Positions 1 through 64,000 of a DNA stretch of 64,000 nt are shown here, in pieces. The stretch lies in contig JAJZYZ010000002.1 of NCBI GenBank assembly GCA_021797815.1, positions 1,256-65,255 on the forward strand, read 5' to 3'. Made by a program: the position numbers and the translations under genes. The notes under the pieces were generated by a model. It ran no database searches. It had not been told where the DNA came from and saw nothing but the letters and a program-made list of their open reading frames with translations. The stretch is from Bacillota bacterium (lineage in GTDB: Bacteria > Bacillota > Sulfobacillia > Sulfobacillales > JAIMBI01). The number at the start of each line of letters is the position of its first letter. Position 1 is the stretch's first letter.

Positions 1-813
1 TCGCCGTCGGCGGTCAACTACGTAGCTCGGTACGGTGAAATCTGCGATGGCGCGGGCGTAAAAGGCGAGGGTGTCGTCGACCCTGGTGTCGGGCGACATG
101 ATGACCTCGTCGGCTGGCGGCCGCCAGGGACTCTCGATGCAGAGGTCGGCTCCCGGACGCCCGAGGAAATATCCCTGACCGTAGTCACATCCCATGTCGC
201 TCAAAATGGCGCATTCGCCTGCGGTTTCGATCCCCTCGGCCACGAGGAGAATGCCCATATCGTGGGTCCATGTGCGAATCGCCTGGAAGAGCGCCTGTTT
301 GCGGACATCCCCGTCCAGACCGTCGATCAGCGCGCGGTCGAGCTTGAGGATGTCTGGCTGTACGGCCAGGACAGTTGCGGCCCCCGCGTAGCCGGTGCCG
401 TAGTCGTCGATGACAAGAAGGTGGCCAGCTCGGCGCCAACGGGCGAGGGCTGCCAGCAATGCCGGCTGGCCCAACACCGGATGCTGTTCGGAAATCTCGA
501 TGGCCAGCGGCAGCGAGTTCGTGGTGGGATGTTCCCAGTCACCGGGCAATCTCGGCCAGCGGCCATCAAGATTTAGAAACACGCGCTGACCAGCGACCCA
601 ATTCCGACAGGCGGTGTCGAAGGCGTGTTGCTGGCACGCCTGCTCCAGTTCCTTTGCCCGACCGTTCGCGGCCGCCCAGCGGAAGAGCTCCTCGGGCTCC
701 GCGACGGGACTTCCGGCCGGGCCGCGAATCAACGCCTCGTGGCCGACAATGATTCCGTCGTGCAGGTTCACGATGGGCTGCCACGCAACCCACAACTCGG
801 GCAAGACCGGCAT
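1..813 (-). CDS. EAL-domain protein (putative c-di-GMP phosphodiesterase); C-terminal end runs off the window
   Basis: Not in ORF track because there is no stop inside the window. My translation from ATG 813-811 stays open to nt 1: MPVLPELWVAWQPIVNLHDGIIVGHEALIRG...LVIDDYGTGYAG...LLVAEGIETAGE...GCDYGQGYFLGRP. GGGAGAGG lies 5 nt upstream of the ATG. Confidence 0.85.
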   Translation of the reverse strand, partial: MPVLPELWVAWQPIVNLHDGIIVGHEALIRGPAGSPVAEPEELFRWAAANGRAKELEQACQQHAFDTACRNWVAGQRVFLNLDGRWPRLPGDWEHPTTNSLPLAIEISEQHPVLGQPALLAALARWRRAGHLLVIDDYGTGYAGAATVLAVQPDILKLDRALIDGLDGDVRKQALFQAIRTWTHDMGILLVAEGIETAGECAILSDMGCDYGQGYFLGRPGADLCIESPWRPPADEVIMSPDTRVDDTLAFYARAIADFTVPSYVVDRRRR

Positions 814-2049
814 CGGCACCTCTCCCTGATTCTTTATCGGTGGGCCTGTGTCGCAACTTGGAGGATGCACAATGCACTCCGGGTTCCCCGAATGGCTCGC
901 GGATCCCTCCTATTGGCGGCGGGCATTGTGCCGCGACCCCCGTGGGATGCGCGTCGGTGGTGCCCCTGCCTCGTGAACAGCCGCTGATCCCGTCCGCTCA
1001 CCGAGCAGGCCGCACCGTCGCTCTTGGTCCGTGACGCGACCAGCGGGTGACACACTGTCGGCGACACCCCGCGATCCGCCGGGACGAGGTCGTCCTGGCT
1101 TCGAACGCTTCCCCGAGGGCCGGCAATGGCCCGCTAGGCTCGCGCATATCGGCATCGCCCAGCGGCGCCATCTTGTCGTGCCAGCGAAGGGCTTCTAAAT
1201 GGCCAGAGCGCCGGGAACCATCTGGATTGCCCGCAGGCAAGACCCGACTCGAAGCGTAAGGCGAGGCATGTTTCGTGCGGGCGCAACCAAGGAACAAGCG
1301 CCCGGCGACCCGGTGATGCCAGGTCCACCCACAAAACTGAGCCCGGAAGCGCCGCTGGATCGGTTCTGCGTTCGGCTCGGGGCGACACGGCCTCGCCTCT
1401 CCCTCGGACAGCCGGCCCCTACACACCGAGCACGAGGCTGGGACGCCACGCGGGGCCGGGTGACAAACGATGCCTCCCAGTGGCAGAGGTTGCTGTCAAA
1501 AACGACGCGGCCATCGTCAGGAGGACCAGCGGGGACCGGATAACGGATTTAGACCTTTGCCCATGTTATCTGACCCCGGTATGTGGATTGCGAGTGCAGA
1601 GGGACTTGAGGCCCGGATGCCGGGGGCCGGCGCTACAAAGCTATGGGGCATGCCATGACAAGGAGCGCTGCAGTTGCGATTCGCCCACGCGCCGAACGCG
1701 GCGGCACCGGGTCTACCACCTCGGCCGCCAGTCTGCCGGCTACAGGGCGAGCGCAAGACCTCAGACTCCGGGTCGGGCCCTTCCCACAGATCCACGACGA
1801 AACAACGAGTACTTACCCTCGAGCAGAGGGTGTCTTAACTCTCTGTGTGGCGGGCGCGTCGGCTCCGGAGGCGGTCGATGCCGAAGGGCGTGCGTCGTGC
1901 CTGACCGCTTCGCCTGGAAATTTCCTGTGCGTGGGAGGGAGCCGCCACCTGAGAGCCAGCGGGAGAGACTTAGAATACGCACGTAAGGATACCGGAGTGT
2001 CAGAGCCGGTGTGGTTTTATCCGCTTCCGCTCGAGAAGGGAGCCTCAGC

Positions 2050-3549
2050 ATGAGTACGATGAATCCGGCGCAGTCATTCGAGCTGCCGGAGTCGGTCCGC
2101 GCTTTCCTGCACCAGAGGCACCAGTTGTTGGTAGATGGCCGGTGGATGCCGTCGGCCACCGAAGAAGAGTTCGATGTTGTCGACCCGGCCACCGGATCCG
2201 TGGTGGCGCGGGTGGCCAAGGGGGGCGCGGAGGACATCGACCGTGCGGTTGCGGCCGCACGGCGCGCCTTTGACAGTGGTCCCTGGAGCCACATGACGGG
2301 CCTTGATCGGGCGCGGCTGATGTGGCGCCTGGCAGACGCGTTGGAGGCGCGGATCGAAGACTATGCCATCGTGGAGTCGGTGGACAACGGCAAGCCGCTG
2401 GCGCTGGCCAAAGGGGACATGGCGGGGTCCATAGCCCACCTGCGTTACTACGCGGGGTGGGCCGGCAAGATAGGCGGGGAGACGATTCCGGCTCAGCGTC
2501 CCGGCAATTTCCACTCGTACACTGTGCGCGAACCCGTCGGGGTGGTGGGCGCCATTACCCCTTGGAACTATCCCCTCATGATGATCATGTGGAAGCTGGC
2601 CCCGGCACTCGCAGCCGGCTGTACGGTCGTGTTGAAGCCGCCGGAGCAGACACCGCTCAGCACCCTTTGGATGGGCGAGTGGATAGAGGCGGTCGGATTC
2701 CCACCCGGAGTGGTGAACATTGTGACCGGCTATGGGGACGCCGGAGCCGCCCTGGTCGAACATCCCTTGGTGGACAAGATTGCGTTCACCGGCTCCACGG
2801 ATACGGGCAAGTCCATTCTGAGGAGTGCGGCCGCGACGCTTAAGCGCGTCAGTCTGGAGCTCGGTGGCAAGTCTCCTACGGTCATCCTGCCCGACGCCGA
2901 TCTGAGCGCCGCGATTCCGGGGGCTTCCCGCAGCATCTTCTCCAACAGCGGGCAGGTTTGCGTGGCCGGATCGCGCCTTTTCGCGCACCGCAGCATTTTC
3001 GACCAAGTCGTGGACGGAATCGCGGACACGGCCCGGCAGCTGAAAGTGGGACCGGGTCTGTCGCCGGAGACCGAGATTGGCCCGCTGGTGTCTGACGAGC
3101 AGTTTGCCCGGGTCACCGGGTATTTGCGGGCGGGTGCCGAGGACGGCGCGGAAGTGGTGGCAGGCGGGAAGGCGATGGACCGGGCGGGCTACTTCGTGGA
3201 ACCCACCGTGCTGGCCAACACGCGTCGAGATATGACGGTGCGCCAGGAGGAGATATTCGGGCCGGTGTTGTGCGTCATGCGGTTTGAGGATGATGATCTG
3301 GCGAGCATCGCGGCGGAGGCGAACGATACCATCTACGGCTTGTCGGCATACATCTGGACGCAGAACCTCTCGGCCGCGCATAAGCTTGCGAAGCTCATCA
3401 AGGCGGGGACGGTCAATGTCAACGGTGGCGGCGCCGACGCCGCGGTGCCGTTCGGCGGCTACAAGCAGTCAGGATGGGGGCGCGAGCACGGACGCGAGGG
3501 AATCGAGATCTACACCGAGCTGAAATCCGTGTCCATCAACCTGGGGTGA
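2050..3549 (+). CDS. NAD(P)-dependent aldehyde dehydrogenase
   Basis: ORF 2011..3549. Motifs ELGGKSP, FSNSGQVCVAGSR (catalytic Cys) and EEIFGPV. Start moved to ATG 2050 (MSTMNPAQ), preceded by GAGAAGGGAG. Confidence 0.9.
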   Translation: MSTMNPAQSFELPESVRAFLHQRHQLLVDGRWMPSATEEEFDVVDPATGSVVARVAKGGAEDIDRAVAAARRAFDSGPWSHMTGLDRARLMWRLADALEARIEDYAIVESVDNGKPLALAKGDMAGSIAHLRYYAGWAGKIGGETIPAQRPGNFHSYTVREPVGVVGAITPWNYPLMMIMWKLAPALAAGCTVVLKPPEQTPLSTLWMGEWIEAVGFPPGVVNIVTGYGDAGAALVEHPLVDKIAFTGSTDTGKSILRSAAATLKRVSLELGGKSPTVILPDADLSAAIPGASRSIFSNSGQVCVAGSRLFAHRSIFDQVVDGIADTARQLKVGPGLSPETEIGPLVSDEQFARVTGYLRAGAEDGAEVVAGGKAMDRAGYFVEPTVLANTRRDMTVRQEEIFGPVLCVMRFEDDDLASIAAEANDTIYGLSAYIWTQNLSAAHKLAKLIKAGTVNVNGGGADAAVPFGGYKQSGWGREHGREGIEIYTELKSVSINLG

Positions 3550-3770
3550 CTCAAAAAGCAGAGACGGCGGCAGGGTGGTGTGACTGGCGCGAACAAAGCA
3601 CGGGTGAGCCACCTCATCTCGAGACGGCGGAGAGGGGCGGTCGGCACCTGATGATGTGGTCATCGCAGACTGGCTGAATTTCCGCCCGGGATTTCGGTCG
3701 GCCAGGAAGAAGGGGCCCCGGCGTGTCGCGGTGCCCCTCTTTGCTGACGATGTTCGCGGACGCTCAGGAG

Positions 3771-4841
3771 TTAGGGACTTGGCGGGCCAATTGGATACTG
3801 GACGTTTACAGTGGTCAACCTGACGATGCGGGTTCCCGTGTCTCCGATGTGAAACACACCATATGTGTCACCGATGACGTGGTTATCCACCACCAGCGTG
3901 CCCGTAATCGACCCTCCGGCAGCAGGCACGGCCACGATCTGCACGCCCGCGCTGGCCGGGCTCCCCGCGTTATTGTCCTCCAAGGTGTTGCCGACGATGT
4001 TGGTGTCCACGATGGAACCGGGCCCGGCCGTCGCGTGTATCGAGATGCCCGGCAGGAAGCCGCCGATGACGGTGTTGTCCAGCACGAGGCTGCCCTGGAC
4101 CGTGACGGCTCCGAACGCCCCGCCCGCTACGATGATGCCGCCCACTCCCGGCGTGTAGTCGCCTCCCATCGGGTCGAATCCCTGGACCGTATTGCCCGAG
4201 ATGACGTCGTTGTATACGCCGCCGCCGGGATTCTTGGCAGACAGCACGATGCTGCAGTCGTTCAAGTTGTCCTTGACCAGGTTGTGGCTGATCATGTTGT
4301 CGATGCTCGGGACAGCGCGAGTGGCGACGGCGACCGGAGCGTACACGATGTCGGGTCCGTCGTCATAGATGCCGATACCGCCGTGCGCGTTATCTTCCAC
4401 TACGTTGCCGGTCAGCACCACGTTGCGCGTCCCACCCAGAATGATGGCCTTTAGCTCCGAGAGTCCTTTCGCGGGGCTGACTGCGTTGCCTTTTACGATG
4501 TTGTCTTTGATCACCACGTTGGCGGTGTCCTGCACGAGTATGCCCTCGTCGTTCGCACCGTAAACGGTGGCACCCTCAATCGTGACGTTGGTAACTCCGG
4601 GCCCCACATAGATTCCCAGGTCAAATCCGGTGGCGTTGACGGTCCCGCTGATGTGCTCGCCAGAGTACGCGATGACCTTGGCTGTGAAGCCGTTGGGCAA
4701 CAGGGAAGGGGTGGCCGCCGCCGTTGCCGGCGCGGCCGCCAGGACCGCGCCCGCGAGGGCGAACACCGCGGCCACGCTGAGCACGCTCAATCTAGACCAT
4801 GTGCCCCACACATGGCGTTTGGCACGAAGTCGTCGTGACAT
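3771..4841 (-). CDS. Secreted right-handed parallel beta-helix repeat protein (NosD/CASH-like)
   Basis: ORF 3771..4910. Signal-like N-terminus MSRRLRAKRHVWGTWSRLSVLSVAAVFALAGAVLAAAPATA, then repeated G-x-N-V/I-x-I/V-x-x-N units. Start at ATG 4841 chosen for the signal peptide, but the SD is weak. Confidence 0.65.
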   Translation of the reverse strand: MSRRLRAKRHVWGTWSRLSVLSVAAVFALAGAVLAAAPATAAATPSLLPNGFTAKVIAYSGEHISGTVNATGFDLGIYVGPGVTNVTIEGATVYGANDEGILVQDTANVVIKDNIVKGNAVSPAKGLSELKAIILGGTRNVVLTGNVVEDNAHGGIGIYDDGPDIVYAPVAVATRAVPSIDNMISHNLVKDNLNDCSIVLSAKNPGGGVYNDVISGNTVQGFDPMGGDYTPGVGGIIVAGGAFGAVTVQGSLVLDNTVIGGFLPGISIHATAGPGSIVDTNIVGNTLEDNNAGSPASAGVQIVAVPAAGGSITGTLVVDNHVIGDTYGVFHIGDTGTRIVRLTTVNVQYPIGPPSP

Positions 4842-5629
4842 GATGCTGCACCGTGATCCTTTCTGCTCATAACACTGAGTCCACCATCGTATACACCGGT
4901 ACGTCTGCACGGGGTCTGATACGGAGCCATCGGCGGGGGATTACGCCTTCGGCATTTCTCCCGTACGCCGACCCGTCATCCGGTTCGGGCACGCGCCCCG
5001 AGGTCCGCCCGCATGCCACGGGCCAGGCACGACAGCCGGGGACGATATGAGCGAACCGATACTCGGCAGACATCCCCGACACCTTTGGCAGGCGTTCCGT
5101 GGGCGTTCCAAACCTACGGCGGTCTCTCTTTCATCGCCCTGACGGGCCGCACCCCGCGCCCACACGCGCCAGTTCCGCCGCCCGGACGACCGGCAGGGGA
5201 CGGCGCGTTTCACGACCCCGCCGGCCGACACCGGGTGCGGAGGCATCGGCGCCGACCAGCAGCTGGCGGAGGTCGGGGTACCGGTCCGGTTGGCGCCTGG
5301 TCGGGGCTTCGCCGCGGCGGAGCCCGACTGTGGCGTCGGGGGGCGACCAACGGACAAGATGTCAAAGGATTGTCGGCCACCGCTGCTGGTCGACGGCGGT
5401 TCATGTGCGTCTTCGTCTGATGGCCTCAGGGGCTGACTGTCGGAAGCTTGGGAGGCTCCGAGCAGCGGGCGGGATTGGTCGCCGTAGACTGTCGGCCTCG
5501 CCGCGGGCATTTGCTGAAGCGGCGCGAGCGATTTCCTCGCGTACCCGCCCGACATTCGTGGCGGCCTCGTCCACAATGAGCCGAGGTTCCCGTGTCTATC
5601 TGCGTCTGGAATTGTTCCGGGGAACTTGA

Positions 5630-6089
5630 CTGGCACCGGAGGGGACCCGTCTTGCGAGCCGGCGGAGCGGCCGTGGAGAGCCGCGCTCCCGCGCACCTGC
5701 GGCCCGACGATTTTCGGGATCTCGTGCGCCGTCTCGCCCCCCGCCGTCGGCGCGGGCGTCACCGAGCTCGGCGCTGGCCTCGCTCCCAGTAGGTATCTCG
5801 CAAGTCTTCTGGTCGCCCTGGCCGGTGAAGGCGTACGCGGTCTCCAACAGGCCAGCGGCGAGCTCATTGGCGATGCCGCGGAAGACGGTCAGCATGACGT
5901 GGCCGTCGGGAAGGGAACAGCCCTTCGGGAATGTCAACGCACGCCGTCGGTGCTGCAGCGTGCGTCCGCCCACACACCCGAGCCGGATTTCCGAGACCGT
6001 CAGCGAGGAAGGGTCGTGATAGGCGGCACGCGCGCCTGGCGGTTCCACTGCTTGAACTCCAGGCCGTCGCATGTGTGAAGGGCTTTCAT
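5630..6089 (-). pseudogene. Frameshift-disrupted gene remnant, family unknown
   Basis: No intact ORF. Minus-strand segment 5737..5940 (ALTFPKGCSLPDGHVMLTVFRGIANELAAGLLETAYAFTGQGDQK...) has 58/68 G/C at codon position 3. The coding-like signal then moves to another frame (35/40 GC3 for 5628..5747) at a C6 run, 5737..5742. A possible N-terminal piece, MKALHTCDGLEFKQWNRQARV, starts at ATG 6089. Confidence 0.3.
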
Positions 6090-6377
6090 TCGCGAGAGAC
6101 GCCAAATTCATGGCCGCCGGTCCGCACGCACGAGACGCGGGGCTACGGCCCCCCGATGAACGCCAGCAACATCGCTCTGCTCGAGCCTCCCAGGGCCGGC
6201 TCGACGAGAGTACCGGCGCGGCCGGCGACCCGAGATGTGGGCCAGCAATCGGGGTGTCTCTGTGCAGCGACCGGGGGCCGTCAGATGAACGGGACAAGTA
6301 TCCATCGCAGCGCACGCATCGCCACATTCAGGGGGTGGGCGGCTCGCCCACTCTCGGCAGGGAATGGGGACCAGGAG

Positions 6378-8015
6378 CTACGGAAGGTGAGCGGATCCCG
6401 GAGGCTCGACGGTCACGAGCGTGCCGTATTGCATATGCTGCCAGGCTATCGCCGCCTCAGCAATCGGCAATTCGACGCAGCCGAGGCTTTGGGGGAAGCC
6501 GTACTGGGCCCGCACGAAACCGTGCACCGCGTCTCCGCCCGAGAAGTAGTTGACCCAGGGGATGCCGGGATCGACGTAGGGAGTGCCGTTCGGATTGACC
6601 CCGCTCATCGTTTGAGAGGTATAGCGCAGGTAAACGGGGTATGTCCCGAGTGCGGTCGGTGTCGCCGGAATCCCGGTGTTGGTCAGTGAGGTGAGGACAA
6701 TGCGGCCACTCTGCCAGATGCTGAGCCGTTCGGGCAACGTCTCCGATACATACACCCAGCTGTAGGCGGTGGCTGCCGTCTCGTTCTTATCCGCCGCCAG
6801 GATGAGCGCCTTCCAGACCTGAGGTCCGATGAGGCCGTCTGCGGCCAGGCCGGCCTGTGCCTCAAAGGTCATGACCGCTCCCGTGGTCATGGGCGTGAGC
6901 TGACCCGGCGCCCACTGGGCCCGCAACAGCGTCGGCGTGTCCGCGTAGCGCCACTGAAAGGAGCCGGGGTTCGGGGAGTATGCCGCGGCCAGCTGTTCTG
7001 ACGGCGTGGAAGCGGCCGGGCCGCTCCACGAAAGGGGCAGGTATCCCAGCGAGGCCAGGAGTTCCTGGGCACGCAGCACGGTGCCTAGCGGCATGGCCGA
7101 CGACGACCGCAGGCTGCGCGCCAGGTACGAGCCGGACTGGGCCCGGATGCCCGCGGATCCTCCTTCAAGGCGCAGCGGGACGGCCTGCCCTGGATAGAGA
7201 ACCGTGCCGGCAGCGGGGGAAAAGGCCCAGCTGGTGGCGCTGGCGCGGGTCCAGGTGCCCGCCATGTTAGGACTCATCGTCACGGCTCCTTGGGGCAGGC
7301 GAGCGACGGGCATCGAAAACCGAAGGGTTAGGAGGGGCTGGCCCGCCCGCATCGTCCAGACTGCATCCGCCGTGAGATAGGCCGGGGTGGCCCACTGAAC
7401 CCGTTCCGGTGGCGCCCAGGCTTCCCACGTGCGGGCCCGGGTGCGAAGAACAAGGCTCGAATGCTCTCCGGGTCGCGCCCCGATGACCGGCGCGTAGAAA
7501 GAATGAGCCGTGCCGTCGAGCGTGGCCCAGGGGTGAGAGGAGGAGGTCCGGAGCCGTAGACCGGCCGATATGCCTGACAACGAAATGGCGGGATGGTGCC
7601 CGATCGTGACGAGAAGGTGCTGGCGGGCGAGGGTCGGCGCCTTTGGCGCCACCAGAACCAGGGAACTCACCGCATTCTGGCTCCACGGGTTCCAAAGCCA
7701 CGCGTGGGTTTCAATCTGGATCGTCACGCGCGTTCCGGCCGCAATCGGTCTTGAAGGCCAGATTTCGCCGCCCACGAGACGGGCCCCCATCCGGACCGAT
7801 CCCGCCTGCACGGTCATGGCGCCGGTCTGGTTGCCAAGGCCAGCTTGAAGGGATGCGAGGGCGGTTGGATTAGGGGACACAATCGCCTGGGCGCGGGCAA
7901 ACCAGCTTAGGACCGTGAGCGCGGCCAGGATGGCAGCCCCCAGAACTGCCGCTCGCACCACGCGTCCGTCCACACCTACACTGCGCAAGCTCGCCACGGC
8001 TGGCCGCAAGGTCAT
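6378..8015 (-). CDS. L,D-transpeptidase (YkuD domain) with peptidoglycan-binding domain
   Basis: ORF 545 aa. N-terminal membrane anchor, PG_binding_1-like GLAADGLIGPQVWKAL, and a C-terminal YkuD core ...HGFVRAQYGFPQSLGCVELP (His...Gly-Cys). Confidence 0.85.
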   Translation of the reverse strand: MTLRPAVASLRSVGVDGRVVRAAVLGAAILAALTVLSWFARAQAIVSPNPTALASLQAGLGNQTGAMTVQAGSVRMGARLVGGEIWPSRPIAAGTRVTIQIETHAWLWNPWSQNAVSSLVLVAPKAPTLARQHLLVTIGHHPAISLSGISAGLRLRTSSSHPWATLDGTAHSFYAPVIGARPGEHSSLVLRTRARTWEAWAPPERVQWATPAYLTADAVWTMRAGQPLLTLRFSMPVARLPQGAVTMSPNMAGTWTRASATSWAFSPAAGTVLYPGQAVPLRLEGGSAGIRAQSGSYLARSLRSSSAMPLGTVLRAQELLASLGYLPLSWSGPAASTPSEQLAAAYSPNPGSFQWRYADTPTLLRAQWAPGQLTPMTTGAVMTFEAQAGLAADGLIGPQVWKALILAADKNETAATAYSWVYVSETLPERLSIWQSGRIVLTSLTNTGIPATPTALGTYPVYLRYTSQTMSGVNPNGTPYVDPGIPWVNYFSGGDAVHGFVRAQYGFPQSLGCVELPIAEAAIAWQHMQYGTLVTVEPPGSAHLP

Positions 8016-8266
8016 GGGCAGTTCCCTTCTGGTCGTCGTCCGGAGCGCTATCTCAGTAGTGGAAACGTCTTTCGTGCAGTCCTGGTTTCAAAATATCACC
8101 AGTGGCAATGCTTGACGATGATATAAGCTCCACCACCGGGAGGCAGCAGGTTCGGTCCGTAATCTCTTAAGATCTATGTTAGGTATTTGGCGATCTCCTG
8201 GAATGGAGTGTCAGATATAATGGTCACGTCGCCGGGACGATGTCAGACACTAGGGAGTGAGATACG

Positions 8267-9676
8267 CTGAGCGCGAAGCAAGTCCTGGATCTTATCGAAC
8301 GCCATAAGATAGAAATGGTCGATCTGCGCATTGTTGACCTCTCGGGCCGCTGGCAGCATTTCAGCCTGCCCGCCACCGAGGTTGACGCGGACACCTTTGC
8401 CAATGGCATTCCGTTTGACGGCTCAAGCGTTAAAGGCTTTCGTACCATAGACCAGAGCGACATGCTGATGAGCCTCGATCCCCACAGCGCCGTTATCGAT
8501 CCGTTCGCATCGGTACCGACGCTGTCGGTGCTGGCCGATGTCCGCCTTCCTGATGGGAAGGAGTACGGCCGCGATCCCCGTACGGTCGCCCGGCGGGCTG
8601 AACGCTACCTGCAGGCGAGCGGCATTGCCGAGACGTCCTACTGGGGCCCGGAGCTGGAGTTCTTCCTCTTTGATACGGTCACCCATCATCTTTCGCCCAA
8701 CGCCGCGGGCTATCGGTTCGACAGTGAGGAGAGCGTGTGGGATCCATCTGAAGTGGCTGACCACGGTTACGTTATCCGCCCGAAGGATGGCTACGCGCTC
8801 CTGCCTCCCCACGATGCGACCATGGATGCGCGGACCGAGATCGTGCAGATGCTGCGACGCCAGGGCGTCAGGGTCGAGATGCACCACCACGAGGTCGGTG
8901 TGGCGCAGCAGGAAATTGACATCCGTTACAACACGCTCACGGCCCAGGCCGACACCGTCATGCTCTACAAGCACACGGTGCGAAACGGCGCCCGCCTGCA
9001 TGGCAAGACCGCCACCTTCATGCCGAAGCCGCTCTACGGTGACAACGGGAGCGGCATGCACGTGCATCAGTCGCTGTGGACAGGCGGAAAGCCGCTTTTC
9101 TTTGAGGCCGGCCGTTACGCCAACCTGTCGGACATCGCGCGCGCTTACCTGGCCGGCATTCTCATACACGCGCCCGCCCTGCTCGCCTTCACCAACCCGA
9201 CCACCAACAGCTACCGCCGGCTCGTTCCTGGCTACGAAGCACCGGTCAACATCGTGTTTTCGCGGGGCAACCGCTCGGCGGCCATCCGCATTCCGGTGAC
9301 GGAGAGTCCCGTCGCGACCCGGATCGAGTTTCGTACTCCCGACCCCACGTCGAACCCGTATCTGGCCTTTGCGGCCTGCCTCCTGGCGGGACTCGACGGG
9401 GTGCGGCGAAAACTTGATCCCACCGCGCTCGGATTCGGGCCGGTGGACAAGAACATCTACGAGCTGCCCGCCGAGGAGATGGCGGCCATCGCCAGCGTGC
9501 CGGGGTCGCTGGAGGAGGCGCTGTCGAGCCTGGAGCGCGACCATGAATTCCTGCTGGCTGGCGGCGTCTTCGAAGAGGATCTCATCAGCACCTGGGTGTC
9601 CATGAAGCGGGAGGAAGCCGACATGGTGCGCCTGCGGCCCCATCCGGCCGAGTTCACGCTGTATTACGACGCGTAG
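8267..9676 (+). CDS. glnA: Glutamine synthetase type I
   Basis: ORF track starts at ATG 8315. The in-frame upstream codons read (L/M)SAKQVLDLIERHKIE, continuous with MVDLRIVDL, and match the conserved GlnA N-terminus. CTG 8267 lies 9 nt after AGGGAG (8252..8257). There is no ATG/GTG/TTG in frame between the stop at 8258 and 8315. Stop is TAG 9674..9676. Confidence 0.9.
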   Translation: MSAKQVLDLIERHKIEMVDLRIVDLSGRWQHFSLPATEVDADTFANGIPFDGSSVKGFRTIDQSDMLMSLDPHSAVIDPFASVPTLSVLADVRLPDGKEYGRDPRTVARRAERYLQASGIAETSYWGPELEFFLFDTVTHHLSPNAAGYRFDSEESVWDPSEVADHGYVIRPKDGYALLPPHDATMDARTEIVQMLRRQGVRVEMHHHEVGVAQQEIDIRYNTLTAQADTVMLYKHTVRNGARLHGKTATFMPKPLYGDNGSGMHVHQSLWTGGKPLFFEAGRYANLSDIARAYLAGILIHAPALLAFTNPTTNSYRRLVPGYEAPVNIVFSRGNRSAAIRIPVTESPVATRIEFRTPDPTSNPYLAFAACLLAGLDGVRRKLDPTALGFGPVDKNIYELPAEEMAAIASVPGSLEEALSSLERDHEFLLAGGVFEEDLISTWVSMKREEADMVRLRPHPAEFTLYYDA

Positions 9677-9690
9677 ACGACCGGAAGCGG

Positions 9691-9722
9691 AAATGGGCGG
9701 GCGCGTGCCCGCCCATTTTGTT
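9691..9722. terminator. Bidirectional rho-independent terminator between convergent glnA and hydrolase genes
   Basis: AAATGGGCGGGC (9691..9702), loop GCGT, then GCCCGCCCATTT (9707..9718). A-run on the left, T-run TTTTGTT on the right. Confidence 0.75.
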
Positions 9723-9770
9723 CCGTCCGGCATGCAGCCGGCACTAGAACGGGGCCTGGTCCGACGGGAG

Positions 9771-10457
9771 TCAGTCTGCTCCCGGCTTGCACCCGAAACG
9801 TTTCAGGGCGCCGGCCAGGGCACGGTTGAAGGCGTCTGGCTGCTCCAGCATGACGAGATGGCCCGCGTCGGGGATCTCGTCGGTCGTGTGGTGAGGAAAC
9901 AGTGGGAAGAGTTCCCGTATGAGCGGCGGAGGAGTCATGCGGTCCTGCGCTCCCCAGATGATGGCGGTGGAATGGGGAAGGGGGGCCTCCCCGGTGAGGT
10001 CAAAGTGGCCGCAGGCGGCAAATTGCCGGTACGCCAGGGCAGGTTCGGCCGCCCGTGCCAGTTCCTCCGAGCGATCCACGAGGGGTCCGGGGGCGCCCTT
10101 CGCAAGCGACCACCGGGCCACCTGCTGAAGCGTGTCGGACGGGTGGTGAATGAGGCCGGCCAGCAACTCCGGGTTTACCGGAAGACGGGGACCCGTCCCC
10201 ACCAACACAAGGCCGGCCAGCCCCGTTTTGATGCGGGCGGCGCACAGCTCCGCCACGGCCCCGCCAAGTGAGTGGCCGATAATAATGGTTGGGGGCCGCA
10301 TCATGGCCAAGACGGCATCGGCGTATACGCGGAGAAGCGACACGGGGTCGGCATCGGTCTTCGGATAGGTGAAGTACAGAGCCCGTGGATAATGGCGGCG
10401 CTGCCGGGACCAGATCTCGGGACCCGACGCGGCGCCATGCAGGAAGATAAGCTGCAT
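9771..10457 (-). CDS. Alpha/beta-fold hydrolase
   Basis: ORF 9771..10502. Nucleophile elbow IIGHSLGG. Start moved to ATG 10457 (MQLIFLHGAASG), with GGAAGGAGG upstream. Confidence 0.8.
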   Translation of the reverse strand: MQLIFLHGAASGPEIWSRQRRHYPRALYFTYPKTDADPVSLLRVYADAVLAMMRPPTIIIGHSLGGAVAELCAARIKTGLAGLVLVGTGPRLPVNPELLAGLIHHPSDTLQQVARWSLAKGAPGPLVDRSEELARAAEPALAYRQFAACGHFDLTGEAPLPHSTAIIWGAQDRMTPPPLIRELFPLFPHHTTDEIPDAGHLVMLEQPDAFNRALAGALKRFGCKPGAD

Positions 10458-10567
10458 GCGGCCTCCTTCCGCTCCTCCGAGGAAACGGGGTGCAATTGCC
10501 ATCCCCCGGTGAAGCCACTAACATGAACCTGAAACGGGATGGGAGCCGGAACCGGAGGGAAGTCACG

Positions 10568-13138
10568 ATGCCGCGCGCACTCTTGGTAGACGGCCATAGT
10601 CTCTTGTTCCGAGCGTACCATGCCCTGCCGCCCCTGGCGCGCCCCGACGGAACCCCGACCGGCGCGGTGTTCGGCTTCGCCCAGATGCTCCTGAAGGTGC
10701 TTGACGATACGCGCCCGGGCTCGGTCGTGGTGGCGTTTGACGCGGCCGCGCCAACCTTTCGCCACGAAGCATTCGACCAGTATAAGGCGAACCGCGAAGA
10801 GGCGCCGGACGACTTCCACGTGCAGACACCGCTGGCCCAGGAGCTTTTGCAGCACCTCGGCATCGCGCATCGGGAGTGGCCCGGATTTGAGGCCGATGAC
10901 ATCCTCGGAAGCCTGGCGGTGGCCGGGAAAGCGGCTGGCTGGGACATCTTGATCCTGACCGGCGACCGCGACCTCCTGCAACTGGTGGGACCCGGCGTGA
11001 CGGTGTTGTTGACCGGCCGCGGCGGGCTTACTCAACTGGAGGCGATGGATCGCGAAGCCGTGATCCGGAAGATGGGGGTGAGGCCCGAACAGGTGCCGGA
11101 CTTAAAGGGTCTCATGGGTGACAGCTCGGACAATATTCCCGGCGTGCCCGGAATTGGAGAGAAGTCGGCGGTCACACTCCTGACCCGGTACGAGCGTATC
11201 GAAGATATCTTTGCCCATCTGGATGAGATTCCCGAGGGCCGCTTTAAGAAGGCACTGACCGGACATGAATCGGATGCATTCGCGTCGCGCGAGCTGGCCA
11301 CGATCCGTACCGACCTGGCGGTCGAACCTCTCACGGGCGCCGAGGGGCCGTTCGAAATTGCCCGGACCGAAGCCTTGGCCGCCTTCCTCACCGACATGGG
11401 GTTTGGTTCTCTGCGCCGACGGCTGTACGAGGTCGCCCCGGTGGCGAAAAAGCCGTCCAAGTCCGGTGTGAGCGCTGACCGGGCGGATGACCTGGCCGAG
11501 GCTGAGATCGCCGACACGCTGGAAGAGTGGGCAGCGTGGCCGGCAGAGTCCCCACTGGGGATTGAAAAGTTGGCCGACGGCTACCTTCTGGGAACGCCCG
11601 ATGGCCGTCTCGGGAGATATCGGGGCCCGATCGGGGGCGACAAGGATCAACGTCTCGTCGGGTTCAAGATCAAGTCCTTCGTCGATGACGTGCCGCAGTC
11701 GGTCCGCGGCCGCCTTGACGACGGCGAGCTTGCGGCCTATCTGCTTGATGCCGGGCGATCGCGCTACGCCGTCGCAGATCTGGTTCGACGCGCCGGAGGG
11801 GAGCCACGAGACGATGTGGCCGCGCTCGCGGCGGTATGGCCGGCGGTTCGCGAGCTCATGGTCGCACAGGGTCTCTGGGACCTGTACGAGCGGGTTGAGC
11901 TGCCGCTTCTCCACGTGCTGCGGCGCATGGAGCGACACGGCATTCGGGTGGACGGGGCAACCTTGGACGTTCTCGCGGGAGAGCTGGAGGTTGCCATCGC
12001 CAATCTCGAGCGGGAAATTCACGAGATGGTCGGATTTGCGTTCAACATCAACTCCACCGGCCAGCTGGGCGAGGTCCTGTTCGACAAGCTTGGGCTCCCA
12101 TCCGGCCGGCGCACCAAGACGGGATACTCCACCGACGCGGATGTCCTGGAGTCGCTTCGCCCGATGCACCCGATTGTGGATGCTGTTCTCATCTACCGCC
12201 AGCTGACGAAACTGAAAGGTACGTACGTGGACGGCCTCCGACCCCTCCTGGTGAACGGCCGGCTCCACACCCACTTCAACCAGACGGTGGCCGCGACGGG
12301 GCGGCTGTCTTCGAGCGACCCCAACCTGCAGAACATTCCGGTTCGCCTGCCGCTCGGCCGGAGGATCCGGCGCGTGTTTCTCCCTGACGAGGGCCGGGTG
12401 TTGTTCTCGGCCGACTACTCGCAGATCGAGCTGCGCGTGCTGGCCCATTTCTCGGACGACCCGGTTTTGAAAGATGCCTTCGCCAGCGGACAGGACATCC
12501 ACCGGCGCACGGCCTCCGAGATGTTTCAGGTTCCCTTGGATGAGGTGTCAGACGAGCTCCGGAGCCACGCCAAGGCCATCAACTTCGGCATTATCTACGG
12601 CATCTCCGACTACGGTCTGGCCAACAACACCGGGGTGTCACGGCAGGACGCGGCCAACTATATCCGCCAGTACTTCGCCCGCTATCCGCGTATTAAGGAG
12701 TTTTTGGACGGGGCCATCCAGCAGGGCCGGCGGGACGGCTTCGTGACCACCATCCTGGGCCGGCGGCGTTATCTGCCCGACATCGAAAACCGGAACTACG
12801 CCCGCCGGCAGTATGCGGAGCGGATGGCCATGAACACGGTGCTGCAGGGCACGGCCGCCGACCTCATCAAGGTGGCGATGATCCGGCTCGACCAGGCGTT
12901 TTCGGAACAGGGCCTAGAAAGTGCCATGGTGCTGCAGGTTCACGACGAGCTCATTTGGGATATGGTCCCCGCGGAAGAGGAAGTGGTCGCGGATCTGGCC
13001 CGGCGGCTGATGACGACGGCAATCCCGCTCTCCGTGCCTCTCGTGATCGACTTCAAGCGGGGGACGGACTGGGAGTCGATGGAGCCATGGGTCGACGCGG
13101 AGGGAGGCCGGGCCGGTGCCGGAACTGCCAGAGGTTGA
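10568..13138 (+). CDS. polA: DNA polymerase I
   Basis: ORF 10490..13138. 5-prime nuclease N-terminus MPRALLVDGHSLLFRAYHAL, motif A DYSQIELR, motif C QVHDEL. ATG 10568 is preceded by GGAGGGA. Confidence 0.95.
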   Translation: MPRALLVDGHSLLFRAYHALPPLARPDGTPTGAVFGFAQMLLKVLDDTRPGSVVVAFDAAAPTFRHEAFDQYKANREEAPDDFHVQTPLAQELLQHLGIAHREWPGFEADDILGSLAVAGKAAGWDILILTGDRDLLQLVGPGVTVLLTGRGGLTQLEAMDREAVIRKMGVRPEQVPDLKGLMGDSSDNIPGVPGIGEKSAVTLLTRYERIEDIFAHLDEIPEGRFKKALTGHESDAFASRELATIRTDLAVEPLTGAEGPFEIARTEALAAFLTDMGFGSLRRRLYEVAPVAKKPSKSGVSADRADDLAEAEIADTLEEWAAWPAESPLGIEKLADGYLLGTPDGRLGRYRGPIGGDKDQRLVGFKIKSFVDDVPQSVRGRLDDGELAAYLLDAGRSRYAVADLVRRAGGEPRDDVAALAAVWPAVRELMVAQGLWDLYERVELPLLHVLRRMERHGIRVDGATLDVLAGELEVAIANLEREIHEMVGFAFNINSTGQLGEVLFDKLGLPSGRRTKTGYSTDADVLESLRPMHPIVDAVLIYRQLTKLKGTYVDGLRPLLVNGRLHTHFNQTVAATGRLSSSDPNLQNIPVRLPLGRRIRRVFLPDEGRVLFSADYSQIELRVLAHFSDDPVLKDAFASGQDIHRRTASEMFQVPLDEVSDELRSHAKAINFGIIYGISDYGLANNTGVSRQDAANYIRQYFARYPRIKEFLDGAIQQGRRDGFVTTILGRRRYLPDIENRNYARRQYAERMAMNTVLQGTAADLIKVAMIRLDQAFSEQGLESAMVLQVHDELIWDMVPAEEEVVADLARRLMTTAIPLSVPLVIDFKRGTDWESMEPWVDAEGGRAGAGTARG

Positions 13139-13982
13139 AACGGTTCGGCGAGACCTGGACGGCCGCCTGGGTGGCCGGCGGGTTGCGGCGGTCGACTGGG
13201 TTGACTACCGCATGGTCCGGGGACGAATCGGGGCCGAGGCGCTGGCCGTAAGACTTACGGGACAGACGAGCCGCGGTGTCGGCCGTCGCGGGAAGTTTCT
13301 GGTCTGGCGGTTTCAGTCGGGTGACCGGCTCATCCTGCATCTCGGCATGAGCGGCCGCATTCGGGCAGGAGTGTCTCCCGGGGAGACGCGGGCACCGCAC
13401 ACCCATCTGGTCGTCACGCTCGATGACGGCACCGAGCTCCGCCTCGCGGATCCGAGGCGGTTTGGCCGGGTGGAGCTGGTGCCAAAGGGGAGCCGTCAGC
13501 CGCTGGCCCTGGGACCGGAGCCCCTGTCGCGCGCCTTTACGGCCCGTCGTCTGCAAATGGCACTTTCCGGGCGGCGAGCACCGGTGAAGGGACTCTTGCT
13601 AGACCAGCGGCTCCTGGCCGGCGTGGGCAATATCTACGCCGATGAGGCGCTGTTTCAGGCCAGGATCCACCCAGCGCGCAGCGGCGGGTCGCTGGCACCC
13701 GAGGAAGTCGGCCGCCTGCACCGGGCCCTCCGGCGGGTCCTGCGGGCGGGACTCCGACATCGGGGAACGACGTTTCGAAGTTTTCAGGACGGCTTTGGGG
13801 AGCCGGGCGGGCACGCTCCCCATCTGAACGCTTATGGTCGTCGGGGCAAGCCGTGTCCCCGGTGCGCCACGGCCCTGGCCAGTGCCGTGGTAGCAGGGCG
13901 CACCAGTCACTTCTGTCCGACGTGCCAGGTCATTCCGGCCAGATTCGAGACCGAGGGAGATAAGGACCGTGCAACACTTTAG
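13116..13982 (+). CDS. mutM: Formamidopyrimidine-DNA glycosylase
   Basis: (M)PELPEVETVRRDL N-terminus and C-terminal zinc finger CPRC...CPTC. GTG start with GGAGGGAGG upstream. Overlaps the polA end by 23 nt. Confidence 0.9.
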   Translation: MPELPEVETVRRDLDGRLGGRRVAAVDWVDYRMVRGRIGAEALAVRLTGQTSRGVGRRGKFLVWRFQSGDRLILHLGMSGRIRAGVSPGETRAPHTHLVVTLDDGTELRLADPRRFGRVELVPKGSRQPLALGPEPLSRAFTARRLQMALSGRRAPVKGLLLDQRLLAGVGNIYADEALFQARIHPARSGGSLAPEEVGRLHRALRRVLRAGLRHRGTTFRSFQDGFGEPGGHAPHLNAYGRRGKPCPRCATALASAVVAGRTSHFCPTCQVIPARFETEGDKDRATL

Positions 13983-14160
13983 TATCACCGTCGACACCCA
14001 AGAACAGGTGGACGACGTAAAGACCCGGCTGTGGGACAAGATCGGCGTCCGGGGCGAGCTCCAGGTGCGCCGGCTGGACGGCAAGTTCCGGATAGATGTC
14101 ATCAGCGAACGAGACCTCGCGCCGAGTCAGCTCGAGAAGCTTCCCGGCAAACACGCCTGA
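13969..14160 (+). CDS. Small hypothetical protein (63 aa)
   Basis: GTG start after GAGGGAGATAAGG. High GC3 by my reading of the codons. Overlaps the mutM stop by 14 nt, and its TGA overlaps the next ATG (ATGA), so it looks translationally coupled inside the operon. Confidence 0.55.
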   Translation: MQHFSITVDTQEQVDDVKTRLWDKIGVRGELQVRRLDGKFRIDVISERDLAPSQLEKLPGKHA

Positions 14161-15542
14161 TGCAGCGACTATGGCCGTGGTTCCTGATCCTGCTAGCCCT
14201 GGCTCCGGCCGCGCTCGTGCATCCGAAGCCGCCCGCGGCGCCGACGCATGTGCACGCGGTGGCGGTCATCGGTGTGGTCGGCGGCGGATCGAGCTTCAAT
14301 CCCGCCGTCGCCAGCACCATGCCCGGGCGTCTCGTGGCGGATAATCTCTTTCCCACCCTGTTTCGGGTGTCTCCTGAGGGGCTTCTCGCCCCCGGACTGG
14401 CGGTTAACGCCACGGCTAGCGGCAACTTGGTCACGGTCACCCTGGGCTCCCACCGGCTCGCGAACGGGACGCCGCTCACGCCCGCCATGGTGGCCGAGGC
14501 CCTATCGGAAACCTTGTGGCCGGCGACCGGGTCCACCGAGGCCCGTGCCCTGCTGGGGGACGTGAAGGGAGCGCCTGCGGTCGAGGCCGGGAAAACCGCA
14601 GACATTTCAGGCATCGCCGAGACGGGCCCGCGCACCTTGCAGATCACCCTCACCGGGCCGGTGAGCAATTGGGTGTGGCGGCTGGCCAATCCCGCCCTCG
14701 GGATCTTACCGGTGTCCGATCTGATAAACGGGGGCGCGTACTGGAGCGTCGCCGATCTGATTGGAAGCGGGCCCTTCCGGGTGGTGGCGGACGCGCCCAC
14801 GGCCGCCATGCAGTTCGAGCCCCTTCGCGCCAAACCCGGAACCCCGCTCATCGAAGTTGAGCGTTATGGGAATCTCGAAGAAGCGGCGCTCGCACTTGTC
14901 AATGGGGAGGCGTCCGCGGTCAGCGTGCCGGTGAAAAGCCTCGATACGATGCTGGTCAAGCCATTCCGGGCGCACCTGCACTTCTTGGCGGCTCCCCCAC
15001 AGATCGAGCTTGTGGTAAATCCCGCGCCATCGAACCCATGGACGGCGGCGACCGCCGCCGGACCCTCTGTCGGGCAGGTGGTGCGGGCGGCCTTCCATGG
15101 CCTCGTGACGCCGGCGTCAGGATTCGTTCCTGCCATAACGTCCCCGCTGGCGCCGTCGTCCTCCAGCAGCACCGCCCCCGGGGCAGCCGCGCCGTCATCT
15201 GCCGCGCCGTCCGCGGCGCCGGCCCCGCTGCCCCTTTATGTAAACGGGCAGGACTCCATGACCATGGCGATTGGCGCAAGCCTGGAGCATGCCGCGCCCG
15301 GGCGCTACCGGGTGATCGTGTTGTCGGGCAGTGCCTGGACCACCGCGCTCCAGCATGGAAGCATCCCCGCCGCCCTGGTGCGGGCCTGGCCCGGAGGACC
15401 CCTGCCGGCGGTGATGGCAGGGTGGAAGTCAACTGCCCTGGCGTCCTCCGGCAGTTTCTGGCTTATCGCCCCCCGCGTGCGCGGTGCCTCGGTGCTGGCC
15501 AACGGGGCCCTCGACTGGAACGTCTTTGCACCCCGCAGTTGA
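14160..15542 (+). CDS. Secreted, degenerate solute-binding-protein family 5-like protein
   Basis: ORF 14031..15542. Start moved to ATG 14160 (MQRLWPWFLILLALAPAALV signal/anchor). Weak SBP_bac_5-like blocks (NGTPLTPAMVAEAL, GSGPFRVV). Ala/Pro/Ser low-complexity linker near residue 340. No ABC permease or ATPase gene adjacent. Confidence 0.45.
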   Translation: MQRLWPWFLILLALAPAALVHPKPPAAPTHVHAVAVIGVVGGGSSFNPAVASTMPGRLVADNLFPTLFRVSPEGLLAPGLAVNATASGNLVTVTLGSHRLANGTPLTPAMVAEALSETLWPATGSTEARALLGDVKGAPAVEAGKTADISGIAETGPRTLQITLTGPVSNWVWRLANPALGILPVSDLINGGAYWSVADLIGSGPFRVVADAPTAAMQFEPLRAKPGTPLIEVERYGNLEEAALALVNGEASAVSVPVKSLDTMLVKPFRAHLHFLAAPPQIELVVNPAPSNPWTAATAAGPSVGQVVRAAFHGLVTPASGFVPAITSPLAPSSSSSTAPGAAAPSSAAPSAAPAPLPLYVNGQDSMTMAIGASLEHAAPGRYRVIVLSGSAWTTALQHGSIPAALVRAWPGGPLPAVMAGWKSTALASSGSFWLIAPRVRGASVLANGALDWNVFAPRS

Positions 15543-15557
15543 GCCTGGGAGGCAGCG

Positions 15558-16160
15558 ATGAAGCTCGTTGGGCTGACAGGCGGGATTGCGAGCGGGAAGA
15601 GCACCGTGAGCTGCGTCATCCGCGAGGCCGGTGTGCCCGTGGTGGATGCCGATGAGGCAGTCCATCGCCTCGAGGAAGTGGGCGAGCGCGGATGGCGGGC
15701 GCTTTACGAGCTACTCGGCTTTTCCGTGCTGCTGGCCGACGGGTCCCTCGATCGGGTGCGGCTCGCACGGCGTCTCTTCTCCCAGTCAGAAACGCGCCGG
15801 AACGTGAACCGGGTCCTGCACCCGCTGGTGCGCCAGGAATTGTGGCGGGAGGTGCGGGAACTGGAAGACACCGGCCATCGCGTGGTGGTGCTGGACATCC
15901 CTCTCCTGTTCGAAAACGGACTGCATCACCTGGTGGATGAAGTCTGGGTGGTCTGGGCATCGCCCGAGCAGCAGCTGGAGCGGCTCATGGCCCGCAACGG
16001 CCTGCAAGAAGACGAGGCGCGCCGGCGCCTCACCACCCAGTGGCCGCTGGTGGACAAGTTGGCGGGGGCCACGCACGTATTGGATAACACGCACGGACTC
16101 GACGAGCTGGCGAGGCAGGTGGCCGACCTGCTGGCAGCGCTGAGAGGGCGTAAGGCATGA
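15558..16160 (+). CDS. coaE: Dephospho-CoA kinase
   Basis: MKLVGLTGGIASGKST P-loop, about 200 aa, in the conserved position after mutM. Confidence 0.9.
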   Translation: MKLVGLTGGIASGKSTVSCVIREAGVPVVDADEAVHRLEEVGERGWRALYELLGFSVLLADGSLDRVRLARRLFSQSETRRNVNRVLHPLVRQELWREVRELEDTGHRVVVLDIPLLFENGLHHLVDEVWVVWASPEQQLERLMARNGLQEDEARRRLTTQWPLVDKLAGATHVLDNTHGLDELARQVADLLAALRGRKA

Positions 16161-16747
16161 AGTGGCTTGTCGTGGTCGCGATGGTCGCGGCCGCCGCTCT
16201 GGTCTCGTGGAACGCACTGTATCCCTATGCGTTCAATCATCATGCGCGCGCACGCGCGCTGGTCTGGCAGGCCGCCCGAACCATGCATGTCAACCCGTGG
16301 CTGCTCACGGCGGTCATTGAGTCGGAGAGCCATTTTCAGCTGAACGCCGTCTCAAGCCGCGGCGCCGTCGGCCTGATGCAGATCGAGCCCAGCACCGGCC
16401 AGTGGGTTGAAGCACGGACGCATATTACGGGGCCTGTGGCGAACCCGCGCACCAACGTCCTCATTGGCGCCTGGTACCTGCGCTACCTGCAAGACAGTTT
16501 TCATGGGAGCGTGCTGATGGCGCTGGCCGCCTATAACGGAGGCCCGGCCCGCGTCCGGCAGTGGGTCCGCAACGGAGACATGCGGCCGCAGGACGGGACG
16601 GCCCGGATTCCGTTCGGGGAGACACGCTACTTCGTGACGCGGGTGCTCGGCGATTATCACCGGTACTTATGGATCGCCAAGCATTTCCTGGCGTCGGCCG
16701 CTTCCCGGCGCGTCACCCAATTGTCGGGGGCCGACGGGCTTCGCTAA
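16157..16747 (+). CDS. Lytic transglycosylase (SLT domain), membrane-anchored
   Basis: ESESHF...GLMQI...AYNGGP motifs and an N-terminal TM segment. ATGA overlap with coaE. Confidence 0.85.
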   Translation: MKWLVVVAMVAAAALVSWNALYPYAFNHHARARALVWQAARTMHVNPWLLTAVIESESHFQLNAVSSRGAVGLMQIEPSTGQWVEARTHITGPVANPRTNVLIGAWYLRYLQDSFHGSVLMALAAYNGGPARVRQWVRNGDMRPQDGTARIPFGETRYFVTRVLGDYHRYLWIAKHFLASAASRRVTQLSGADGLR

Positions 16748-17294
16748 GATAAAGAGCGAACACTCGACGGAGGCGACGGCCAGGTCAGCGGCGTGGACGA
16801 CACAGCCTGTCCGGAAACGTTGGGCGGCGTCTCGGTCCGAGCATACGGCACGCTGGCGACGGAAGCGTTACGCACACTCCACCGAATCTGAGGGCGCAGC
16901 TCAAGGGGACGGCCGGCCAGATGGGCCTGCCGGTCTACATTCTAGGGCGCCTGCGAGTCGTGGACCGTGCCGCGGTCGACAGAAGCGATGGCCGTGAAGG
17001 GGCGGCTTCTCGCGCTTGGGCTCGAAGCCTTCTTTGGCGCGTCGCTGCCCGCGGGCGGTGCGGGCAGGACCCGTGGCGTCTCTCGTGCTGGGCTCCCACC
17101 CGACAGCGAGTGCTCCCGCAGCCACCAGGCTAACGGGATAGGCCTCTCGCATTGATGAGCCGGTGCCTGGTGGATGCGTTTGCGGCGCGGCATCGAGTGC
17201 GTTGGCGCGGGGGGACGAACGGGCGCTCCGATGGCGGCGCGCCCCGGCTCGATTTCCGTTTGTGCTCACCCGGCGCGCGCGGCGCGCCGCTCAC

Positions 17295-18107
17295 TTAGTC
17301 GAAGAACCGCATCTGAGCGCCGGGGAGCGGTGAGAGGCGATCGCGGAGATAGCGCGCCCCATCGACGGCGTAGCTTCCGTAGTTATTGTTCATGAGCACA
17401 TGAACCGCTGCGGCGCGGGCCCCCATGGCGCGGAGATCAGGAAGGCGGCCGTCAAGCTCGTCGGCGGAATAACGCCAGAAGAAGCGCTCCTGGCTTGACG
17501 AGAGTCCGGGCTGCGACCACGTCTCGGCATTGCGGCCATGAAAGCGGACATAGGCCAGCTGCGGGGACGTGACGGCGGGGTCCCACTGAACCGTGGTGTC
17601 CCCGGCATCAGGCGCATCCACCGTGACGAGCGGGCTCCCAAGGTCTCGGGCCACGGCGCTCGCCAGTCCATCTCGATACCACGAGCGGTGGCGAAATTCC
17701 ACCGCCACCAGATAAGGCTGCAGGGCGTCGCGCGCCAGTTCCAGGGTGAGGCGGTGGTCGGCGCTGGCGTGAAACCAGGGCGGCCACTGCAGAAGTACGG
17801 CGCCCAGAAGACCGCGACGTGCGAGAGGGTCTAGAAACTGTCTGAACACCGCCAGTTCACGGGCGTCAGCGGGCCGGTGCCCGGTCAAGGACCCGGGGGC
17901 TTTGACGTCAAACCGAAAGGCTTCGGGGACGACCGATGCCCACCGTTCGCTCACCGCCGCCGACAGAGCCCGGTAAAACGGCGCGTCGACCTCCACCAGA
18001 TTAAACTCCCGGCTGTAGTACCGCAGACGATCAGCCGGTTTAACCCCCGGGGGATAGAGTCCCTCGTGGTCGGTGAAGGCGCAGGTTCCGACGTAGAATT
18101 GTGGCAT
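17295..18107 (-). CDS. DUF72 (YecE/UPF0759) family protein
   Basis: ORF 17295..18119. MPQFYVGTCAFTD...RLRYYSREFNLVEVDAPFYR is typical of DUF72. ATG 18107 has better SD spacing (AAGGA) than GTG 18119. Confidence 0.75.
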   Translation of the reverse strand: MPQFYVGTCAFTDHEGLYPPGVKPADRLRYYSREFNLVEVDAPFYRALSAAVSERWASVVPEAFRFDVKAPGSLTGHRPADARELAVFRQFLDPLARRGLLGAVLLQWPPWFHASADHRLTLELARDALQPYLVAVEFRHRSWYRDGLASAVARDLGSPLVTVDAPDAGDTTVQWDPAVTSPQLAYVRFHGRNAETWSQPGLSSSQERFFWRYSADELDGRLPDLRAMGARAAAVHVLMNNNYGSYAVDGARYLRDRLSPLPGAQMRFFD

Positions 18108-18181
18108 GACGTCCTTCACGGTCCTTCTTCGGCTCTCGGAGGCCGTGGACGTCTTTAGAATAGCGCGGCGGAGGTGCGGGC

Positions 18182-18733
18182 GTGAAAATTTACACCAGAG
18201 GCGGGGATCAGGGCGAGACCAGCCTGTGGGGACAGGCGGGCGAAAAGCGCATCAGGAAAGACCGGGCCCGGGTGGAGGCCTACGGCAGTGTCGACGAGGC
18301 CAACGCGATCCTGGGCCTGTGCGTCGCGGCGGCCCGAGACCCCGAGCTTTCCGAGTTGCTGCAAGACATCCAGCATCGGCTCTTCGGACTCGGAAGCGAC
18401 CTTGCGACCCTGAACGAGGCGCGCCGCATCCATGTCACGGACGACGACGTGGCCGGTCTGGAAGCCGCCATCGATAGGCTCGAGGGGGAACTGCCGCCGC
18501 TCCGCCACTTCATCCTGCCGGGCGGCGGCGAGCTTGCGGCCCGGCTTCATCAGGCACGGACGGTCGTTCGCCGGGCGGAGCGGCGGGTGGTGAGCCTGTA
18601 CCAGGACGAACCGGGACCGTCGATCCACCTGCGCTATCTGAACCGGCTTTCCGATCTGCTGTTTGTCATGGCGCGGGTGTCGAACCGACGGGAAGGCGTC
18701 GGGGACGTGGAAGCGCGCTTCCGGCGACCGTGA
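18182..18733 (+). CDS. PduO-type ATP:cob(I)alamin adenosyltransferase
   Basis: (M)KIYTRGGDQGETSL...VEAYGSVDEANA N-terminus is characteristic of the family. GTG start after GGAGGTG. Confidence 0.85.
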   Translation: MKIYTRGGDQGETSLWGQAGEKRIRKDRARVEAYGSVDEANAILGLCVAAARDPELSELLQDIQHRLFGLGSDLATLNEARRIHVTDDDVAGLEAAIDRLEGELPPLRHFILPGGGELAARLHQARTVVRRAERRVVSLYQDEPGPSIHLRYLNRLSDLLFVMARVSNRREGVGDVEARFRRP

Positions 18734-18801
18734 ACATCGGGAAGGCAGGCGGTACACTAAGGGCGGACAGGTAGGGCGCAACAGTGGCGGGGAGGCGGGG
18801 C

Positions 18802-19236
18802 ATGCCGGTGCGGGTCTTCACGGTGGCCGAGGCCAACCGCCTGGTGCCGTCTCTCAACGAAACCATGCAGAGACTGCGGGATCTGCAGACCGACGCGCGC
18901 GAGAAGTACGAGGAGATGCGCCGGATCCGTCAGGTGGGGTACCGGACGGATGGCAACCTCATCATGCTGGCCGACTACCAGCGCGCTAAACGGGACTTTG
19001 ACGATCTGGTGGCGGAGGCAAACCGCCGGCTCGGAGAGGTCCACGAAATGGGCTGCCGGGTGACAGATGTGGAGCTGGGACTCGTCGATTTCCCCGCCCG
19101 CGTCGACAGCCACGACGTGTACCTGTGCTGGCAGATGGGCGAGGCCGAGGTGGCTTACTACCATGGCCTCCGTGAGGGTTACGGCGGGCGCCGGCCGCTT
19201 CCTCCGGCCGATGCGCCTCCGGCTGTCAAGCCGTAA
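18802..19236 (+). CDS. DUF2203-family protein
   Basis: ORF 18784..19236. MPVRVFTVAEANRLVPSL...GLVDFPARVDSHDVYLCWQMGE. Family call is from memory of the motif pattern. ATG 18802 lies 6 nt after GGAGG. Confidence 0.6.
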   Translation: MPVRVFTVAEANRLVPSLNETMQRLRDLQTDAREKYEEMRRIRQVGYRTDGNLIMLADYQRAKRDFDDLVAEANRRLGEVHEMGCRVTDVELGLVDFPARVDSHDVYLCWQMGEAEVAYYHGLREGYGGRRPLPPADAPPAVKP

Positions 19237-19834
19237 GGCCGAGCGCCGGTGCCACCGACTTCATCGCGTCCACCACAAATGCGATGTGTTCCTCCAGACT
19301 GATGCCAAGAAGGCCGGCGCCATCGGTGACGTCCGGGCGGTGCACTCCACGGGCGAAGCCTTTGTCGCGAAGCTTCTTCATCACGGAGGCCGGGCTGACG
19401 CTCGACAAATCTCCGCCCTTTACCAGAGCGACGGCGACCACGAAGCCCGTCAGCTCGTCGCAGGCAAAAATCGCCTTTTTCAAAAGCGTGTCTCGCGGGA
19501 GGGCATTTTCCGTGACATGGGACAGGATGGCGTCGATGACGATGGACGGAAACCCGTTGGCGCGAAGGATTCGCGCGCCCTCCACCGTGTGCTGGCCCAC
19601 CTCCGGGTACCGTTCATAGTCGAAGTCGTGCAGGAGACCCACGAGGCCGAAGAGCTCCTCGTCCTCATGGTGCTGGCGGGCAAATGCCCGCATGACCGCC
19701 TCTACCGCCAGAGCGTGTTTGCGCAGCCGGTCACCGGCGGTATATGTCGTCAGGATCTCCCATGCGCGCTCCCGGCCCGGAAGCGCCTCACCCGGTGGCG
19801 TTGCCACGGTGCTCCCACCCCCTGTGCATTTCAT
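19226..19834 (-). CDS. HD/HDIG-domain metal-dependent phosphohydrolase
   Basis: ORF 19226..19912. KHALAVEAVMRAF...LLHDFDYERYP...SHV. Start uncertain: ATG 19834, or GTG 19807 which follows GGGTGGGAG. Confidence 0.75.
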   Translation of the reverse strand: MKCTGGGSTVATPPGEALPGRERAWEILTTYTAGDRLRKHALAVEAVMRAFARQHHEDEELFGLVGLLHDFDYERYPEVGQHTVEGARILRANGFPSIVIDAILSHVTENALPRDTLLKKAIFACDELTGFVVAVALVKGGDLSSVSPASVMKKLRDKGFARGVHRPDVTDGAGLLGISLEEHIAFVVDAMKSVAPALGLTA

Positions 19835-21051
19835 GTGTGTACCAGCATCTTGCCACACGCGCAGCCTTGGTGGCGCGCCTGGAGGCCCTTTGCACGCCAC
19901 CGCCGGCGGCATTCTTCGGGTGGAGAAATTCTAGACCTTGAAAGACGGGTGGCCGTCCCGGTCCGTGCAACCACAGAGCGCCGAACCACTTCGCGTCCGC
20001 ACCTGGTGAATCTGCCGGCGACTCGTGAAGCTCCGGTAGGTCTATGCGACTGCGGCCCGTCCGGCGCCCGGGCCCTGACGCGCGGCTGTTGGAACCACGG
20101 CCGCGGGCCGACCGGGGCGCCTGGAGCCCGTGTGCCCCTGGGGCCTTCCATGACGGACCGGATACCCCAAGATTGGGGCCCCGGGCCTGGTACAGGAGCT
20201 GAGGCGCCCACCGGGAGGTCAGGCGCGATGCAAGCGTCGGAGCCGGAGCGGGTGTGCGACGTCGGTGACGACGGATTTGTCCCCGTCAAGACGCTGACCG
20301 GCCCTAACCCTGTTTGGCGGGTGTGATGACAGCTTGTTGCGACGACGGGCAGATCGTGGGCGGGACAAGCCATTGGACGACCGGATACTGCTTCACGGGC
20401 AGGGTTGGATCCCTGATTCGCATCGGTCGTCGGGGTGGATTTCTCTGCCATCAGGACGCGGCGGCAAGGCTCAACGAGTCCCTGGACCTCCCGAGGAAGC
20501 CGCGCGTTTGGGCGTACGCGAGGAGCGGGACATGCGGCGGTCGTCCGTCTCGGTGATGGCAGGGCGGGCAGCGAGGCGTGCCCCTTCCTGCCGGAGCTGG
20601 CCGTGACCCGTGGCCTCATCCCCAATCCAGGACCGGCCGATAACACGGTATCGAACCCGCCGGGGAGCGACGGACTACCGACGCGGCCGCTGTGCGGCCG
20701 CGCGCTGGATCTTGGCGGTCGGCCACATGGTCTTCTGCTCCGTGCGGGTGATACTCATACCTGCCTCTTTCGGGGGAGCGGCGGCAGCCGGCCGTAACGC
20801 GTCCCACCGTCTCTTGCCGGGACCGCACGCGGATTCCCCGACCGCCGTCTGCAGTCCGTGCACGGGGACTTCGCTTCCCCATCATCAAGAAGGGCCCGAC
20901 AAGAGGCGTGCGGCCGGGCGCCGCGTCTCGCCTGAGCGGCTTTTCCAGGGCCCGGGGGCCATGCTACACTTCAGGGGCCGGACAGTCGGACTCCGGCGGG
21001 ATGCATATCCGCCAGTCGAAATCCCCGGGGTCCGGTGGAAAGGAGCGATTC

Positions 21052-21960
21052 ATGGCGCTTCGCGAAATCGCGCGCCCGACGCTCGATGGTCTCCCGCTCG
21101 GTCCCGGCAAGAAGAGTCGACTCTACCGCCTCCTGTACCAGCACGGGCCCGCCAACGGCACCCTCTTGGTACTCCCGATCGACCAGGGATTGGAACACGG
21201 CCCGCGGGATTTCTTGGACGCACCGGAGAGCGCCGACCCCGAATTTCAGTTCAGCCTGGCGGCCGAGGGGCGCTACTCCGCGATTGCCTGTCAGATCGGC
21301 CTCGCGGAGAAATTCTATCCGCGGTATGCCGGTCAGGTTCCCCTCATTTTGAAGCTCAACGGCAAGACCGAAATTCCTTCTGATGCGGCTCCCCTGTCCC
21401 CGGTCATTGCGTCTGTCGAAGATGCCGTCCGGCTGGGAGCCGATGCAGTCGGCTACACCCTTTACATCGGCTCCTCGTTGCAGGATCGGGACTTCGCCCA
21501 ATTCAGGGAGGTTCGCCAGCAGGCGGACCGTTTCGGCATGCCCGTCGTAGTGTGGTCGTATCCGCGGGGCGACGCCGTTGAGGCCCGGGGAGGCAAGGAC
21601 ACCGTCTATGCCATCGATTACGCGGCGCGGGTTGCGCAGGAGCTGGGCGCCGACGTGATCAAGCTGAACGTACCGAGTGTCAACGCAGAGAAGCTAGAGG
21701 CGGCACCTCGGGCCTATCAGCGTGAGTGGACCCCAGACGAGGCGCTGAGGCAGGTTGTCCGGTCGGCAGGTCGGGCCCTTGTCATCTTCGCCGGTGGGGA
21801 GAAGGGTACCCACGACCAGATGATGCAAAAGGCGCGCGACTGCATGGCGGCCGGCGCCACCGGTCTTATTTTCGGCCGGAATGTGTGGCAGCGGCCGCGG
21901 GGCGAGGCGCTTTCGGTCACGCAGGAAATTCATGCCCTGCTGCAGGATTACGGCCAGTAG
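21052..21960 (+). CDS. Class I fructose-bisphosphate aldolase family (FbaB/DhnA type)
   Basis: ORF 20908..21960. LPIDQGLEHGP, ILKLNGKT, VIKLNVP and GLIFGRNVWQ are collinear with E. coli FbaB blocks as I remember them. ATG 21052 lies 6 nt after GGAAAGGAG. Confidence 0.8.
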   Translation: MALREIARPTLDGLPLGPGKKSRLYRLLYQHGPANGTLLVLPIDQGLEHGPRDFLDAPESADPEFQFSLAAEGRYSAIACQIGLAEKFYPRYAGQVPLILKLNGKTEIPSDAAPLSPVIASVEDAVRLGADAVGYTLYIGSSLQDRDFAQFREVRQQADRFGMPVVVWSYPRGDAVEARGGKDTVYAIDYAARVAQELGADVIKLNVPSVNAEKLEAAPRAYQREWTPDEALRQVVRSAGRALVIFAGGEKGTHDQMMQKARDCMAAGATGLIFGRNVWQRPRGEALSVTQEIHALLQDYGQ

Positions 21961-22364
21961 TCCACTCCCTTTACCGCAAGGTTCCGGGGCCGACACGCGA
22001 AGACCCCCCGACTACGCTGGAGTGCGTGCTCGGGGGGTGTGCTTGCATTCGGAAGCGGCCAAGGGGGGCGCGGCCCGAGCTTTCGGGAGATGAGAAGCCG
22101 TGGACCGGACGCCGTTGGCCTCTGCACTTTGTCATCCCCCGCCCCCACATCGCGCTCTGTGTAAGCAGGGCGGGAGGTGGTCGCTGGCCTGTGCGTGCGG
22201 GCCCCCTGGCGCCCAGCCGCCTCGGGAGCGTCCGCCCGCGCCGTGGCCGTGCCTCCGACGGACCGGCGGTCGGCGTCCCGGTACCAGTATAATGGGCATG
22301 TCGGCGGGTGGCCGGCGCCAATAGAGTAGGGGGCGAGGTGATCCCTGCCCAGGCAGGGGCCGCG

Positions 22365-23444
22365 ATGGACATATTCGAAGCAATGCGCCGGCGTGGGCAC
22401 GAGCAGCTGATCTTCAACTTCGACAAGGCCACGGGGCTTCGCGCCATCATCGCGATTCATGACACGACTCTGGGCCCGGCCCTCGGTGGATGTCGCATGT
22501 GGCCCTACAGCAGCGAGGATGCGGCAATCGAGGATGCTCTCCGGCTCTCGGAGGGCATGACCTACAAGTCGGCCGCGGCCGGTCTCGACCACGGTGGTGG
22601 CAAGGCCGTTATCATCGGCAATCCGGCCACGGACAAGACTGAGGCATTATTTCGGGCTTTCGGCCGCTTTTTGGAGACACTCAACGGACGCTTCGTCAGT
22701 GGGGAAGATATGGGCACCCAGGGCGAGGATTTCGTCCATGCCCACCGTGAGACGGCATACCTGGTGGGACTGCCGGAAGCGTACGGAGGTTCGGGGGACA
22801 CCGGCGAGCTGACGGCGCTCGGGGTCTTGCAGGCTATTCGGGCGGGGTTGCGGCACAAGTTCGGGCAGGACAGCCTCGAAGGACGGCGCATCGTGGTCCA
22901 GGGGCTGGGCAAAGTCGGGCGTCGGGTCGTGGCCCGCGCCGTCGGCGCGGGTGCCGAGGTGCTGGTGGCCGACATCGATCCCCAGGCCGTCGGCACGATG
23001 ACGGCGGAGTTCGGGGTCGAGCCCCTTGACCCATGGTCCGTGGACGAGACGCCCTGCGACGTGTTCGCACCCTGCGCGCTCGGCCAGGTCATCAATGCGG
23101 AAAGCGTCGAGCGGCTTTCATGCGCCATTGTGGCGGGGTCGGCCAACAATCAGCTCGCGGACGAAAGCATGGGCGACCGGCTGCGCGAGCGGCACATTCT
23201 CTACGCCCCGGACTTCATCACCAATGCGGGCGGTCTCCTGCAGGTAGCAGATGAGCTTGAGGGCTTCTCGGCGGAGCGCGCCCGGCATCGCGTGGAGGGC
23301 ATCTACGACTTTCTGCTGACGCTGTTTCGCGAGTCCGACGCCCGCGATCTGGCCACCAACCGGCTCGCGCTGACCCTGGTGGAGGAACGCCTGGCGTTAT
23401 ACCAGAGCATCCACCGGATCTACACGGGATCCTCGTCCCGCTAG
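22365..23444 (+). CDS. Leucine dehydrogenase (Glu/Leu/Phe/Val dehydrogenase family)
   Basis: MDIFEAMRRRGHEQLIFNFDKATGLRAIIAIHDTTLGPALGGCRMW...GGGKAVIIG closely parallels Bacillus Bcd. Start moved from 22308 to ATG 22365. Confidence 0.9.
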   Translation: MDIFEAMRRRGHEQLIFNFDKATGLRAIIAIHDTTLGPALGGCRMWPYSSEDAAIEDALRLSEGMTYKSAAAGLDHGGGKAVIIGNPATDKTEALFRAFGRFLETLNGRFVSGEDMGTQGEDFVHAHRETAYLVGLPEAYGGSGDTGELTALGVLQAIRAGLRHKFGQDSLEGRRIVVQGLGKVGRRVVARAVGAGAEVLVADIDPQAVGTMTAEFGVEPLDPWSVDETPCDVFAPCALGQVINAESVERLSCAIVAGSANNQLADESMGDRLRERHILYAPDFITNAGGLLQVADELEGFSAERARHRVEGIYDFLLTLFRESDARDLATNRLALTLVEERLALYQSIHRIYTGSSSR

Positions 23445-23497
23445 GGGAGTCCGGCCATGCGTCTCGGGCGCGGCGAGAGGGGGCCGAGGACGTAGCG

Positions 23498-24127
23498 CTA
23501 CGGGGACTCGCGGCGGAGCTTCAAGCTCTCGGCCACCGTCTTGACCGTGTCTCGCTCGGCCGGCGTGAGGCCGCGCAGGAAGTCCGGGTCCCGGACGGCC
23601 CGCTCGTGGCTCACGCCCGCCTGAAGCGCCGACCGGATCGCCTCGGGGCCGGTGGCCGATTGCAGACGACTCGGGTCCGGCGCATAGGGCTCCCAGCGGT
23701 CCCGGATCCAGTCATAGCAGGCCACGAGACCGAATTCTCCCGCTTGCTCGGTCAGCCCGTCATCAAGCGCGGCCTGCCAGTCGGGATGGAGGATAAGCTC
23801 GCGGGCCAGGGCATAGCGGTTGACGGCGTCGGCGATGCGCGACCAGGCGCGGGACAGCGCGCGCCAGCCATCCAGATCGTCAAGGGAAGGCCAGTCCGGA
23901 TAGGGAATCTCGACATCCGCCAGCAGGGCGAACTCAAACACATCCCAGGAGAACACGCGCGCCAGCCGTTCCAGGTGCTGTGGACGCGGCGCCCGGTACC
24001 CGTTTTCGAGATACCCGACGTAGTAGTCTGCCTCCCCAATTCGTGACCCCAGATCGCGTTCGCTGAGGCCGGCCTTCAAGCGGAGATAACGGATGACGGG
24101 ACCGTACGGCGGCACCCGGCGCGGCAT
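23498..24127 (-). CDS. XRE-family helix-turn-helix protein with uncharacterised C-terminal domain
   Basis: ORF 23498..24316. IRYLRLKAGLSERDLGSRIGEADYYVGYLENG HTH. Start moved to ATG 24127, preceded by GGGAGGG. Confidence 0.7.
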   Translation of the reverse strand: MPRRVPPYGPVIRYLRLKAGLSERDLGSRIGEADYYVGYLENGYRAPRPQHLERLARVFSWDVFEFALLADVEIPYPDWPSLDDLDGWRALSRAWSRIADAVNRYALARELILHPDWQAALDDGLTEQAGEFGLVACYDWIRDRWEPYAPDPSRLQSATGPEAIRSALQAGVSHERAVRDPDFLRGLTPAERDTVKTVAESLKLRRESP

Positions 24128-24193
24128 GGCGATCCCTCCCGCAACTTTCGCTCCGTGTCGCCCCCTCATGATACCGTCTGCGGCGCCGCATCC

Positions 24194-24222
24194 TTGCCGC
24201 CCGGTGCCGCATTTGTTATTAG
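24194..24222 (+). promoter_or_regulatory. Candidate sigma-A promoter for the mutase gene
   Basis: TTGCCG (24194..24199), 17 nt, TATTAG (24217..24222), about 50 nt upstream of ATG 24271. Only a moderate consensus match. Confidence 0.25.
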
Positions 24223-24270
24223 TGGGGATGAATTCAGTGAAAACGCGGTGGTCCATAGGGAGGTGGGGAC

Positions 24271-25908
24271 ATGGCTCAAATGAAGACGCGGATGCAGACG
24301 ACATCCCAGGACCCATACCAGGGCGAGCGCGACTTCCGCACCATTTCCGGCATTCCGATTGAAGAGTCCTACGGACCCCAGTCGCGGGCCGGTGCCGATG
24401 AGGCGCGGGACCTGGGAGAGCCGGGCCAGTATCCCTACACCCGGGGTATCCATCGCACCATGTACCGCGGCCGGCTGTGGACCATGCGCCAGTTCGCCGG
24501 TTTCGGGACTGCCCGCGAGACCAACCAGCGTTTTCACTACCTGCTGGAGCACGGACAGACAGGCTTGTCGGTGGCTTTCGACATGCCGACCCTTATGGGC
24601 TACGACTCCGACCATGCCAAGAGCCTGGGCGAGGTAGGGCGCGAGGGGGTGGCCATCGACAGCATCGCCGACATGGACGCCCTTTTTGCCGGCATCCCGC
24701 TCGCAGACGTGTCCACCTCCATGACCATCAATGGGCCGGCGCCCATCATCTGGGCTATGTACCTGGTGGCGGCGGAGCGTCAGAACGTTTCATGGGATCG
24801 GCTCCGGGGCACCCTGCAGGCCGATATCTTGAAGGAATACATTGCCCAGAAGGAGTGGATCTACCCTCCTGAGCCGGCCATGCGCCTCATCGTGGACATG
24901 ATGGCCTTTGCCGCCCGCCACGTGCCGAAATGGAATTCGGTGTCGGTCAGCGGCTACCACATCCGGGAGGCGGGTTCCACCGCGGCCCAGGAACTGGCCT
25001 TTACACTGGCTGACGGCTTCGCGTACGTGGAGGCAGGCATCAAGGCGGGTCTCGATGTTGATGAGTTTGTCCCTCAGCTGTCCTTCTTCTTCAACTCCCA
25101 CATTGACTTCTTTGAGGAAATCGCGAAATTCCGGGCTGCCCGCCGGATCTGGGCCCGGCACCTTAAGGAACGTTACGGGGCCAAGGATCCCCGGTCGTGG
25201 ACCCTGCGCTTCCATACGCAGACGGCCGGATGTTCCCTGACGGCTCAGCAGCCCGACAATAACATCGTGCGCACGGCCATCGAGGCGCTGGCAGCGGTTC
25301 TCGGGGGCACGCAGTCGCTTCACACCAACTCCATGGACGAGGTGCTGTCGCTGCCCACCGAGAAGGCCGTAAAGATCGCCCTGCGCACCCAGCAGATCCT
25401 GGCTTTTGAGACAGGGGTGGGCAACACCGTCGACCCTCTCGGCGGGAGTTACTTCATCGAGACGCTCACGGACCGCCTGGAGGCCGAGGCGGAGGCGTAC
25501 TTCCGTCAGATCGAGGACATGGGCGGGGTACTGGTCGGCATCGACAACGGGTTCTTCCAGCGGGAGATCGCAGAAGCCTCCTATCGCTATCAGCAGGAGC
25601 TGGAGCGTCACCAGCAGATTCAGGTGGGCGTCAACGCCTTCGTGGAAGAGCAGGAGGAGAGTATCCCCATCTTGCACATTGATCCGGCGGTGGAACGCGA
25701 GCAGACGGCGGCGCTCGCCCGCTTCAAGGCGGCCCGCGCCGAAGACCGGGTGGCCGAGACCCTGGCGGCGGTGGCCAGGGCGGCGGCCACCACCGACAAC
25801 CTCATGTATCCCATCATCGAGGCCGTGCGGGCAGGCGCCACCGAGGGAGAAATTGCCGATGCCATGAAGCCTGTGTTTGGTGTTTACCGCGAACGTCCGG
25901 TATTCTAA
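24271..25908 (+). CDS. Methylmalonyl-CoA mutase family, catalytic (N-terminal barrel) subunit only
   Basis: [35 protein letters not shown]...LSVAFDMPT. 545 aa with no C-terminal B12-binding domain. Confidence 0.9.
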
Positions 25909-25964
25909 GGCCATCGACCTGGCCCATCCGGAACGCCGGATGGCCGCACGCGGAGGGATCCTGA

Positions 25965-26177
25965 GTGAAGTTTGGAGTTGGGCCGATCGGAAGCATGTCC
26001 ATCCTGCTGACTGTGGCGACGCTCCTTATCATCGTCGGGTCGGGCCTCATGTTTATCATGCTGATTGAGCGCCACACGCCGGGAGACGGCTGGATTAAAC
26101 TGACGTCCTTCTATGCGCTGGTCGGCGCGGCCATGGTCACAGTCGGACTCGGAATCTGGTTTACCCCAACGTTCTAG
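25965..26177 (+). CDS. Small membrane protein (70 aa, two predicted TM segments)
   Basis: GTG start 7 nt after GGAGGG. Hydrophobic stretches ILLTVATLLIIVGSGLMFIML and LVGAAMVTVGLGIWF. Followed directly by a terminator. Confidence 0.55.
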   Translation: MKFGVGPIGSMSILLTVATLLIIVGSGLMFIMLIERHTPGDGWIKLTSFYALVGAAMVTVGLGIWFTPTF

Positions 26178-26183
26178 AGCCAC

Positions 26184-26211
26184 AGACCTGCCGCCAGGCA
26201 GGTCTTTTTTT
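26184..26211 (+). terminator. Rho-independent terminator
   Basis: AGACCTGCC (26184..26192), loop GCCA, GGCAGGTCT (26197..26205), then a run of 7 T. Confidence 0.85.
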
Positions 26212-26225
26212 GTGAGGTGCCAGCC

Positions 26226-27722
26226 ATGGAGTGGGTCATCGAGGACGGGTTTTTCCTGGTTGGGGACGGACAGTGGGCACGGCAGGTAGAGGTAGAGGGT
26301 GCCGGCCGCATCGCCGCGGTGCGGGATGTGTCGGCACCCTATCCAGGCGCGGAGCGGATAAGTCTGCGGGGCGGGTTTGCGGTGCCGGGGCTCTGGGACA
26401 GTCATGTGCACCTGGATCATCTCGCGGAAGAGCATGAGCTGTGGCTGGTGAAGCCCGAGGCCAGTCTTTCCGAGGTGCAGGCGAGCCTTCGACAGTTTGC
26501 GGCCGCCCATCCCGACCTGCCCTGGATCCGGGGGAGCGGCTGGAACCAGAACTACTGGCAGGAGATCCCGCATCGGCGGCAGCTGGATGCGGTCAGCGGC
26601 GGCCGTCCGGTCGCTTTCTGGGCCCGGGACCACCACACTCTGTGGCTTAACACGGCCGCCATGCACGCTCTCGGGGTCAGCGATTTCCGGGGCTCCGGCG
26701 CTGACCGCGATGAGGACGGGCCGACGGGGCTGTTCCGTGAAGAGACGGCCGAGAAGGTGAGCCGGGGCATCCCGAGCCGCCCGCCCGATGCCCGGGCGAT
26801 GCGGGCGGCGGCCGCTGAGCTCGCGTCTGACGGTTTCGTGGGCGTCACGGCCATGGAGCGGATTACGAGCCTCGAGGCCCTTTCTGACTGGGGTGAGGAC
26901 TATGGACTTCGCCTCCAGGTATTCTGGATTGACGCCGACGGTCGGCAGGCCGATCCGGGCTCGGTGCGCGACGACTATCCCGGGTGGTTCCGGACGCTTG
27001 GGGTGAAGCTGTTCTCCGATGGGGCGCTCGGCACCCGCACGGCCTGGATGCGCCACGACTATGACGACCAGCCCGGACAGGGCATCCCTCGCCTGCACGG
27101 GGACGAGCTCCGCGACCGGCTCCGTCAGCTTGCGGGCTATCGATGGGCGGCGGCGATTCACGCGATTGGCGACGCGGCCGTGGGAGATGTCTGGCGTGCG
27201 CTTTTGGAGGTGCCGAGCGGTGGGTCCGCCCTCTCCCGCATCGAGCACGCCCAGCTGGTGGATCCCCATGATCTGAGCACGTTGTCCGGTACGGGACTGG
27301 CGGCCTCCATGCAGCCGTTTCACCTTCCCGGTGATGTGCCCGCGCTGTCGCGGGGCCTCGGCGATCGCCCGACCCTGGCCTTTCCGTGGAGCGCGCTTGA
27401 ACGGGCGGGCTTTGCCGTCACCTTCGGGTCTGACGCGCCCATCGTGCCCGCCGATCCGGTCCCGGCCCTGGAGGTGGCCGTGCGGGGTGCGGGCTATCGT
27501 GGGGACGCGGAGCGGGGACTTTCGCCCTACCGTGCCCTCATGGCCTACTCGCGCGGAGCCGCCCGTGCGGACCGGCGCCCGGGCGGGTTCGTGGCGCCCG
27601 GCCACCCAGCCGACCTGACCGTGTTTCGGGAAGACCCCCTGGCCGCGCTGCAAGAAGGGCGGCGACCGGTGGTGATGGGGACGGTGGTCGGGGGCCGCAT
27701 TCGATACTGGTCTGACGACTAG
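26226..27722 (+). CDS. Amidohydrolase-family metal-dependent hydrolase (YtcJ-like)
   Basis: ORF 26217..27722. GLWDSHVHL, AIHAIGDAAV, FGSDAPI. ATG 26226 lies 6 nt after GAGGTG. Confidence 0.8.
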   Translation: MEWVIEDGFFLVGDGQWARQVEVEGAGRIAAVRDVSAPYPGAERISLRGGFAVPGLWDSHVHLDHLAEEHELWLVKPEASLSEVQASLRQFAAAHPDLPWIRGSGWNQNYWQEIPHRRQLDAVSGGRPVAFWARDHHTLWLNTAAMHALGVSDFRGSGADRDEDGPTGLFREETAEKVSRGIPSRPPDARAMRAAAAELASDGFVGVTAMERITSLEALSDWGEDYGLRLQVFWIDADGRQADPGSVRDDYPGWFRTLGVKLFSDGALGTRTAWMRHDYDDQPGQGIPRLHGDELRDRLRQLAGYRWAAAIHAIGDAAVGDVWRALLEVPSGGSALSRIEHAQLVDPHDLSTLSGTGLAASMQPFHLPGDVPALSRGLGDRPTLAFPWSALERAGFAVTFGSDAPIVPADPVPALEVAVRGAGYRGDAERGLSPYRALMAYSRGAARADRRPGGFVAPGHPADLTVFREDPLAALQEGRRPVVMGTVVGGRIRYWSDD

Positions 27723-27867
27723 CGTTCCGACCTCCACATCTTGTACCCGGACGCAGGATTCGGGGGCACATGTGTGGAACCGCCTCGACGATGGCGGTCG
27801 GTCGGGGATGATGCGACCGTCACCGCGAGGCGTGACCCAGAGGGTAACAGGGTGAAGGAGGATCCCC

Positions 27868-28692
27868 ATGCCGCTTCCCGAGGGCCTCTACTGCGAGCTC
27901 ATCGCCGTCAACCGCATGGTGGATCCCGAAAGCCTCGAGCCGCTCGCCGGGCGGCCGGCAGATGACCTGGCGGCACTGGGCGCCCGCAACTGCTATTCTC
28001 CCAAGACACCTCTGGAGCTCATGCAGTCGATGTCCGATACCGAGAAGGCCGGCGCCGTGCGCACGACCGTGGCCTCCAAGCACTGGACGGTTGCCGGCCA
28101 CCTGTCTTTCACGTTTGCGTACTCCTGCTCGATTGCGGCCCTGAAGCAGATCACCCGCCGGCGGACGGGGGTGGTGTTTTCGGTCAAGTCGGGCCGCTAC
28201 GTCCGCGGCCGACACTTTCAGTCTTACGTCGTCCCGCCCACCATCCGGACCAACTCGGAGGCGCTCGAGGCCTTCGTGCGCCATATGGAGGAGGGCACAC
28301 GCCTCGCCGAGTGGCTTGAGCGTGACTGCGGCATTCCGCAGGAAGACGCCCGTTATCTCACGGGGGAGGCCAAGATCACGCATGTGGTCATGACCGTCAA
28401 CGGTGAGGCTCTCATCGACTGGGCCACCAAGCGCGAGTGCTACGGGGCGCAGTGGGAGGTTCGCGCGCTCATGGTGGAATGGCTTCGCGCGGCGCGCAAG
28501 GTCGCCCCCAAGGTCTTTTACCGGGTAGGGGCGCCGTGCGTCATGACCGGCATCTGCACGGAGATGAAGAGCCGGTATGATGTCTGCCCGCGCAAGCATG
28601 CCTTCCCCCACCAGGATGACCTGGCCATGGCGTGGCATGATGCCCGCCGCCGGCCGAAAGTGGATCCGGTGGCCGTTCTGGAGGCTGATTAG
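27868..28692 (+). CDS. ThyX-family (flavin-dependent thymidylate synthase-like) protein, divergent
   Basis: GHLSFTFAYSCSIAALKQITRRRTGVVFSVKSGRY and CYGAQWEVR resemble ThyX blocks. The RHR triad reads RRR. Cys-rich C-terminal tail. ATG follows GAAGGAGG. Confidence 0.6.
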   Translation: MPLPEGLYCELIAVNRMVDPESLEPLAGRPADDLAALGARNCYSPKTPLELMQSMSDTEKAGAVRTTVASKHWTVAGHLSFTFAYSCSIAALKQITRRRTGVVFSVKSGRYVRGRHFQSYVVPPTIRTNSEALEAFVRHMEEGTRLAEWLERDCGIPQEDARYLTGEAKITHVVMTVNGEALIDWATKRECYGAQWEVRALMVEWLRAARKVAPKVFYRVGAPCVMTGICTEMKSRYDVCPRKHAFPHQDDLAMAWHDARRRPKVDPVAVLEAD

Positions 28693-29310
28693 GACCCCGG
28701 CCCCTTTTCCACAGTATTAGCCGCCTTCGGTGCGGCCCGGACCGGTGGCTTTGGAGCGGACGGCCGCCGCGTCACATCTTCCGAACGACAACGGCCGGCC
28801 GTCGGCAGGGGCTCGGGTGCTCCTCCCCGGCGGCCGAATACCGTGGTGACGAGGCGCTCCCGATTCATGGAAGCGCCCACGCCGGCTGCAACGTCATCGC
28901 CAAAAGCCTGGCGGTGCGGAGCCGGGCGCGCCGAGGGCGGGCGATCCGGTTTTCGAGCGGATGGATCTTCGTGGCCGTGGAGGACGGAGCGCACCACAGG
29001 CGGAGCCGTCCGTGAGCCGCGGATCCTCATGTTTGACGCCCGGACGTGGGACCGGAGCCCGCGCATGGCGGCTGACTCGCCGTTTGTGCAGTATTTCCGC
29101 CAGCGTCATCCCTGAAGCCTCCTCCACGCCGAGTCCTGACCGGCGCCGCGGCCTCCGTGCTATCATGAAAAGGACGGTGCGCGCCCCGGCGCCTCGGCTG
29201 CACGAGGGGGACGACGGGGGACCCGCTTACGACGGCATCCCCATGGATGGTGGATGATGCCGCTGTTTTTATGTCGCAGGGGAGAGGGCGCACCGTAGGG
29301 AGTTGAGCCG

Positions 29311-30138
29311 TTGAAGCTCGGTGACGCACTTTATGCGGCGGGATACCTCGCCAATTCGATCCTGACTGACACCTTGAGCGTAGGTATCGACCTGAGTCGA
29401 CCCCTCCTCCTGGAGGGCCCTTCGGGTGTGGGCAAGACGGCCCTGGCCGGGGCGCTGGCGACGGCTCTCGGCCGCCCGCTGCATCGCCTGCAGTGTTACG
29501 AGGGGATAGATGCCAGTCAGGCTCTGTACGACTGGAATTACGCCCGCCAGCTGGTTGATCTGGCCGATCGGCGAGGCGAGGACCCGTTTCGTCGCGAATA
29601 TCTTCTGCCGCGTCCCCTTCTGGCCGCTCTGATGGAGGATGCCGGCGCTGTCTTGCTGGTGGACGAGGTGGACCGGGCCGACGAGGGCTTCGAAGCGATG
29701 CTGCTGGAGGTGCTGGGCGAGAACCAGGTCACGGTGCCCGAGTACGGAACCGTGAGTGCGGCGGGACCGGTGCAGGCCATCCTGACCAGCAATCGGACCC
29801 GGCCCCTGTCAGACGCCCTCCGTCGACGCTGTCTCTATCACCGCATCGAATGGCCCGCGCCCGCCGAGGAAGCCCGGATCGTGCGCCTGCACCTGCCGCA
29901 GGCCGAGACCGAACTGGTCACATCGGCCGTGCGGGTGGCCGATGCGCTTCGTCACCTTGACCTCGTGAAGCCGCCCGGCATCGGGGAAACCATCGACCTG
30001 GTACGGGGAGCGCTCGCGCTGCACATCGCGACCTTGTCGGCCGACGCGCTCCGGCGCCTCCTCGGAACCATCATCAAGGATGCCCGTGACTGGGAGACGG
30101 TGGAGCCACGTCTGGCGGAACTTTTGGAGGGCGGCTGA
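29311..30138 (+). CDS. MoxR/CoxD-like AAA+ ATPase
   Basis: Walker A GPSGVGKT, Walker B LLVDEVDRA. TTG start 8 nt after GTAGGGAG. Confidence 0.85.
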   Translation: MKLGDALYAAGYLANSILTDTLSVGIDLSRPLLLEGPSGVGKTALAGALATALGRPLHRLQCYEGIDASQALYDWNYARQLVDLADRRGEDPFRREYLLPRPLLAALMEDAGAVLLVDEVDRADEGFEAMLLEVLGENQVTVPEYGTVSAAGPVQAILTSNRTRPLSDALRRRCLYHRIEWPAPAEEARIVRLHLPQAETELVTSAVRVADALRHLDLVKPPGIGETIDLVRGALALHIATLSADALRRLLGTIIKDARDWETVEPRLAELLEGG

Positions 30139-30204
30139 AGGACCGAACCGGCACGGGCCGCGCCTCCTCCGGATCCGAAGGCCCCCACCGGGCCTGAACC
30201 GCTG

Positions 30205-30990
30205 GTGGGCGCGCCCGGAAACCGGGAGCGGCCTGAGCGCCGGCAGGGGGTGGGCGGCGGCACGCTGGCCCCGGGAGGGCGGGCGGGGCTCGTGGATCCA
30301 CGTCTTGACCGCCCCCTTCGCGAGGCTGTCGCCGCGTGGATGAGCCGTCCCAGCGTCGGGGCCCTGTTCGGGGTCCGTCATGGCGTGGATGTGGTGCCGG
30401 ACCTGGCGGGCACCGCGCGGGCGGCACTCCGGCGGGGCGGCATGGTGTCGTGGCCGGTGAAGGAGCCGCGGCGTCGGCGGCGCCCCGGTGTCCTCGTTCT
30501 GTGGGATGTGTCCGGGTCGATGGGGGAGTTCGTGCCGCACTTCTTCCCATGGCTGCACGGGCTCGTGCAGGCGCGCGAGAACGTCCGTGTGGTCGCATTT
30601 GCCCGTGATTTCGTGGAGGTGACGGGCGCGCTCCTGAATCCCGCCGGCGAGGCACGGGCCGCGTTGCAGCATGTTGAGGGCATCTTCGGCGGGGGCACGG
30701 CAATAGCCTCTACCGTGAGAGCCTGCCGATTGCTGGGCCTGGTGCGGCCGTCCACGGTGGTCGTGATGATATCTGACGGCTGGGAAGCGGAGGCGCCGGC
30801 GGCTCTGGCGCATGAGCTGGCCGCGCTGGTCGGCGAGGCGCGCCGCCTGGTGTGGGTCAATCCCCTCATGGCGACGCCGGGATACGAACCGGTCCAGCGA
30901 GGGATCGAGACGGCGCTCCGGTATGCCGATATCATGGAAGCGGGTCTGCCCTATGCGAGCCTCACGCGCCTCGGGCGGGTGGCGGGTTAG
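30205..30990 (+). CDS. VWA-domain CoxE-like protein (short form)
   Basis: MIDAS motif VLVLWDVSGSM, then ISDGWE. The real start may lie downstream of GTG 30205. Confidence 0.75.
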   Translation: MGAPGNRERPERRQGVGGGTLAPGGRAGLVDPRLDRPLREAVAAWMSRPSVGALFGVRHGVDVVPDLAGTARAALRRGGMVSWPVKEPRRRRRPGVLVLWDVSGSMGEFVPHFFPWLHGLVQARENVRVVAFARDFVEVTGALLNPAGEARAALQHVEGIFGGGTAIASTVRACRLLGLVRPSTVVVMISDGWEAEAPAALAHELAALVGEARRLVWVNPLMATPGYEPVQRGIETALRYADIMEAGLPYASLTRLGRVAG

Positions 30991-31126
30991 ACCATTTGCG
31001 GCAGGAAAAGGCCGCTTCGATGTTCAAATCAGGATTGAGGACTAGCCGCCCCGAGACTCCGCGCAGGTTCGGCGGCACGCCGCCCGTGCGAGCGGAGCGG
31101 TTCGGTGATGAAGGGAGTCGGAGAGC

Positions 31127-31999
31127 GTGAAGCCCGTAGCATTTCGATACCATGCGCCTGCCAGTGTGCAGGCGGCGGTGGGCCTGCTGGAAGAGGCGGG
31201 GTTTGAGGGGAAAGTGCTGGCCGGGGGCCAGAGTCTGGTGCCGATGATGAACTTCCGTCTGGCCCGCCCGGGCGTCCTCGTGGACCTTCGCAAGGTGCAC
31301 GGGCTTACGGGCGTTCGCTTCGAGGCCGGGCACATTGTCGTGGGCGCGCTTACGACGCACGAGGAGATTTTCCTGCATGAGGAACTGGCGCGCCGTCTGC
31401 CCGTCATGCGCGCGGCGGCGGCACTCATCGGGCACTGGGGCATCCGAGTGCGCGGGACGGTCGGCGGAAGTGTGGCGCACGCCGACCCGGCGGCTGAGTG
31501 GCCGGCGGTCATGATGGCGCTGTCAGCCTCGGCCGTCGTATCGGGACCCGGCGGAGAGCGCGAGGTGCCGATGGAGGAGTTGGTGGCGGGCCCCCTCACC
31601 ACGACCCTGGAGCCGGCCGACATCTTGACCGCCCTCAAGATTCCGGAACCGGCGGCCGGCGAGCGCTCCGGCATCTACGAGGTGGCGCGGCGTCCGGGCG
31701 ACTTTGCCCTTGTGGGCGCCGTGGCGAAGACCCGGGGAGCTTCGGTGCGCCTCACCTGGTTTGGTCTCGGCACGGTGCCGCAGTCGCGTGAGTCTGAGCG
31801 GTTCCACGACCTCTCGGAGGAAGCTCAGACGGACCAGCTCACCGCCTGGGGGCAGGAGTTGGAGGCAGAGTCAGACCTGCACGCGTCGGCCACGTGGCGT
31901 AAGCGGGTCGCGGCCGTCGTAGCGCGGCGCGCCCTTCTGGCGGCGGCATCCGACGACGCGGGATTAGAGGCGGGGGAGAGGAGTGGACTTCATGTCTGA
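31127..31999 (+). CDS. FAD-binding subunit of a xanthine dehydrogenase/CO dehydrogenase-family enzyme (CoxM-like)
   Basis: KPVAFRYHAP...VLAGGQSLVPMMNFRLARP (FAD_binding_5) and a CO-dehydrogenase flavoprotein C-terminal region. GTG start. Confidence 0.85.
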   Translation: MKPVAFRYHAPASVQAAVGLLEEAGFEGKVLAGGQSLVPMMNFRLARPGVLVDLRKVHGLTGVRFEAGHIVVGALTTHEEIFLHEELARRLPVMRAAAALIGHWGIRVRGTVGGSVAHADPAAEWPAVMMALSASAVVSGPGGEREVPMEELVAGPLTTTLEPADILTALKIPEPAAGERSGIYEVARRPGDFALVGAVAKTRGASVRLTWFGLGTVPQSRESERFHDLSEEAQTDQLTAWGQELEAESDLHASATWRKRVAAVVARRALLAAASDDAGLEAGERSGLHV

Positions 32000-32483
32000 G
32001 CCGAAAGCAGAAAAGGTGGCGGTCACGCTCAACGTAAACGGCGCTGAACGCACGGTGACCGTCGAGCCGCGCTGGCTTTTGTCTGACGTCCTGCGCCAGG
32101 AATTTGGTCTTACCGGCGTGCATATCGGGTGTGAGCACGGTGTGTGCGGTGCCTGCACCATCCTGGTTGACGGCGAGCCGGTCCGGAGTTGCCTGCAGTT
32201 TGCCGTGCAGGCTGAGGGAGCCCGCATCGAGACCGTGGAGGCCCTGGGCACGCCCGAAGAGATGGACCCCGTGCAGACCGCGTTTTGGGAGAAACATGGT
32301 CTCCAGTGCGGGTACTGCACGCCGGGCATGGTGTTGACGGCCAAGGCGCTGCTGGACCGGGTGCCCAATCCGACTGAGGCGGAGATTCGGCACGCCCTGT
32401 CAGGCAATCTGTGCCGCTGCACCGGCTACCAGTTTATCGTGGAAGCCGTGGAGCGTGCGGCGGAGCTAAGGGCGGAGGGTTGA
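31992..32483 (+). CDS. [2Fe-2S] small subunit (CoxS-like)
   Basis: CEHGVCGACT, CGYCTPG and NLCRCTGY cysteine motifs. ATG 31992 follows GGAGAGGAG. Overlaps the CoxM-like stop by 8 nt. Confidence 0.9.
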   Translation: MSEPKAEKVAVTLNVNGAERTVTVEPRWLLSDVLRQEFGLTGVHIGCEHGVCGACTILVDGEPVRSCLQFAVQAEGARIETVEALGTPEEMDPVQTAFWEKHGLQCGYCTPGMVLTAKALLDRVPNPTEAEIRHALSGNLCRCTGYQFIVEAVERAAELRAEG

Positions 32484-32513
32484 CCGAACCGCGCTCACGA
32501 GGAGGACAAGCAT

Positions 32514-33563
32514 TTGGCGCCGGTTGAAGATACGGCCGGAGCGGGTATTGTCGCGATCGGAGCCTACGCGCCTCGCCATCGAATGGTCAATGACGAATGG
32601 GCCCAGCACATCGACACGTCTGACGCCTGGATCTACACCCGTACCGGTATCAAGGCGCGTCACATAGCCGCGGCCGGAGAGTCGACGGCCATGGTGGCGG
32701 CCCGGGCCGGCAACCTGTGCCTGGAGGCGGCCGAATTTGATCCGGCCGCCGTCCGTTGGGTGCTGGTCTCCACTGACACTCCGGAAATGTGGAATCCGGC
32801 CACCGCCTGCTTCGTACAGGCGGAATTGGGCGCGACGCGGGCGGTGGCCCTGGACCTGACGGGGGGATGTTCGGGATTCATCGCGGGTCTGGCGCTGGCC
32901 GAGGCGCGGGCGCGCCTTGGTGAGCCGGTCCTGCTCATCGGATGCGAGGTGCTGAGCCAGGCTATGGACTGGTCTGACCGGTCCACGGCGGTTCTGTTTG
33001 GCGACGGCGCCGGTGCGGCGCTGGTAATGCCGCGGGAGCCGGGGCGGCCCGCATTTGAAATCATGAACATCTACGCCCGTACAGACGGCCGTGACGCGGA
33101 CATCCTGGGCAAGCCCTACGGCGGCACCAGGAATCCACTTACACCGGAGCTGGTGCGTGAGGGGCACCATCATCGCATTGTCATGCACGGGCCCTACGTG
33201 TTCAGAAATGCTGTCACCAAGATGGCGGAGGCGGCGCAGGCAGCGCTGGAAGACGCGGGCCTCAGACTGGAGGATGTGGATCTGGTGGTTCCCCATCAGG
33301 CCAATCAGCGCATCATCGACGCCTTGACGGACCGGCTCAAGATTCCGCGCGACAAGGTCTTCAGCAATGTGGAGGAGTACGCCAACACCGGGTCGGCCTC
33401 CATTGGCATCGCGCTGGCGGAGGCCATCGCGGCCGGTCTCATCCGTGCGGGCCAGATCGTGCTGACGGTCGCTTTCGGATCGGGTTTCTCCTGGGCGGCG
33501 AGTGTGTGGCGGGTCACCGGGGTCCCTCCGGTGCGATCGGAACTGAACCGGGGGCCGTCTTGA
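32514..33563 (+). CDS. 3-oxoacyl-ACP synthase III (FabH-like KAS III)
   Basis: Catalytic triad contexts GGCSGF, VPHQANQRI and YANTGSASI. TTG start 7 nt after GAGGAGGA. Confidence 0.85.
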   Translation: MAPVEDTAGAGIVAIGAYAPRHRMVNDEWAQHIDTSDAWIYTRTGIKARHIAAAGESTAMVAARAGNLCLEAAEFDPAAVRWVLVSTDTPEMWNPATACFVQAELGATRAVALDLTGGCSGFIAGLALAEARARLGEPVLLIGCEVLSQAMDWSDRSTAVLFGDGAGAALVMPREPGRPAFEIMNIYARTDGRDADILGKPYGGTRNPLTPELVREGHHHRIVMHGPYVFRNAVTKMAEAAQAALEDAGLRLEDVDLVVPHQANQRIIDALTDRLKIPRDKVFSNVEEYANTGSASIGIALAEAIAAGLIRAGQIVLTVAFGSGFSWAASVWRVTGVPPVRSELNRGPS

Positions 33564-33579
33564 CAGAGGGCGTGGGGAC

Positions 33580-35586
33580 ATGAGCATCACACCGGAAACG
33601 TTATTTGACTTGAGACTCGTCGGCCACCCAATCATGGATCATGACGGGCGTGGGATCCTGTTTGTGGAGCGGTGGCTCGAGCGCGAGGACAACCAGACCA
33701 AAAGCCGTATCGGGCGGCTCGATCCCGAGGACCCGGAGGCCCTCGCTCATGTACGCTGGCTCACGGCGGGTCCGACAGACACGGCTCCCTGCGCCTCCCC
33801 GGACGGTCGCTATCTCGCCTTTCTGACCCGGCGCACCGGGACGAGCCAGATCTGGCTCTTGCCCCGGGCGGGCGGTGAGGCGTTCGCCGCGACCCGTCTT
33901 GGCGGAGGCGTCAGCGAGTACGTGTGGCTGCCGGACGGGAGCGGATTCATCGCCGTGGCATCCCTCCGGGACGGTCGGCTGGAGGATGAGGACCAGAGCG
34001 ATCCGGATGATCCCCGCTCACGCTACACCATGGATATCAAGGTCATCCGCCGCCAGTACCATAAGCTTGACGGCACGGGCTTCTTCGATGAGCGGCGCCG
34101 GGAACTTGTCGAGGTGAGTGTGCCCGACGGCACCGTGCGGGTGCTGACGACCGCCGCCGCCGACCATACCGGCGTGGCCGTGAGCCCCGACGGGCAGGTC
34201 GTGGCCTTTGTGGCCAATCTGCGCGAGGATCGGGACTCGCGTCCGGGGCCGAAGGATCTCCACCTGCTCCAGCGCGCGACCGGCGTCGTGACGACCGTGA
34301 CCCGTGGTGACCTCGATGCCTCCTCGCCTGCGTTCTCACCCGACGGACGCCGTCTTGCCTTCATCGCGAGCCGACCCGAAGACCAGGGATACGGCAATAC
34401 GAGTCTGTTTGTGGTCGAAGAGGGGCGCGTGGTCGAGTGGACGCGCGGAGTCGACCGCCCGGTAGGAGACCAGAGCGCCTCTGATGCGGGGATGGGTGGT
34501 CGCACGGCACCCGTCTTTACCCCGGACGGAAAGGCCGTACGGGTCCTCGTGACCCGTGAGGGACGTGTGGAGGTGTGGATGTTCGACGGGCGGGGTGCGG
34601 CACAACCCGTCCTGACCGGCGCGCGCGCCGTAGTTTCGCTGGCCGCTGGCCGCGGCGGGTCGCTTGTGGGCGCCTATTCCGACCCGGTCACGCCTTCAGC
34701 CCTGTTTGCCGCGATCGAAAGCACCGAACAGGCGTGGGTCTGGCCGGTGCCGTGGCAGCCGGGCGACGTGGTGCGTCCCGTGAAGATGTCGGCACGGGCC
34801 GCCATGGGTCCGCCCGTCGATGTGTTTGTGCTCAATCCCTCGGAGCCCTCCGACCGCCGCCACCCGGTCGTGCTGGAGGTGCACGGGGGACCCATGAGCA
34901 TGTACGCCGAGCGTTTTTTCTTCGAGTTTCAGGTCCTGGCGGCCTCGGGCATCGCCGTGGTCTTCAGCAATCCCCGGGGCAGCGTGGGCTACGGGCATGC
35001 GTTCTGTACGGCCATCATGGGAGAGTGGGGCGACAAGGACTACCGTGACGTGATGGCCGCCCTCGATGCGGCACTGGCGGCCGATCCGACCCTGGACCCC
35101 GACCGCACAGCGATTGCGGGCGGGTCGTACGGCGGGTTCATGGTCAACTGGGCTATCGGGCACTCGGATCGGTTCCGGGCTGCCGTCTCCATGCGGTCGG
35201 TGGTAAACCGCGTGTCGGCGATGGGCACGAGCGACATGGGATGGCTTCGCATGCCGCAATACGGAAACCAGCGCTGGTGGGAGAATCCCGAACCCTACTG
35301 GCAGCAGTCGCCGCTCCGCTACGCGAGCGACATGCATACCCCGGTACTGCTGGAACACCAGGAAAACGACCTGCGACTTCCCGTTGAACAGGCGGATCAG
35401 CTGTTTTCCGCCCTGAAAGTGACAGGCCAGGATGTGACGCTGGTTCGTTATCCGGGAGAGTCGCACGGGATGAGCCGGGACGGGAAACCCTGGCATCGGG
35501 TGGCACGACTTGAGATGCTGGTGGATTTTCTGAAGACGCATCTGGACCTCGATGGCGCACCGCGCCCGGAGGGAGAGGGCGTCTGA
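33580..35586 (+). CDS. S9-family serine peptidase (acylaminoacyl-peptidase/prolyl oligopeptidase type)
   Basis: N-terminal beta-propeller repeats (SPDGRYLAF, SPDGQVVAF, SPDGRRLAF) and a C-terminal GGSYGGFM nucleophile motif. Confidence 0.9.
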   Translation: MSITPETLFDLRLVGHPIMDHDGRGILFVERWLEREDNQTKSRIGRLDPEDPEALAHVRWLTAGPTDTAPCASPDGRYLAFLTRRTGTSQIWLLPRAGGEAFAATRLGGGVSEYVWLPDGSGFIAVASLRDGRLEDEDQSDPDDPRSRYTMDIKVIRRQYHKLDGTGFFDERRRELVEVSVPDGTVRVLTTAAADHTGVAVSPDGQVVAFVANLREDRDSRPGPKDLHLLQRATGVVTTVTRGDLDASSPAFSPDGRRLAFIASRPEDQGYGNTSLFVVEEGRVVEWTRGVDRPVGDQSASDAGMGGRTAPVFTPDGKAVRVLVTREGRVEVWMFDGRGAAQPVLTGARAVVSLAAGRGGSLVGAYSDPVTPSALFAAIESTEQAWVWPVPWQPGDVVRPVKMSARAAMGPPVDVFVLNPSEPSDRRHPVVLEVHGGPMSMYAERFFFEFQVLAASGIAVVFSNPRGSVGYGHAFCTAIMGEWGDKDYRDVMAALDAALAADPTLDPDRTAIAGGSYGGFMVNWAIGHSDRFRAAVSMRSVVNRVSAMGTSDMGWLRMPQYGNQRWWENPEPYWQQSPLRYASDMHTPVLLEHQENDLRLPVEQADQLFSALKVTGQDVTLVRYPGESHGMSRDGKPWHRVARLEMLVDFLKTHLDLDGAPRPEGEGV

Positions 35587-36077
35587 TGGAGTTCCGGGCC
35601 GATAACGTGGATGAGGCTGCTCACCGAACGCTCGCAAAAGCGCTCTTCAATTTTACCTGGGAGCTCATAGAGAAGCCGGACCGGTCTCCGGACGAGACGG
35701 ACCTGATGATAAACGCGGCCCATGCCGGCCGCTTTCACTGGGGCCTCGTGGGTACGCCACGAAACGCTGCGCTGAGCGAGTGGCAGATCGCGCGCGTCTA
35801 CGCGCTGGCGGGCCGAGGCGAGGCCGCTCTGGTGCACGCCCGGAAGTCGCTTGAGCTGACCGTCCAGCACCAGCTGGGGGACTTTGAGCTCGGGTTCGCG
35901 CATGAAGCGATGGCCCGTGCCTACGGCGTACAGGCGCGGCGCGGAGAACAGGACGTCCACCTCAACCAGGCGCGGGCGTGCGCCGCCCGGGTGGCGGCGG
36001 AAGACGACCGGACGTGGCTCTTGCGGAATGTGGAAACCGTTCCGTCTCTCACGCTTCCCGTGTGGGGAAGCCCATAA
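35586..36077 (+). CDS. Hypothetical helical protein (163 aa)
   Basis: ATG overlaps the peptidase stop (TGATG). Protein-like composition (INAAHAGRFHWGLVG...WQIARVYALAGRGEAAL). No family recognised. Confidence 0.55.
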   Translation: MEFRADNVDEAAHRTLAKALFNFTWELIEKPDRSPDETDLMINAAHAGRFHWGLVGTPRNAALSEWQIARVYALAGRGEAALVHARKSLELTVQHQLGDFELGFAHEAMARAYGVQARRGEQDVHLNQARACAARVAAEDDRTWLLRNVETVPSLTLPVWGSP

Positions 36078-36185
36078 GGCCGCCGGTTCTAGCGATGCCA
36101 GACCGTCGCGCCGCACGTCGCGGAGCACACGAACATCGCGGCACGGCGGGCGACTCCGCATCCGTCCGTGGCGGGTGCGGGAGGC

Positions 36186-36959
36186 TCAGGCGAGACGACG
36201 TTCCTGATAGAGGCGGGCGGCCCGGACCCATTCCGTTTCGTCAAGGTCCGCGGGGATGAGCTGGTAGAGGCTTCCGAAACCCGAAAAAAGCGCCTGCTCT
36301 ACCTCGGCCAACGCTACGGGGCGGTCGAGGAGACGCTCCAGATTGGTCACGGCGGAGGCCCGCAGGTGGCGGGGCGACCCGGCGAGTTCGTACAAGTCTT
36401 CGATGAGGCGCGTGGTTTCCACCGGATCCTGGTTTACGAGAATCATCCCGCTTACGAGCGCGAAGCCTCCACGGATGGCCTGGGCCACGCCCGCAATCTT
36501 CACGCCGTCCACCACGATGTCCCAGGGACCCTCGCAATAGGATCCCACCGCGCGTCCGTACGCGGCAGTCTCCAGGCCGAGGTACCGGATGGCGCGCAGG
36601 ACGCCTTCGCCCAGCTCCCGAAAATTCCGCTCGACGGTCGTCAAATCGCGGCTCGGGCGTGCCACCCCAAACGAAATGGTGCCGGTGTCCTGCCACACCA
36701 GGCTTCCCCCGCCGATGCGGATGAAGGCGGGAAGACCGCGGGCATCGGCCCACTCCCGAATCCGGGCAAGACCAGGCAGCCGGCGGTCGCTCGGTCCCAG
36801 AAGGACGTAGGGCTGATGTCGGCGGACCACCACGGTGAGGGCGCCGCGCTCCGCGGCCGAAATGGCGGCAGTTTCGGTGACGACCGGGGAGAGGTGAAGC
36901 GCGGGCTCAGGCGCCCCGGCGCCCAGGTGGATCAGGCGAGCGGACGGCAGATGGTTCAT
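36186..36959 (-). CDS. Lipoate/octanoyl protein ligase family (BPL_LplA_LipB domain)
   Basis: VDGVKIAGVAQ with the conserved Lys, about 257 aa. Confidence 0.7.
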   Translation of the reverse strand: MNHLPSARLIHLGAGAPEPALHLSPVVTETAAISAAERGALTVVVRRHQPYVLLGPSDRRLPGLARIREWADARGLPAFIRIGGGSLVWQDTGTISFGVARPSRDLTTVERNFRELGEGVLRAIRYLGLETAAYGRAVGSYCEGPWDIVVDGVKIAGVAQAIRGGFALVSGMILVNQDPVETTRLIEDLYELAGSPRHLRASAVTNLERLLDRPVALAEVEQALFSGFGSLYQLIPADLDETEWVRAARLYQERRLA

Positions 36960-37021
36960 GAAGGCCAGTGTACCGCACCCGAATGGTGCTCTGGTACAAT
37001 CACGACGAGTCGGAGGTGTCG

Positions 37022-37627
37022 TTGCTGGTTCGGCCCATTTATATCATCCCGCGTGACTCCGGCGTGCTCCGCGCCCGTTCCACCCGCGTCCGCTCGGTGC
37101 GCGAGGGAAGCGCCGTCATCCAGGACCTGATCGACACCTGGCCCACGGTTGCCGCCCACGGCATTGCCGCGCCCCAGATCGGAGTCAACCGGCGTCTGTT
37201 CGTGTACCGGCCTTACGAGGACGAGGACGATGTGCCGCCGACCGGGCTCATGAATCCCAAAATCATCAAGGCCAGCGGTGAGGTCATGGACTTCGACGGC
37301 TGCCTGTCAGTTCCGGGACTGTATGGTCAAACGCGGCGGGCGGAACGCATAGTCGTGAGCGCCGACGCGTCGGATGGTACGCCCGTACGGCTCAAGTTCG
37401 AAGGATTTACGGCCCGGATTGTCCAGCACGAGATCGATCACCTGGAGGGGGTCCTGTTCATCGACCGCCTGGACACGGTCGACGACCTCTACACCGTCGC
37501 CGAAGAGGTTCCCGAAGAGGGCGAGGGCGGAGAACCTAAGCTCGTGCGGGTGCCGCTCACCGACGAGGCGCGGGGACTCATCCTGCGCGAACAGCGTCCC
37601 ATCCCCGGTCACGCCCTGCACTGGTAG
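37022..37627 (+). CDS. def: Peptide deformylase
   Basis: ORF 36968..37627. GIAAPQIG, DGCLSVPG, HEIDHLEG. TTG 37022 follows GGAGGTG (start uncertain). Confidence 0.9.
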   Translation: MLVRPIYIIPRDSGVLRARSTRVRSVREGSAVIQDLIDTWPTVAAHGIAAPQIGVNRRLFVYRPYEDEDDVPPTGLMNPKIIKASGEVMDFDGCLSVPGLYGQTRRAERIVVSADASDGTPVRLKFEGFTARIVQHEIDHLEGVLFIDRLDTVDDLYTVAEEVPEEGEGGEPKLVRVPLTDEARGLILREQRPIPGHALHW

Positions 37628-38200
37628 CTTACGCAAGGGATCTTATAGGGGCGGCCCGCCGATTGGCACCTAAGGGGCTCCGCGCATCGGCTATACTTTT
37701 CGTCCGCTTTTGAGCTGTAAGCTCTCAAGAGGCGTGGATGTGGTCGATGGCGCCAAAACCAGACATCCGGCCGGGGGTCGTGGTTCCGGGGCGCGCGGGA
37801 GCAGGCTCCCTGCCCCGCGCCCTTCGCAAGCAACAGGCCTCGGGATCCTGTCTGGGAGCCATGGGTTTCCGGCTGCGATCCGGCCTTCCGGACGCCCGCC
37901 GCGCTCTATGACCACGCTTACCACCCCGCACCGAGTGTGGGGTGGCGCAGGGTGCGGCCCTCGACGCGCGGGTGGCGTCTTCGGCCGTCGGGGGCGCCGG
38001 CTCGGCGGCCGTCTCTCCACCACCCCCGGGGAATGGGGCCTGTGTCCAGAGGATGAGTGAAGGCGGCCTACCCTGGTGCGGCCACCGTGGGCCGCCGTCT
38101 GGCAAATGTGATGCTCGACTCCCCTCCACGGAGAGGGGCCGGGCCAGACCTCGTTCAGGACGTCCAGGGCAACGGTGCGCACCGGCCGCGGAAGACGGGG

Positions 38201-38776
38201 CTACTTGGAGATTTTCACACCCGCAGCGTTCCCAGCCGTCTCACATAGGCCGTCAGACCCGATCCCGAGGCCGATATTGGTGATGTTGAAGACGTGCGCC
38301 ACCGCGCACAACTAGGCAAGCTCGCAGATTTCGCGTTCGCTGAAATGGAGGCGCAGGCGGTCCATGGTGTCTGGTTGTATACGTTTATCGCGGATAAGCT
38401 CAGTCGCGTAGTTGAGAGCCGCCCGCTCGCCGTCGGTGAAAAGCACACTTGTCCTGTAAGCTGGAAGCGCATCGAGGAGCACCGAAACTTCAGAGGACTC
38501 GCGGAGGGCGAACCATCTGTCAGAGTCCTGGCAGAATCCGCACCCGTTAAGCAGCGCGGCCTGGTCTCGGACCAGCATGCGGACCCGTGGCGGTAGCATC
38601 AGCTTCTTTTCGAGACTGCCAGCCTTGCCAAAGAAGGTGCCGAAGGCAAGGGGCATACGCGCCATGAATACCGCAAGCGGCGGCGGAACTTTACCAAACT
38701 GCCGACGTGCGAGCCGATACACGATCTTCATCGCGAGCCCACGGGGCCGCTCAATCCGGGAGAGATACGGAGTCAT
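38201..38776 (-). pseudogene. Carboxymuconolactone decarboxylase (AhpD-like) family gene interrupted by in-frame TAG at 38312..38314
   Basis: ORF track ends at ...SEREICELA*. The same frame then continues for 36 sense codons, LCAVAHVFNITNIGLGIGSDGLCETAGNAAGVKISK, to TAG 38201..38203 with 28/36 GC3. The CGFC motif is in the upstream part. Confidence 0.7.
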
Positions 38777-38818
38777 CGCATCGGGCTCCTTTCCTTTCCT
38801 TTCGTCCCTCGTCTTCTC

Positions 38819-38876
38819 GACCCCGACCCGCTGGCTGCTGTGACAGAGGTGTCACGTTTCCATGAAAGCTTGGGTC
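38819..38876. promoter_or_regulatory. Divergent pair of ECF41-type promoter motifs
   Basis: Minus strand: TGTCACA (38845..38839), 16 nt, GGTC (38822..38819). Plus strand: TGTCACG (38850..38856), 16 nt, GGTC (38873..38876). The reported ECF41 consensus, as I recall it, is TGTCACA-N16-CGTC. Confidence 0.55.
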
Positions 38877-39752
38877 TATAAATTGATGGACGAAAAAGAC
38901 CGGCTCGCCGAACGAGTCGAGGAGGAGCGGCCACGCCTGCATGCTGTGGCCCTTCGTCTCCTGGGTTCCTCCACCGAGGCGGAGGACGCCGTCCAAGAAG
39001 CATGGATCCGCCTCGGCCGCGCGCGCGTGGAGGAGATTCAGAACGTGGGGGCATGGCTCATGACCGTGATTGGGCATGTCGCCCTCAATATGCTGCGAGC
39101 GCGGTCTCGGTGTCGGGAAGCACCCCTGGAAGAACGATGGGTGGGAGGGGATCTCCTCGATCCCCAGGAGGAATCGCTGGTTTCCGAATCGGTTGGGCTC
39201 GCGCTCCTGGTGGTGCTCGAGACGCTGTCTCCGTCCCAACGCCTCGCGTTCGTGCTGCATGACGTGTTTGGCGTGGCCTTCGATCATATTGGACGGATAA
39301 TCCGCTGGTCCCCGGAGGTGGCCCGCCAGCACGCGAGCCGGGCCCGCCAGCGCGTCCGGCGCGGGACGCCGACAGTCTCTCAGGACGCGGCCGGGCAGGA
39401 GGGCGCGGCCGAGGCATTTTTCGCGGCCGCGCGGCAGGGAGATTTCAATGCCCTGCTAAGGGTCCTGGACCCGGATGTGGCACTCAGAGTACTCGTCGGA
39501 CCGGGCGAAGTGGTGGAGGAACGGGGCGCGGATTCGGTCGCGAGGCGCGCTGTGAGTTTTGCAGACCCGGGACTGGTGGTCCGGGAGGCGAACGTCGCCG
39601 GGATCCCTGGCTGGGTGGGCCTGCGCGGTAACGTCGTGGTATCGGCCGGGTCGGTGACCGTTCGTGGTGGGAGCATCGTGGCCATCGACATCGTCATTGA
39701 CCCCGGGCGCCTCCAAGGATTGGCGATTGCATGGTCCGGCGGTAGCGCGTGA
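38862..39752 (+). CDS. ECF sigma factor with fused C-terminal SnoaL-like domain (ECF41-like)
   Basis: Sigma2 RLHAVALRLLGSSTEAEDAVQEAWIRL, sigma4 LSPSQRLAFVLHDVFGVAFDHIGRII, plus a C-terminal extension of about 100 aa. The real start may be ATG 38886 (MDEKDR) if the upstream promoter motif is used. Confidence 0.85.
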   Translation: MKAWVYKLMDEKDRLAERVEEERPRLHAVALRLLGSSTEAEDAVQEAWIRLGRARVEEIQNVGAWLMTVIGHVALNMLRARSRCREAPLEERWVGGDLLDPQEESLVSESVGLALLVVLETLSPSQRLAFVLHDVFGVAFDHIGRIIRWSPEVARQHASRARQRVRRGTPTVSQDAAGQEGAAEAFFAAARQGDFNALLRVLDPDVALRVLVGPGEVVEERGADSVARRAVSFADPGLVVREANVAGIPGWVGLRGNVVVSAGSVTVRGGSIVAIDIVIDPGRLQGLAIAWSGGSA

Positions 39753-40488
39753 TGGTGGCGCGAAAGGCTGAGCGTGAAGCGCAGCCAGCCGAGCCTTCCC
39801 GCTGGCCCGCACCCGGCTGTCTGTGTTGCCCTATTGCCTCGCATGAGGAGCCCCACTTTTCGTTTGGGCGCCGAATGGCGACCAGATGGTGCGTGAAGGC
39901 GGCGGTGGCCAGGCTCGGGCGCGTCAGTGGCCTCCATCACGTGTCGCGGGGGCCGCATGTGGCGTTGGCACCACGAGCGTCGCATAATCTGGCGGCCACG
40001 GACGGCTCACCCGTCCGACTCGTGCGACCAAGCCCGGCTTCGGTGGGAGGAGCCGTTTCCCGTCCACCGCGGGCGCTGGATTTGGTCTCGTCGCTTCTGC
40101 ATCTGGTCGTCTCGCCTCGCGACCGAGGGACCGGCTCCACGCGGGCCGCCGAGAGGGGCATAGCCGCGGCGTTGCAGTCGCGCGGAAATTATAAATTGGT
40201 AAGAGTGTTGGAGACCCTCGGGACCGCGATAGGGGCCATAGCCCCGGGCTCCTCCGCGCGGACTGGAAGCCCGTGAAGGTCCACTCGCCGACCAACCGCG
40301 AAGTCGATCTGGGCTGCACGATGGTCCCGGGCGGGAAAAGAAAGAGATCAGCCCTGACGGTATCCCGTATGGCCGATCGGCCGTGCCGGGTTCGCGGACG
40401 GCGCGACGGGCCCCTCGGGACGTGGATCGTCCCCGCTTAACCGCCCGCCCCTCGGTATCTGTCCACTGGTGCCATCGGGATGCCACAC

Positions 40489-40511
40489 TCTGGTTCTTTT
40501 CAAGAACCAGA
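40489..40511. promoter_or_regulatory. Perfect 10-bp inverted repeat (candidate operator) upstream of the MFS gene
   Basis: TCTGGTTCTT, spacer ttc, AAGAACCAGA. Sits 44 nt upstream of the GTG 40555 start. Confidence 0.35.
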
Positions 40512-40554
40512 TGAACTCCTACTCTCGACCCAGACCGAGGGCAGGGAGGCCACC

Positions 40555-41808
40555 GTGGGTCAGGACACTACGCATGGAACAGGTCCGCGGATCGGGAGTT
40601 TCTTGCCGTGGCGCGACATTCCAGGACCCATGTGGCTCGTTGGAGCGGGTTCGGCCCTGAACAGCATGGGTCTTTCATTCCTGTGGTCGCTCACCACCCT
40701 CTATGTCCACGTGCACCTCGGAGCGGGGCTGGCCTACGTGGGCCTCATTCTCACCGCGCAGCAGGGTGCGGGACTCATCGGATCTCTCGTGGGCGGCGTG
40801 CTGTCTGATCGGCTGGGAACGCGCGTGCCGCTCTTGCTTTCCGCCGCCACCGGCACGGTCTCCCTGGCGGCCATCGCGGGGGACGGCACCCTGTGGGTGT
40901 ACGCCACGGCCGCCATCCTAGCAGGCACTTCGGTCGGCATCACGTTTGCCTGTCTCAACGCGGCGGCCCCCCGCGCATGGCCTGGAGGCGGCCGGAATGC
41001 GTTCAATATGGTCTATGTCTCGTTCAATCTAGGAGTGGCAGTCGGGCCGATCCTGGCCGGGGTCCTGGCCAGCATCGACTTCCGCCTCACGTTTTTGGTC
41101 GGAGCGCTGGGACTCTTCCTGTTCTTGCTGCTGGTCATGCTAGGCTTCCGCGGTGACGCCTTCACGCGTCTTAACGAAGAGCCGGGGCACCCCGCGCGGC
41201 TGGGAGGGGCCGACCTGGCCGGCCTGGGGTGGCCGGTGTGGCTGCTGGTGGGTGGACTTCTGCTGGACTGGGTGGTCTATGCGCAGTGGTTTACGCTGGT
41301 CCCTAACTATTTGCACACGGCAGGCATCTCCATTCCGTTGTACAGCGGGCTCTGGACGGTTAACGGTGTGATGGTCCTCGCGGGCCAGCCGTTGATGCAG
41401 CGCCTTGTGGCGCGGGTTCCCCGGGTCAAGACGCAAATGCTGGTCGGCAGTGCGTTTTTCCTGCTGGGCATGATGCTTGTGACCTGGCTGCGCACCTACC
41501 CCGTCTACATCGCGGCCATGGTGTGTTCAACGGCGGGTGAAATGCTGGTGTGGCCGGCGGTACCCACAGCCGCGGATGCGGGGACAGGACCCGACCGACG
41601 AGGGCTCGTGCAGGGAGTCGTGAGCATGGCGGGGTTCGCTGGCCGCACCGTAGGTCCACTGGTGGGTGTCGGCCTGGCGGGGGTGCTTGCGGCGGGTCCG
41701 GTTTTTGGGGTCCTCGCTCTCGTTATCCTCACGGGGGGCGTGCTGTACGCCTTTTACGTGCATCCTGACCGCGCCGAAGGCCTTCAGGACGCTCAGACGC
41801 TGAGCTAA
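40555..41808 (+). CDS. MFS transporter
   Basis: ORF 40480..41808. Multiple TM segments and an LSDRLGTR loop motif. GTG 40555 lies 5 nt after AGGGAGG. Confidence 0.8.
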   Translation: MGQDTTHGTGPRIGSFLPWRDIPGPMWLVGAGSALNSMGLSFLWSLTTLYVHVHLGAGLAYVGLILTAQQGAGLIGSLVGGVLSDRLGTRVPLLLSAATGTVSLAAIAGDGTLWVYATAAILAGTSVGITFACLNAAAPRAWPGGGRNAFNMVYVSFNLGVAVGPILAGVLASIDFRLTFLVGALGLFLFLLLVMLGFRGDAFTRLNEEPGHPARLGGADLAGLGWPVWLLVGGLLLDWVVYAQWFTLVPNYLHTAGISIPLYSGLWTVNGVMVLAGQPLMQRLVARVPRVKTQMLVGSAFFLLGMMLVTWLRTYPVYIAAMVCSTAGEMLVWPAVPTAADAGTGPDRRGLVQGVVSMAGFAGRTVGPLVGVGLAGVLAAGPVFGVLALVILTGGVLYAFYVHPDRAEGLQDAQTLS

Positions 41809-42110
41809 TGCCACCGAAGGCGCACGACCATTAAGACTTGGCGGCCGACCGGCCTGCCAGGTGATACTTGCGCGGCTGCCTGGTGACGGCACCCCATAGC
41901 TTTCCTAGTCGTGTACGCCGCCAGAACCGCCTCCGTTCGCGCACCAGCAAGCCATATTCTCCCTGACGGCCGTCCGGGGAATAGAGTGTGCAATGGCGCC
42001 GCCGCGGAACAACCGCGGTGTGCGCGGCGATGCAGGTGCAAGAAAGGTCTCAGCCGTCGGCCTGAAAAATCCAGCTGGCCTCTTTGCGTGAATCCGGACC
42101 GGGCGTACTC

Positions 42111-42699
42111 TTATGCGACCGCCCCAACCCCAAGGGTAGCGTCAATCCGAATCTGGGTTAACTGCCCATCCCGAAACGCGAGCCAGTTGGCCTGACGGCG
42201 CATCCGGTCAAATTCCCCCCGGGGGCAGTCGGTGCGTTGCAGGTCCGGGAGCGTACGGCGAGGGTGATGCGAGGTCGGGACGTCACCGGCTCCGTTCCCG
42301 AACGCGAGCGGCCCACCTCAGTTCATCCTTACGACCGAAAGACGGGCTTCCTCCTGAGATTCCCGTGGATCCGTTGGCGGAGGAAGTCCGGGGCAACTCT
42401 AGTTGGCTCGGGCACCCGATGGCTTCGCGGCCAGGAGCGCGGCCGCACTGCGTTCCGTTCTGGACCTTCACGTCATCGCTGGTCATCCCCTCGTCCTCAA
42501 CGTACGCACGTCCGTAGGTCCCCTCCACGAGGCCCCGGAGACCCCTGACCAGCGGGTGCCGGCACGCCGCCGGACTCCCCAAGTCGTCGGTGATCTTGGC
42601 GCGAGATTCGCGGCACTCGGTTGGAATGGCTCCGATGCCGCCGACCAGGCGTGGCTTTTTTGCGCACGATCCCGTCGCCACGGTGGCGCGACCGACCAT
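42111..42699 (-). pseudogene. Possible frameshifted remnant; C-terminal piece is NTF2/SnoaL-like
   Basis: 42111..42218 reads GEFDRMRRQANWLAFRDGQLTQIRIDATLGVGAVA*. The upstream part lies in another frame (ORF 42283..42699). The C6G5 homopolymer at 42215..42225 overlaps the upstream end of that C-terminal piece. Weak evidence. Confidence 0.2.
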
Positions 42700-43739
42700 T
42701 CAGTGCGCGATGGCGGTCTGGAGCCGACGCGCCTTTACGTCTGGGCCTCTGGTTGTCGGCCCCGCCGCGGCCTACGCCCCGGATCCCGCAGAGCACGTCC
42801 TCGCCTCTCAGCCCCCGTGGTTAGACGAGGCCCATAGGTCGAAACAGGGGCGTTGTTCCGGTTCGAGGATTCGGAGAATCCGGGCTCAGCTCGAGGCCAA
42901 TGGTCTTTTGGCGGCGGGGCGTCGTGGGCAAGGCCCGCCGGCGCCCCGAAAGTCCTCGACGGGGATGGGCTGGACACGTCCAATCCAGTCGCCGTGATGG
43001 CGGCAGGGAGCGCGGCCAGCGGGGGCCGAGCGCGGTACCGCTCCCGCAATCGATAGAACGCGGCGGCCCCTCAGCCTGCGCGGACTCTCGTTACAGTGCT
43101 GGCCGGGACCAGAGACCGGGGTGGAGCGAAAACGCTTCTCCAGGGTGGCGCCGTCGGAGGGGGAGCCAGGTCACCGCCATTTCGGGTGAGCACCTAGATA
43201 CGCTGGCCGCCTCCCAGAGGGGAGCTTACCCGCACCGGCATGCACGCACAACCGTAACTCCTCGTATCTATGGGACAGGATCCTGAGATGCACCGCGTGT
43301 TCGTTCCAGGAAGTCCTGTGGGTCTCGTTGAATCAGGATCACACCTCTTCCTCAGATGGGCCGCGATGGGCGGGTGTCGTGTGGTTTAGGACTGAATGAG
43401 TTCGGTCTGGCCGTTAGACGTGGATGCCCGGGACAGCAACGTCGTGGTCGCGCACAGCCTAGGCGCGCTGGACACCTAACGCAATACCGCGGCTGAGCGA
43501 GCTGAGTGGCTCTCAGGATGGGCTCCGGGGACTCCTTTGTCTGGGCAATCTTCAAGGCACTTCAATGTCACGCCAACGTAGCTGGGAGCTCGCAAGGGCA
43601 AAGGGTCCGGAACAGGTGCATCTCCTACGGATAACGAAAGGGGCATACGGATGTTGAGCCTGTCGCTCGGTGCCACTGGAGCGATCGAGGAGGGGGCCAG
43701 GTGGCGGTCCGTTACTCTAATTAGTGAGGGAGGAGAACG

Positions 43740-44174
43740 GTGAAGCGCTCGGTGGTTGTGGCTGCGGCCGCGGTCGCGCTTGGGGCGGCACTCCTCGCGG
43801 CCGTCGTCGTCAGCGTGCAGAGGACCCCCGCCAGTCCCACGGTGAAGTGGCTCGCGTCACAAGGTCTAACGATTTCTCCCCTTAATGAGACGGAGCCAGT
43901 CACCATGGCCCAGGCGGAAGCGTCCGTCCCCGCGTTGTGGAAGAGAGCCCCCATGGTTGCAGAGCTTGTGCTGTTTTCGTCACCGGGGACAACAGTTCCT
44001 GAAAGCTTAGGGAGACCACAGCCGGCATGGCTCATAACCTGGGACCAAACGTCGTCCTCTGGCGGGGCCTACAATGAAAGCTCGCTGCCGCCCGTGGTCG
44101 TAACCTATCATCACATGAACTTGGTCGTCAGTGCCGTAACCGGTCAGACCCTGGAGTCGTTCGCGAGTCCATAG
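43740..44174 (+). CDS. Secreted or membrane-anchored hypothetical protein (144 aa)
   Basis: GTG start after GAGGGAGGAG. N-terminal KRSVVVAAAAVALGAALLAAVVV. The only intact ORF in a 3.7-kb ORF-poor stretch. GC3 looks lower than in neighbouring genes. Confidence 0.6.
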   Translation: MKRSVVVAAAAVALGAALLAAVVVSVQRTPASPTVKWLASQGLTISPLNETEPVTMAQAEASVPALWKRAPMVAELVLFSSPGTTVPESLGRPQPAWLITWDQTSSSGGAYNESSLPPVVVTYHHMNLVVSAVTGQTLESFASP

Positions 44175-45084
44175 CCGGACGGCGTTTCACCTCGTGTCCT
44201 GAAGCGCTAGTCGGCAGACGGTATGCCTGACGTTACGTCCAGTCTCCACAGCTGTTGCCCGTGGCCGGATTGTCGCTGAGCCTTGGGTATTGAGGTTGCA
44301 CCGTGACAGAACAGGGTGTGCTGGCCTGGCATCGGCACCCGCGTCCTGGCGCTCCTGCCAGGCGCCATGTTGGGCCCGGCAGTTCGGCCGGTGACGACGC
44401 TATCCTCTCGGCGACCTCGGCTCGGTCGCGCGACAACCAAAACCCGCTTCCCCGTGACCGTTTCGGCGCACCCACCCGACACGGGTATCTCAAGGAGCCG
44501 ATACCGGCCACGGCGCAACCGTCGCGAACCGCGAGGGGCGGTAACGGCTCCGGGTTATTCGGCAGTGCCCGATGGCGGCCGGGGGCGAACAAGGCGCCTT
44601 CGCTGTCGGGCCACGACCCGTCGAGGCCTTGCTGGAAGCTCGCGGCCGTGACGCATCCGGTCTAATCGATGGACCGTCAGTGAATGAGCCTGGGCTCGGA
44701 CCGGAGCGTCGGCCGCCAGGGCCGTCACGGGCCGTTAGTCGACACCCCCGGAGGGCAAGATCCTGCCCCCCTGCCGCAAGCGTCTCGGGCACCGCGTCGC
44801 TTCAGAGCCCGCCCCGTGGCGAAAATGATGCCGGCGTCATCTTGGGACGGCCGCGACCGCACAGCGCATCCGGTCGCGATCTGAAGGTGGCGTCTGTCGA
44901 AGGCGCGGGTGCTTCCCAACGTGACCCTGCCACCTTCCCCGGGGTGCGTGCCGGGCCAATCGCCGGGGCGCCGGGGAGTCGTGTGGCGTTCGCAGTGGGC
45001 ACGAACAATTGGTGGGCACGGACATCGTCCGGTTCGGATGCGAAGAGGCAACGCGATCGGCGAGATTCTCCCGGCAGAGAGGCT

Positions 45085-45530
45085 TCACGCGGACGCTATC
45101 CCGGGGGACAAAGACGGTCTTGCATACGCATGGGGATGGGGTACGCGAAGACGGCGTTCAGGTACTCGGGACTTCTGTCGCTCCACGTGAGATAGGCGGA
45201 CGGAACCAACACGCGGTCGGATCTTCCGCAAACTGGCAGACCCGCCGTGGGATCTCCACGGCGCACCGCTGGGCGCGTCCGCTCGCTTGCGTCTCTCCGG
45301 GTCGATGAACACGGCACGCAGATGGACGAAGGCGAGCTGAGCCCCCGGTTCCTGGGGCCCCGAGCTGACCGCCTCCGTGTCCCATACGGTGTGCGGGAGG
45401 CGGAGCGAGCGCCAAGTTGCGGCGCACCGTCTAGACGCAACGACGCCCGCAAAAGCCCGGGCAGGCCGGATGGGCGAGGCGGCACACGCGATGGCTCGCC
45501 CCTTAGGAAGACAGCACCCACTCCTCCCAC
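45085..45530 (-). pseudogene. Frameshift-disrupted gene remnant, family unknown
   Basis: 45295..45393 reads HTVWDTEAVSSGPQEPGAQLAFVHLRAVFIDPE (that segment plus the next 10 codons, 43 in all: 35/43 GC3). 45117..45197, in a different frame, reads AYLTWSDRSPEYLNAVFAYPIPMRMQD (24/33 GC3). Confidence 0.3.
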
Positions 45531-46225
45531 CGCATGCCGACGCCGGCGAGACGGTTGCCGACGGCCTCTGCGACGGCCGCAAGCGGCAGGACGGTCTGTC
45601 CCGGGTATGCGCGGGCGAGCGCCTCCGGGGGGTCGTCGAGGTCGACCGCGCTTCCGATGGGAGGCAGATAGAGGGTGGCGACGGCGACATCGGGGGCTTC
45701 CTGCCGAAGGGCGGCGGACAGGAGGGTGAGGTAGCGCTTGCCCGTCTGATACGGAAGCGAGGTGCCCGACACGTCCAGGGGATACGCGGGCGATGCTACC
45801 CGCGCACCGATGTTGAGCAGGAGGCCGGTTCCGGCCGCGCGCAGGGCCGGGAGAAAGGCCTGTGCCATGAGGGTGGAACCCACCACGCCCGTCTCCAGCA
45901 CGGCCGCGACCACTTCGGGACTCATTTGGGCCAGGGATCCGGCCGCAAACTGGCTGGCGTTGTTGATGAGGGCGGTTGGCGCGGCGATGGCCAGCACCGT
46001 GTCGCGGATACGCCGGACGTCGTCCAGGTTCGCGATGCTGCCGACCAGCGCCACGGGCTCTTTACCTTCCCCGCCGAGTCGACGCACCGTCTCATTAATC
46101 CCCGCCTCGTCCCTCGCTACCAGCACGGTCCGCGCCCCGCGGCGGGCAAGCGCCAGCGCGAGCGCCCGTCCGAGTCCCCGACTGGCTCCGGTAATGACCA
46201 CCGAGGCATCCTCCAGGTCTCCCAT
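45503..46225 (-). CDS. Short-chain dehydrogenase/reductase
   Basis: ORF 45503..46489. Start moved to ATG 46225 (MGDLEDASVVITGASRGLG). YQTGK is a YxxxK motif. Confidence 0.85.
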   Translation of the reverse strand: MGDLEDASVVITGASRGLGRALALALARRGARTVLVARDEAGINETVRRLGGEGKEPVALVGSIANLDDVRRIRDTVLAIAAPTALINNASQFAAGSLAQMSPEVVAAVLETGVVGSTLMAQAFLPALRAAGTGLLLNIGARVASPAYPLDVSGTSLPYQTGKRYLTLLSAALRQEAPDVAVATLYLPPIGSAVDLDDPPEALARAYPGQTVLPLAAVAEAVGNRLAGVGMRWEEWVLSS

Positions 46226-46292
46226 CGAGATCCCCTTCCCGGCTCGGGTAGAATCGAACCGACAACCGTGTTTTGTACATTGTAGCGGGGCG

Positions 46293-47210
46293 GTGAAGTG
46301 CGTGGAGCGCGTGGCGCTGGTCACGGCGGGCACGACAGGTCTCGGACGGGCGATTACGAAGACTCTCCTGCGCGCTGGATACGGGGTGGTGGCCACGAGC
46401 CGCCGCGTCGCGGCCGACGAAGACCCGGACCCACCCGGTAAAGACGGACACCTCTTGGTCGCCCGCTGGGACAGCTCCGACAGGGACACGGACCCGGCGG
46501 TGATCGAGGAGGCGCTTTTGCATTTCGGGCGGCTTGACGCCCTGGTGCTGAATGCCGGTCCTTACTATCGGACGCCGGTGTCCGTGGCCGACACGTCCGA
46601 CGGTGTGTTTGCGGCCATGCTGGAGGGAAACCTGAGCGCGCCCTTTCGTCTCATCCGGGCGGCCCTGCCTACTCTGCGCGCCGGATCGCACCCCCGCGTC
46701 GTGACGGTGGGCTACGTCGGTGCAGGCTCGGCGCTGGGTTGGCCGCAGCGGGGGGCCTATGCGTCCGCCAAGGCGGGACTGGCCGCGCTCACCCGTACCC
46801 TGGCGGAAGAAGAGCGACATCGCGGCGTCACCGCCAACATGGTCTGCCCGAGTGATATCCGCACCCACGACAAGACCAGTACGGAGCCGACGCCGGACCG
46901 ACCCGTGGGGGCCGATGTGGCGCGGCTCATCCGCTTTCTGCTGGACCCCGAGGCTGACCATCTGACCGGGCAGGTGCTGGAGCTCGCATTCGCCCCCGGT
47001 TCGGGTGCGGCCCAGGCCGGGGTGGCGATTCCGGTTCCCGCCCGACAGCGCGCTGTGGGGTCGGTTGTCCGGCCGAATGGGTGGCCGACTCCGGTCCCGG
47101 TGGAAGAGGCGCGGCTTGACGGAGATGAGTGGCGGTATCGGGTAAGAACGGGCGATACGACCGCCTGGGTGGGTGAGCGCGATCTGGCCGGGGAGGTTGA
47201 GACGCCCTGA
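46293..47210 (+). CDS. Short-chain dehydrogenase/reductase with about 70-aa C-terminal extension
   Basis: The C-terminal part of ORF 45762..47210 is the real gene. VALVTAGTTGLG, YASAK. Tail is VGSVVRPNGWPTPVPVEEARLDGDEWRYRVRTGDTTAWVGERDL. GTG 46293 start is uncertain (alternatives 46302 and 46311). Confidence 0.8.
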   Translation: MKCVERVALVTAGTTGLGRAITKTLLRAGYGVVATSRRVAADEDPDPPGKDGHLLVARWDSSDRDTDPAVIEEALLHFGRLDALVLNAGPYYRTPVSVADTSDGVFAAMLEGNLSAPFRLIRAALPTLRAGSHPRVVTVGYVGAGSALGWPQRGAYASAKAGLAALTRTLAEEERHRGVTANMVCPSDIRTHDKTSTEPTPDRPVGADVARLIRFLLDPEADHLTGQVLELAFAPGSGAAQAGVAIPVPARQRAVGSVVRPNGWPTPVPVEEARLDGDEWRYRVRTGDTTAWVGERDLAGEVETP

Positions 47211-47236
47211 GCCCTTCGTTTGCCGCCCTCGCTCCC

Positions 47237-47779
47237 ATGGGCGTATGGACGGCCCTGGCGGAAGGAACGCGCCTCATTCCTGTCGGCGACTGGCCGGAGG
47301 GAACCGAGGCCGGAACCTGGCTCGTGCTGGGCGTGGCCCATGGCCGCATCCCGACTCGGTGGCGGGTGCTGGATCTGGACAACCCGGCCCGTGACCCGAA
47401 CGTCGCCGCGGCCATCGACGCCCTCGGCAGGCGGCTTGTGGGCACATTGGCTGCGAGCGGACACCGGTCCTTCTTCTTTCCGTCGCGAAGCGCCATCGAG
47501 TACGGGAGTGGGGCCGGACACCTCTATGCCTGGTTTCCTGAGCTTACGCCGGAGGAGCAGGAAGCGCGCCTCTTGACAGCCCTCAGCGTGGCGCTGGGCC
47601 GAACTCCGGCGGCGCTGTCGCCGGGAGAGCGGCAGGAGACTGGCTTAAACCCGGATCTGCACGTGTTTTTTCCGCCCCGCGAGGACGTGGGGGCGGCTCT
47701 GTCGGTCGCTCCGCTGGCAGCCATCGCCCGTTTCCGGACCCTCTGGGAGGTTTTTGTGGGTTCAGACAAAAAACTCTGA
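47237..47779 (+). CDS. Hypothetical protein (180 aa)
   Basis: Intact ORF with coding-like codon bias (31/40 GC3 in the first 40 codons). No family recognised. Weak SD. Confidence 0.55.
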   Translation: MGVWTALAEGTRLIPVGDWPEGTEAGTWLVLGVAHGRIPTRWRVLDLDNPARDPNVAAAIDALGRRLVGTLAASGHRSFFFPSRSAIEYGSGAGHLYAWFPELTPEEQEARLLTALSVALGRTPAALSPGERQETGLNPDLHVFFPPREDVGAALSVAPLAAIARFRTLWEVFVGSDKKL

Positions 47780-47833
47780 CCGGTCGGGGTTAGAGCCGCT
47801 ACAATAGCAACAAACTCGGGTCGGGGGTGACGC

Positions 47834-48088
47834 GTGGGCGATCTGATGGTGCTGACGGCCGCCGGGGTTACGGCCACCGACCGCATCGTGGTCGGCATCG
47901 GCCTCGTGCTCATCATCGCGGTAGCATTGGTCGTGGTGTCGGCGTACCGCGCGACCACGGCCCGACCGCCGCGCGAGATGCGGCTCCGTCGGCAGTGGAC
48001 CGTGATTCGGGGCGGCCGTCGGCACGAGCCCGACTGGCGGGCCAAGCCGTCCGGGCGCTCTGGCCGGCGGCGCGACGCCGGCCCCTAG
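47834..48088 (+). CDS. Small membrane protein (84 aa) with Arg-rich tail
   Basis: GTG start, one TM segment (IVVGIGLVLIIAVALVVVSAY), high GC3. Confidence 0.5.
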   Translation: MGDLMVLTAAGVTATDRIVVGIGLVLIIAVALVVVSAYRATTARPPREMRLRRQWTVIRGGRRHEPDWRAKPSGRSGRRRDAGP

Positions 48089-48516
48089 CTCTCGGTCTTG
48101 TGCGCGGACCCGCGCGGGCGGCGGGTGCGCCGCCACACCTGGAGGACTATGATGCCCGTCGGCACCGCCCACGCGAAGATGCGGCTCTTTCCAGCCCGGG
48201 GACGGGCCGGGGGTTTGGCAGCGGCCCGGCGCCTCCACGCCAGGAGAGCGGTGGCAGCCTCGGCGGCCAGTCCGGCGTAGCGGGCGCGCGTCCCCCAGGT
48301 CCCTACGCTCGATGTCACGTTGCGGGTTGTCTCGCCTACGTCGGCCATCGTGGTCTGGAGCCGTTTTCGGATCCGCCCGGCCTCGGCGACAAGCTCACGC
48401 TCGAGGCGCAGGACCCGCAGCAGCAGGATGGCGGCCAGCACGCATACCCCAACCACCAGCAGGGCCATGACCCCCAGGATGATGACAATCGCGGTCAATG
48501 CGCCGGGAACTGACAT
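48085..48516 (-). CDS. DUF948-like membrane protein (YtxG-like)
   Basis: N-terminal TM then a coiled region. Position next to a YtxH-like gene matches the Bacillus ytxGH arrangement (from memory). Confidence 0.55.
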   Translation of the reverse strand: MSVPGALTAIVIILGVMALLVVGVCVLAAILLLRVLRLERELVAEAGRIRKRLQTTMADVGETTRNVTSSVGTWGTRARYAGLAAEAATALLAWRRRAAAKPPARPRAGKSRIFAWAVPTGIIVLQVWRRTRRPRGSAHKTES

Positions 48517-48564
48517 GCGTACCTCCCAAGGGGGCGCCGTGCGTTCGGGTGCCGTCCTAACTGT

Positions 48565-48843
48565 TTAAACAGTCGGCGACTCCGCCTCATCCGATTCCGC
48601 GACATGGTTTTGCACCCGCGAGAGTTCTGTTTCATGCCGGAACAGGGCCGCACTCTGCTCGCGCACGGTCTTTTGCAGATCGCCCACCGCCGCCCGCAGT
48701 TGGTCGAGCGAGTCTCGGGCACGGGTCTTGATGGTGCTGCGGGTATCCTCACCCGACGACGGCGCCAGCAGAATCCCGGCTGCAAAGCCGACGAGGACGC
48801 CGATCGCGATTCCGCTCATCCTATCCCAGGAACGATCGTTCAC
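48565..48843 (-). CDS. YtxH-like general stress protein
   Basis: ORF 48565..48927. GIAIGVLVGFAAGILLAPSSGEDTR is the YtxH signature. GTG 48843 lies 5 nt after AGGAGGAG. Confidence 0.7.
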   Translation of the reverse strand: MNDRSWDRMSGIAIGVLVGFAAGILLAPSSGEDTRSTIKTRARDSLDQLRAAVGDLQKTVREQSAALFRHETELSRVQNHVAESDEAESPTV

Positions 48844-49045
48844 GCTGTCTCCTCCTGTCCTTGCGTATCTGTATGCATCTGCACGTCGGTGTGCTGGTCG
48901 GTCCACCAGGCGGTCCAACGCATGCACCTTCGGTCAAAACTCGGGCCGGGTCTCTAAACAATTCGCGGGGACAACAATGTATGTCGCCGGCCGATTTCGC
49001 CCCCGAGTGGCTTCATTGTCTCACAACCGCGCAAGGGCGGCCTTC

Positions 49046-49074
49046 ATGACAGGCCGACGGGCGGGCGCTATACT
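49046..49074 (+). promoter_or_regulatory. Candidate sigma-A promoter for the ferredoxin gene
   Basis: ATGACA (49046..49051), 17 nt, TATACT (49069..49074), about 40 nt upstream of ATG 49116. Confidence 0.4.
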
Positions 49075-49115
49075 TAGGCCCGTGATTTTATCTCGATGGC
49101 CAGAGGAGGACCGTC

Positions 49116-49391
49116 ATGCCGCATGTCATCACCAACCGGTGCGTCGGCACCAAAGATCAGAGCTGCGTCGAGGTCTGCCCGGTCGATTGCATCCACCCGG
49201 CCAAGAACATCGACGGGGAAGCGTCGTTTGAGGAGGCGCCCCAGCTCTACATCGACCCGGATGTCTGCATCGACTGCGGCGCATGTGTGCCGGAATGCCC
49301 GGTGGAAGCCATCTTCATGGATGACGAGCTGCCCGATGAGTTTCGCGAATTCCTGGACGTGAACGCTGACTATTTCAAGCAGCACGGCTAG
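49116..49391 (+). CDS. Ferredoxin (7Fe/8Fe type)
   Basis: CVEVCPVDCI and CIDCGACVPECP cluster motifs. GAGGAGGA SD. Confidence 0.9.
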   Translation: MPHVITNRCVGTKDQSCVEVCPVDCIHPAKNIDGEASFEEAPQLYIDPDVCIDCGACVPECPVEAIFMDDELPDEFREFLDVNADYFKQHG

Positions 49392-49411
49392 GCCGGCAGA
49401 GGCTTCCCGGT

Positions 49412-51281
<1,870 letters not shown>

Positions 51282-51301
<20 letters not shown>

Positions 51302-54300
51302 CTGGTTCCTCCTCCAGGATGGCGATGAGGCCCGCGAGCGGAACGCCCGCCCACTCCGGACGGTGGTCAAGCTCGTAGCGAAGTTCGTACAGGGCCTTTT
51401 CCAACAAGTAGACCGCCAGCAGATCGAAGAAGGCGGGTCCCTCCGGAAACAGTCCCAGGGTACCGAGCTCTTCCCGGTAGCGACTGAGAAAAGCGTCGGC
51501 GACGCCCCGGTACCAGAGATTCGCAAACCGGCGCACCCGGCCGGGCTCGGCGTCGGCGTCGTCCCGGATGAGCTCGACCGCCCGCGCCCAGACCGCGTAG
51601 TGGAAGGATCGCAGCATGCCGGCTACATCGAGGAGCGGCGAGCGCTTGATGCGGCGCTCCGAGAGGGGGCGTGCCGGCTCCCCTTCGAAATCAACGAACA
51701 CGAAGTCGCCCCCGGTGCACAGGACCTGTCCCAGGTGCAGATCCCCGTGGAGCCGGATGCGGAGTCCTTCGATGCGTGCCTTCAAGAGGGCGTTTGATCG
51801 CTCGAGCACAACATCCGGGTGTTCCAGGAGGCGGGCCGCGTATGCGGCGCCCAGCGGGTCGAGCATCCCCTGGCGCGCCTGCAGCGTGCGCATGGTGTGT
51901 CCGAGGGCGGTGCGGATACCCTGGTAGAGCCCGCGCTGATAGAACGGTGTGAAGGGCTCGGGCTGGAAGGCGCTGTCCGTGGTCGGGGAGGCAAGAGCCC
52001 GGTGGAGGGCGGCCGTCCGCTCCGCCAACAGGGTGACCCAGGGGAGAAAGGGGGACAGCAGGCGCCCCGTCAGAGCGGCCTCGCCCCCGTCAACCTCGAG
52101 ACCATCCGCGGCCGTGCCGGTGGCCTCCACAAGTTCGAAGAAGCGGTCAACCGCATCGCGGGCGTACGTCCAGGCATCGCCCTGGTTCGGTACGTACTGA
52201 AACGCCACCGCCAGCGTTGCGCGCCGCCCGCCTTCTTCCCAGTCGAGAGCCCCGGCCAGTTTGGGTGTGTACATAAAGCCCAGTTTTTCGAGATGGAGCC
52301 CCACTTCCCAATCCGGCTGCGATCCGAAGTGCACCTGGCGGTACAACTTCAGGATGAAGCGATCGCCGAAGGTGGCCGAGGTGTTGCTCTGCTCGCCCCG
52401 GAACAGCTGGGCGCGCAGATCGCGGTCGTAGCCGCTCTTCAAAAGAGGCAGCGGGACCGGACGAATGGTAACCCCGTCGTACTGAAGGGCGCGCGGGCGC
52501 GCCATGACCGCCATCACCGACTCCATGAACGAGGCCGACACGGTCGCGTCGAAGACGAGAGAGGCCGCACCGCCGGGGCCTTCGAGGCGCATCAGCACCC
52601 GATCTTCCACCGCCTGCGGCGCCGGCTCGCCGGTGACCCCGAGCGCCATCCAAAAGGTGGCGGGCCCGCCCTGCCCGCAGGCCACCTCGACCTGCGTCGC
52701 GTACACCGAGGACGCGTCTGTGAGATCACCCCACGGCACTGTCGTCCGCACCTCGGCGCCCCTCGGGTCGCGACTGCGGGCCGAAAACCACCGCCGGGTG
52801 CGGACATAGGGGAACAGCGCCCGCGACAACTCCTCACGTCGAGGTCCGGTCAGGACCTCGGGCCAGCGCCCGCTCACGGCGGGGAGCGCATGGCTGTGGG
52901 GTGCGGCCGGCTCGCGCGACTCGGTGAGCTGGAAATAGTAGAACCCGTGGGGACCGAGCGTCAGGAAATAACGGTCGGCGGTGACGGAGGGAAACGCCGT
53001 CTGGCCGAAGAGTTCCACCGGAATGCTGCCCTGATATTCATGCAGGTCCAGACTGGCCGCCTGCACGAAGCGCGAGAGGTTGGCGACAACCAGCACCGCC
53101 TCATCGTCTAACCGGCGGATGAAGGCCAGAACCTTGGCATTTTCCGGGGACAACAGCGTCATCGCCCCCCGTCCAAAGGCCGGGTGGCGCTTTCTGAGCG
53201 CAATGAGCCGCTTGGTCCACCACAGGAGGGAGTGCGGATTGGTGCGCTGAGCGTCGACATTCACGGCTTCATAGTGATATTCCGGGTCTACCACCACCGG
53301 CAGGCACAGTCGCTGAGGGTTGGCGGTCGAGAAGCCGGCATTGCGATCCCCGCTCCACTGAAAGGGCGTGCGTACGCCGTCGCGGTCTCCCAGGTAGATG
53401 TTGTCGCCCATTCCGATCTCGTTGCCGTAATAGAGCACGGGCGTGCCCGGCAGGGCAAACAAGAGGGCGTGCATCAGCTCGATGCGGCGGCGATTGTTGC
53501 CCAGCAGCGGGGCCAGACGGCGTCGGATGCCAAGGTTCAGGCGGGCTTGAGGATCGGTCGCGTACACCTGGTACATATAGTCGCGCTCTTCGTCGGTCAC
53601 CATCTCGAGGGTGAGCTCGTCGTGGTTGCGGAGGAAGATGGCCCACTGACCGGCATCTGGCACGGGCGGGGTCTGGTTCAGGATGTCCACCACCGGGTAG
53701 CGGTCCTCCATGTACAGGGCCATAAACAGGCGCGGCATGAGCGGGAAATGGTACGCCATGTGGCACTCATCGCCGTCGCCGAAGTACTCGACGGCCTCCT
53801 CCGGCCACTGGTTGGCCTCCGCCAGCAGCATGCGGTTCGGATATCGCTCGTCAATGTGACGGCGGAGATCTTTCAGATAGGCATGCGTCTCCGGAAGATT
53901 TTCGCATGTGGTGCCCTCACGCTCGTACAAATAGGGGACCGCATCCAGCCTGAGCCCATCCACGCCCATCGAGAGCCAGAAATCCACCACCTTCAACATG
54001 GCCCGGCGCACGTGCGGCGAGTCGAAGTTGAGATCGGGCTGATGACTGTAGAAGCGATGCCAGTAATACTGTTCCGCCACCGGATCCCAGGTCCAGTTGG
54101 AGCGCTCGAAGTCTTTGAAGATGATGCGGGCGTCGCGGTAGCGTTCGGGCGAATCACTCCAGACGTAAAAGTCGCGGGCAATGGAGCCCGGCCGGCTCCT
54201 GCGGGCGCGGTCGAACCAGGGGTGCTGATCGGAAGTGTGGTTCAAGACCAGTTCCGTGATGACCTTGAGCCCGAGCGCGTGAGCGCGGCGCAAGAAGCTT

Positions 54301-54575
54301 CTAAAGTCGCGGAGCGTGCCGTACTGAGGATGCACACTCTCGTAATCGGCGATATCATAGCCGTCGTCGCGCAGCGGCGAGGGATAGAACGGCAAGAGCC
54401 AGATGGCGGTGACGCCCAGGTCTTTCAGATACGGGAGCTTCTCGGTCAGCCCGCGAAAATCCCCCACGCCGTCTTGGTTGGCGTCGAAGAACGTACGGAC
54501 GTGGACCTCGTAAATAACGGCATCGCGATACCAGTCAGCAGTCTCCGAGACGGGAGCGGCCAGGTTTCCGGCCAC
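51282..54575 (-). CDS. treS: Trehalose synthase fused to maltokinase (TreS-Mak/Pep2)
   Basis: ORF 51282..54710. TreS part: [48 protein letters not shown]-terminal kinase part: [10 protein letters not shown]...VDFEGEP. GTG 54575 lies 7 nt after GAGAGGAG. Confidence 0.9.
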
Positions 54576-54606
54576 GTCGACACTCCTCTCATGGTGAGCC
54601 AGATGC

Positions 54607-56613
54607 TTATCGACCGGGATCAAAGTCCAGTTCGTTGGGGAGGCGGCCGCGGGGCAGATGGACCACCTCGAAGATGTGGGCGGGAAATCTGCCCGGGCGT
54701 AGCTCCACATAGTTGTGCGGGCCGGTCCAGATGTAGCGGTCCCCCGTCATCAGATCGTGGACCCAGAAGCGCGCGTCGGACGACAGGCCCAGGACCCCCA
54801 TATCGAGGTGCACGAAGCCGGCCACCGGATACGCGGGGTCGAGGGAGACCACGGTGAGCACGGTGTCGTCGCCTTCCGGTGAGCGCTTCGAGTATACGAG
54901 AAGCTCCGCGGAGTCGACTTCATGAAAGTGAAGAGAGCCCGACCACGCGAACGCCCGGTGCTCCCTGCGGATCTCGTTCAGACGCCGAATCTCAGGCGCC
55001 AGGCTTCCGGGACTGTCCCAATCCCAGTGGCGGATCTCATACTTCTCCGAGTGGAGATATTCTTCGCCGCCCGGAGTCAGCGGCACATGCTCTTGGAGTT
55101 CGAACGCCGGACCGTAGAGGCCGTAACTGGGGGACAGCGTAGCCGCCAGCACCAGCCGCTCGAGAAATACGCCGCGGTCGCCGGTCTGCAGGGAAACCGG
55201 GAGGATGTCCGGCGTGTTGACAAAGAAGTTCGGCCGAAGAAATGTCGCGACCGGCGGCCGCGTAAGCTCCTCAACGTACGCCCGTAGCTCTTCGCCGGTG
55301 TTGCGCCAGGTGAAGTAGGTGTAGGACTGCGAGAACCCGGCCTTGGCCAGTTCGTTCATGAGTGTCGGCTTCGTAAAAGCCTCGGCCAGAAACAGTACCT
55401 CCGGGAACTCCCGGCGGATGCCGCCGATGAGCCACTCCCAGAACCCGATGGGTTTCGTATGGGGATTGTCGACCCGAAACCAGCGGACGCCGGTGGCGGC
55501 CCAGAACCGCACCACGTCGTAGAGCGCCTGCCACAGGGCCCTCCATGCCTCGCACTCGAAGTCAAACGGGTAAATGTCCTGATAGCGCTTGGGTGGATTC
55601 TCGGCGTACTGGATGCGGCCATCCGGGCGCTTCTTGAACCACTCTGGATGCGCTGTCACCCAGGGGTGGTCGGGCGCGCACTGAAAGGCCATGTCCAGTG
55701 CGACCTCGAGCCCGTTTTCGCGCGCGGCCCGAAGGAGTCGCCGGAAGTCCTGAAGCGTGCCAAGTTCCGGGTGGATGGCGGTATGCCCGCCGGCCCCGGA
55801 TCCGATGGCCCATGGACTGCCCGGGTCCTCGGGGCCGGCATGCAGGCGGTTGTCAGGGCCCTTTCTCTCCACGAGGCCGATGGGGTGAATGGGGGGCAGG
55901 TAAAGAACGTCGAACCCGAGACCGCCGATGTAGGAGAGTCTCGCCGTCAGATCGGCAAACGTGCCCGCCCGCCCGGGCTCGGCCGCGGTGGAGCGGGGGA
56001 AGCATTCATACCAGGCGGAGAATCTGGCCCGCAGCGGATCTACCTGGACGGGGTACCAGTCACTTTCGGTGGGGAAGCGGGCTGGGAGAAGCCCGTTGGC
56101 CAGGACCAGGAGGGCAGGATCTCGCGCGGCCTGCGCGGCGCGTTCCAGGTCCGGGTCGGAAAGGCGAGTGACCCACGCACGAAGCGCGTCGCGGGCGGCA
56201 TCGTCCAGGGACGGGAGCGCCGCTTCTATCAGCACGAGGCCCACCGCCACGTCCACGGACGTGAGCGTGCCGGCCTGATAGAGAGCCTCGACGCCCCTCT
56301 GCCAGGTTGCCAGGGGGTCGACGGCTCCTCCCACTTGCAAGCGGTAAAGGCCGGTCGCGGTCCAGGTGTCGCTGCGTTCCCACCAGTCGTTTCCTGTCGG
56401 TGCCAGGGGCAGGGGCTCGCCGCGCTGTCCATCGGGATGCTCCCACCGGCACCAGGCTCGCAGCAGGTCGTGGCCATCCGCCAAAAGCCGCGCGCGCACG
56501 GCGATGGGAAGGCCCGCCTCGGCCTTGGCGGGACGGTATCCGGCATCCACGGCCGGTTCGACATCGAGAATGACGACCCGCTTGCGTCCCTCGGCTGGAA
56601 GGTCCACCCACAT
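54607..56613 (-). CDS. glgE: Alpha-1,4-glucan:maltose-1-phosphate maltosyltransferase
   Basis: [18 protein letters not shown]-terminus, [20 protein letters not shown]. Confidence 0.9.
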
Positions 56614-56882
56614 CCCCCGCTTCTCTCCGCCATTGGCATCGGCAATCTCCGCGACACGCCCATCGTAGCGCCGGTCCCCGGGGGCGGTCCAGGCGCAGTC
56701 GGCGGTCCTTCCGGTATTATGGGTCAGTGGGTGACCGCGGTCGCCCGCTCATGTTTTTCGACCGAGCCGCCGGGCGTGCGGAGCGCCTGCGGCCCGGCGC
56801 GTGACCGAACGACGGCCGCACGCCGCCGCAGAGGTCGTGAGAGATCGGACATTCACCGATGTCAGAAGGGAGGACCTCCTCC

Positions 56883-59288
56883 ATGGACCGCTTCGTGTGC
56901 GTGCATGGGCACTTCTACCAACCGCCGCGGGAGAACCCGTGGCTCGAGGCGGTCGAGCGTCAGGACTCGGCCGCGCCCTATCATGACTGGAATGCCCGCA
57001 TCACCGACGAATGCTATCGCCCGAACGCGCACGCGCGCATCCTGGACCGCGACGGCTACCTGCGCGCCGTCATCAACAACTATGCGCGCATCAGCTTTAA
57101 TTTTGGTCCCACCCTCCTGCAATGGCTCGAATCGGAGGCACCGGATGTCTATCAGGCTGTCGTGGAGGCGGACCGGGAGAGCCGCGTGCGCTTCTCGGGG
57201 CACGGATCGGCGATGGCCCAGGCCTACAACCACCTCATCATGCCCCTGGCCAGCCCACGCGACCGACTGACCCAGATACGGTGGGGACTCGAAGACTTCC
57301 GCCACCGATTCGGCCGCCCGGCGGAAGGGTTCTGGCTGCCCGAGACGGCAGTGGACGATGAGACTCTGCTGCTCCTGGAAGGAGAAGGCGTGCGCTTCAC
57401 CGTTCTCGCGCCCCACCAGGCCCGGGCCGTCGGCCTGATTGACGGGGAGGACGAGACGCCGATAGCGGACGGAGCCGCCGTAGACTCCCGGCACCCCTAT
57501 CGGGTCAAGGTCGGAGACCGCCTGTTGAGTCTGTGTGTATTTTTCTATGACGGCCCGCTCTCCCAGGGCATCGCGTTTAACGGGCTTCTTTCGGATGGGG
57601 CGCGGCTGGCCGATGCCCTGGTGGATGCCGCCGCGGATTCCGAAGGGCCATCGCTGGCCCACGTCGCGACCGACGGGGAGAGCTATGGGCATCATCACCG
57701 CTACGGTGAGATGGCGCTGGCCTTCGCCCTCGACGCCATCGAGCAGGGGAGCGGCGCCGCCCTCACCAACTACGGCGAGTTTCTGGAGCGCTTTCCGCCG
57801 GTTCAGTACGCCCGCATCGTGTCAGATACCTCCTGGAGCTGCATTCATGGGATCGAGCGCTGGCGCGCCGACTGCGGCTGCAACAGTGGCGGCCGCCCGG
57901 GATGGCGGCAGACCTGGCGAACTCCGCTTCGAGATGCCCTCGACCACCTCCGCGATGCCATGCGGCCGCTCTATGAGACGGCGGCGGCAGAACTGGTCCT
58001 GGACCCGTGGGCGGCCCGGGATGATTACATCCAGGTGATCCTCGACAGGTCCGGACTGTCCCGGGCCTCATTTCTGAACCGCCATCAGCGGCGTCTGTTG
58101 GGTGGCGCTGAGCGCATCCGTCTTTGGAAGCTTCTGGAGCTCGAGCGCCACACCCTTCTCATGTATACGAGCTGCGGCTTCTTCTTTGATGACGTGTCGG
58201 GGATCGAGACGGTGCAGGTGCTCCAATACGTAGGACGCGTGCTGCAGCTCGGAGCCGAGTTGTTTGAGTGGGAGCCGGACGCGGACTTCTGGAACCTTCT
58301 GGAGCAGGCGTCCAGCAACCTCGCCGGTGAAGGCAACGCTCGACGGCTGTATGAGCGGCGGGTGCGCCCGGCCATGGTCGATCTGGGCCGCGCGGCCGCG
58401 CACTGGGCGGTGGCGCTGGTCACCATGCCCGATGCCGGCCCTGCAAACGAGCTTTACGACTTCCGGATCGTGGACGAAGAGTATGCCATCCGCGCGGCGG
58501 GACGGACCCGGCTCGCGTCCGGACGGCTCAGTGTGGCGTCGCATACGACCGAGGAGGAGGACGGCTTCTATTTCGCGGCCGTGCACTGGGGCGACCACAA
58601 CGTCGTGGGCGGGGTGGCGCCCGCACGAGCCCACGACGGGTACGGAGGGCTGGTGGCGGCCCTGAACCCGGCCTTCGATCGGGCCGATCTGCCGGAAGTC
58701 CTCTCGATTCTCTCGCGGACGTTCGACAGGCGCACGTTTACGCTGCGGGATCTGTTTCGTGACGAGCAGGAGCGCATCGTGGCGCAGGTCCTGGCCGCCA
58801 CGCTGTCGGAGGTGGAGACCTCGCTGCGGCAAATTTATGAGTATCACGCTCCGCTCATGCGATTTCTTCGCGAGGCCGGCACTCCGCTTCCGCCGTCGCT
58901 GTCCACCGCGGCCGGATACGTCCTGAACCAGGGGCTCCTGCACACGCTTCGCGCGGACCCGATCGATGCCGCGCATCTCCTGCAGCTCCTCGAGGAGATC
59001 CGGCTCCTCGGGGTGCCCGTCGATGAGGCGCGGGTCATCTACGCCATGCGAATGTCGCTCGGGCATCTTGCCCGCCGCTGGCAGGCGGCGCCCTACAGCG
59101 AGCCGGCGCTGGACGAGCTCCTGGAAGCGATGCGGCTCTTTACCGGCATACCGATTGAGGTTGATGCCGGGTCGCTGGCCATTGTCTGCCTGCAGCTGCG
59201 CGAGCGGATGGCAGGACCAGATGTCGCTCCGGCCGTACGCGACAAGGCGAGCCGGCTCGCCGATCTCCTGCGGGTGCGCTGGTATTAG
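56883..59288 (+). CDS. Glycoside hydrolase family 57 protein with DUF3536-like C-terminal region
   Basis: ORF 56859..59288. VHGHFYQPPRENPW, ATDGESYGHHH. ATG 56883 lies 8 nt after AAGGGAGGA. Confidence 0.8.
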   Translation: MDRFVCVHGHFYQPPRENPWLEAVERQDSAAPYHDWNARITDECYRPNAHARILDRDGYLRAVINNYARISFNFGPTLLQWLESEAPDVYQAVVEADRESRVRFSGHGSAMAQAYNHLIMPLASPRDRLTQIRWGLEDFRHRFGRPAEGFWLPETAVDDETLLLLEGEGVRFTVLAPHQARAVGLIDGEDETPIADGAAVDSRHPYRVKVGDRLLSLCVFFYDGPLSQGIAFNGLLSDGARLADALVDAAADSEGPSLAHVATDGESYGHHHRYGEMALAFALDAIEQGSGAALTNYGEFLERFPPVQYARIVSDTSWSCIHGIERWRADCGCNSGGRPGWRQTWRTPLRDALDHLRDAMRPLYETAAAELVLDPWAARDDYIQVILDRSGLSRASFLNRHQRRLLGGAERIRLWKLLELERHTLLMYTSCGFFFDDVSGIETVQVLQYVGRVLQLGAELFEWEPDADFWNLLEQASSNLAGEGNARRLYERRVRPAMVDLGRAAAHWAVALVTMPDAGPANELYDFRIVDEEYAIRAAGRTRLASGRLSVASHTTEEEDGFYFAAVHWGDHNVVGGVAPARAHDGYGGLVAALNPAFDRADLPEVLSILSRTFDRRTFTLRDLFRDEQERIVAQVLAATLSEVETSLRQIYEYHAPLMRFLREAGTPLPPSLSTAAGYVLNQGLLHTLRADPIDAAHLLQLLEEIRLLGVPVDEARVIYAMRMSLGHLARRWQAAPYSEPALDELLEAMRLFTGIPIEVDAGSLAIVCLQLRERMAGPDVAPAVRDKASRLADLLRVRWY

Positions 59289-59521
59289 GGATCGTGCCGC
59301 CGGCTGTCGCCCCATGGTGGGAGATCGCTGCCTGGTGGTGTGGCCATCAATCGGGAGCGCGGCCGGGGCCCCTCCGGGCCGCCGGCCAAAAGACGCCGGG
59401 TGCACTGACGCCGCTCAGACGGGCAGACTGGAGACCGCGCCCTCGCGCCGCGCGGGAGCCGAGCCACAAGCGAGGCAGTGCCCCCGCAGCTACCGAAACG
59501 GGGCGCCTCTAACCTAGCTGG

Positions 59522-60817
59522 CTAGGCCCGGGCGCTCGGCAGCTGGCGGATGCGGAGCGTATCCGGGCCGGTCTCGGGCCGCAGCACGGCCGGGCCGAGC
59601 ACTGCCACATCACCCGGCACACGTGCGCCGGGGAGCACCAGAACCTCGGTCAAATGGGCGCCGGCACTGACCACGGCGCCGTCCCCAACGGCCGAGAGGT
59701 CTTGAATATGGGTGGGGCGGTCGGGACGCGAACCCACTTCTGCCTTCTGCCCGACGAGACTGTCCACCAGGACGGCCCCATCTCCGATAACGGCGCCGTC
59801 GTCGAGATGCACACCGACCAGGGTGACGTGGTGGCCGATGACGCACTCGTCGCCGATGTACGTGTCCTCGAGCCGGCAGTTGCGGCCCACAATGGTGTCG
59901 TACCCCAGATAAACGTTGTGCCACGAAGCCGGGCGGCGCGCCTCGGCATCGGGGGAGAAGAGACGCTGCGGGGGCTGTCGGTCGGGTCCCAGGGGAATCC
60001 CGGTGAGCGTGGACCGCCCGGCCAGCACGTCGCGAGCGGCATTTAGAAAGGCGCGCGAGTCGGACAGGTCCGCGGACCAAGGCGCCTGCCAGGCTGCTAC
60101 CACCTCGCCGCGCGCGGCCGCCCAGTTGACAAGCTCGAGGTCAAAGTCGAGACGCCGCTGGCGCATGCGAGCGAGGGAAGGGTCAAGTGCCATCCGCCGC
60201 AGGCGGCCGGCGTTGACGAAGTAAAAGCCGGTGACCAACGGAAGTTTCATGTCTGGCCAGGAGGGACCGAAGCGTTCGGTCAGCGCTCCGGAATCGGCCG
60301 GAATCACCTCCGCCACGGCACCGTCACGCCGGCAGCGCACCACCTCTCCCTGGGCTGGAAGCTCCCGGCCCATGACCGTCACGGTGACGAGCGTCAAGAG
60401 GGCTTCCTCCCGGCGATGCATGGCCCAGGCGGCCATAAGATCGGTGGAGAGAAGCGTGTCGACGGGAAAGACCAGGAGGTCGTCCATAAGGCGGAAGTGC
60501 TCGGCCGCGCGGATGACGGCGTCGGCGGTTCCCCGGTCGAGATGGTCGTGGCGCGGCGGCGTATAGCGAATGACCAGATCCCAGTCATTCCCGTGCCCGA
60601 CCAGGGATCGGATGGCAAAGCGAGACTCGCGAGACTTCGACACGACGATAACATCGCCAATGCCCGAGGCGCGGAGACCGGCCAGCTGTATGCGGATGGC
60701 GGGGCGGCCCATAAAACGCGCCTCGGCGCGGGCTCGCGACCGACCGGACGCTTTCAAAGACAGGGGACGGACTCGCTCCCCGAAACCACCGGCGAGAGCC
60801 ATGCCGATGAGCGCCAC
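59522..60817 (-). CDS. Sugar-phosphate nucleotidyltransferase with C-terminal left-handed beta-helix (GlgC/GalU-like family)
   Basis: ORF 59522..60886. LAGGFGERVRPLS and hexapeptide repeats (IGDECVIGHHVTLVGVHLDDGAVIGDGAVL). GTG 60817 lies 5 nt after GGAGGGAGGA. Substrate not assignable. Confidence 0.75.
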   Translation of the reverse strand: MALIGMALAGGFGERVRPLSLKASGRSRARAEARFMGRPAIRIQLAGLRASGIGDVIVVSKSRESRFAIRSLVGHGNDWDLVIRYTPPRHDHLDRGTADAVIRAAEHFRLMDDLLVFPVDTLLSTDLMAAWAMHRREEALLTLVTVTVMGRELPAQGEVVRCRRDGAVAEVIPADSGALTERFGPSWPDMKLPLVTGFYFVNAGRLRRMALDPSLARMRQRRLDFDLELVNWAAARGEVVAAWQAPWSADLSDSRAFLNAARDVLAGRSTLTGIPLGPDRQPPQRLFSPDAEARRPASWHNVYLGYDTIVGRNCRLEDTYIGDECVIGHHVTLVGVHLDDGAVIGDGAVLVDSLVGQKAEVGSRPDRPTHIQDLSAVGDGAVVSAGAHLTEVLVLPGARVPGDVAVLGPAVLRPETGPDTLRIRQLPSARA

Positions 60818-60985
60818 CGGTGTCCTCCCTCCGCCCCGTTTCAGACCGGCGGTAAGACCGGGCCCAATGCCCTCAACTGACATCATACGCCAGCGGGCTA
60901 ACCGGGCAGGAATCTATGACAGGGCGACGCGGGGAAGGGTGCTCCACACGGGCCGCCTTCCTCGCGTCAATCGATCACGATGCTG

Positions 60986-61729
60986 TCAGCGTCGGCGGGC
61001 GCCCCCCATGAAGAGCATCAGGAAGTACATGAACAGGTTGATGACGTCAAGGGCGAGCCCAAGACCAATATAGGCCGCGAGCGAGTCATTCGGTCCGTAG
61101 GGCATCGACTGCCGGATGCGGCTTATATCCACCACGAGGTACAGCTCGAACACCAGGATGCCGATGAAAGACCAGACCGGCGACATCACGAGACCCATCG
61201 CCGGCGCCAGAAACAGCGCCAGCACCTGGGTCACGATGAGGCCCATGAGGCCCACCATGGCGAGACCGCCGAGGCGGGAGAGGTCCCAAGGGCTCACCGC
61301 CGCGATGACGGCCGTGACCACAAGCGAGCCGGCCACGGCCAAAAGAGCCGAGAACACGGCATTCGGATCGGTTGCCAGGCCACTGGCCACCATGATGCTC
61401 AGGATGGGGCTTATGACCAGCATCATCACGGCGCCGAGCGCCAACTCCCGGCCCACTCGTCCGACGGATCGGGCCATCAGCATGCTGACGAGAAAAATGA
61501 TGCCGAACATGGGCAGGATCACAATGGTGCCGGAGTTGGCCACGACCCGATCTACCCCGGTGACCAGGGAGACGAACGCGCCTGCCACCGCGATGGCCAG
61601 GTACAGGGCCATGTAAACCAGGGTGGACGCAAGCAGATTGCCGGTAAGCGACCAGGTCGACCCATTCTGCGCGAAGTACATGGCGCGGGCCTGGGCCGGA
61701 TTGCTCACGCGCTGCCGCGGGTAAGACAC
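60986..61729 (-). CDS. Bax inhibitor-1/YccA family membrane protein
   Basis: Seven hydrophobic segments and the C-terminal LALDVINLFMYFLMLFMGGARRR typical of the family. Confidence 0.85.
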   Translation of the reverse strand: MSYPRQRVSNPAQARAMYFAQNGSTWSLTGNLLASTLVYMALYLAIAVAGAFVSLVTGVDRVVANSGTIVILPMFGIIFLVSMLMARSVGRVGRELALGAVMMLVISPILSIMVASGLATDPNAVFSALLAVAGSLVVTAVIAAVSPWDLSRLGGLAMVGLMGLIVTQVLALFLAPAMGLVMSPVWSFIGILVFELYLVVDISRIRQSMPYGPNDSLAAYIGLGLALDVINLFMYFLMLFMGGARRR

Positions 61730-61944
61730 CGGATCACCCTCCTATCTCAAAACTTTCGGGGCCCTCCTCGAGCCGTCGCCTCTATTTTACACGCAATCCG
61801 CTTCAGCCAGGCCATCGGCGGCCGCCACAACCTCAGAACACCCTAAGAGTCACGCCTGCGCCAGCACGGCGGCGAGAGGATCTTCCCGAGCGGTCGAGAA
61901 GGCTTAGGCGGAAGCTGAAGCTTTTTGCAGCAAAGGAGTATCGC

Positions 61945-64000
61945 ATGGCCGATACGCGACGGCTTGAACTGAACGACCTGGCGGCGCCCCCCGGCCTCAC
62001 CGATTTCGTACCACAGGATCCCCGATTTTCCGGCGACGGAAAGCGCCTTTGGTACCTGGCCGGCGAGGACGACCCCATGAGTCTGGTTCTTTGGGAACAA
62101 GATCTGGAAACGGGCGGCCGCCGGGTGCTGATGCAGGCGAAGGACGTTTCCTACACCCCCGAGGAGCTCCTGCAGCGGGAACGGCAGCGGGTCCGGTTCG
62201 GCGGTATCACCGGCTACCAGGTGGGGCACCGGGATGGCGAGCCGGTGTTTCTGGCAGGGGTCGGAGGACGCATTTTGGTCCGGGTCGGAGAGACGGCGGC
62301 CGCCACCGTGCCGCACGTGAAAGACGCCGTGAACCCGGGTCTCCTGGAAGACGGGCTGCGGGCGGTCTACGTGCGCGCGGGCGATCTATACGTGTGCGAC
62401 CTTACGACCGGCGCGGAGCGCCGGCTCACCGAAGGCGCTGGGCCGGGATTCTCGCACGGACTGGCGGAATACGTGGCGCAGGAGGAACTGTCCCGGAGCC
62501 ACGGTTTCTGGGTCAGCGCCGACGCCCGTTTCCTGGCCTACACCGAAGTGGATGAGCGGGAGATTCCGGAGTTTCCGATCGTTCACTATGAAGACGAGCG
62601 CCCGTGGGTGGAAACGCCCCGCTATCCCATGGCGGGGGAGGCGAATGCCCGGGTACGCCTCGGCGTCATGCCGCTCGCAGGCGGCGAGACCTATTTCGTC
62701 GAGGGACTCGGGGGAGACGACGAGGCCTACCTCGTAAAGGTGGTGTGGACGCCTGACAACCTGATGGCCTACGCGCTCCTGGGTCGCGATCACCGGCGCC
62801 TTGAGTGGCGTCTTTTTGACCCCGTCTCGCAGTCGATTCGTCCGCTCGGCTCCGAGCACTCAGATCACTGGGTCAACGTAGGGGCCGTGCACACGTTCTT
62901 GGACGACGGTAGCTTTCTCACGTCCTCGGAGGAGGACGGTTTCCGCCACCTCTACGTGTGGAAGGACGGAGAGGCCCGGCAGCTGACTCATGGGGCCTGG
63001 ATGGTGACCGAGCTTCACGCGGTAGACCGGTCGGCCGGTCTCGTCTACTTCACGGCCACCCGCGAGAGCCCGCTCGAGCGGCATCTCTACCGTGTCGCGC
63101 TTGAAGGAGGCGAGGTTACCCGGATCACGGAAGGGCAGGGTCTTCACCACGTGCAGGTGTCTGTGGCCGCCGGACGCTTCCTCGACCAGCACCAGAACCG
63201 CCAGCACGCGACCCGCTCCATCGTCCGGCGCCTTCAGGACGCCGGGGAGACGCTCAAGATCCACGAGGCTCCGGACGGAACCGCACAGGCCCTTGGGGTG
63301 TCGGTGCCCGATATCGTCCATTTTGCGGCGGAGGACGGAACGACTCTTTACGGCGCGGTGTACCGACCGGAGGGTCCGGGACCCCACCCGGTCATCGTCA
63401 GCGTCTATGGCGGACCGCACGCGCAGAGCGTCAGCGACAGTTTCGCCCTCACGGCTGATCTGGAGGCGCAGTACCTGGCCCAGCATGGGTATCTCGTGTT
63501 TAAGATGGACAATCGGGGAATGGCCAACCGCGGAGTCGCCTTCGAGCGCGCCCTCTTCCGGTCCTTCGGAACCGTTGAGGTGCAAGATCAGGTGGCGGGC
63601 GTGCGCTGGCTCGGTGAAACCCAGGGCGCCGATCTGAGCCGGGTGGGCGTGTACGGGTGGAGTTATGGCGGCTACATGACCCTCATGCTGATGGAGAAGG
63701 CGCCTGAGATTTTCCGCGCCGGCGTATCGGGCGCCCCCGTCACCGACTACCGGTTCTACGACACGGCTTACACGGAACGCTACATGGAGACGCCGGCCAA
63801 GAATCAGGAAGGTTATGACGAGGGTTCGGCCCTGAAGCATGTGGATCAGCTCACCGGCGAGCTTCTCATCATCCACGGCCTGATAGACGAGAACGTGCAT
63901 TTCCGGAACACGGCCGCGCTGCTGCTGCGTTTGGCAGAAGCGGAGAAAGCAGTCGAGCTCACCCTCCTGCCATCGTCCCGGCACGGTCCCCGCGGCCGCA
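61945..64000 (+). CDS. S9B dipeptidyl-peptidase IV-like serine peptidase; 3-prime end runs off the window
   Basis: Not in ORF track because there is no stop. ATG 61945 follows AAAGGAG. My translation stays open to nt 64000: MADTRRLELNDLAAPPG...FKMDNRGMANRG...VYGWSYGGYM...IIHGLIDENVHF. Confidence 0.85.
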   Translation, partial: MADTRRLELNDLAAPPGLTDFVPQDPRFSGDGKRLWYLAGEDDPMSLVLWEQDLETGGRRVLMQAKDVSYTPEELLQRERQRVRFGGITGYQVGHRDGEPVFLAGVGGRILVRVGETAAATVPHVKDAVNPGLLEDGLRAVYVRAGDLYVCDLTTGAERRLTEGAGPGFSHGLAEYVAQEELSRSHGFWVSADARFLAYTEVDEREIPEFPIVHYEDERPWVETPRYPMAGEANARVRLGVMPLAGGETYFVEGLGGDDEAYLVKVVWTPDNLMAYALLGRDHRRLEWRLFDPVSQSIRPLGSEHSDHWVNVGAVHTFLDDGSFLTSSEEDGFRHLYVWKDGEARQLTHGAWMVTELHAVDRSAGLVYFTATRESPLERHLYRVALEGGEVTRITEGQGLHHVQVSVAAGRFLDQHQNRQHATRSIVRRLQDAGETLKIHEAPDGTAQALGVSVPDIVHFAAEDGTTLYGAVYRPEGPGPHPVIVSVYGGPHAQSVSDSFALTADLEAQYLAQHGYLVFKMDNRGMANRGVAFERALFRSFGTVEVQDQVAGVRWLGETQGADLSRVGVYGWSYGGYMTLMLMEKAPEIFRAGVSGAPVTDYRFYDTAYTERYMETPAKNQEGYDEGSALKHVDQLTGELLIIHGLIDENVHFRNTAALLLRLAEAEKAVELTLLPSSRHGPRGR

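Follow-up and report, generated by a model that had tools for sequence, protein, structure and literature searches.

The locus considered here raises the question of why the reading frame of a CMD/AhpD-family gene is interrupted by an amber codon. The gene lies in a stretch of 64,000 nucleotides, in the following called the window, next to a gene for an ECF sigma factor. An earlier sequence-only reading had pointed out the interruption and left three explanations for it, namely a very recent pseudogene, a sequencing error, or readthrough. Our best reading is that of a nonsense mutation in an ordinary, young pseudogene allele, and not of a recoding event or an error. We assign a probability of roughly 0.8 to a nonsense allele that segregates within the species and makes the gene a young pseudogene, in a module under relaxed selection.

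When the frame was re-read, the split of the gene was confirmed, with both TAG codons in place (Table 1). The truncated ORF ends with ...FSEREICELA, the last codon, GCC, being followed directly by the premature TAG, so that translation ends 37 codons early compared with the 191-codon gene. Beyond this codon the frame continues for 36 more codons, LCAVAHVFNITNIGLGIGSDGLCETAGNAAGVKISK, up to the second TAG. For the third codon position of this extension we obtained the same count as the sequence-only reading, 28 of 36 being G or C. An open extension of 36 codons is unremarkable at 66% GC, where it has a chance of ~40% as estimated from the base composition, and the extension was therefore judged to be real because of the homology across the stop and not because of the openness of the frame. 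It encodes the remainder of a helix spanning residues 147-169 and a conserved GLGIGSDGLC segment, and it is 100% identical to the C-terminus of an intact allele of the same species, P0001.

Table 1. Features of the CMD-sigma locus, and genes of the window in which a terminal TAG was checked by profile alignment.
Feature	Coordinates	Strand	Remarks
Truncated CMD/AhpD-like CDS	38312..38776	-	ATG at 38776, 154 sense codons and amber stop
Premature amber TAG, codon 155	38312..38314	-	TGG ancestral in sister strains and homologues
Stranded C-terminal 36 codons and original stop	38201..38311	-	original TAG at 38201..38203
CxxC motif C79-G-F-C82, AhpD-like active site	38531..38542	-	intact in the window allele
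(GAAAG)3 repeat in the CMD 5' leader	38786..38803	-	ends in ribosome-binding GGAG
Predicted ECF41-type promoter facing CMD	38819..38845	-	TGTCACA-n16-GGTC, motif match
Predicted mirror ECF41-type promoter facing sigma	38850..38876	+	TGTCACG-n16-GGTC, motif match
ECF41 (SigJ-like) sigma factor with C-terminal SnoaL-like extension	38862..39752	+	Pfam, NCBIfam
GlnA	8315-9676		ends in TAG; residue 452/453 = profile position 462/462
Fpg	13116-13982		ends in TAG; profile end
Class I aldolase	20908-21960		ends in TAG; profile end
Def, adjacent to the CMD gene	36968-37627		ends in TAG; profile end
GlgB	51526-49412		ends in TAG; residue 700/704 = profile position 618/619

Homologues of ~184-226 aa (n = 2197) align across the stop. 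The 120 best of these 2197 have lengths of 184-277 aa, none being as short as 154 aa, and all 22 homologues that were aligned in detail run through the stop column. The residue in this column is tryptophan in 74 of 74 distant homologues, i.e. in an alignment of 76 sequences minus the two closest. P0001, the closest relative, belongs to the same species and has 191 aa, with Trp155 encoded by TGG; at this codon the window and P0001 are one G-to-A transition apart. TGG is also found at codon 155 in the sister-strain loci L001-L006, L095-L103 and L096. The sequence-only reading had predicted both a tryptophan at the stop and a single change from TGG to TAG. The former is borne out by the distant homologues together with the sister strains, the latter by the DNA comparison with the intact allele, which places the G-to-A transition of the W155* lesion in the middle base of the codon, at position 38313. 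On a side note, this lineage reads WLCAVAH where the pattern of the subfamily is WL[VA]ASEH.

The alignment of the full 191-codon product to homologues and profiles, which had been proposed as a check, gave Trp in the stop column and continued past the stop. NCBIfam NF053654 (YciW-related (seleno)protein) aligned with residues 36-177 at 52 bits compared with an equivalog cutoff of 310; a match this weak indicates no more than a distant relationship, along with continuity past the stop. The Pfam CMD profile (PF02627) reached 20.3-20.8 bits at a gathering cutoff of 23 (E ~4e-4), which is sub-threshold yet specific. A phmmer search against the PDB gave E = 1e-9, with the chains of PA0269/7xw1 aligning to residues 41-172 and nearly to their own C-termini; the PDB homologues PA0269/2ijc, 7xw1, Bmp8 6ohj and SMU.961 3lvy align through to the C-terminus. 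In agreement with the earlier suggestion, the 36 codons downstream of the stop are the true C-terminal helices of the family, as homologue, profile and PDB alignments all cross the stop.

The TAG allele is not limited to the window. Public data contain 15 contigs that encode exactly this 154-aa product, and the eight of them that were read are all identical to the window over 576 nt, TAG included. These eight sequences are found in three GenBank MAGs (GCA_027419695.1, GCA_027419655.1 and GCA_027336045.1) and in five separately assembled SRA runs (SRR13236502, SRR13222495, SRR13235777, SRR13222494 and SRR13205815). Some of the TAG-bearing MAGs and Logan contigs may share reads, which leaves fewer than 15 independent observations, yet at least five runs and three haplotypes. 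Among the carriers, L008 has 21-23 other differences from the window in 12.6 kb, L009 and L010 have 4 and L011 has 5. The TAG clade is hence tight, with at most 23 differences over the 12.6 kb compared with 56-97 differences (0.45-0.8%) that separate it from the TGG haplotypes, and the TAG co-segregates with the clade-specific changes T32P and P95S as well as two synonymous ones. Within the species, intact TGG alleles are present in 13 or more other assemblies at 0.2-0.8% DNA difference, TGG also being the state in runs SRR13206618 and SRR13170410, and the 90% cluster contains at least 12 distinct intact 191-aa alleles. The TAG allele thus coexists with intact alleles in the species, and both are represented in a block of adjacent MAG accessions from a single submission series (DAIBKI to DAIBKN). 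These observations show that the TAG allele is real and derived. Since it is found in one clade only and this clade has diversified, the mutation must be younger than the divergence from the intact lineages but older than the diversification of the clade. Of the very recent pseudogene that the sequence-only reading had considered, the pseudogene is favoured, while the allele is not private to this genome and is instead fixed in a strain clade that has diversified since.

The adjacent sigma factor provides the context for the lesion. Its product scores above the cutoffs for Pfam Sigma70_r2 and Sigma70_r4_2, and SnoaL_2 is weak (20 bits compared with 27, residues 184-273); the alignment with SigJ PRK09636 is full-length, at 196 bits and below the subfamily cutoff of 271. 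The homologues align from residue 9 onward, and the true start is probably the ATG at 38886 (M9). A change M1I in the sigma factor was considered as a further lesion and rejected, as the alignment with homologues begins at M9 and the predicted promoter covers the upstream ATG. Genes for ECF41 sigma factors adjoin a so-called COE gene (carboxymuconolactone decarboxylase, oxidoreductase, epimerase), which is their sole detectable target; the promoter consensus is TGTCACA-n16(+/-1)-CGTC, 15% of the loci are divergent, and the motif often precedes both genes (Wecke et al. 2012, PMC3426412). At our locus the CMD and sigma genes are divergent with a spacer of 85 nt, and the two predicted promoters, one facing each gene, share a palindrome at 38840..38855. 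The CMD-facing motif is identical in 14 of 14 haplotypes. For comparison, 80 homologous CMD loci were obtained by a family-alignment scan of genome contigs, all of them from other phyla and this species being absent. A motif with a (G/C)GTC -10 element precedes the CMD gene in 12 of the 80, and ~29 of the 80 have a divergent full-length ECF41-like sigma factor (Actinomycetota, Acidobacteriota, Chloroflexota, Myxococcota). The first base of the -10 element departs from the CGTC consensus in the window, and likewise in 8 of the 12 motif-bearing loci. The sequence-only reading had expected the CMD gene to be the target of the adjacent ECF sigma factor. With a neighbour of the ECF41 type and TGTCACA-n16-GGTC upstream of the CMD gene, this assignment is well supported by the motif and by analogy with the known loci.

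Other elements around the two genes were considered as well. The copy number of GAAAG in the CMD leader varies among strains, being either 3 or 5. The ORF that follows the sigma gene (229 or 174 aa) differs in frame between strains, lacks a Pfam match and appears non-coding; both its 229-aa version and a 163-aa ORF in the spacer between CMD and def, also without a Pfam match, were dismissed as genes. Between 37600 and 38950 a scan for sigma-70 promoters found none, and a scan for terminators found one terminator-like site, which lies inside the sigma gene and is at chance level.

The sigma factor itself differs from its relatives. In the sigma2-sigma4 linker, (V/L/M)PDP is found in 22 of the 28 related sigma factors at the place where the window reads RWV-----GG with a gap of five residues, and a WLPEP-type linker motif as known from ECF41 is absent from it. 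Compared with its relatives it deviates at 21 of 96 conserved columns overall, and residues V19, M67, C84, Q102 and H142 stand in place of F, T, R, E and E, respectively, in 25-28 of 28 relatives; some sister strains keep the ancestral residues at these positions, the sigma factor of L097 having the ancestral-like F19, T67, R84 and E102. The divergence of the sigma and CMD products from the family consensus may partly reflect a long branch shared with the sister species P0002, and owing to this concern it was set aside as primary evidence of decay.

To follow selection within the species, 14 haplotypes were aligned over 12.6 kb and the segregating sites were classed. For CMD 12 nonsynonymous and 2 synonymous sites were found and for the sigma gene 19 and 3, compared with 10 and 15 in seven flanking genes (MFS, Def, LplA, S9 peptidase, FabH and two hypotheticals). 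The ratio of 31:5 for the module thus differs from the 10:15 of its neighbours (Fisher p = 2.5e-4), and the module has an excess of nonsynonymous polymorphism. Intergenic DNA has a density of segregating sites of 0.012-0.031, which the pN of the module (0.028-0.029) equals. Polymorphic residues strike conserved columns about as often as chance predicts: 42% of the polymorphic CMD sites fall on columns that are at least 80% conserved, where 61% of all columns are so conserved, and the corresponding values for the sigma factor are 53% and 45%. The CMD changes include C79R, which affects the invariant first cysteine of the CxxC motif and is present in P0123, P0127, P0128, P0131, P0133 and P0134 as well as at loci L095, L097, L101 and L102; other strains carry G169A and D175N. 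The 90% clusters of the public collection contain 30 distinct sequences for the sigma factor and 19 for CMD, compared with 1-10 for six neighbours. A McDonald-Kreitman comparison of CMD with the sister species (P0002, locus L105) gave Dn 79, Ds 99, Pn 12 and Ps 2 (p = 0.004), which implies that CMD was constrained in the long term and that the excess of amino acid polymorphism is recent.

Taken together, we propose the following course of events. In one strain clade of an uncultured high-GC species, related to Sulfobacillus and Thermaerobacter, a G-to-A transition turned the TGG of the invariant Trp155 into TAG. The affected gene would encode a predicted thiol-redox protein of 191 codons with an AhpD/CMD fold, of which a 154-residue product would be left, without two thirds of the last long core helix and without the most conserved block; the codons downstream would have had too little time to decay. 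The gene probably forms a module with the ECF41 sigma factor, of which it would be the single divergent target, with back-to-back TGTCACA-n16-GGTC promoters, and this module would be under relaxed purifying selection. In both genes amino acid substitutions build up as fast as changes do in non-coding DNA, sparing conserved positions no more than variable ones, and elsewhere in the species CMD would have been damaged independently by C79R in the CxxC motif. The lesion is probably tolerated because the module is dispensable or under relaxed selection. There are signs that the stop is one symptom of a decay of the whole module, as the sigma factor and the C79R alleles also show relaxed constraint, and the whole species appears to be losing the two genes. 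A joint decay of regulator and target fits the published deletions of ECF41 sigma or COE genes in B. licheniformis or R. sphaeroides, which had no phenotype (PMC3426412).

The same polymorphism data might also be read as adaptive loss or diversifying selection, in which W155*, C79R and the sigma variants are favoured or balanced and not merely tolerated. The pN/pS of ~2 in both genes, the presence of at least two different inactivating-type CMD lesions on different haplotypes, the finding of intact and TAG alleles side by side in the DAIBKI to DAIBKN series of MAG accessions, and promoters that are identical in all strains would be in line with such selection. However, the excess of pN/pS over 1 is not significant (binomial p = 0.065), and relaxation is sufficient to explain it. 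The substitutions fall on conserved and variable columns at chance rates, as drift predicts, one stop among 14 CMD changes is compatible with a neutral expectation of ~0.4, and repeated independent stops or frameshifts are not seen among the haplotypes. The promoter region, at 85 nt, is too short for its conservation to be meaningful. We consider selection for these alleles unlikely, and favour relaxed constraint.

A further possibility is that translation passes the amber codon, through a suppressor tRNA, pyrrolysine insertion or context-dependent readthrough, and that the 191-residue protein is still made, constitutively or conditionally. Some Bacillota decode UAG as pyrrolysine while keeping it as a stop, and the nearest named relatives of the PolA protein belong to this phylum (Sulfobacillus and Thermaerobacter, 52-54% identity). 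A PolA match at 61% identity, to mention it separately, comes from a MAG labelled Actinomycetia. The persistence of the TAG allele through the diversification of its clade and the unchanged, coding-like state of the downstream codons would likewise fit decoding. The use of TAG elsewhere in the window argues against it. A total of 18 long, codon-biased ORFs of the window end in TAG, and for the five such genes that were checked by profile the match ends at the TAG (Table 1). In line with what the sequence-only reading had argued from glnA and mutM, TAG is not reassigned: GlnA and Fpg (mutM), and in addition the aldolase, GlgB and the adjacent Def, stop at TAG exactly where their profiles end. 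As judged from these profile alignments, TAG is shown to function as a stop in this genome.

Other observations bear on decoding as well. Within the 64-kb window ARAGORN found no tRNA gene, and no Rfam element was detected. The premature TAG is followed by U, and a stop codon followed by U is a strong termination context in E. coli, although the context in the host may differ. The position is that of an invariant Trp, so that pyrrolysine or another residue would probably be harmful. The in-frame TAG is also not conserved among orthologues, which have TGG/Trp there, and is confined to the one strain clade. The 36-codon tail is perfectly intact in every TAG-bearing assembly, but this has no statistical power, as the observed divergence predicts no more than 0.2-0.8 changes over the 108 nt; within the TAG clade the expectation is only 0.2, and the conservation of the tail there was rejected as evidence for readthrough. 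Moreover, the module shows relaxed constraint anyway. We infer that there is no meaningful readthrough, and decoding of the amber codon is very improbable. The broader proposition that either the amber is partly decoded, giving a conditional CMD output, or selection in the wild actively favours or balances the knockout alleles W155* and C79R appears distinctly unlikely. If favoured or balanced knockouts were true, they would be a first ecological handle on a group of sigma factors for which a phenotype has not been found.

If translation ends at the TAG, the question remains what the truncated product could do. AF2 modelling of the intact allele gave the all-helical fold of AhpD (mean pLDDT 88, pTM 0.81), and Foldseek matched the model with a probability of 1.0 and TMq values of 0.62-0.78 to Bmp8, PA0269, Atu0492, SMU.961 and AhpD, the first four of these matches spanning the entire model. 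In the model a long helix at residues 147-169 (pLDDT 93-97) is followed by a conserved loop and a short helix, and the stop at 155 would cut away two thirds of the long helix along with all that follows. The lost segment is the one under the tightest constraint: residues 155-179 are the most conserved block of the subfamily, with a mean frequency of the top residue of 0.90 in the homologue alignment compared with 0.77 for residues 1-154, and the deleted part holds the seven invariant residues W155, H161, N164, N167, L170, S174 and C178. Given the lost conserved block and the cut core helix, the 154-residue product has most likely lost its function, being misfolded or inactive, as far as alignment and model can predict.

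The opposite view would be that the 154-residue product is functional on its own, or that a split protein is formed with a 36-mer re-initiated at the TTG after the TAG. In favour of this, the window allele has kept its CxxC motif, which precedes the stop, C79 and C82 being invariant in 76 homologues and aligning with the CxxC of PA0269. The codon directly after the premature TAG is TTG, and a GTG follows three codons later. On the other hand, a Shine-Dalgarno-like sequence was not seen by eye before the TTG, the 120 best homologues all have 184-277 aa and all 22 aligned ones cross the stop column, and seven invariant residues are deleted together with most of a core helix. A functional fragment or split protein is therefore scarcely credible. 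The chance of a sequencing or assembly error, with a true base at 38313 that gives TGG and an intact gene, is negligible, and this option of the sequence-only reading can be excluded: it could draw on the single-base difference from intact alleles and on the metagenomic origin of the source assembly, but the identical TAG occurs in eight read assemblies, which represent three GenBank MAGs and no fewer than five separate sequencing runs, on haplotypes that differ elsewhere (L008 at 21-23 sites, L009 and L010 at 4 sites), and it is linked to T32P, P95S and the two synonymous clade-specific changes.

For annotation, the preferred reading of a young nonsense pseudogene allele means a single pseudogene at 38201..38776 (W155*) of an otherwise intact species-level gene; labels such as 154-aa protein, recoding event or assembly error would be inappropriate. 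The pseudogene reading opens no new question, and it offers a small and clean case of a regulator-target pair early in decay in wild populations.

With respect to the protein, the predicted all-helical core is shared with the AhpD/CMD structures of PA0269 (2ijc, 2o4d, 7xw1), Atu0492 (2gmy), the debrominase Bmp8 (6ohi/6ohj) and SMU.961 (3lvy), at an identity of only 17-27%. Unlike these solved structures, the subfamily has its own C-terminal block, WLVASEH..N..N.GL.IGSDGLC, which is missing from the window allele. With respect to the lesion, young bacterial pseudogenes that arise from single nonsense mutations segregate within species as a general phenomenon, and the TAG allele resembles them in its single transition at a conserved codon, its undecayed flanks, its intact sister alleles and the raised pN/pS. 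Unlike in typical cases, the regulator shows the same relaxation and a second inactivating-type allele, C79R, is present in the species.

With respect to the module, the locus belongs to the known ECF41-COE kind, with a variant GGTC -10 element and without the linker motif. As in the described ECF41/COE modules (PMC3426412), the sigma factor has sigma2, sigma4 and a C-terminal extension of ~100 aa, the neighbour is a divergent gene of the CMD family, and TGTCACA-n16-(C/G)GTC motifs face both genes. Next to the two genes, an anti-sigma gene is not evident. The locus differs from the ECF41 consensus in having GGTC in place of CGTC, from related sigma factors in the linker, where the motif is absent and five residues are deleted, and from the described modules in that its target gene carries a premature stop.

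Several other strains of the species have a CMD/AhpD-like protein with an altered CxxC motif, which is otherwise invariant: a C79R substitution is found in the otherwise full-length genes of loci L095, L097, L101 and L102 and in proteins P0123, P0127, P0128, P0131, P0133 and P0134. The C79R variant is a probable independent loss-of-function allele. In some of these strains near-invariant positions of the protein are changed as well, with the substitutions G169A and D175N.

Features of the CMD-sigma factor module and its surroundings (positions in the window unless a locus is named)
Feature	Position	Strand	Remarks
Two back-to-back ECF41-type promoters	38819-38888	both	palindrome GTGACAcctcTGTCAC common to both
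(GAAAG)n pentanucleotide repeat, CMD 5' leader	38786-38803	-	3' end is the GGAG ribosome-binding site
ORF directly 3' of the sigma gene	39752-40441	+	
CMD-def intergenic spacer (convergent genes)	37628-38200		573 nt
CMD gene in L095, L097, L101 and L102	6001-6576 of each locus		

The leader of the CMD gene is variable as well. According to the haplotype alignment, the window and most strains contain three copies of the pentanucleotide, while L097, L101, L102 and L103 contain five, i.e. a 10-nt insertion, and such a change in copy number could affect the length of the leader or the translation of the CMD gene.

On the sigma side, the annotated start codon of the sigma factor, ATG 38862, falls within the predicted sigma-facing promoter, past its -35 element and ahead of its -10 element, and this codon is replaced by ATA in L001 and L002. 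The alignment of the sigma homologues begins only at M9, corresponding to ATG 38886, which lies 9 nt past the predicted -10 element; this suggests that the sigma mRNA is leaderless and the protein comprises 288 residues.

Downstream of the sigma gene, the adjacent ORF encodes 229 residues in L001, L008, L097 and L098 and only 174 in the window, owing to a 1-nt indel near 40234. Its Arg/Pro/Ala-rich product had no match in a Pfam search, hence the ORF probably does not code for protein or is a dead gene. On the other flank, the spacer towards def shows the highest polymorphism within the 12.6-kb comparison of 14 haplotypes (18-19 variable sites, 3.1%); neither a supported ORF nor an Rfam match was found in it.

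Elsewhere in the window, ~1.9 kb separate an MFS transporter gene from the next plausible gene (41809-43739). No convincing ORF and no hit in an Rfam scan were obtained there, and the region may consist of decayed genes or an unrecognised element. An alpha-glucan metabolism cluster (49412-54710, minus strand, and 56859-59288, plus strand) includes GlgB, a TreS-maltokinase fusion of 1142 aa and an 809-aa GH57 and DUF3536 protein. For a 378-aa dehydrogenase (22308-23444, plus strand) the top model is the tryptophan dehydrogenase ScyB, at 346 bits far under the model cutoff of 600, so that the match assigns no specificity.

The sigma factor of this species (38862-39752, plus strand) is itself divergent, being mismatched at 21 of the 96 columns whose conservation among its relatives reaches 90% or more, against a median of ~3 mismatches. 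At residues ~90-100 it has a 5-residue deletion and is missing the (V/L/M)PDP linker motif, the counterpart of the ECF41 'WLPEP', which occurs in most of the CMD-linked ECF41 sigma factors related to it (22 of 28).

Follow-up and report, generated by a model that had tools for sequence, protein, structure and literature searches.

A putative bidirectional ECF41-type control region between a SnoaL-fused sigma factor gene and a divergent CMD-family gene, with a predicted leaderless sigma message

ECF41 sigma factors recognise promoters of the form TGTCACA-N16-CGTC, the -35 element of which is specific to ECF41, and this promoter was validated by reporter fusions with the cognate sigma factor in B. 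licheniformis and R. sphaeroides (Wecke et al. 2012, PMC3426412). In the window, i.e. the whole stretch of 64 kb analysed here (G+C content 66%), two motifs of this kind stand back to back in the spacer between an ECF sigma gene and a divergently oriented CMD-family gene. This raises the question of whether the spacer is a bidirectional control region through which one sigma factor serves both its neighbour and its own gene.

Two motifs in the spacer and the genes they face

Direct reading of the spacer displayed TGTGACA at 38839-38845, followed by gagg and then by TGTCACG at 38850-38856. Sixteen nucleotides then separate this second heptamer from GGTC at 38873-38876 on the plus strand, and on the minus strand TGTCACA (38845 to 38839) is separated by 16 nt from GGTC (GACC on the plus strand, 38819-38822), just as the initial annotation had described the mirrored motifs and their identical spacing. 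The features of the locus are listed below.

38201..38776, minus strand: CMD/AhpD-like gene with the CxxC motif GCGFC, would-be 191 codons (Pfam, PDB matches)
38786..38802, minus strand: repeat region of the predicted CMD 5'UTR, with (AAAGG)3 in tandem at 38788..38802, CCTTT x3 on the plus strand (direct reading)
38809..38810, minus strand: predicted CMD transcription start, 9th-10th nt after GTC, the 9th (38810) being G (from published ECF41 starts)
38819..38822, minus strand: -10 element GGTC of the CMD-facing promoter (direct reading and pattern search)
38839..38845, minus strand: -35 element TGTCACA of the CMD-facing promoter (identical to the -35 consensus specific to ECF41)
38850..38856, plus strand: -35 element TGTCACG of the sigma-facing promoter (direct reading and pattern search)
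38873..38876, plus strand: -10 element GGTC facing the sigma gene, GGGTCTA in extended form (direct reading and pattern search)
38885..38886, plus strand: predicted sigma transcription start at G 38885 or A 38886, positions 9 and 10 after GTC
38886..39752, plus strand: ECF41-like sigma gene, 288 aa, with sigma2, sigma4 and a C-terminal NTF2/SnoaL-like domain (Pfam, NCBIfam, PDB, AF2)

The pattern TGTCAC-N17-SGTC occurs exactly twice on the two strands of the 64-kb window, and both matches are the spacer sites, one per strand. The proposed resemblance to the ECF41 promoter agrees with the published consensus in that both copies keep the exact N16 spacing, with GGTC as a variant -10 element. Counted against an ECF41 reading are the -10 elements themselves, both GGTC rather than CGTC, and the terminal G of the sigma-facing -35 element; these are minority variants that nevertheless recur among relatives. 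The minus strand contains one more GGTC, which is misplaced at N9.

Several other sequence elements were considered. A relaxed match, TGTCACG-N15-GGTC at 18433-18458 (plus strand), has a 15-nt spacer, lies within overlapping ORFs and is probably a chance occurrence. TATAAAT at 38877-38883 directly follows the sigma-facing GGTC and resembles a housekeeping -10 element, a role that was ruled out because it lies 3 nt from the ATG, which is too close, and is not conserved in the relative L082. A CRP/FNR-type operator was ruled out by the wrong spacing (TGTGA-N8-TCAC here) and by a half-site distance that is variable among relatives. A scan of 37600-40600 for sigma70-type promoters found none, terminator-like sites in the same interval did not exceed shuffle expectation, and an Rfam scan of the whole 64-kb window returned no family reaching its gathering score.

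The sigma protein contains Sigma70_r2 (2.7e-14) and Sigma70_r4_2 (9.9e-7), both above the Pfam gathering scores, and consists of sigma2 and sigma4 domains only, as a group-4 sigma does, followed by a C-terminal extension of about 100 aa. The SnoaL_2 Pfam match of this extension is weak (20.1 bits vs a gathering score of 27), and its SnoaL/NTF2-like nature is indicated by alignment and fold. The best PDB sequence match, M. tuberculosis SigJ (5XE7, E 3.5e-28, ~30% identity), runs through the C-terminal SnoaL_2 domain, and the AF2 model (mean pLDDT 70.6; ~80-85 for C-terminal residues 168-283) was matched by Foldseek to SigG1 and SigJ first and then to NTF2, SnoaL and KSI (ketosteroid isomerase) folds. 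The best NCBIfam models, all full length, were SigJ (196.1 bits), TIGR02957 (166.7 bits) and SigI (151 bits), followed by unrelated models at no more than 85 bits; all three scores remain below the curated cut-offs, which are 271 for SigJ (NF007214) and 323 for TIGR02957. Judged by these matches, the protein is a SnoaL-fused, SigJ/SigI-like ECF sigma factor, of ECF41 type by its best matches and below the curated cut-offs, which bears out the SnoaL fusion proposed earlier. Several neighbouring ECF groups share SnoaL-like extensions (Casas-Pastor et al. 2021).

The WLPEP linker motif, highly conserved in ECF41 (Wecke et al. 2012, PMC3426412), is absent from the window sigma, which has PLEERWV instead. 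Relative to its relatives, its sigma2-sigma4 linker (residues ~75-91; 39100-39160) has lost about 5 residues, lacks the motif form (W/H)LP(E/D)P and is modelled with pLDDT below 50; the corresponding sequence reads PLD--DPLV in L082 and HLPDPIV in more distant relatives. The window sigma also departs from the family consensus at the conserved positions F11V, E94Q and D134H.

No anti-sigma gene was detectable at the locus: in the relative L081, no gene is called between the sigma gene and the MFS gene, and a Pfam search of ORFs in the gaps 37628-38200 and 39753-40554 for a hidden anti-sigma factor or regulator gave no match. The earlier statement that a separate anti-sigma partner is missing thus accords with the gene calls and gap ORFs, and the locus appears to lack one, although the diversity of anti-sigma factors makes this an absence of evidence and nothing more. 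The gaps themselves, of ~570 bp and ~800 bp, are gene-free stretches flanking the locus that have neither Pfam or Rfam matches nor gene calls in L081, from which they differ by 9 and 7 substitutions, respectively.

On the other side of the spacer, the divergent gene reaches the CMD Pfam model at E 5.8e-4, below the gathering score. Its GCGFC motif and its PDB matches to the CMD-family structures 2IJC, 2O4D and 7XW1 (E ~3e-10, alignment to residue 172) support the family that the initial annotation had assigned, so that the window sigma has the adjacent COE gene typical of ECF41. An in-frame TAG interrupts this gene at codon 155 (38312-38314, minus strand), where L081 (99.1% nt identical, encoding 191 aa) has TGG and both L081 and the more distant relative L082 encode Trp. 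Either this stop, in what is presumed to be the sole target gene of the sigma factor, arose by recent nonsense mutation or it reflects an error in sequencing. The CMD product in the source genome is probably truncated, with the loss of residues alignable to the solved CMD fold, and the output of the circuit may therefore be defective in the source strain. In L082 (751-1371, minus strand), the match to the CMD homologue is split over two frames, one covering residues 1-121 and the other 107-179. The gene thus seems to be frameshifted, unless the assembly is wrong here, and if so this small clade would have two disrupted CMD partners. In a look for relaxed selection against L081, 5 of 7 substitutions in the sigma gene, 6 of 8 in the CMD gene and 3 of 8 and 3 of 4 in the neighbouring genes were non-synonymous, numbers too small to be read further.

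The predicted CMD leader, of about 33-34 nt, would be purine-rich, and it is not more structured than shuffled sequences (z = +1.8). Its tandem repeat had been proposed to supply the Shine-Dalgarno sequence of the CMD gene, and indeed the last AAAGG unit runs into AAAGGAG, with GGAG positioned 9 nt before the CMD ATG at 38776. The AAAGG/CCTTT unit is present in 3 copies in the window, 5 in L081 (about 2917-2941) and 1 in L082, and the difference in repeat number is the only indel in 6.9 kb of the window compared with L081. From these counts, the repeat appears to be a slippage-prone element of the CMD 5'UTR.

The sigma start codon and the predicted leaderless message

The ORF-track start of the sigma gene, ATG 38862, sits within the promoter spacer and is in frame with ATG 38886. 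Sequence alignments showed that the homologue N-termini line up at MDERDWLAERF, equivalent to ATG 38886, with MDE(K/R)D as the conserved N-terminus, while the 8-residue extension MKAWVYKL encoded from ATG 38862 is absent in homologues and the relatives L082, L106 and L107 have no in-frame upstream start. As read from the aligned sequences, ATG 38886 and not ATG 38862 is the true sigma start codon. The spacer between the two genes is consequently 109 bp instead of the 85 bp given previously, a length that applies with 38862. Gene callers start the sigma ORFs P0001 and P0006 (L163 907) at an ATG inside the promoter, in the spacer or in the -35 element, giving proteins of 296 and 301 aa extended into the promoter vs ~288-291 aa. 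A possible Shine-Dalgarno sequence, GAGGTG, lies 10 nt upstream of ATG 38862, and a longer sigma isoform made from this ATG through some upstream promoter is possible.

Published starts would place the first transcribed nucleotide close to the conserved ATG. For S. meliloti SMb20029, transcription has been mapped to begin with the 9th nt that follows CGTC (PMC6180224, Table 1), and the distances of 31/32 nt in Table 5 of Wecke et al. 2012 (PMC3426412), set against mapped leaders of 22/23 nt, imply on our reading a start about 9 nt after GTC. With starts at the 9th-10th nt after GTC, the sigma transcript would begin at 38885/38886 and carry a leader of 0-1 nt before ATG 38886. Between GTC and ATG 38886 there are only 9 nt, in which no Shine-Dalgarno sequence fits. 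The sigma message is thus predicted from the published offsets to be leaderless. This supports in silico the earlier proposal of a leaderless message whose product begins with MDEKDR, for which the homologue N-termini, the conserved GTC-N9-ATG and the published start offsets all speak.

Conservation among relatives

Alignment of the spacers of relatives showed that both motifs and their spacing are conserved. The spacer of L081 is identical to that of the window save for (CCTTT)5 in place of three copies. In L082, the sigma factor of which is 63% identical, the diverged spacer still contains CGTGACG-gcgc-CGTCACG and keeps both GTCAC cores, with GTC at N16 on both sides. GGGTCTA-N7-ATG is retained at the same distance, and the CMD-facing -10 element is TGTC at the same N16 spacing. 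The next relatives by sigma identity are P0006 (L163/L164, 57%), P0004 (L165, 56%), L106 (52%) and L107 (46%), all of which possess the back-to-back layout of the window with GTC-N9/10-ATG and have -35 elements that overlap by 2 bp or abut. Their partner genes differ and encode a DUF6069 protein, a flavodoxin-like oxidoreductase with a SnoaL_4 protein, or an AhpD-like CMD protein. GGGTCT(A/C) and the G directly before the ATG are conserved in L082, L106, L163 and L165. Altogether, the GTC-N9-ATG geometry around the deduced start site is conserved in six lineages, with neither a Shine-Dalgarno sequence nor an alternative start. Relatives closer than ~52% came only from a protein search and contig look-ups; scans of genome and metagenome contigs yielded no sigma relatives above this level, and those listed were mostly Actinomycetota.

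A broader survey covered 147 usable loci with sigma factors 44-63% identical to that of the window, in which the 200 nt preceding the sigma start were searched for motifs. A sigma-facing motif was present in 82 loci (56%), an outward-facing one in 40 and both orientations in 22, and in 65 of 84 matches the sigma-facing motif ended 30-40 nt before the start codon. The base before GTC in the sigma-facing motifs of relatives was C in 57 of 85 and G in 25 of 85, and G occupied position 7 of the -35 element in 9 of 85. The loci of these 65 matches usually carry an interleaved 62-bp module, TGTCACA-N16-CGTC-(8 nt)-GACG-N16-TGTGACA, which abuts the sigma start codon so that the sigma Shine-Dalgarno sequence falls within the spacer of the partner promoter. 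The locus in the window accordingly belongs to a minority back-to-back class. Examples of the interleaved module, ~75 nt upstream of the sigma start, were seen in L050, L079, L121, L126, L133, L158, L111, L115, L109 and L010, and each predicted start in it falls on the -10 element of the other promoter; no description of this fixed geometry was found in the ECF41 literature examined.

The initial annotation had regarded a motif facing the sigma gene itself as unusual, a view that does not hold. Among 55 divergent <ECF< >COE> loci, 36 possess a sigma-facing motif (Wecke et al. 2012, PMC3426412, Table 4), in line with the 82 of 147 relatives counted here. Moreover, the commonest layout in the same study has the sigma gene co-transcribed from the COE promoter, so that autoregulation is the normal state for ECF41.

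Proposed circuit, rival readings and known systems

We consider it probable (about 0.75) that the spacer is a bidirectional control region with two back-to-back ECF41-type promoters, both driven by the adjacent sigma factor, which would be produced from a leaderless message under positive autoregulation. In this scheme, the active sigma-RNA polymerase holoenzyme would use both promoters. Transcripts from the leftward TGTCACA-N16-GGTC would encode the CMD/AhpD-like protein and have a normal Shine-Dalgarno sequence in a purine-rich leader of ~34 nt, and the rightward TGTCACG-N16-GGTC would initiate at G 38885 or A 38886, with translation from ATG 38886 in a Shine-Dalgarno-independent manner. Transcription of the sigma gene by its own product would close a positive feedback loop, and the fused SnoaL-like domain, following the ECF41 literature, would control sigma activity in cis. 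The motifs and their uniqueness, fixed spacing and conservation are observed, as are the family, fold and N-terminus of the sigma factor; we infer that the window sigma itself recognises both sites, the exact positions at which transcription would start, and that its message undergoes leaderless translation. Considering that the -35 centres are 11 bp apart and that the -35 elements overlap in relatives, simultaneous occupancy of both promoters is probably not required, and competition between them is plausible.

Other explanations for the same sequence differ in which promoter is used and by which protein. If only the CMD-facing promoter were functional and the sigma-facing motif a silent echo, a housekeeping-type promoter would supply the sigma gene with a leadered transcript, and translation would begin at ATG 38862 via GAGGTG. 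That ATG is the first start of the ORF and follows GAGGTG at 10 nt, gene callers picked it for P0001, and TGTCACA is nearly its own reverse complement, all of which suit this scenario; yet six diverged lineages retain the sigma-facing -35 and -10 elements as well as their distance to the ATG, the MKAWVYKL extension has no counterpart in homologues, three relatives lack an upstream in-frame start, and 37600-40600 holds no sigma70-like promoter, making it decidedly improbable. A paralogous ECF41 sigma factor encoded elsewhere might instead be the main driver of both promoters, in which case the locus would be part of a cascade and not autoregulated. Several ECF41 paralogues are often found in one genome, and a sigmaJ-dependent promoter upstream of sigI is documented in M. 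tuberculosis, but the 64-kb window (the rest of the genome being outside view) encodes no second ECF sigma factor, most relatives combine this sigma subfamily with the motif, and, where this was studied, the COE promoter is driven by the sigma factor encoded beside it (Wecke et al. 2012, PMC3426412). We regard a cascade of this kind as improbable.

The inverted repeat GTGAC-N6-GTCAC could also be imagined as the operator of a dimeric transcription factor in place of two -35 elements, as the perfect 5+5 inverted repeat in the window and the 18-bp perfect palindrome in L082 would allow. The distance between the halves, however, varies among relatives (overlap of 2 bp; gaps of 0, 4 and 13 bp) while N16 to the outward GTC stays constant, which favours two promoters over an operator; no regulator gene was detected nearby either, and an operator is very improbable. 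As for a chance co-occurrence of two short motifs, the expectation for TGTCAC-N17-SGTC in the window is 0.38, and 7 of 100 shuffles gave at least two matches somewhere in it, but both actual matches lie in one spacer beside the cognate sigma gene, on opposite strands and conserved in relatives. A rough estimate for one match per strand inside one given spacer of ~100 bp is ~1e-7, and location together with conservation effectively refutes chance.

A further reading is more far-reaching and, in our judgement, unlikely: the window sigma would represent a distinct ECF41-like subclade with a differently built feedback loop, and the loci would comprise two apparently undescribed classes of bidirectional modules with fixed geometry. 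If so, the subclade would be marked by the shortened linker without WLPEP and by GGGTCT-type -10 elements, and the promoters, through -35 elements that stand back to back and in some relatives overlap, would be in competition for a single sigma4 site. The sigma factor would come from a leaderless, Shine-Dalgarno-independent message and the target gene would be Shine-Dalgarno dependent, and the back-to-back layout and the interleaved 62-bp module would constitute the two classes of bidirectional ECF41 promoters.

Returning to the preferred reading of two ECF41-type promoters served by the adjacent sigma factor, the arrangement is real but has already been described, and the predicted leaderless sigma message and the back-to-back geometry are its modest new details. 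The locus leaves the picture of ECF41 regulation unchanged and provides an ECF41-type bidirectional promoter as a clean case open to testing, whose autoregulatory transcript is probably leaderless in one subclade. It also corrects the sigma start codon from 38862 to 38886 in a case where the ORF has been called from an ATG within the promoter. Strain-level details are the variable 5'UTR repeat and the nonsense mutation in the CMD gene, which belongs to the one type of target known.

The nearest known systems are the ECF41/COE modules Ecf41Bli-ydfG of B. licheniformis, Ecf41Rsp-RSP_0606 of R. sphaeroides and RpoE9-SMb20029 of S. meliloti (PMC3426412; PMC6180224). Common to them and the locus in the window are a sigma2-sigma4 core fused to a C-terminal domain of ~100 aa, the lack of an anti-sigma gene, an adjacent CxxC CMD gene, TGTCACA-N16-(C/G/T)GTC and a motif before both divergent genes. 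The studied examples are co-directional or have a CMD leader of 22-23 nt, whereas the genes here are divergent with back-to-back -35 elements; the locus further differs in the predicted leaderless sigma message, the GGTC -10 elements, the missing WLPEP and the premature stop in the CMD gene. M. tuberculosis SigJ (5XE7)/SigI, with SigJ as the best full-length match of the window sigma, likewise exhibits ECF41-type promoter recognition; unlike the window locus, sigJ lacks a COE gene beside it, and its action on the sigI promoter forms a cascade.

RsfG is the anti-sigma factor of SigG1 from Streptomyces tsukubaensis. SigG1 (ECF56, PDB 7QH5) carries a fused SnoaL_2 domain like the window sigma and is a top Foldseek match together with SigJ, with a sequence match confined to sigma2 (E 1.6e-9). 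SigG1 is described as working in a SigG1-RsfG system (PMC7730460), whereas the window has no such partner gene and its motif is that of ECF41.

Leaderless mRNAs of high-GC bacteria start at or 1 nt before the AUG and have no Shine-Dalgarno sequence. Compared with these messages in general, the transcription start of the window sigma gene would be set by an ECF-type promoter and not by a housekeeping -10 element.
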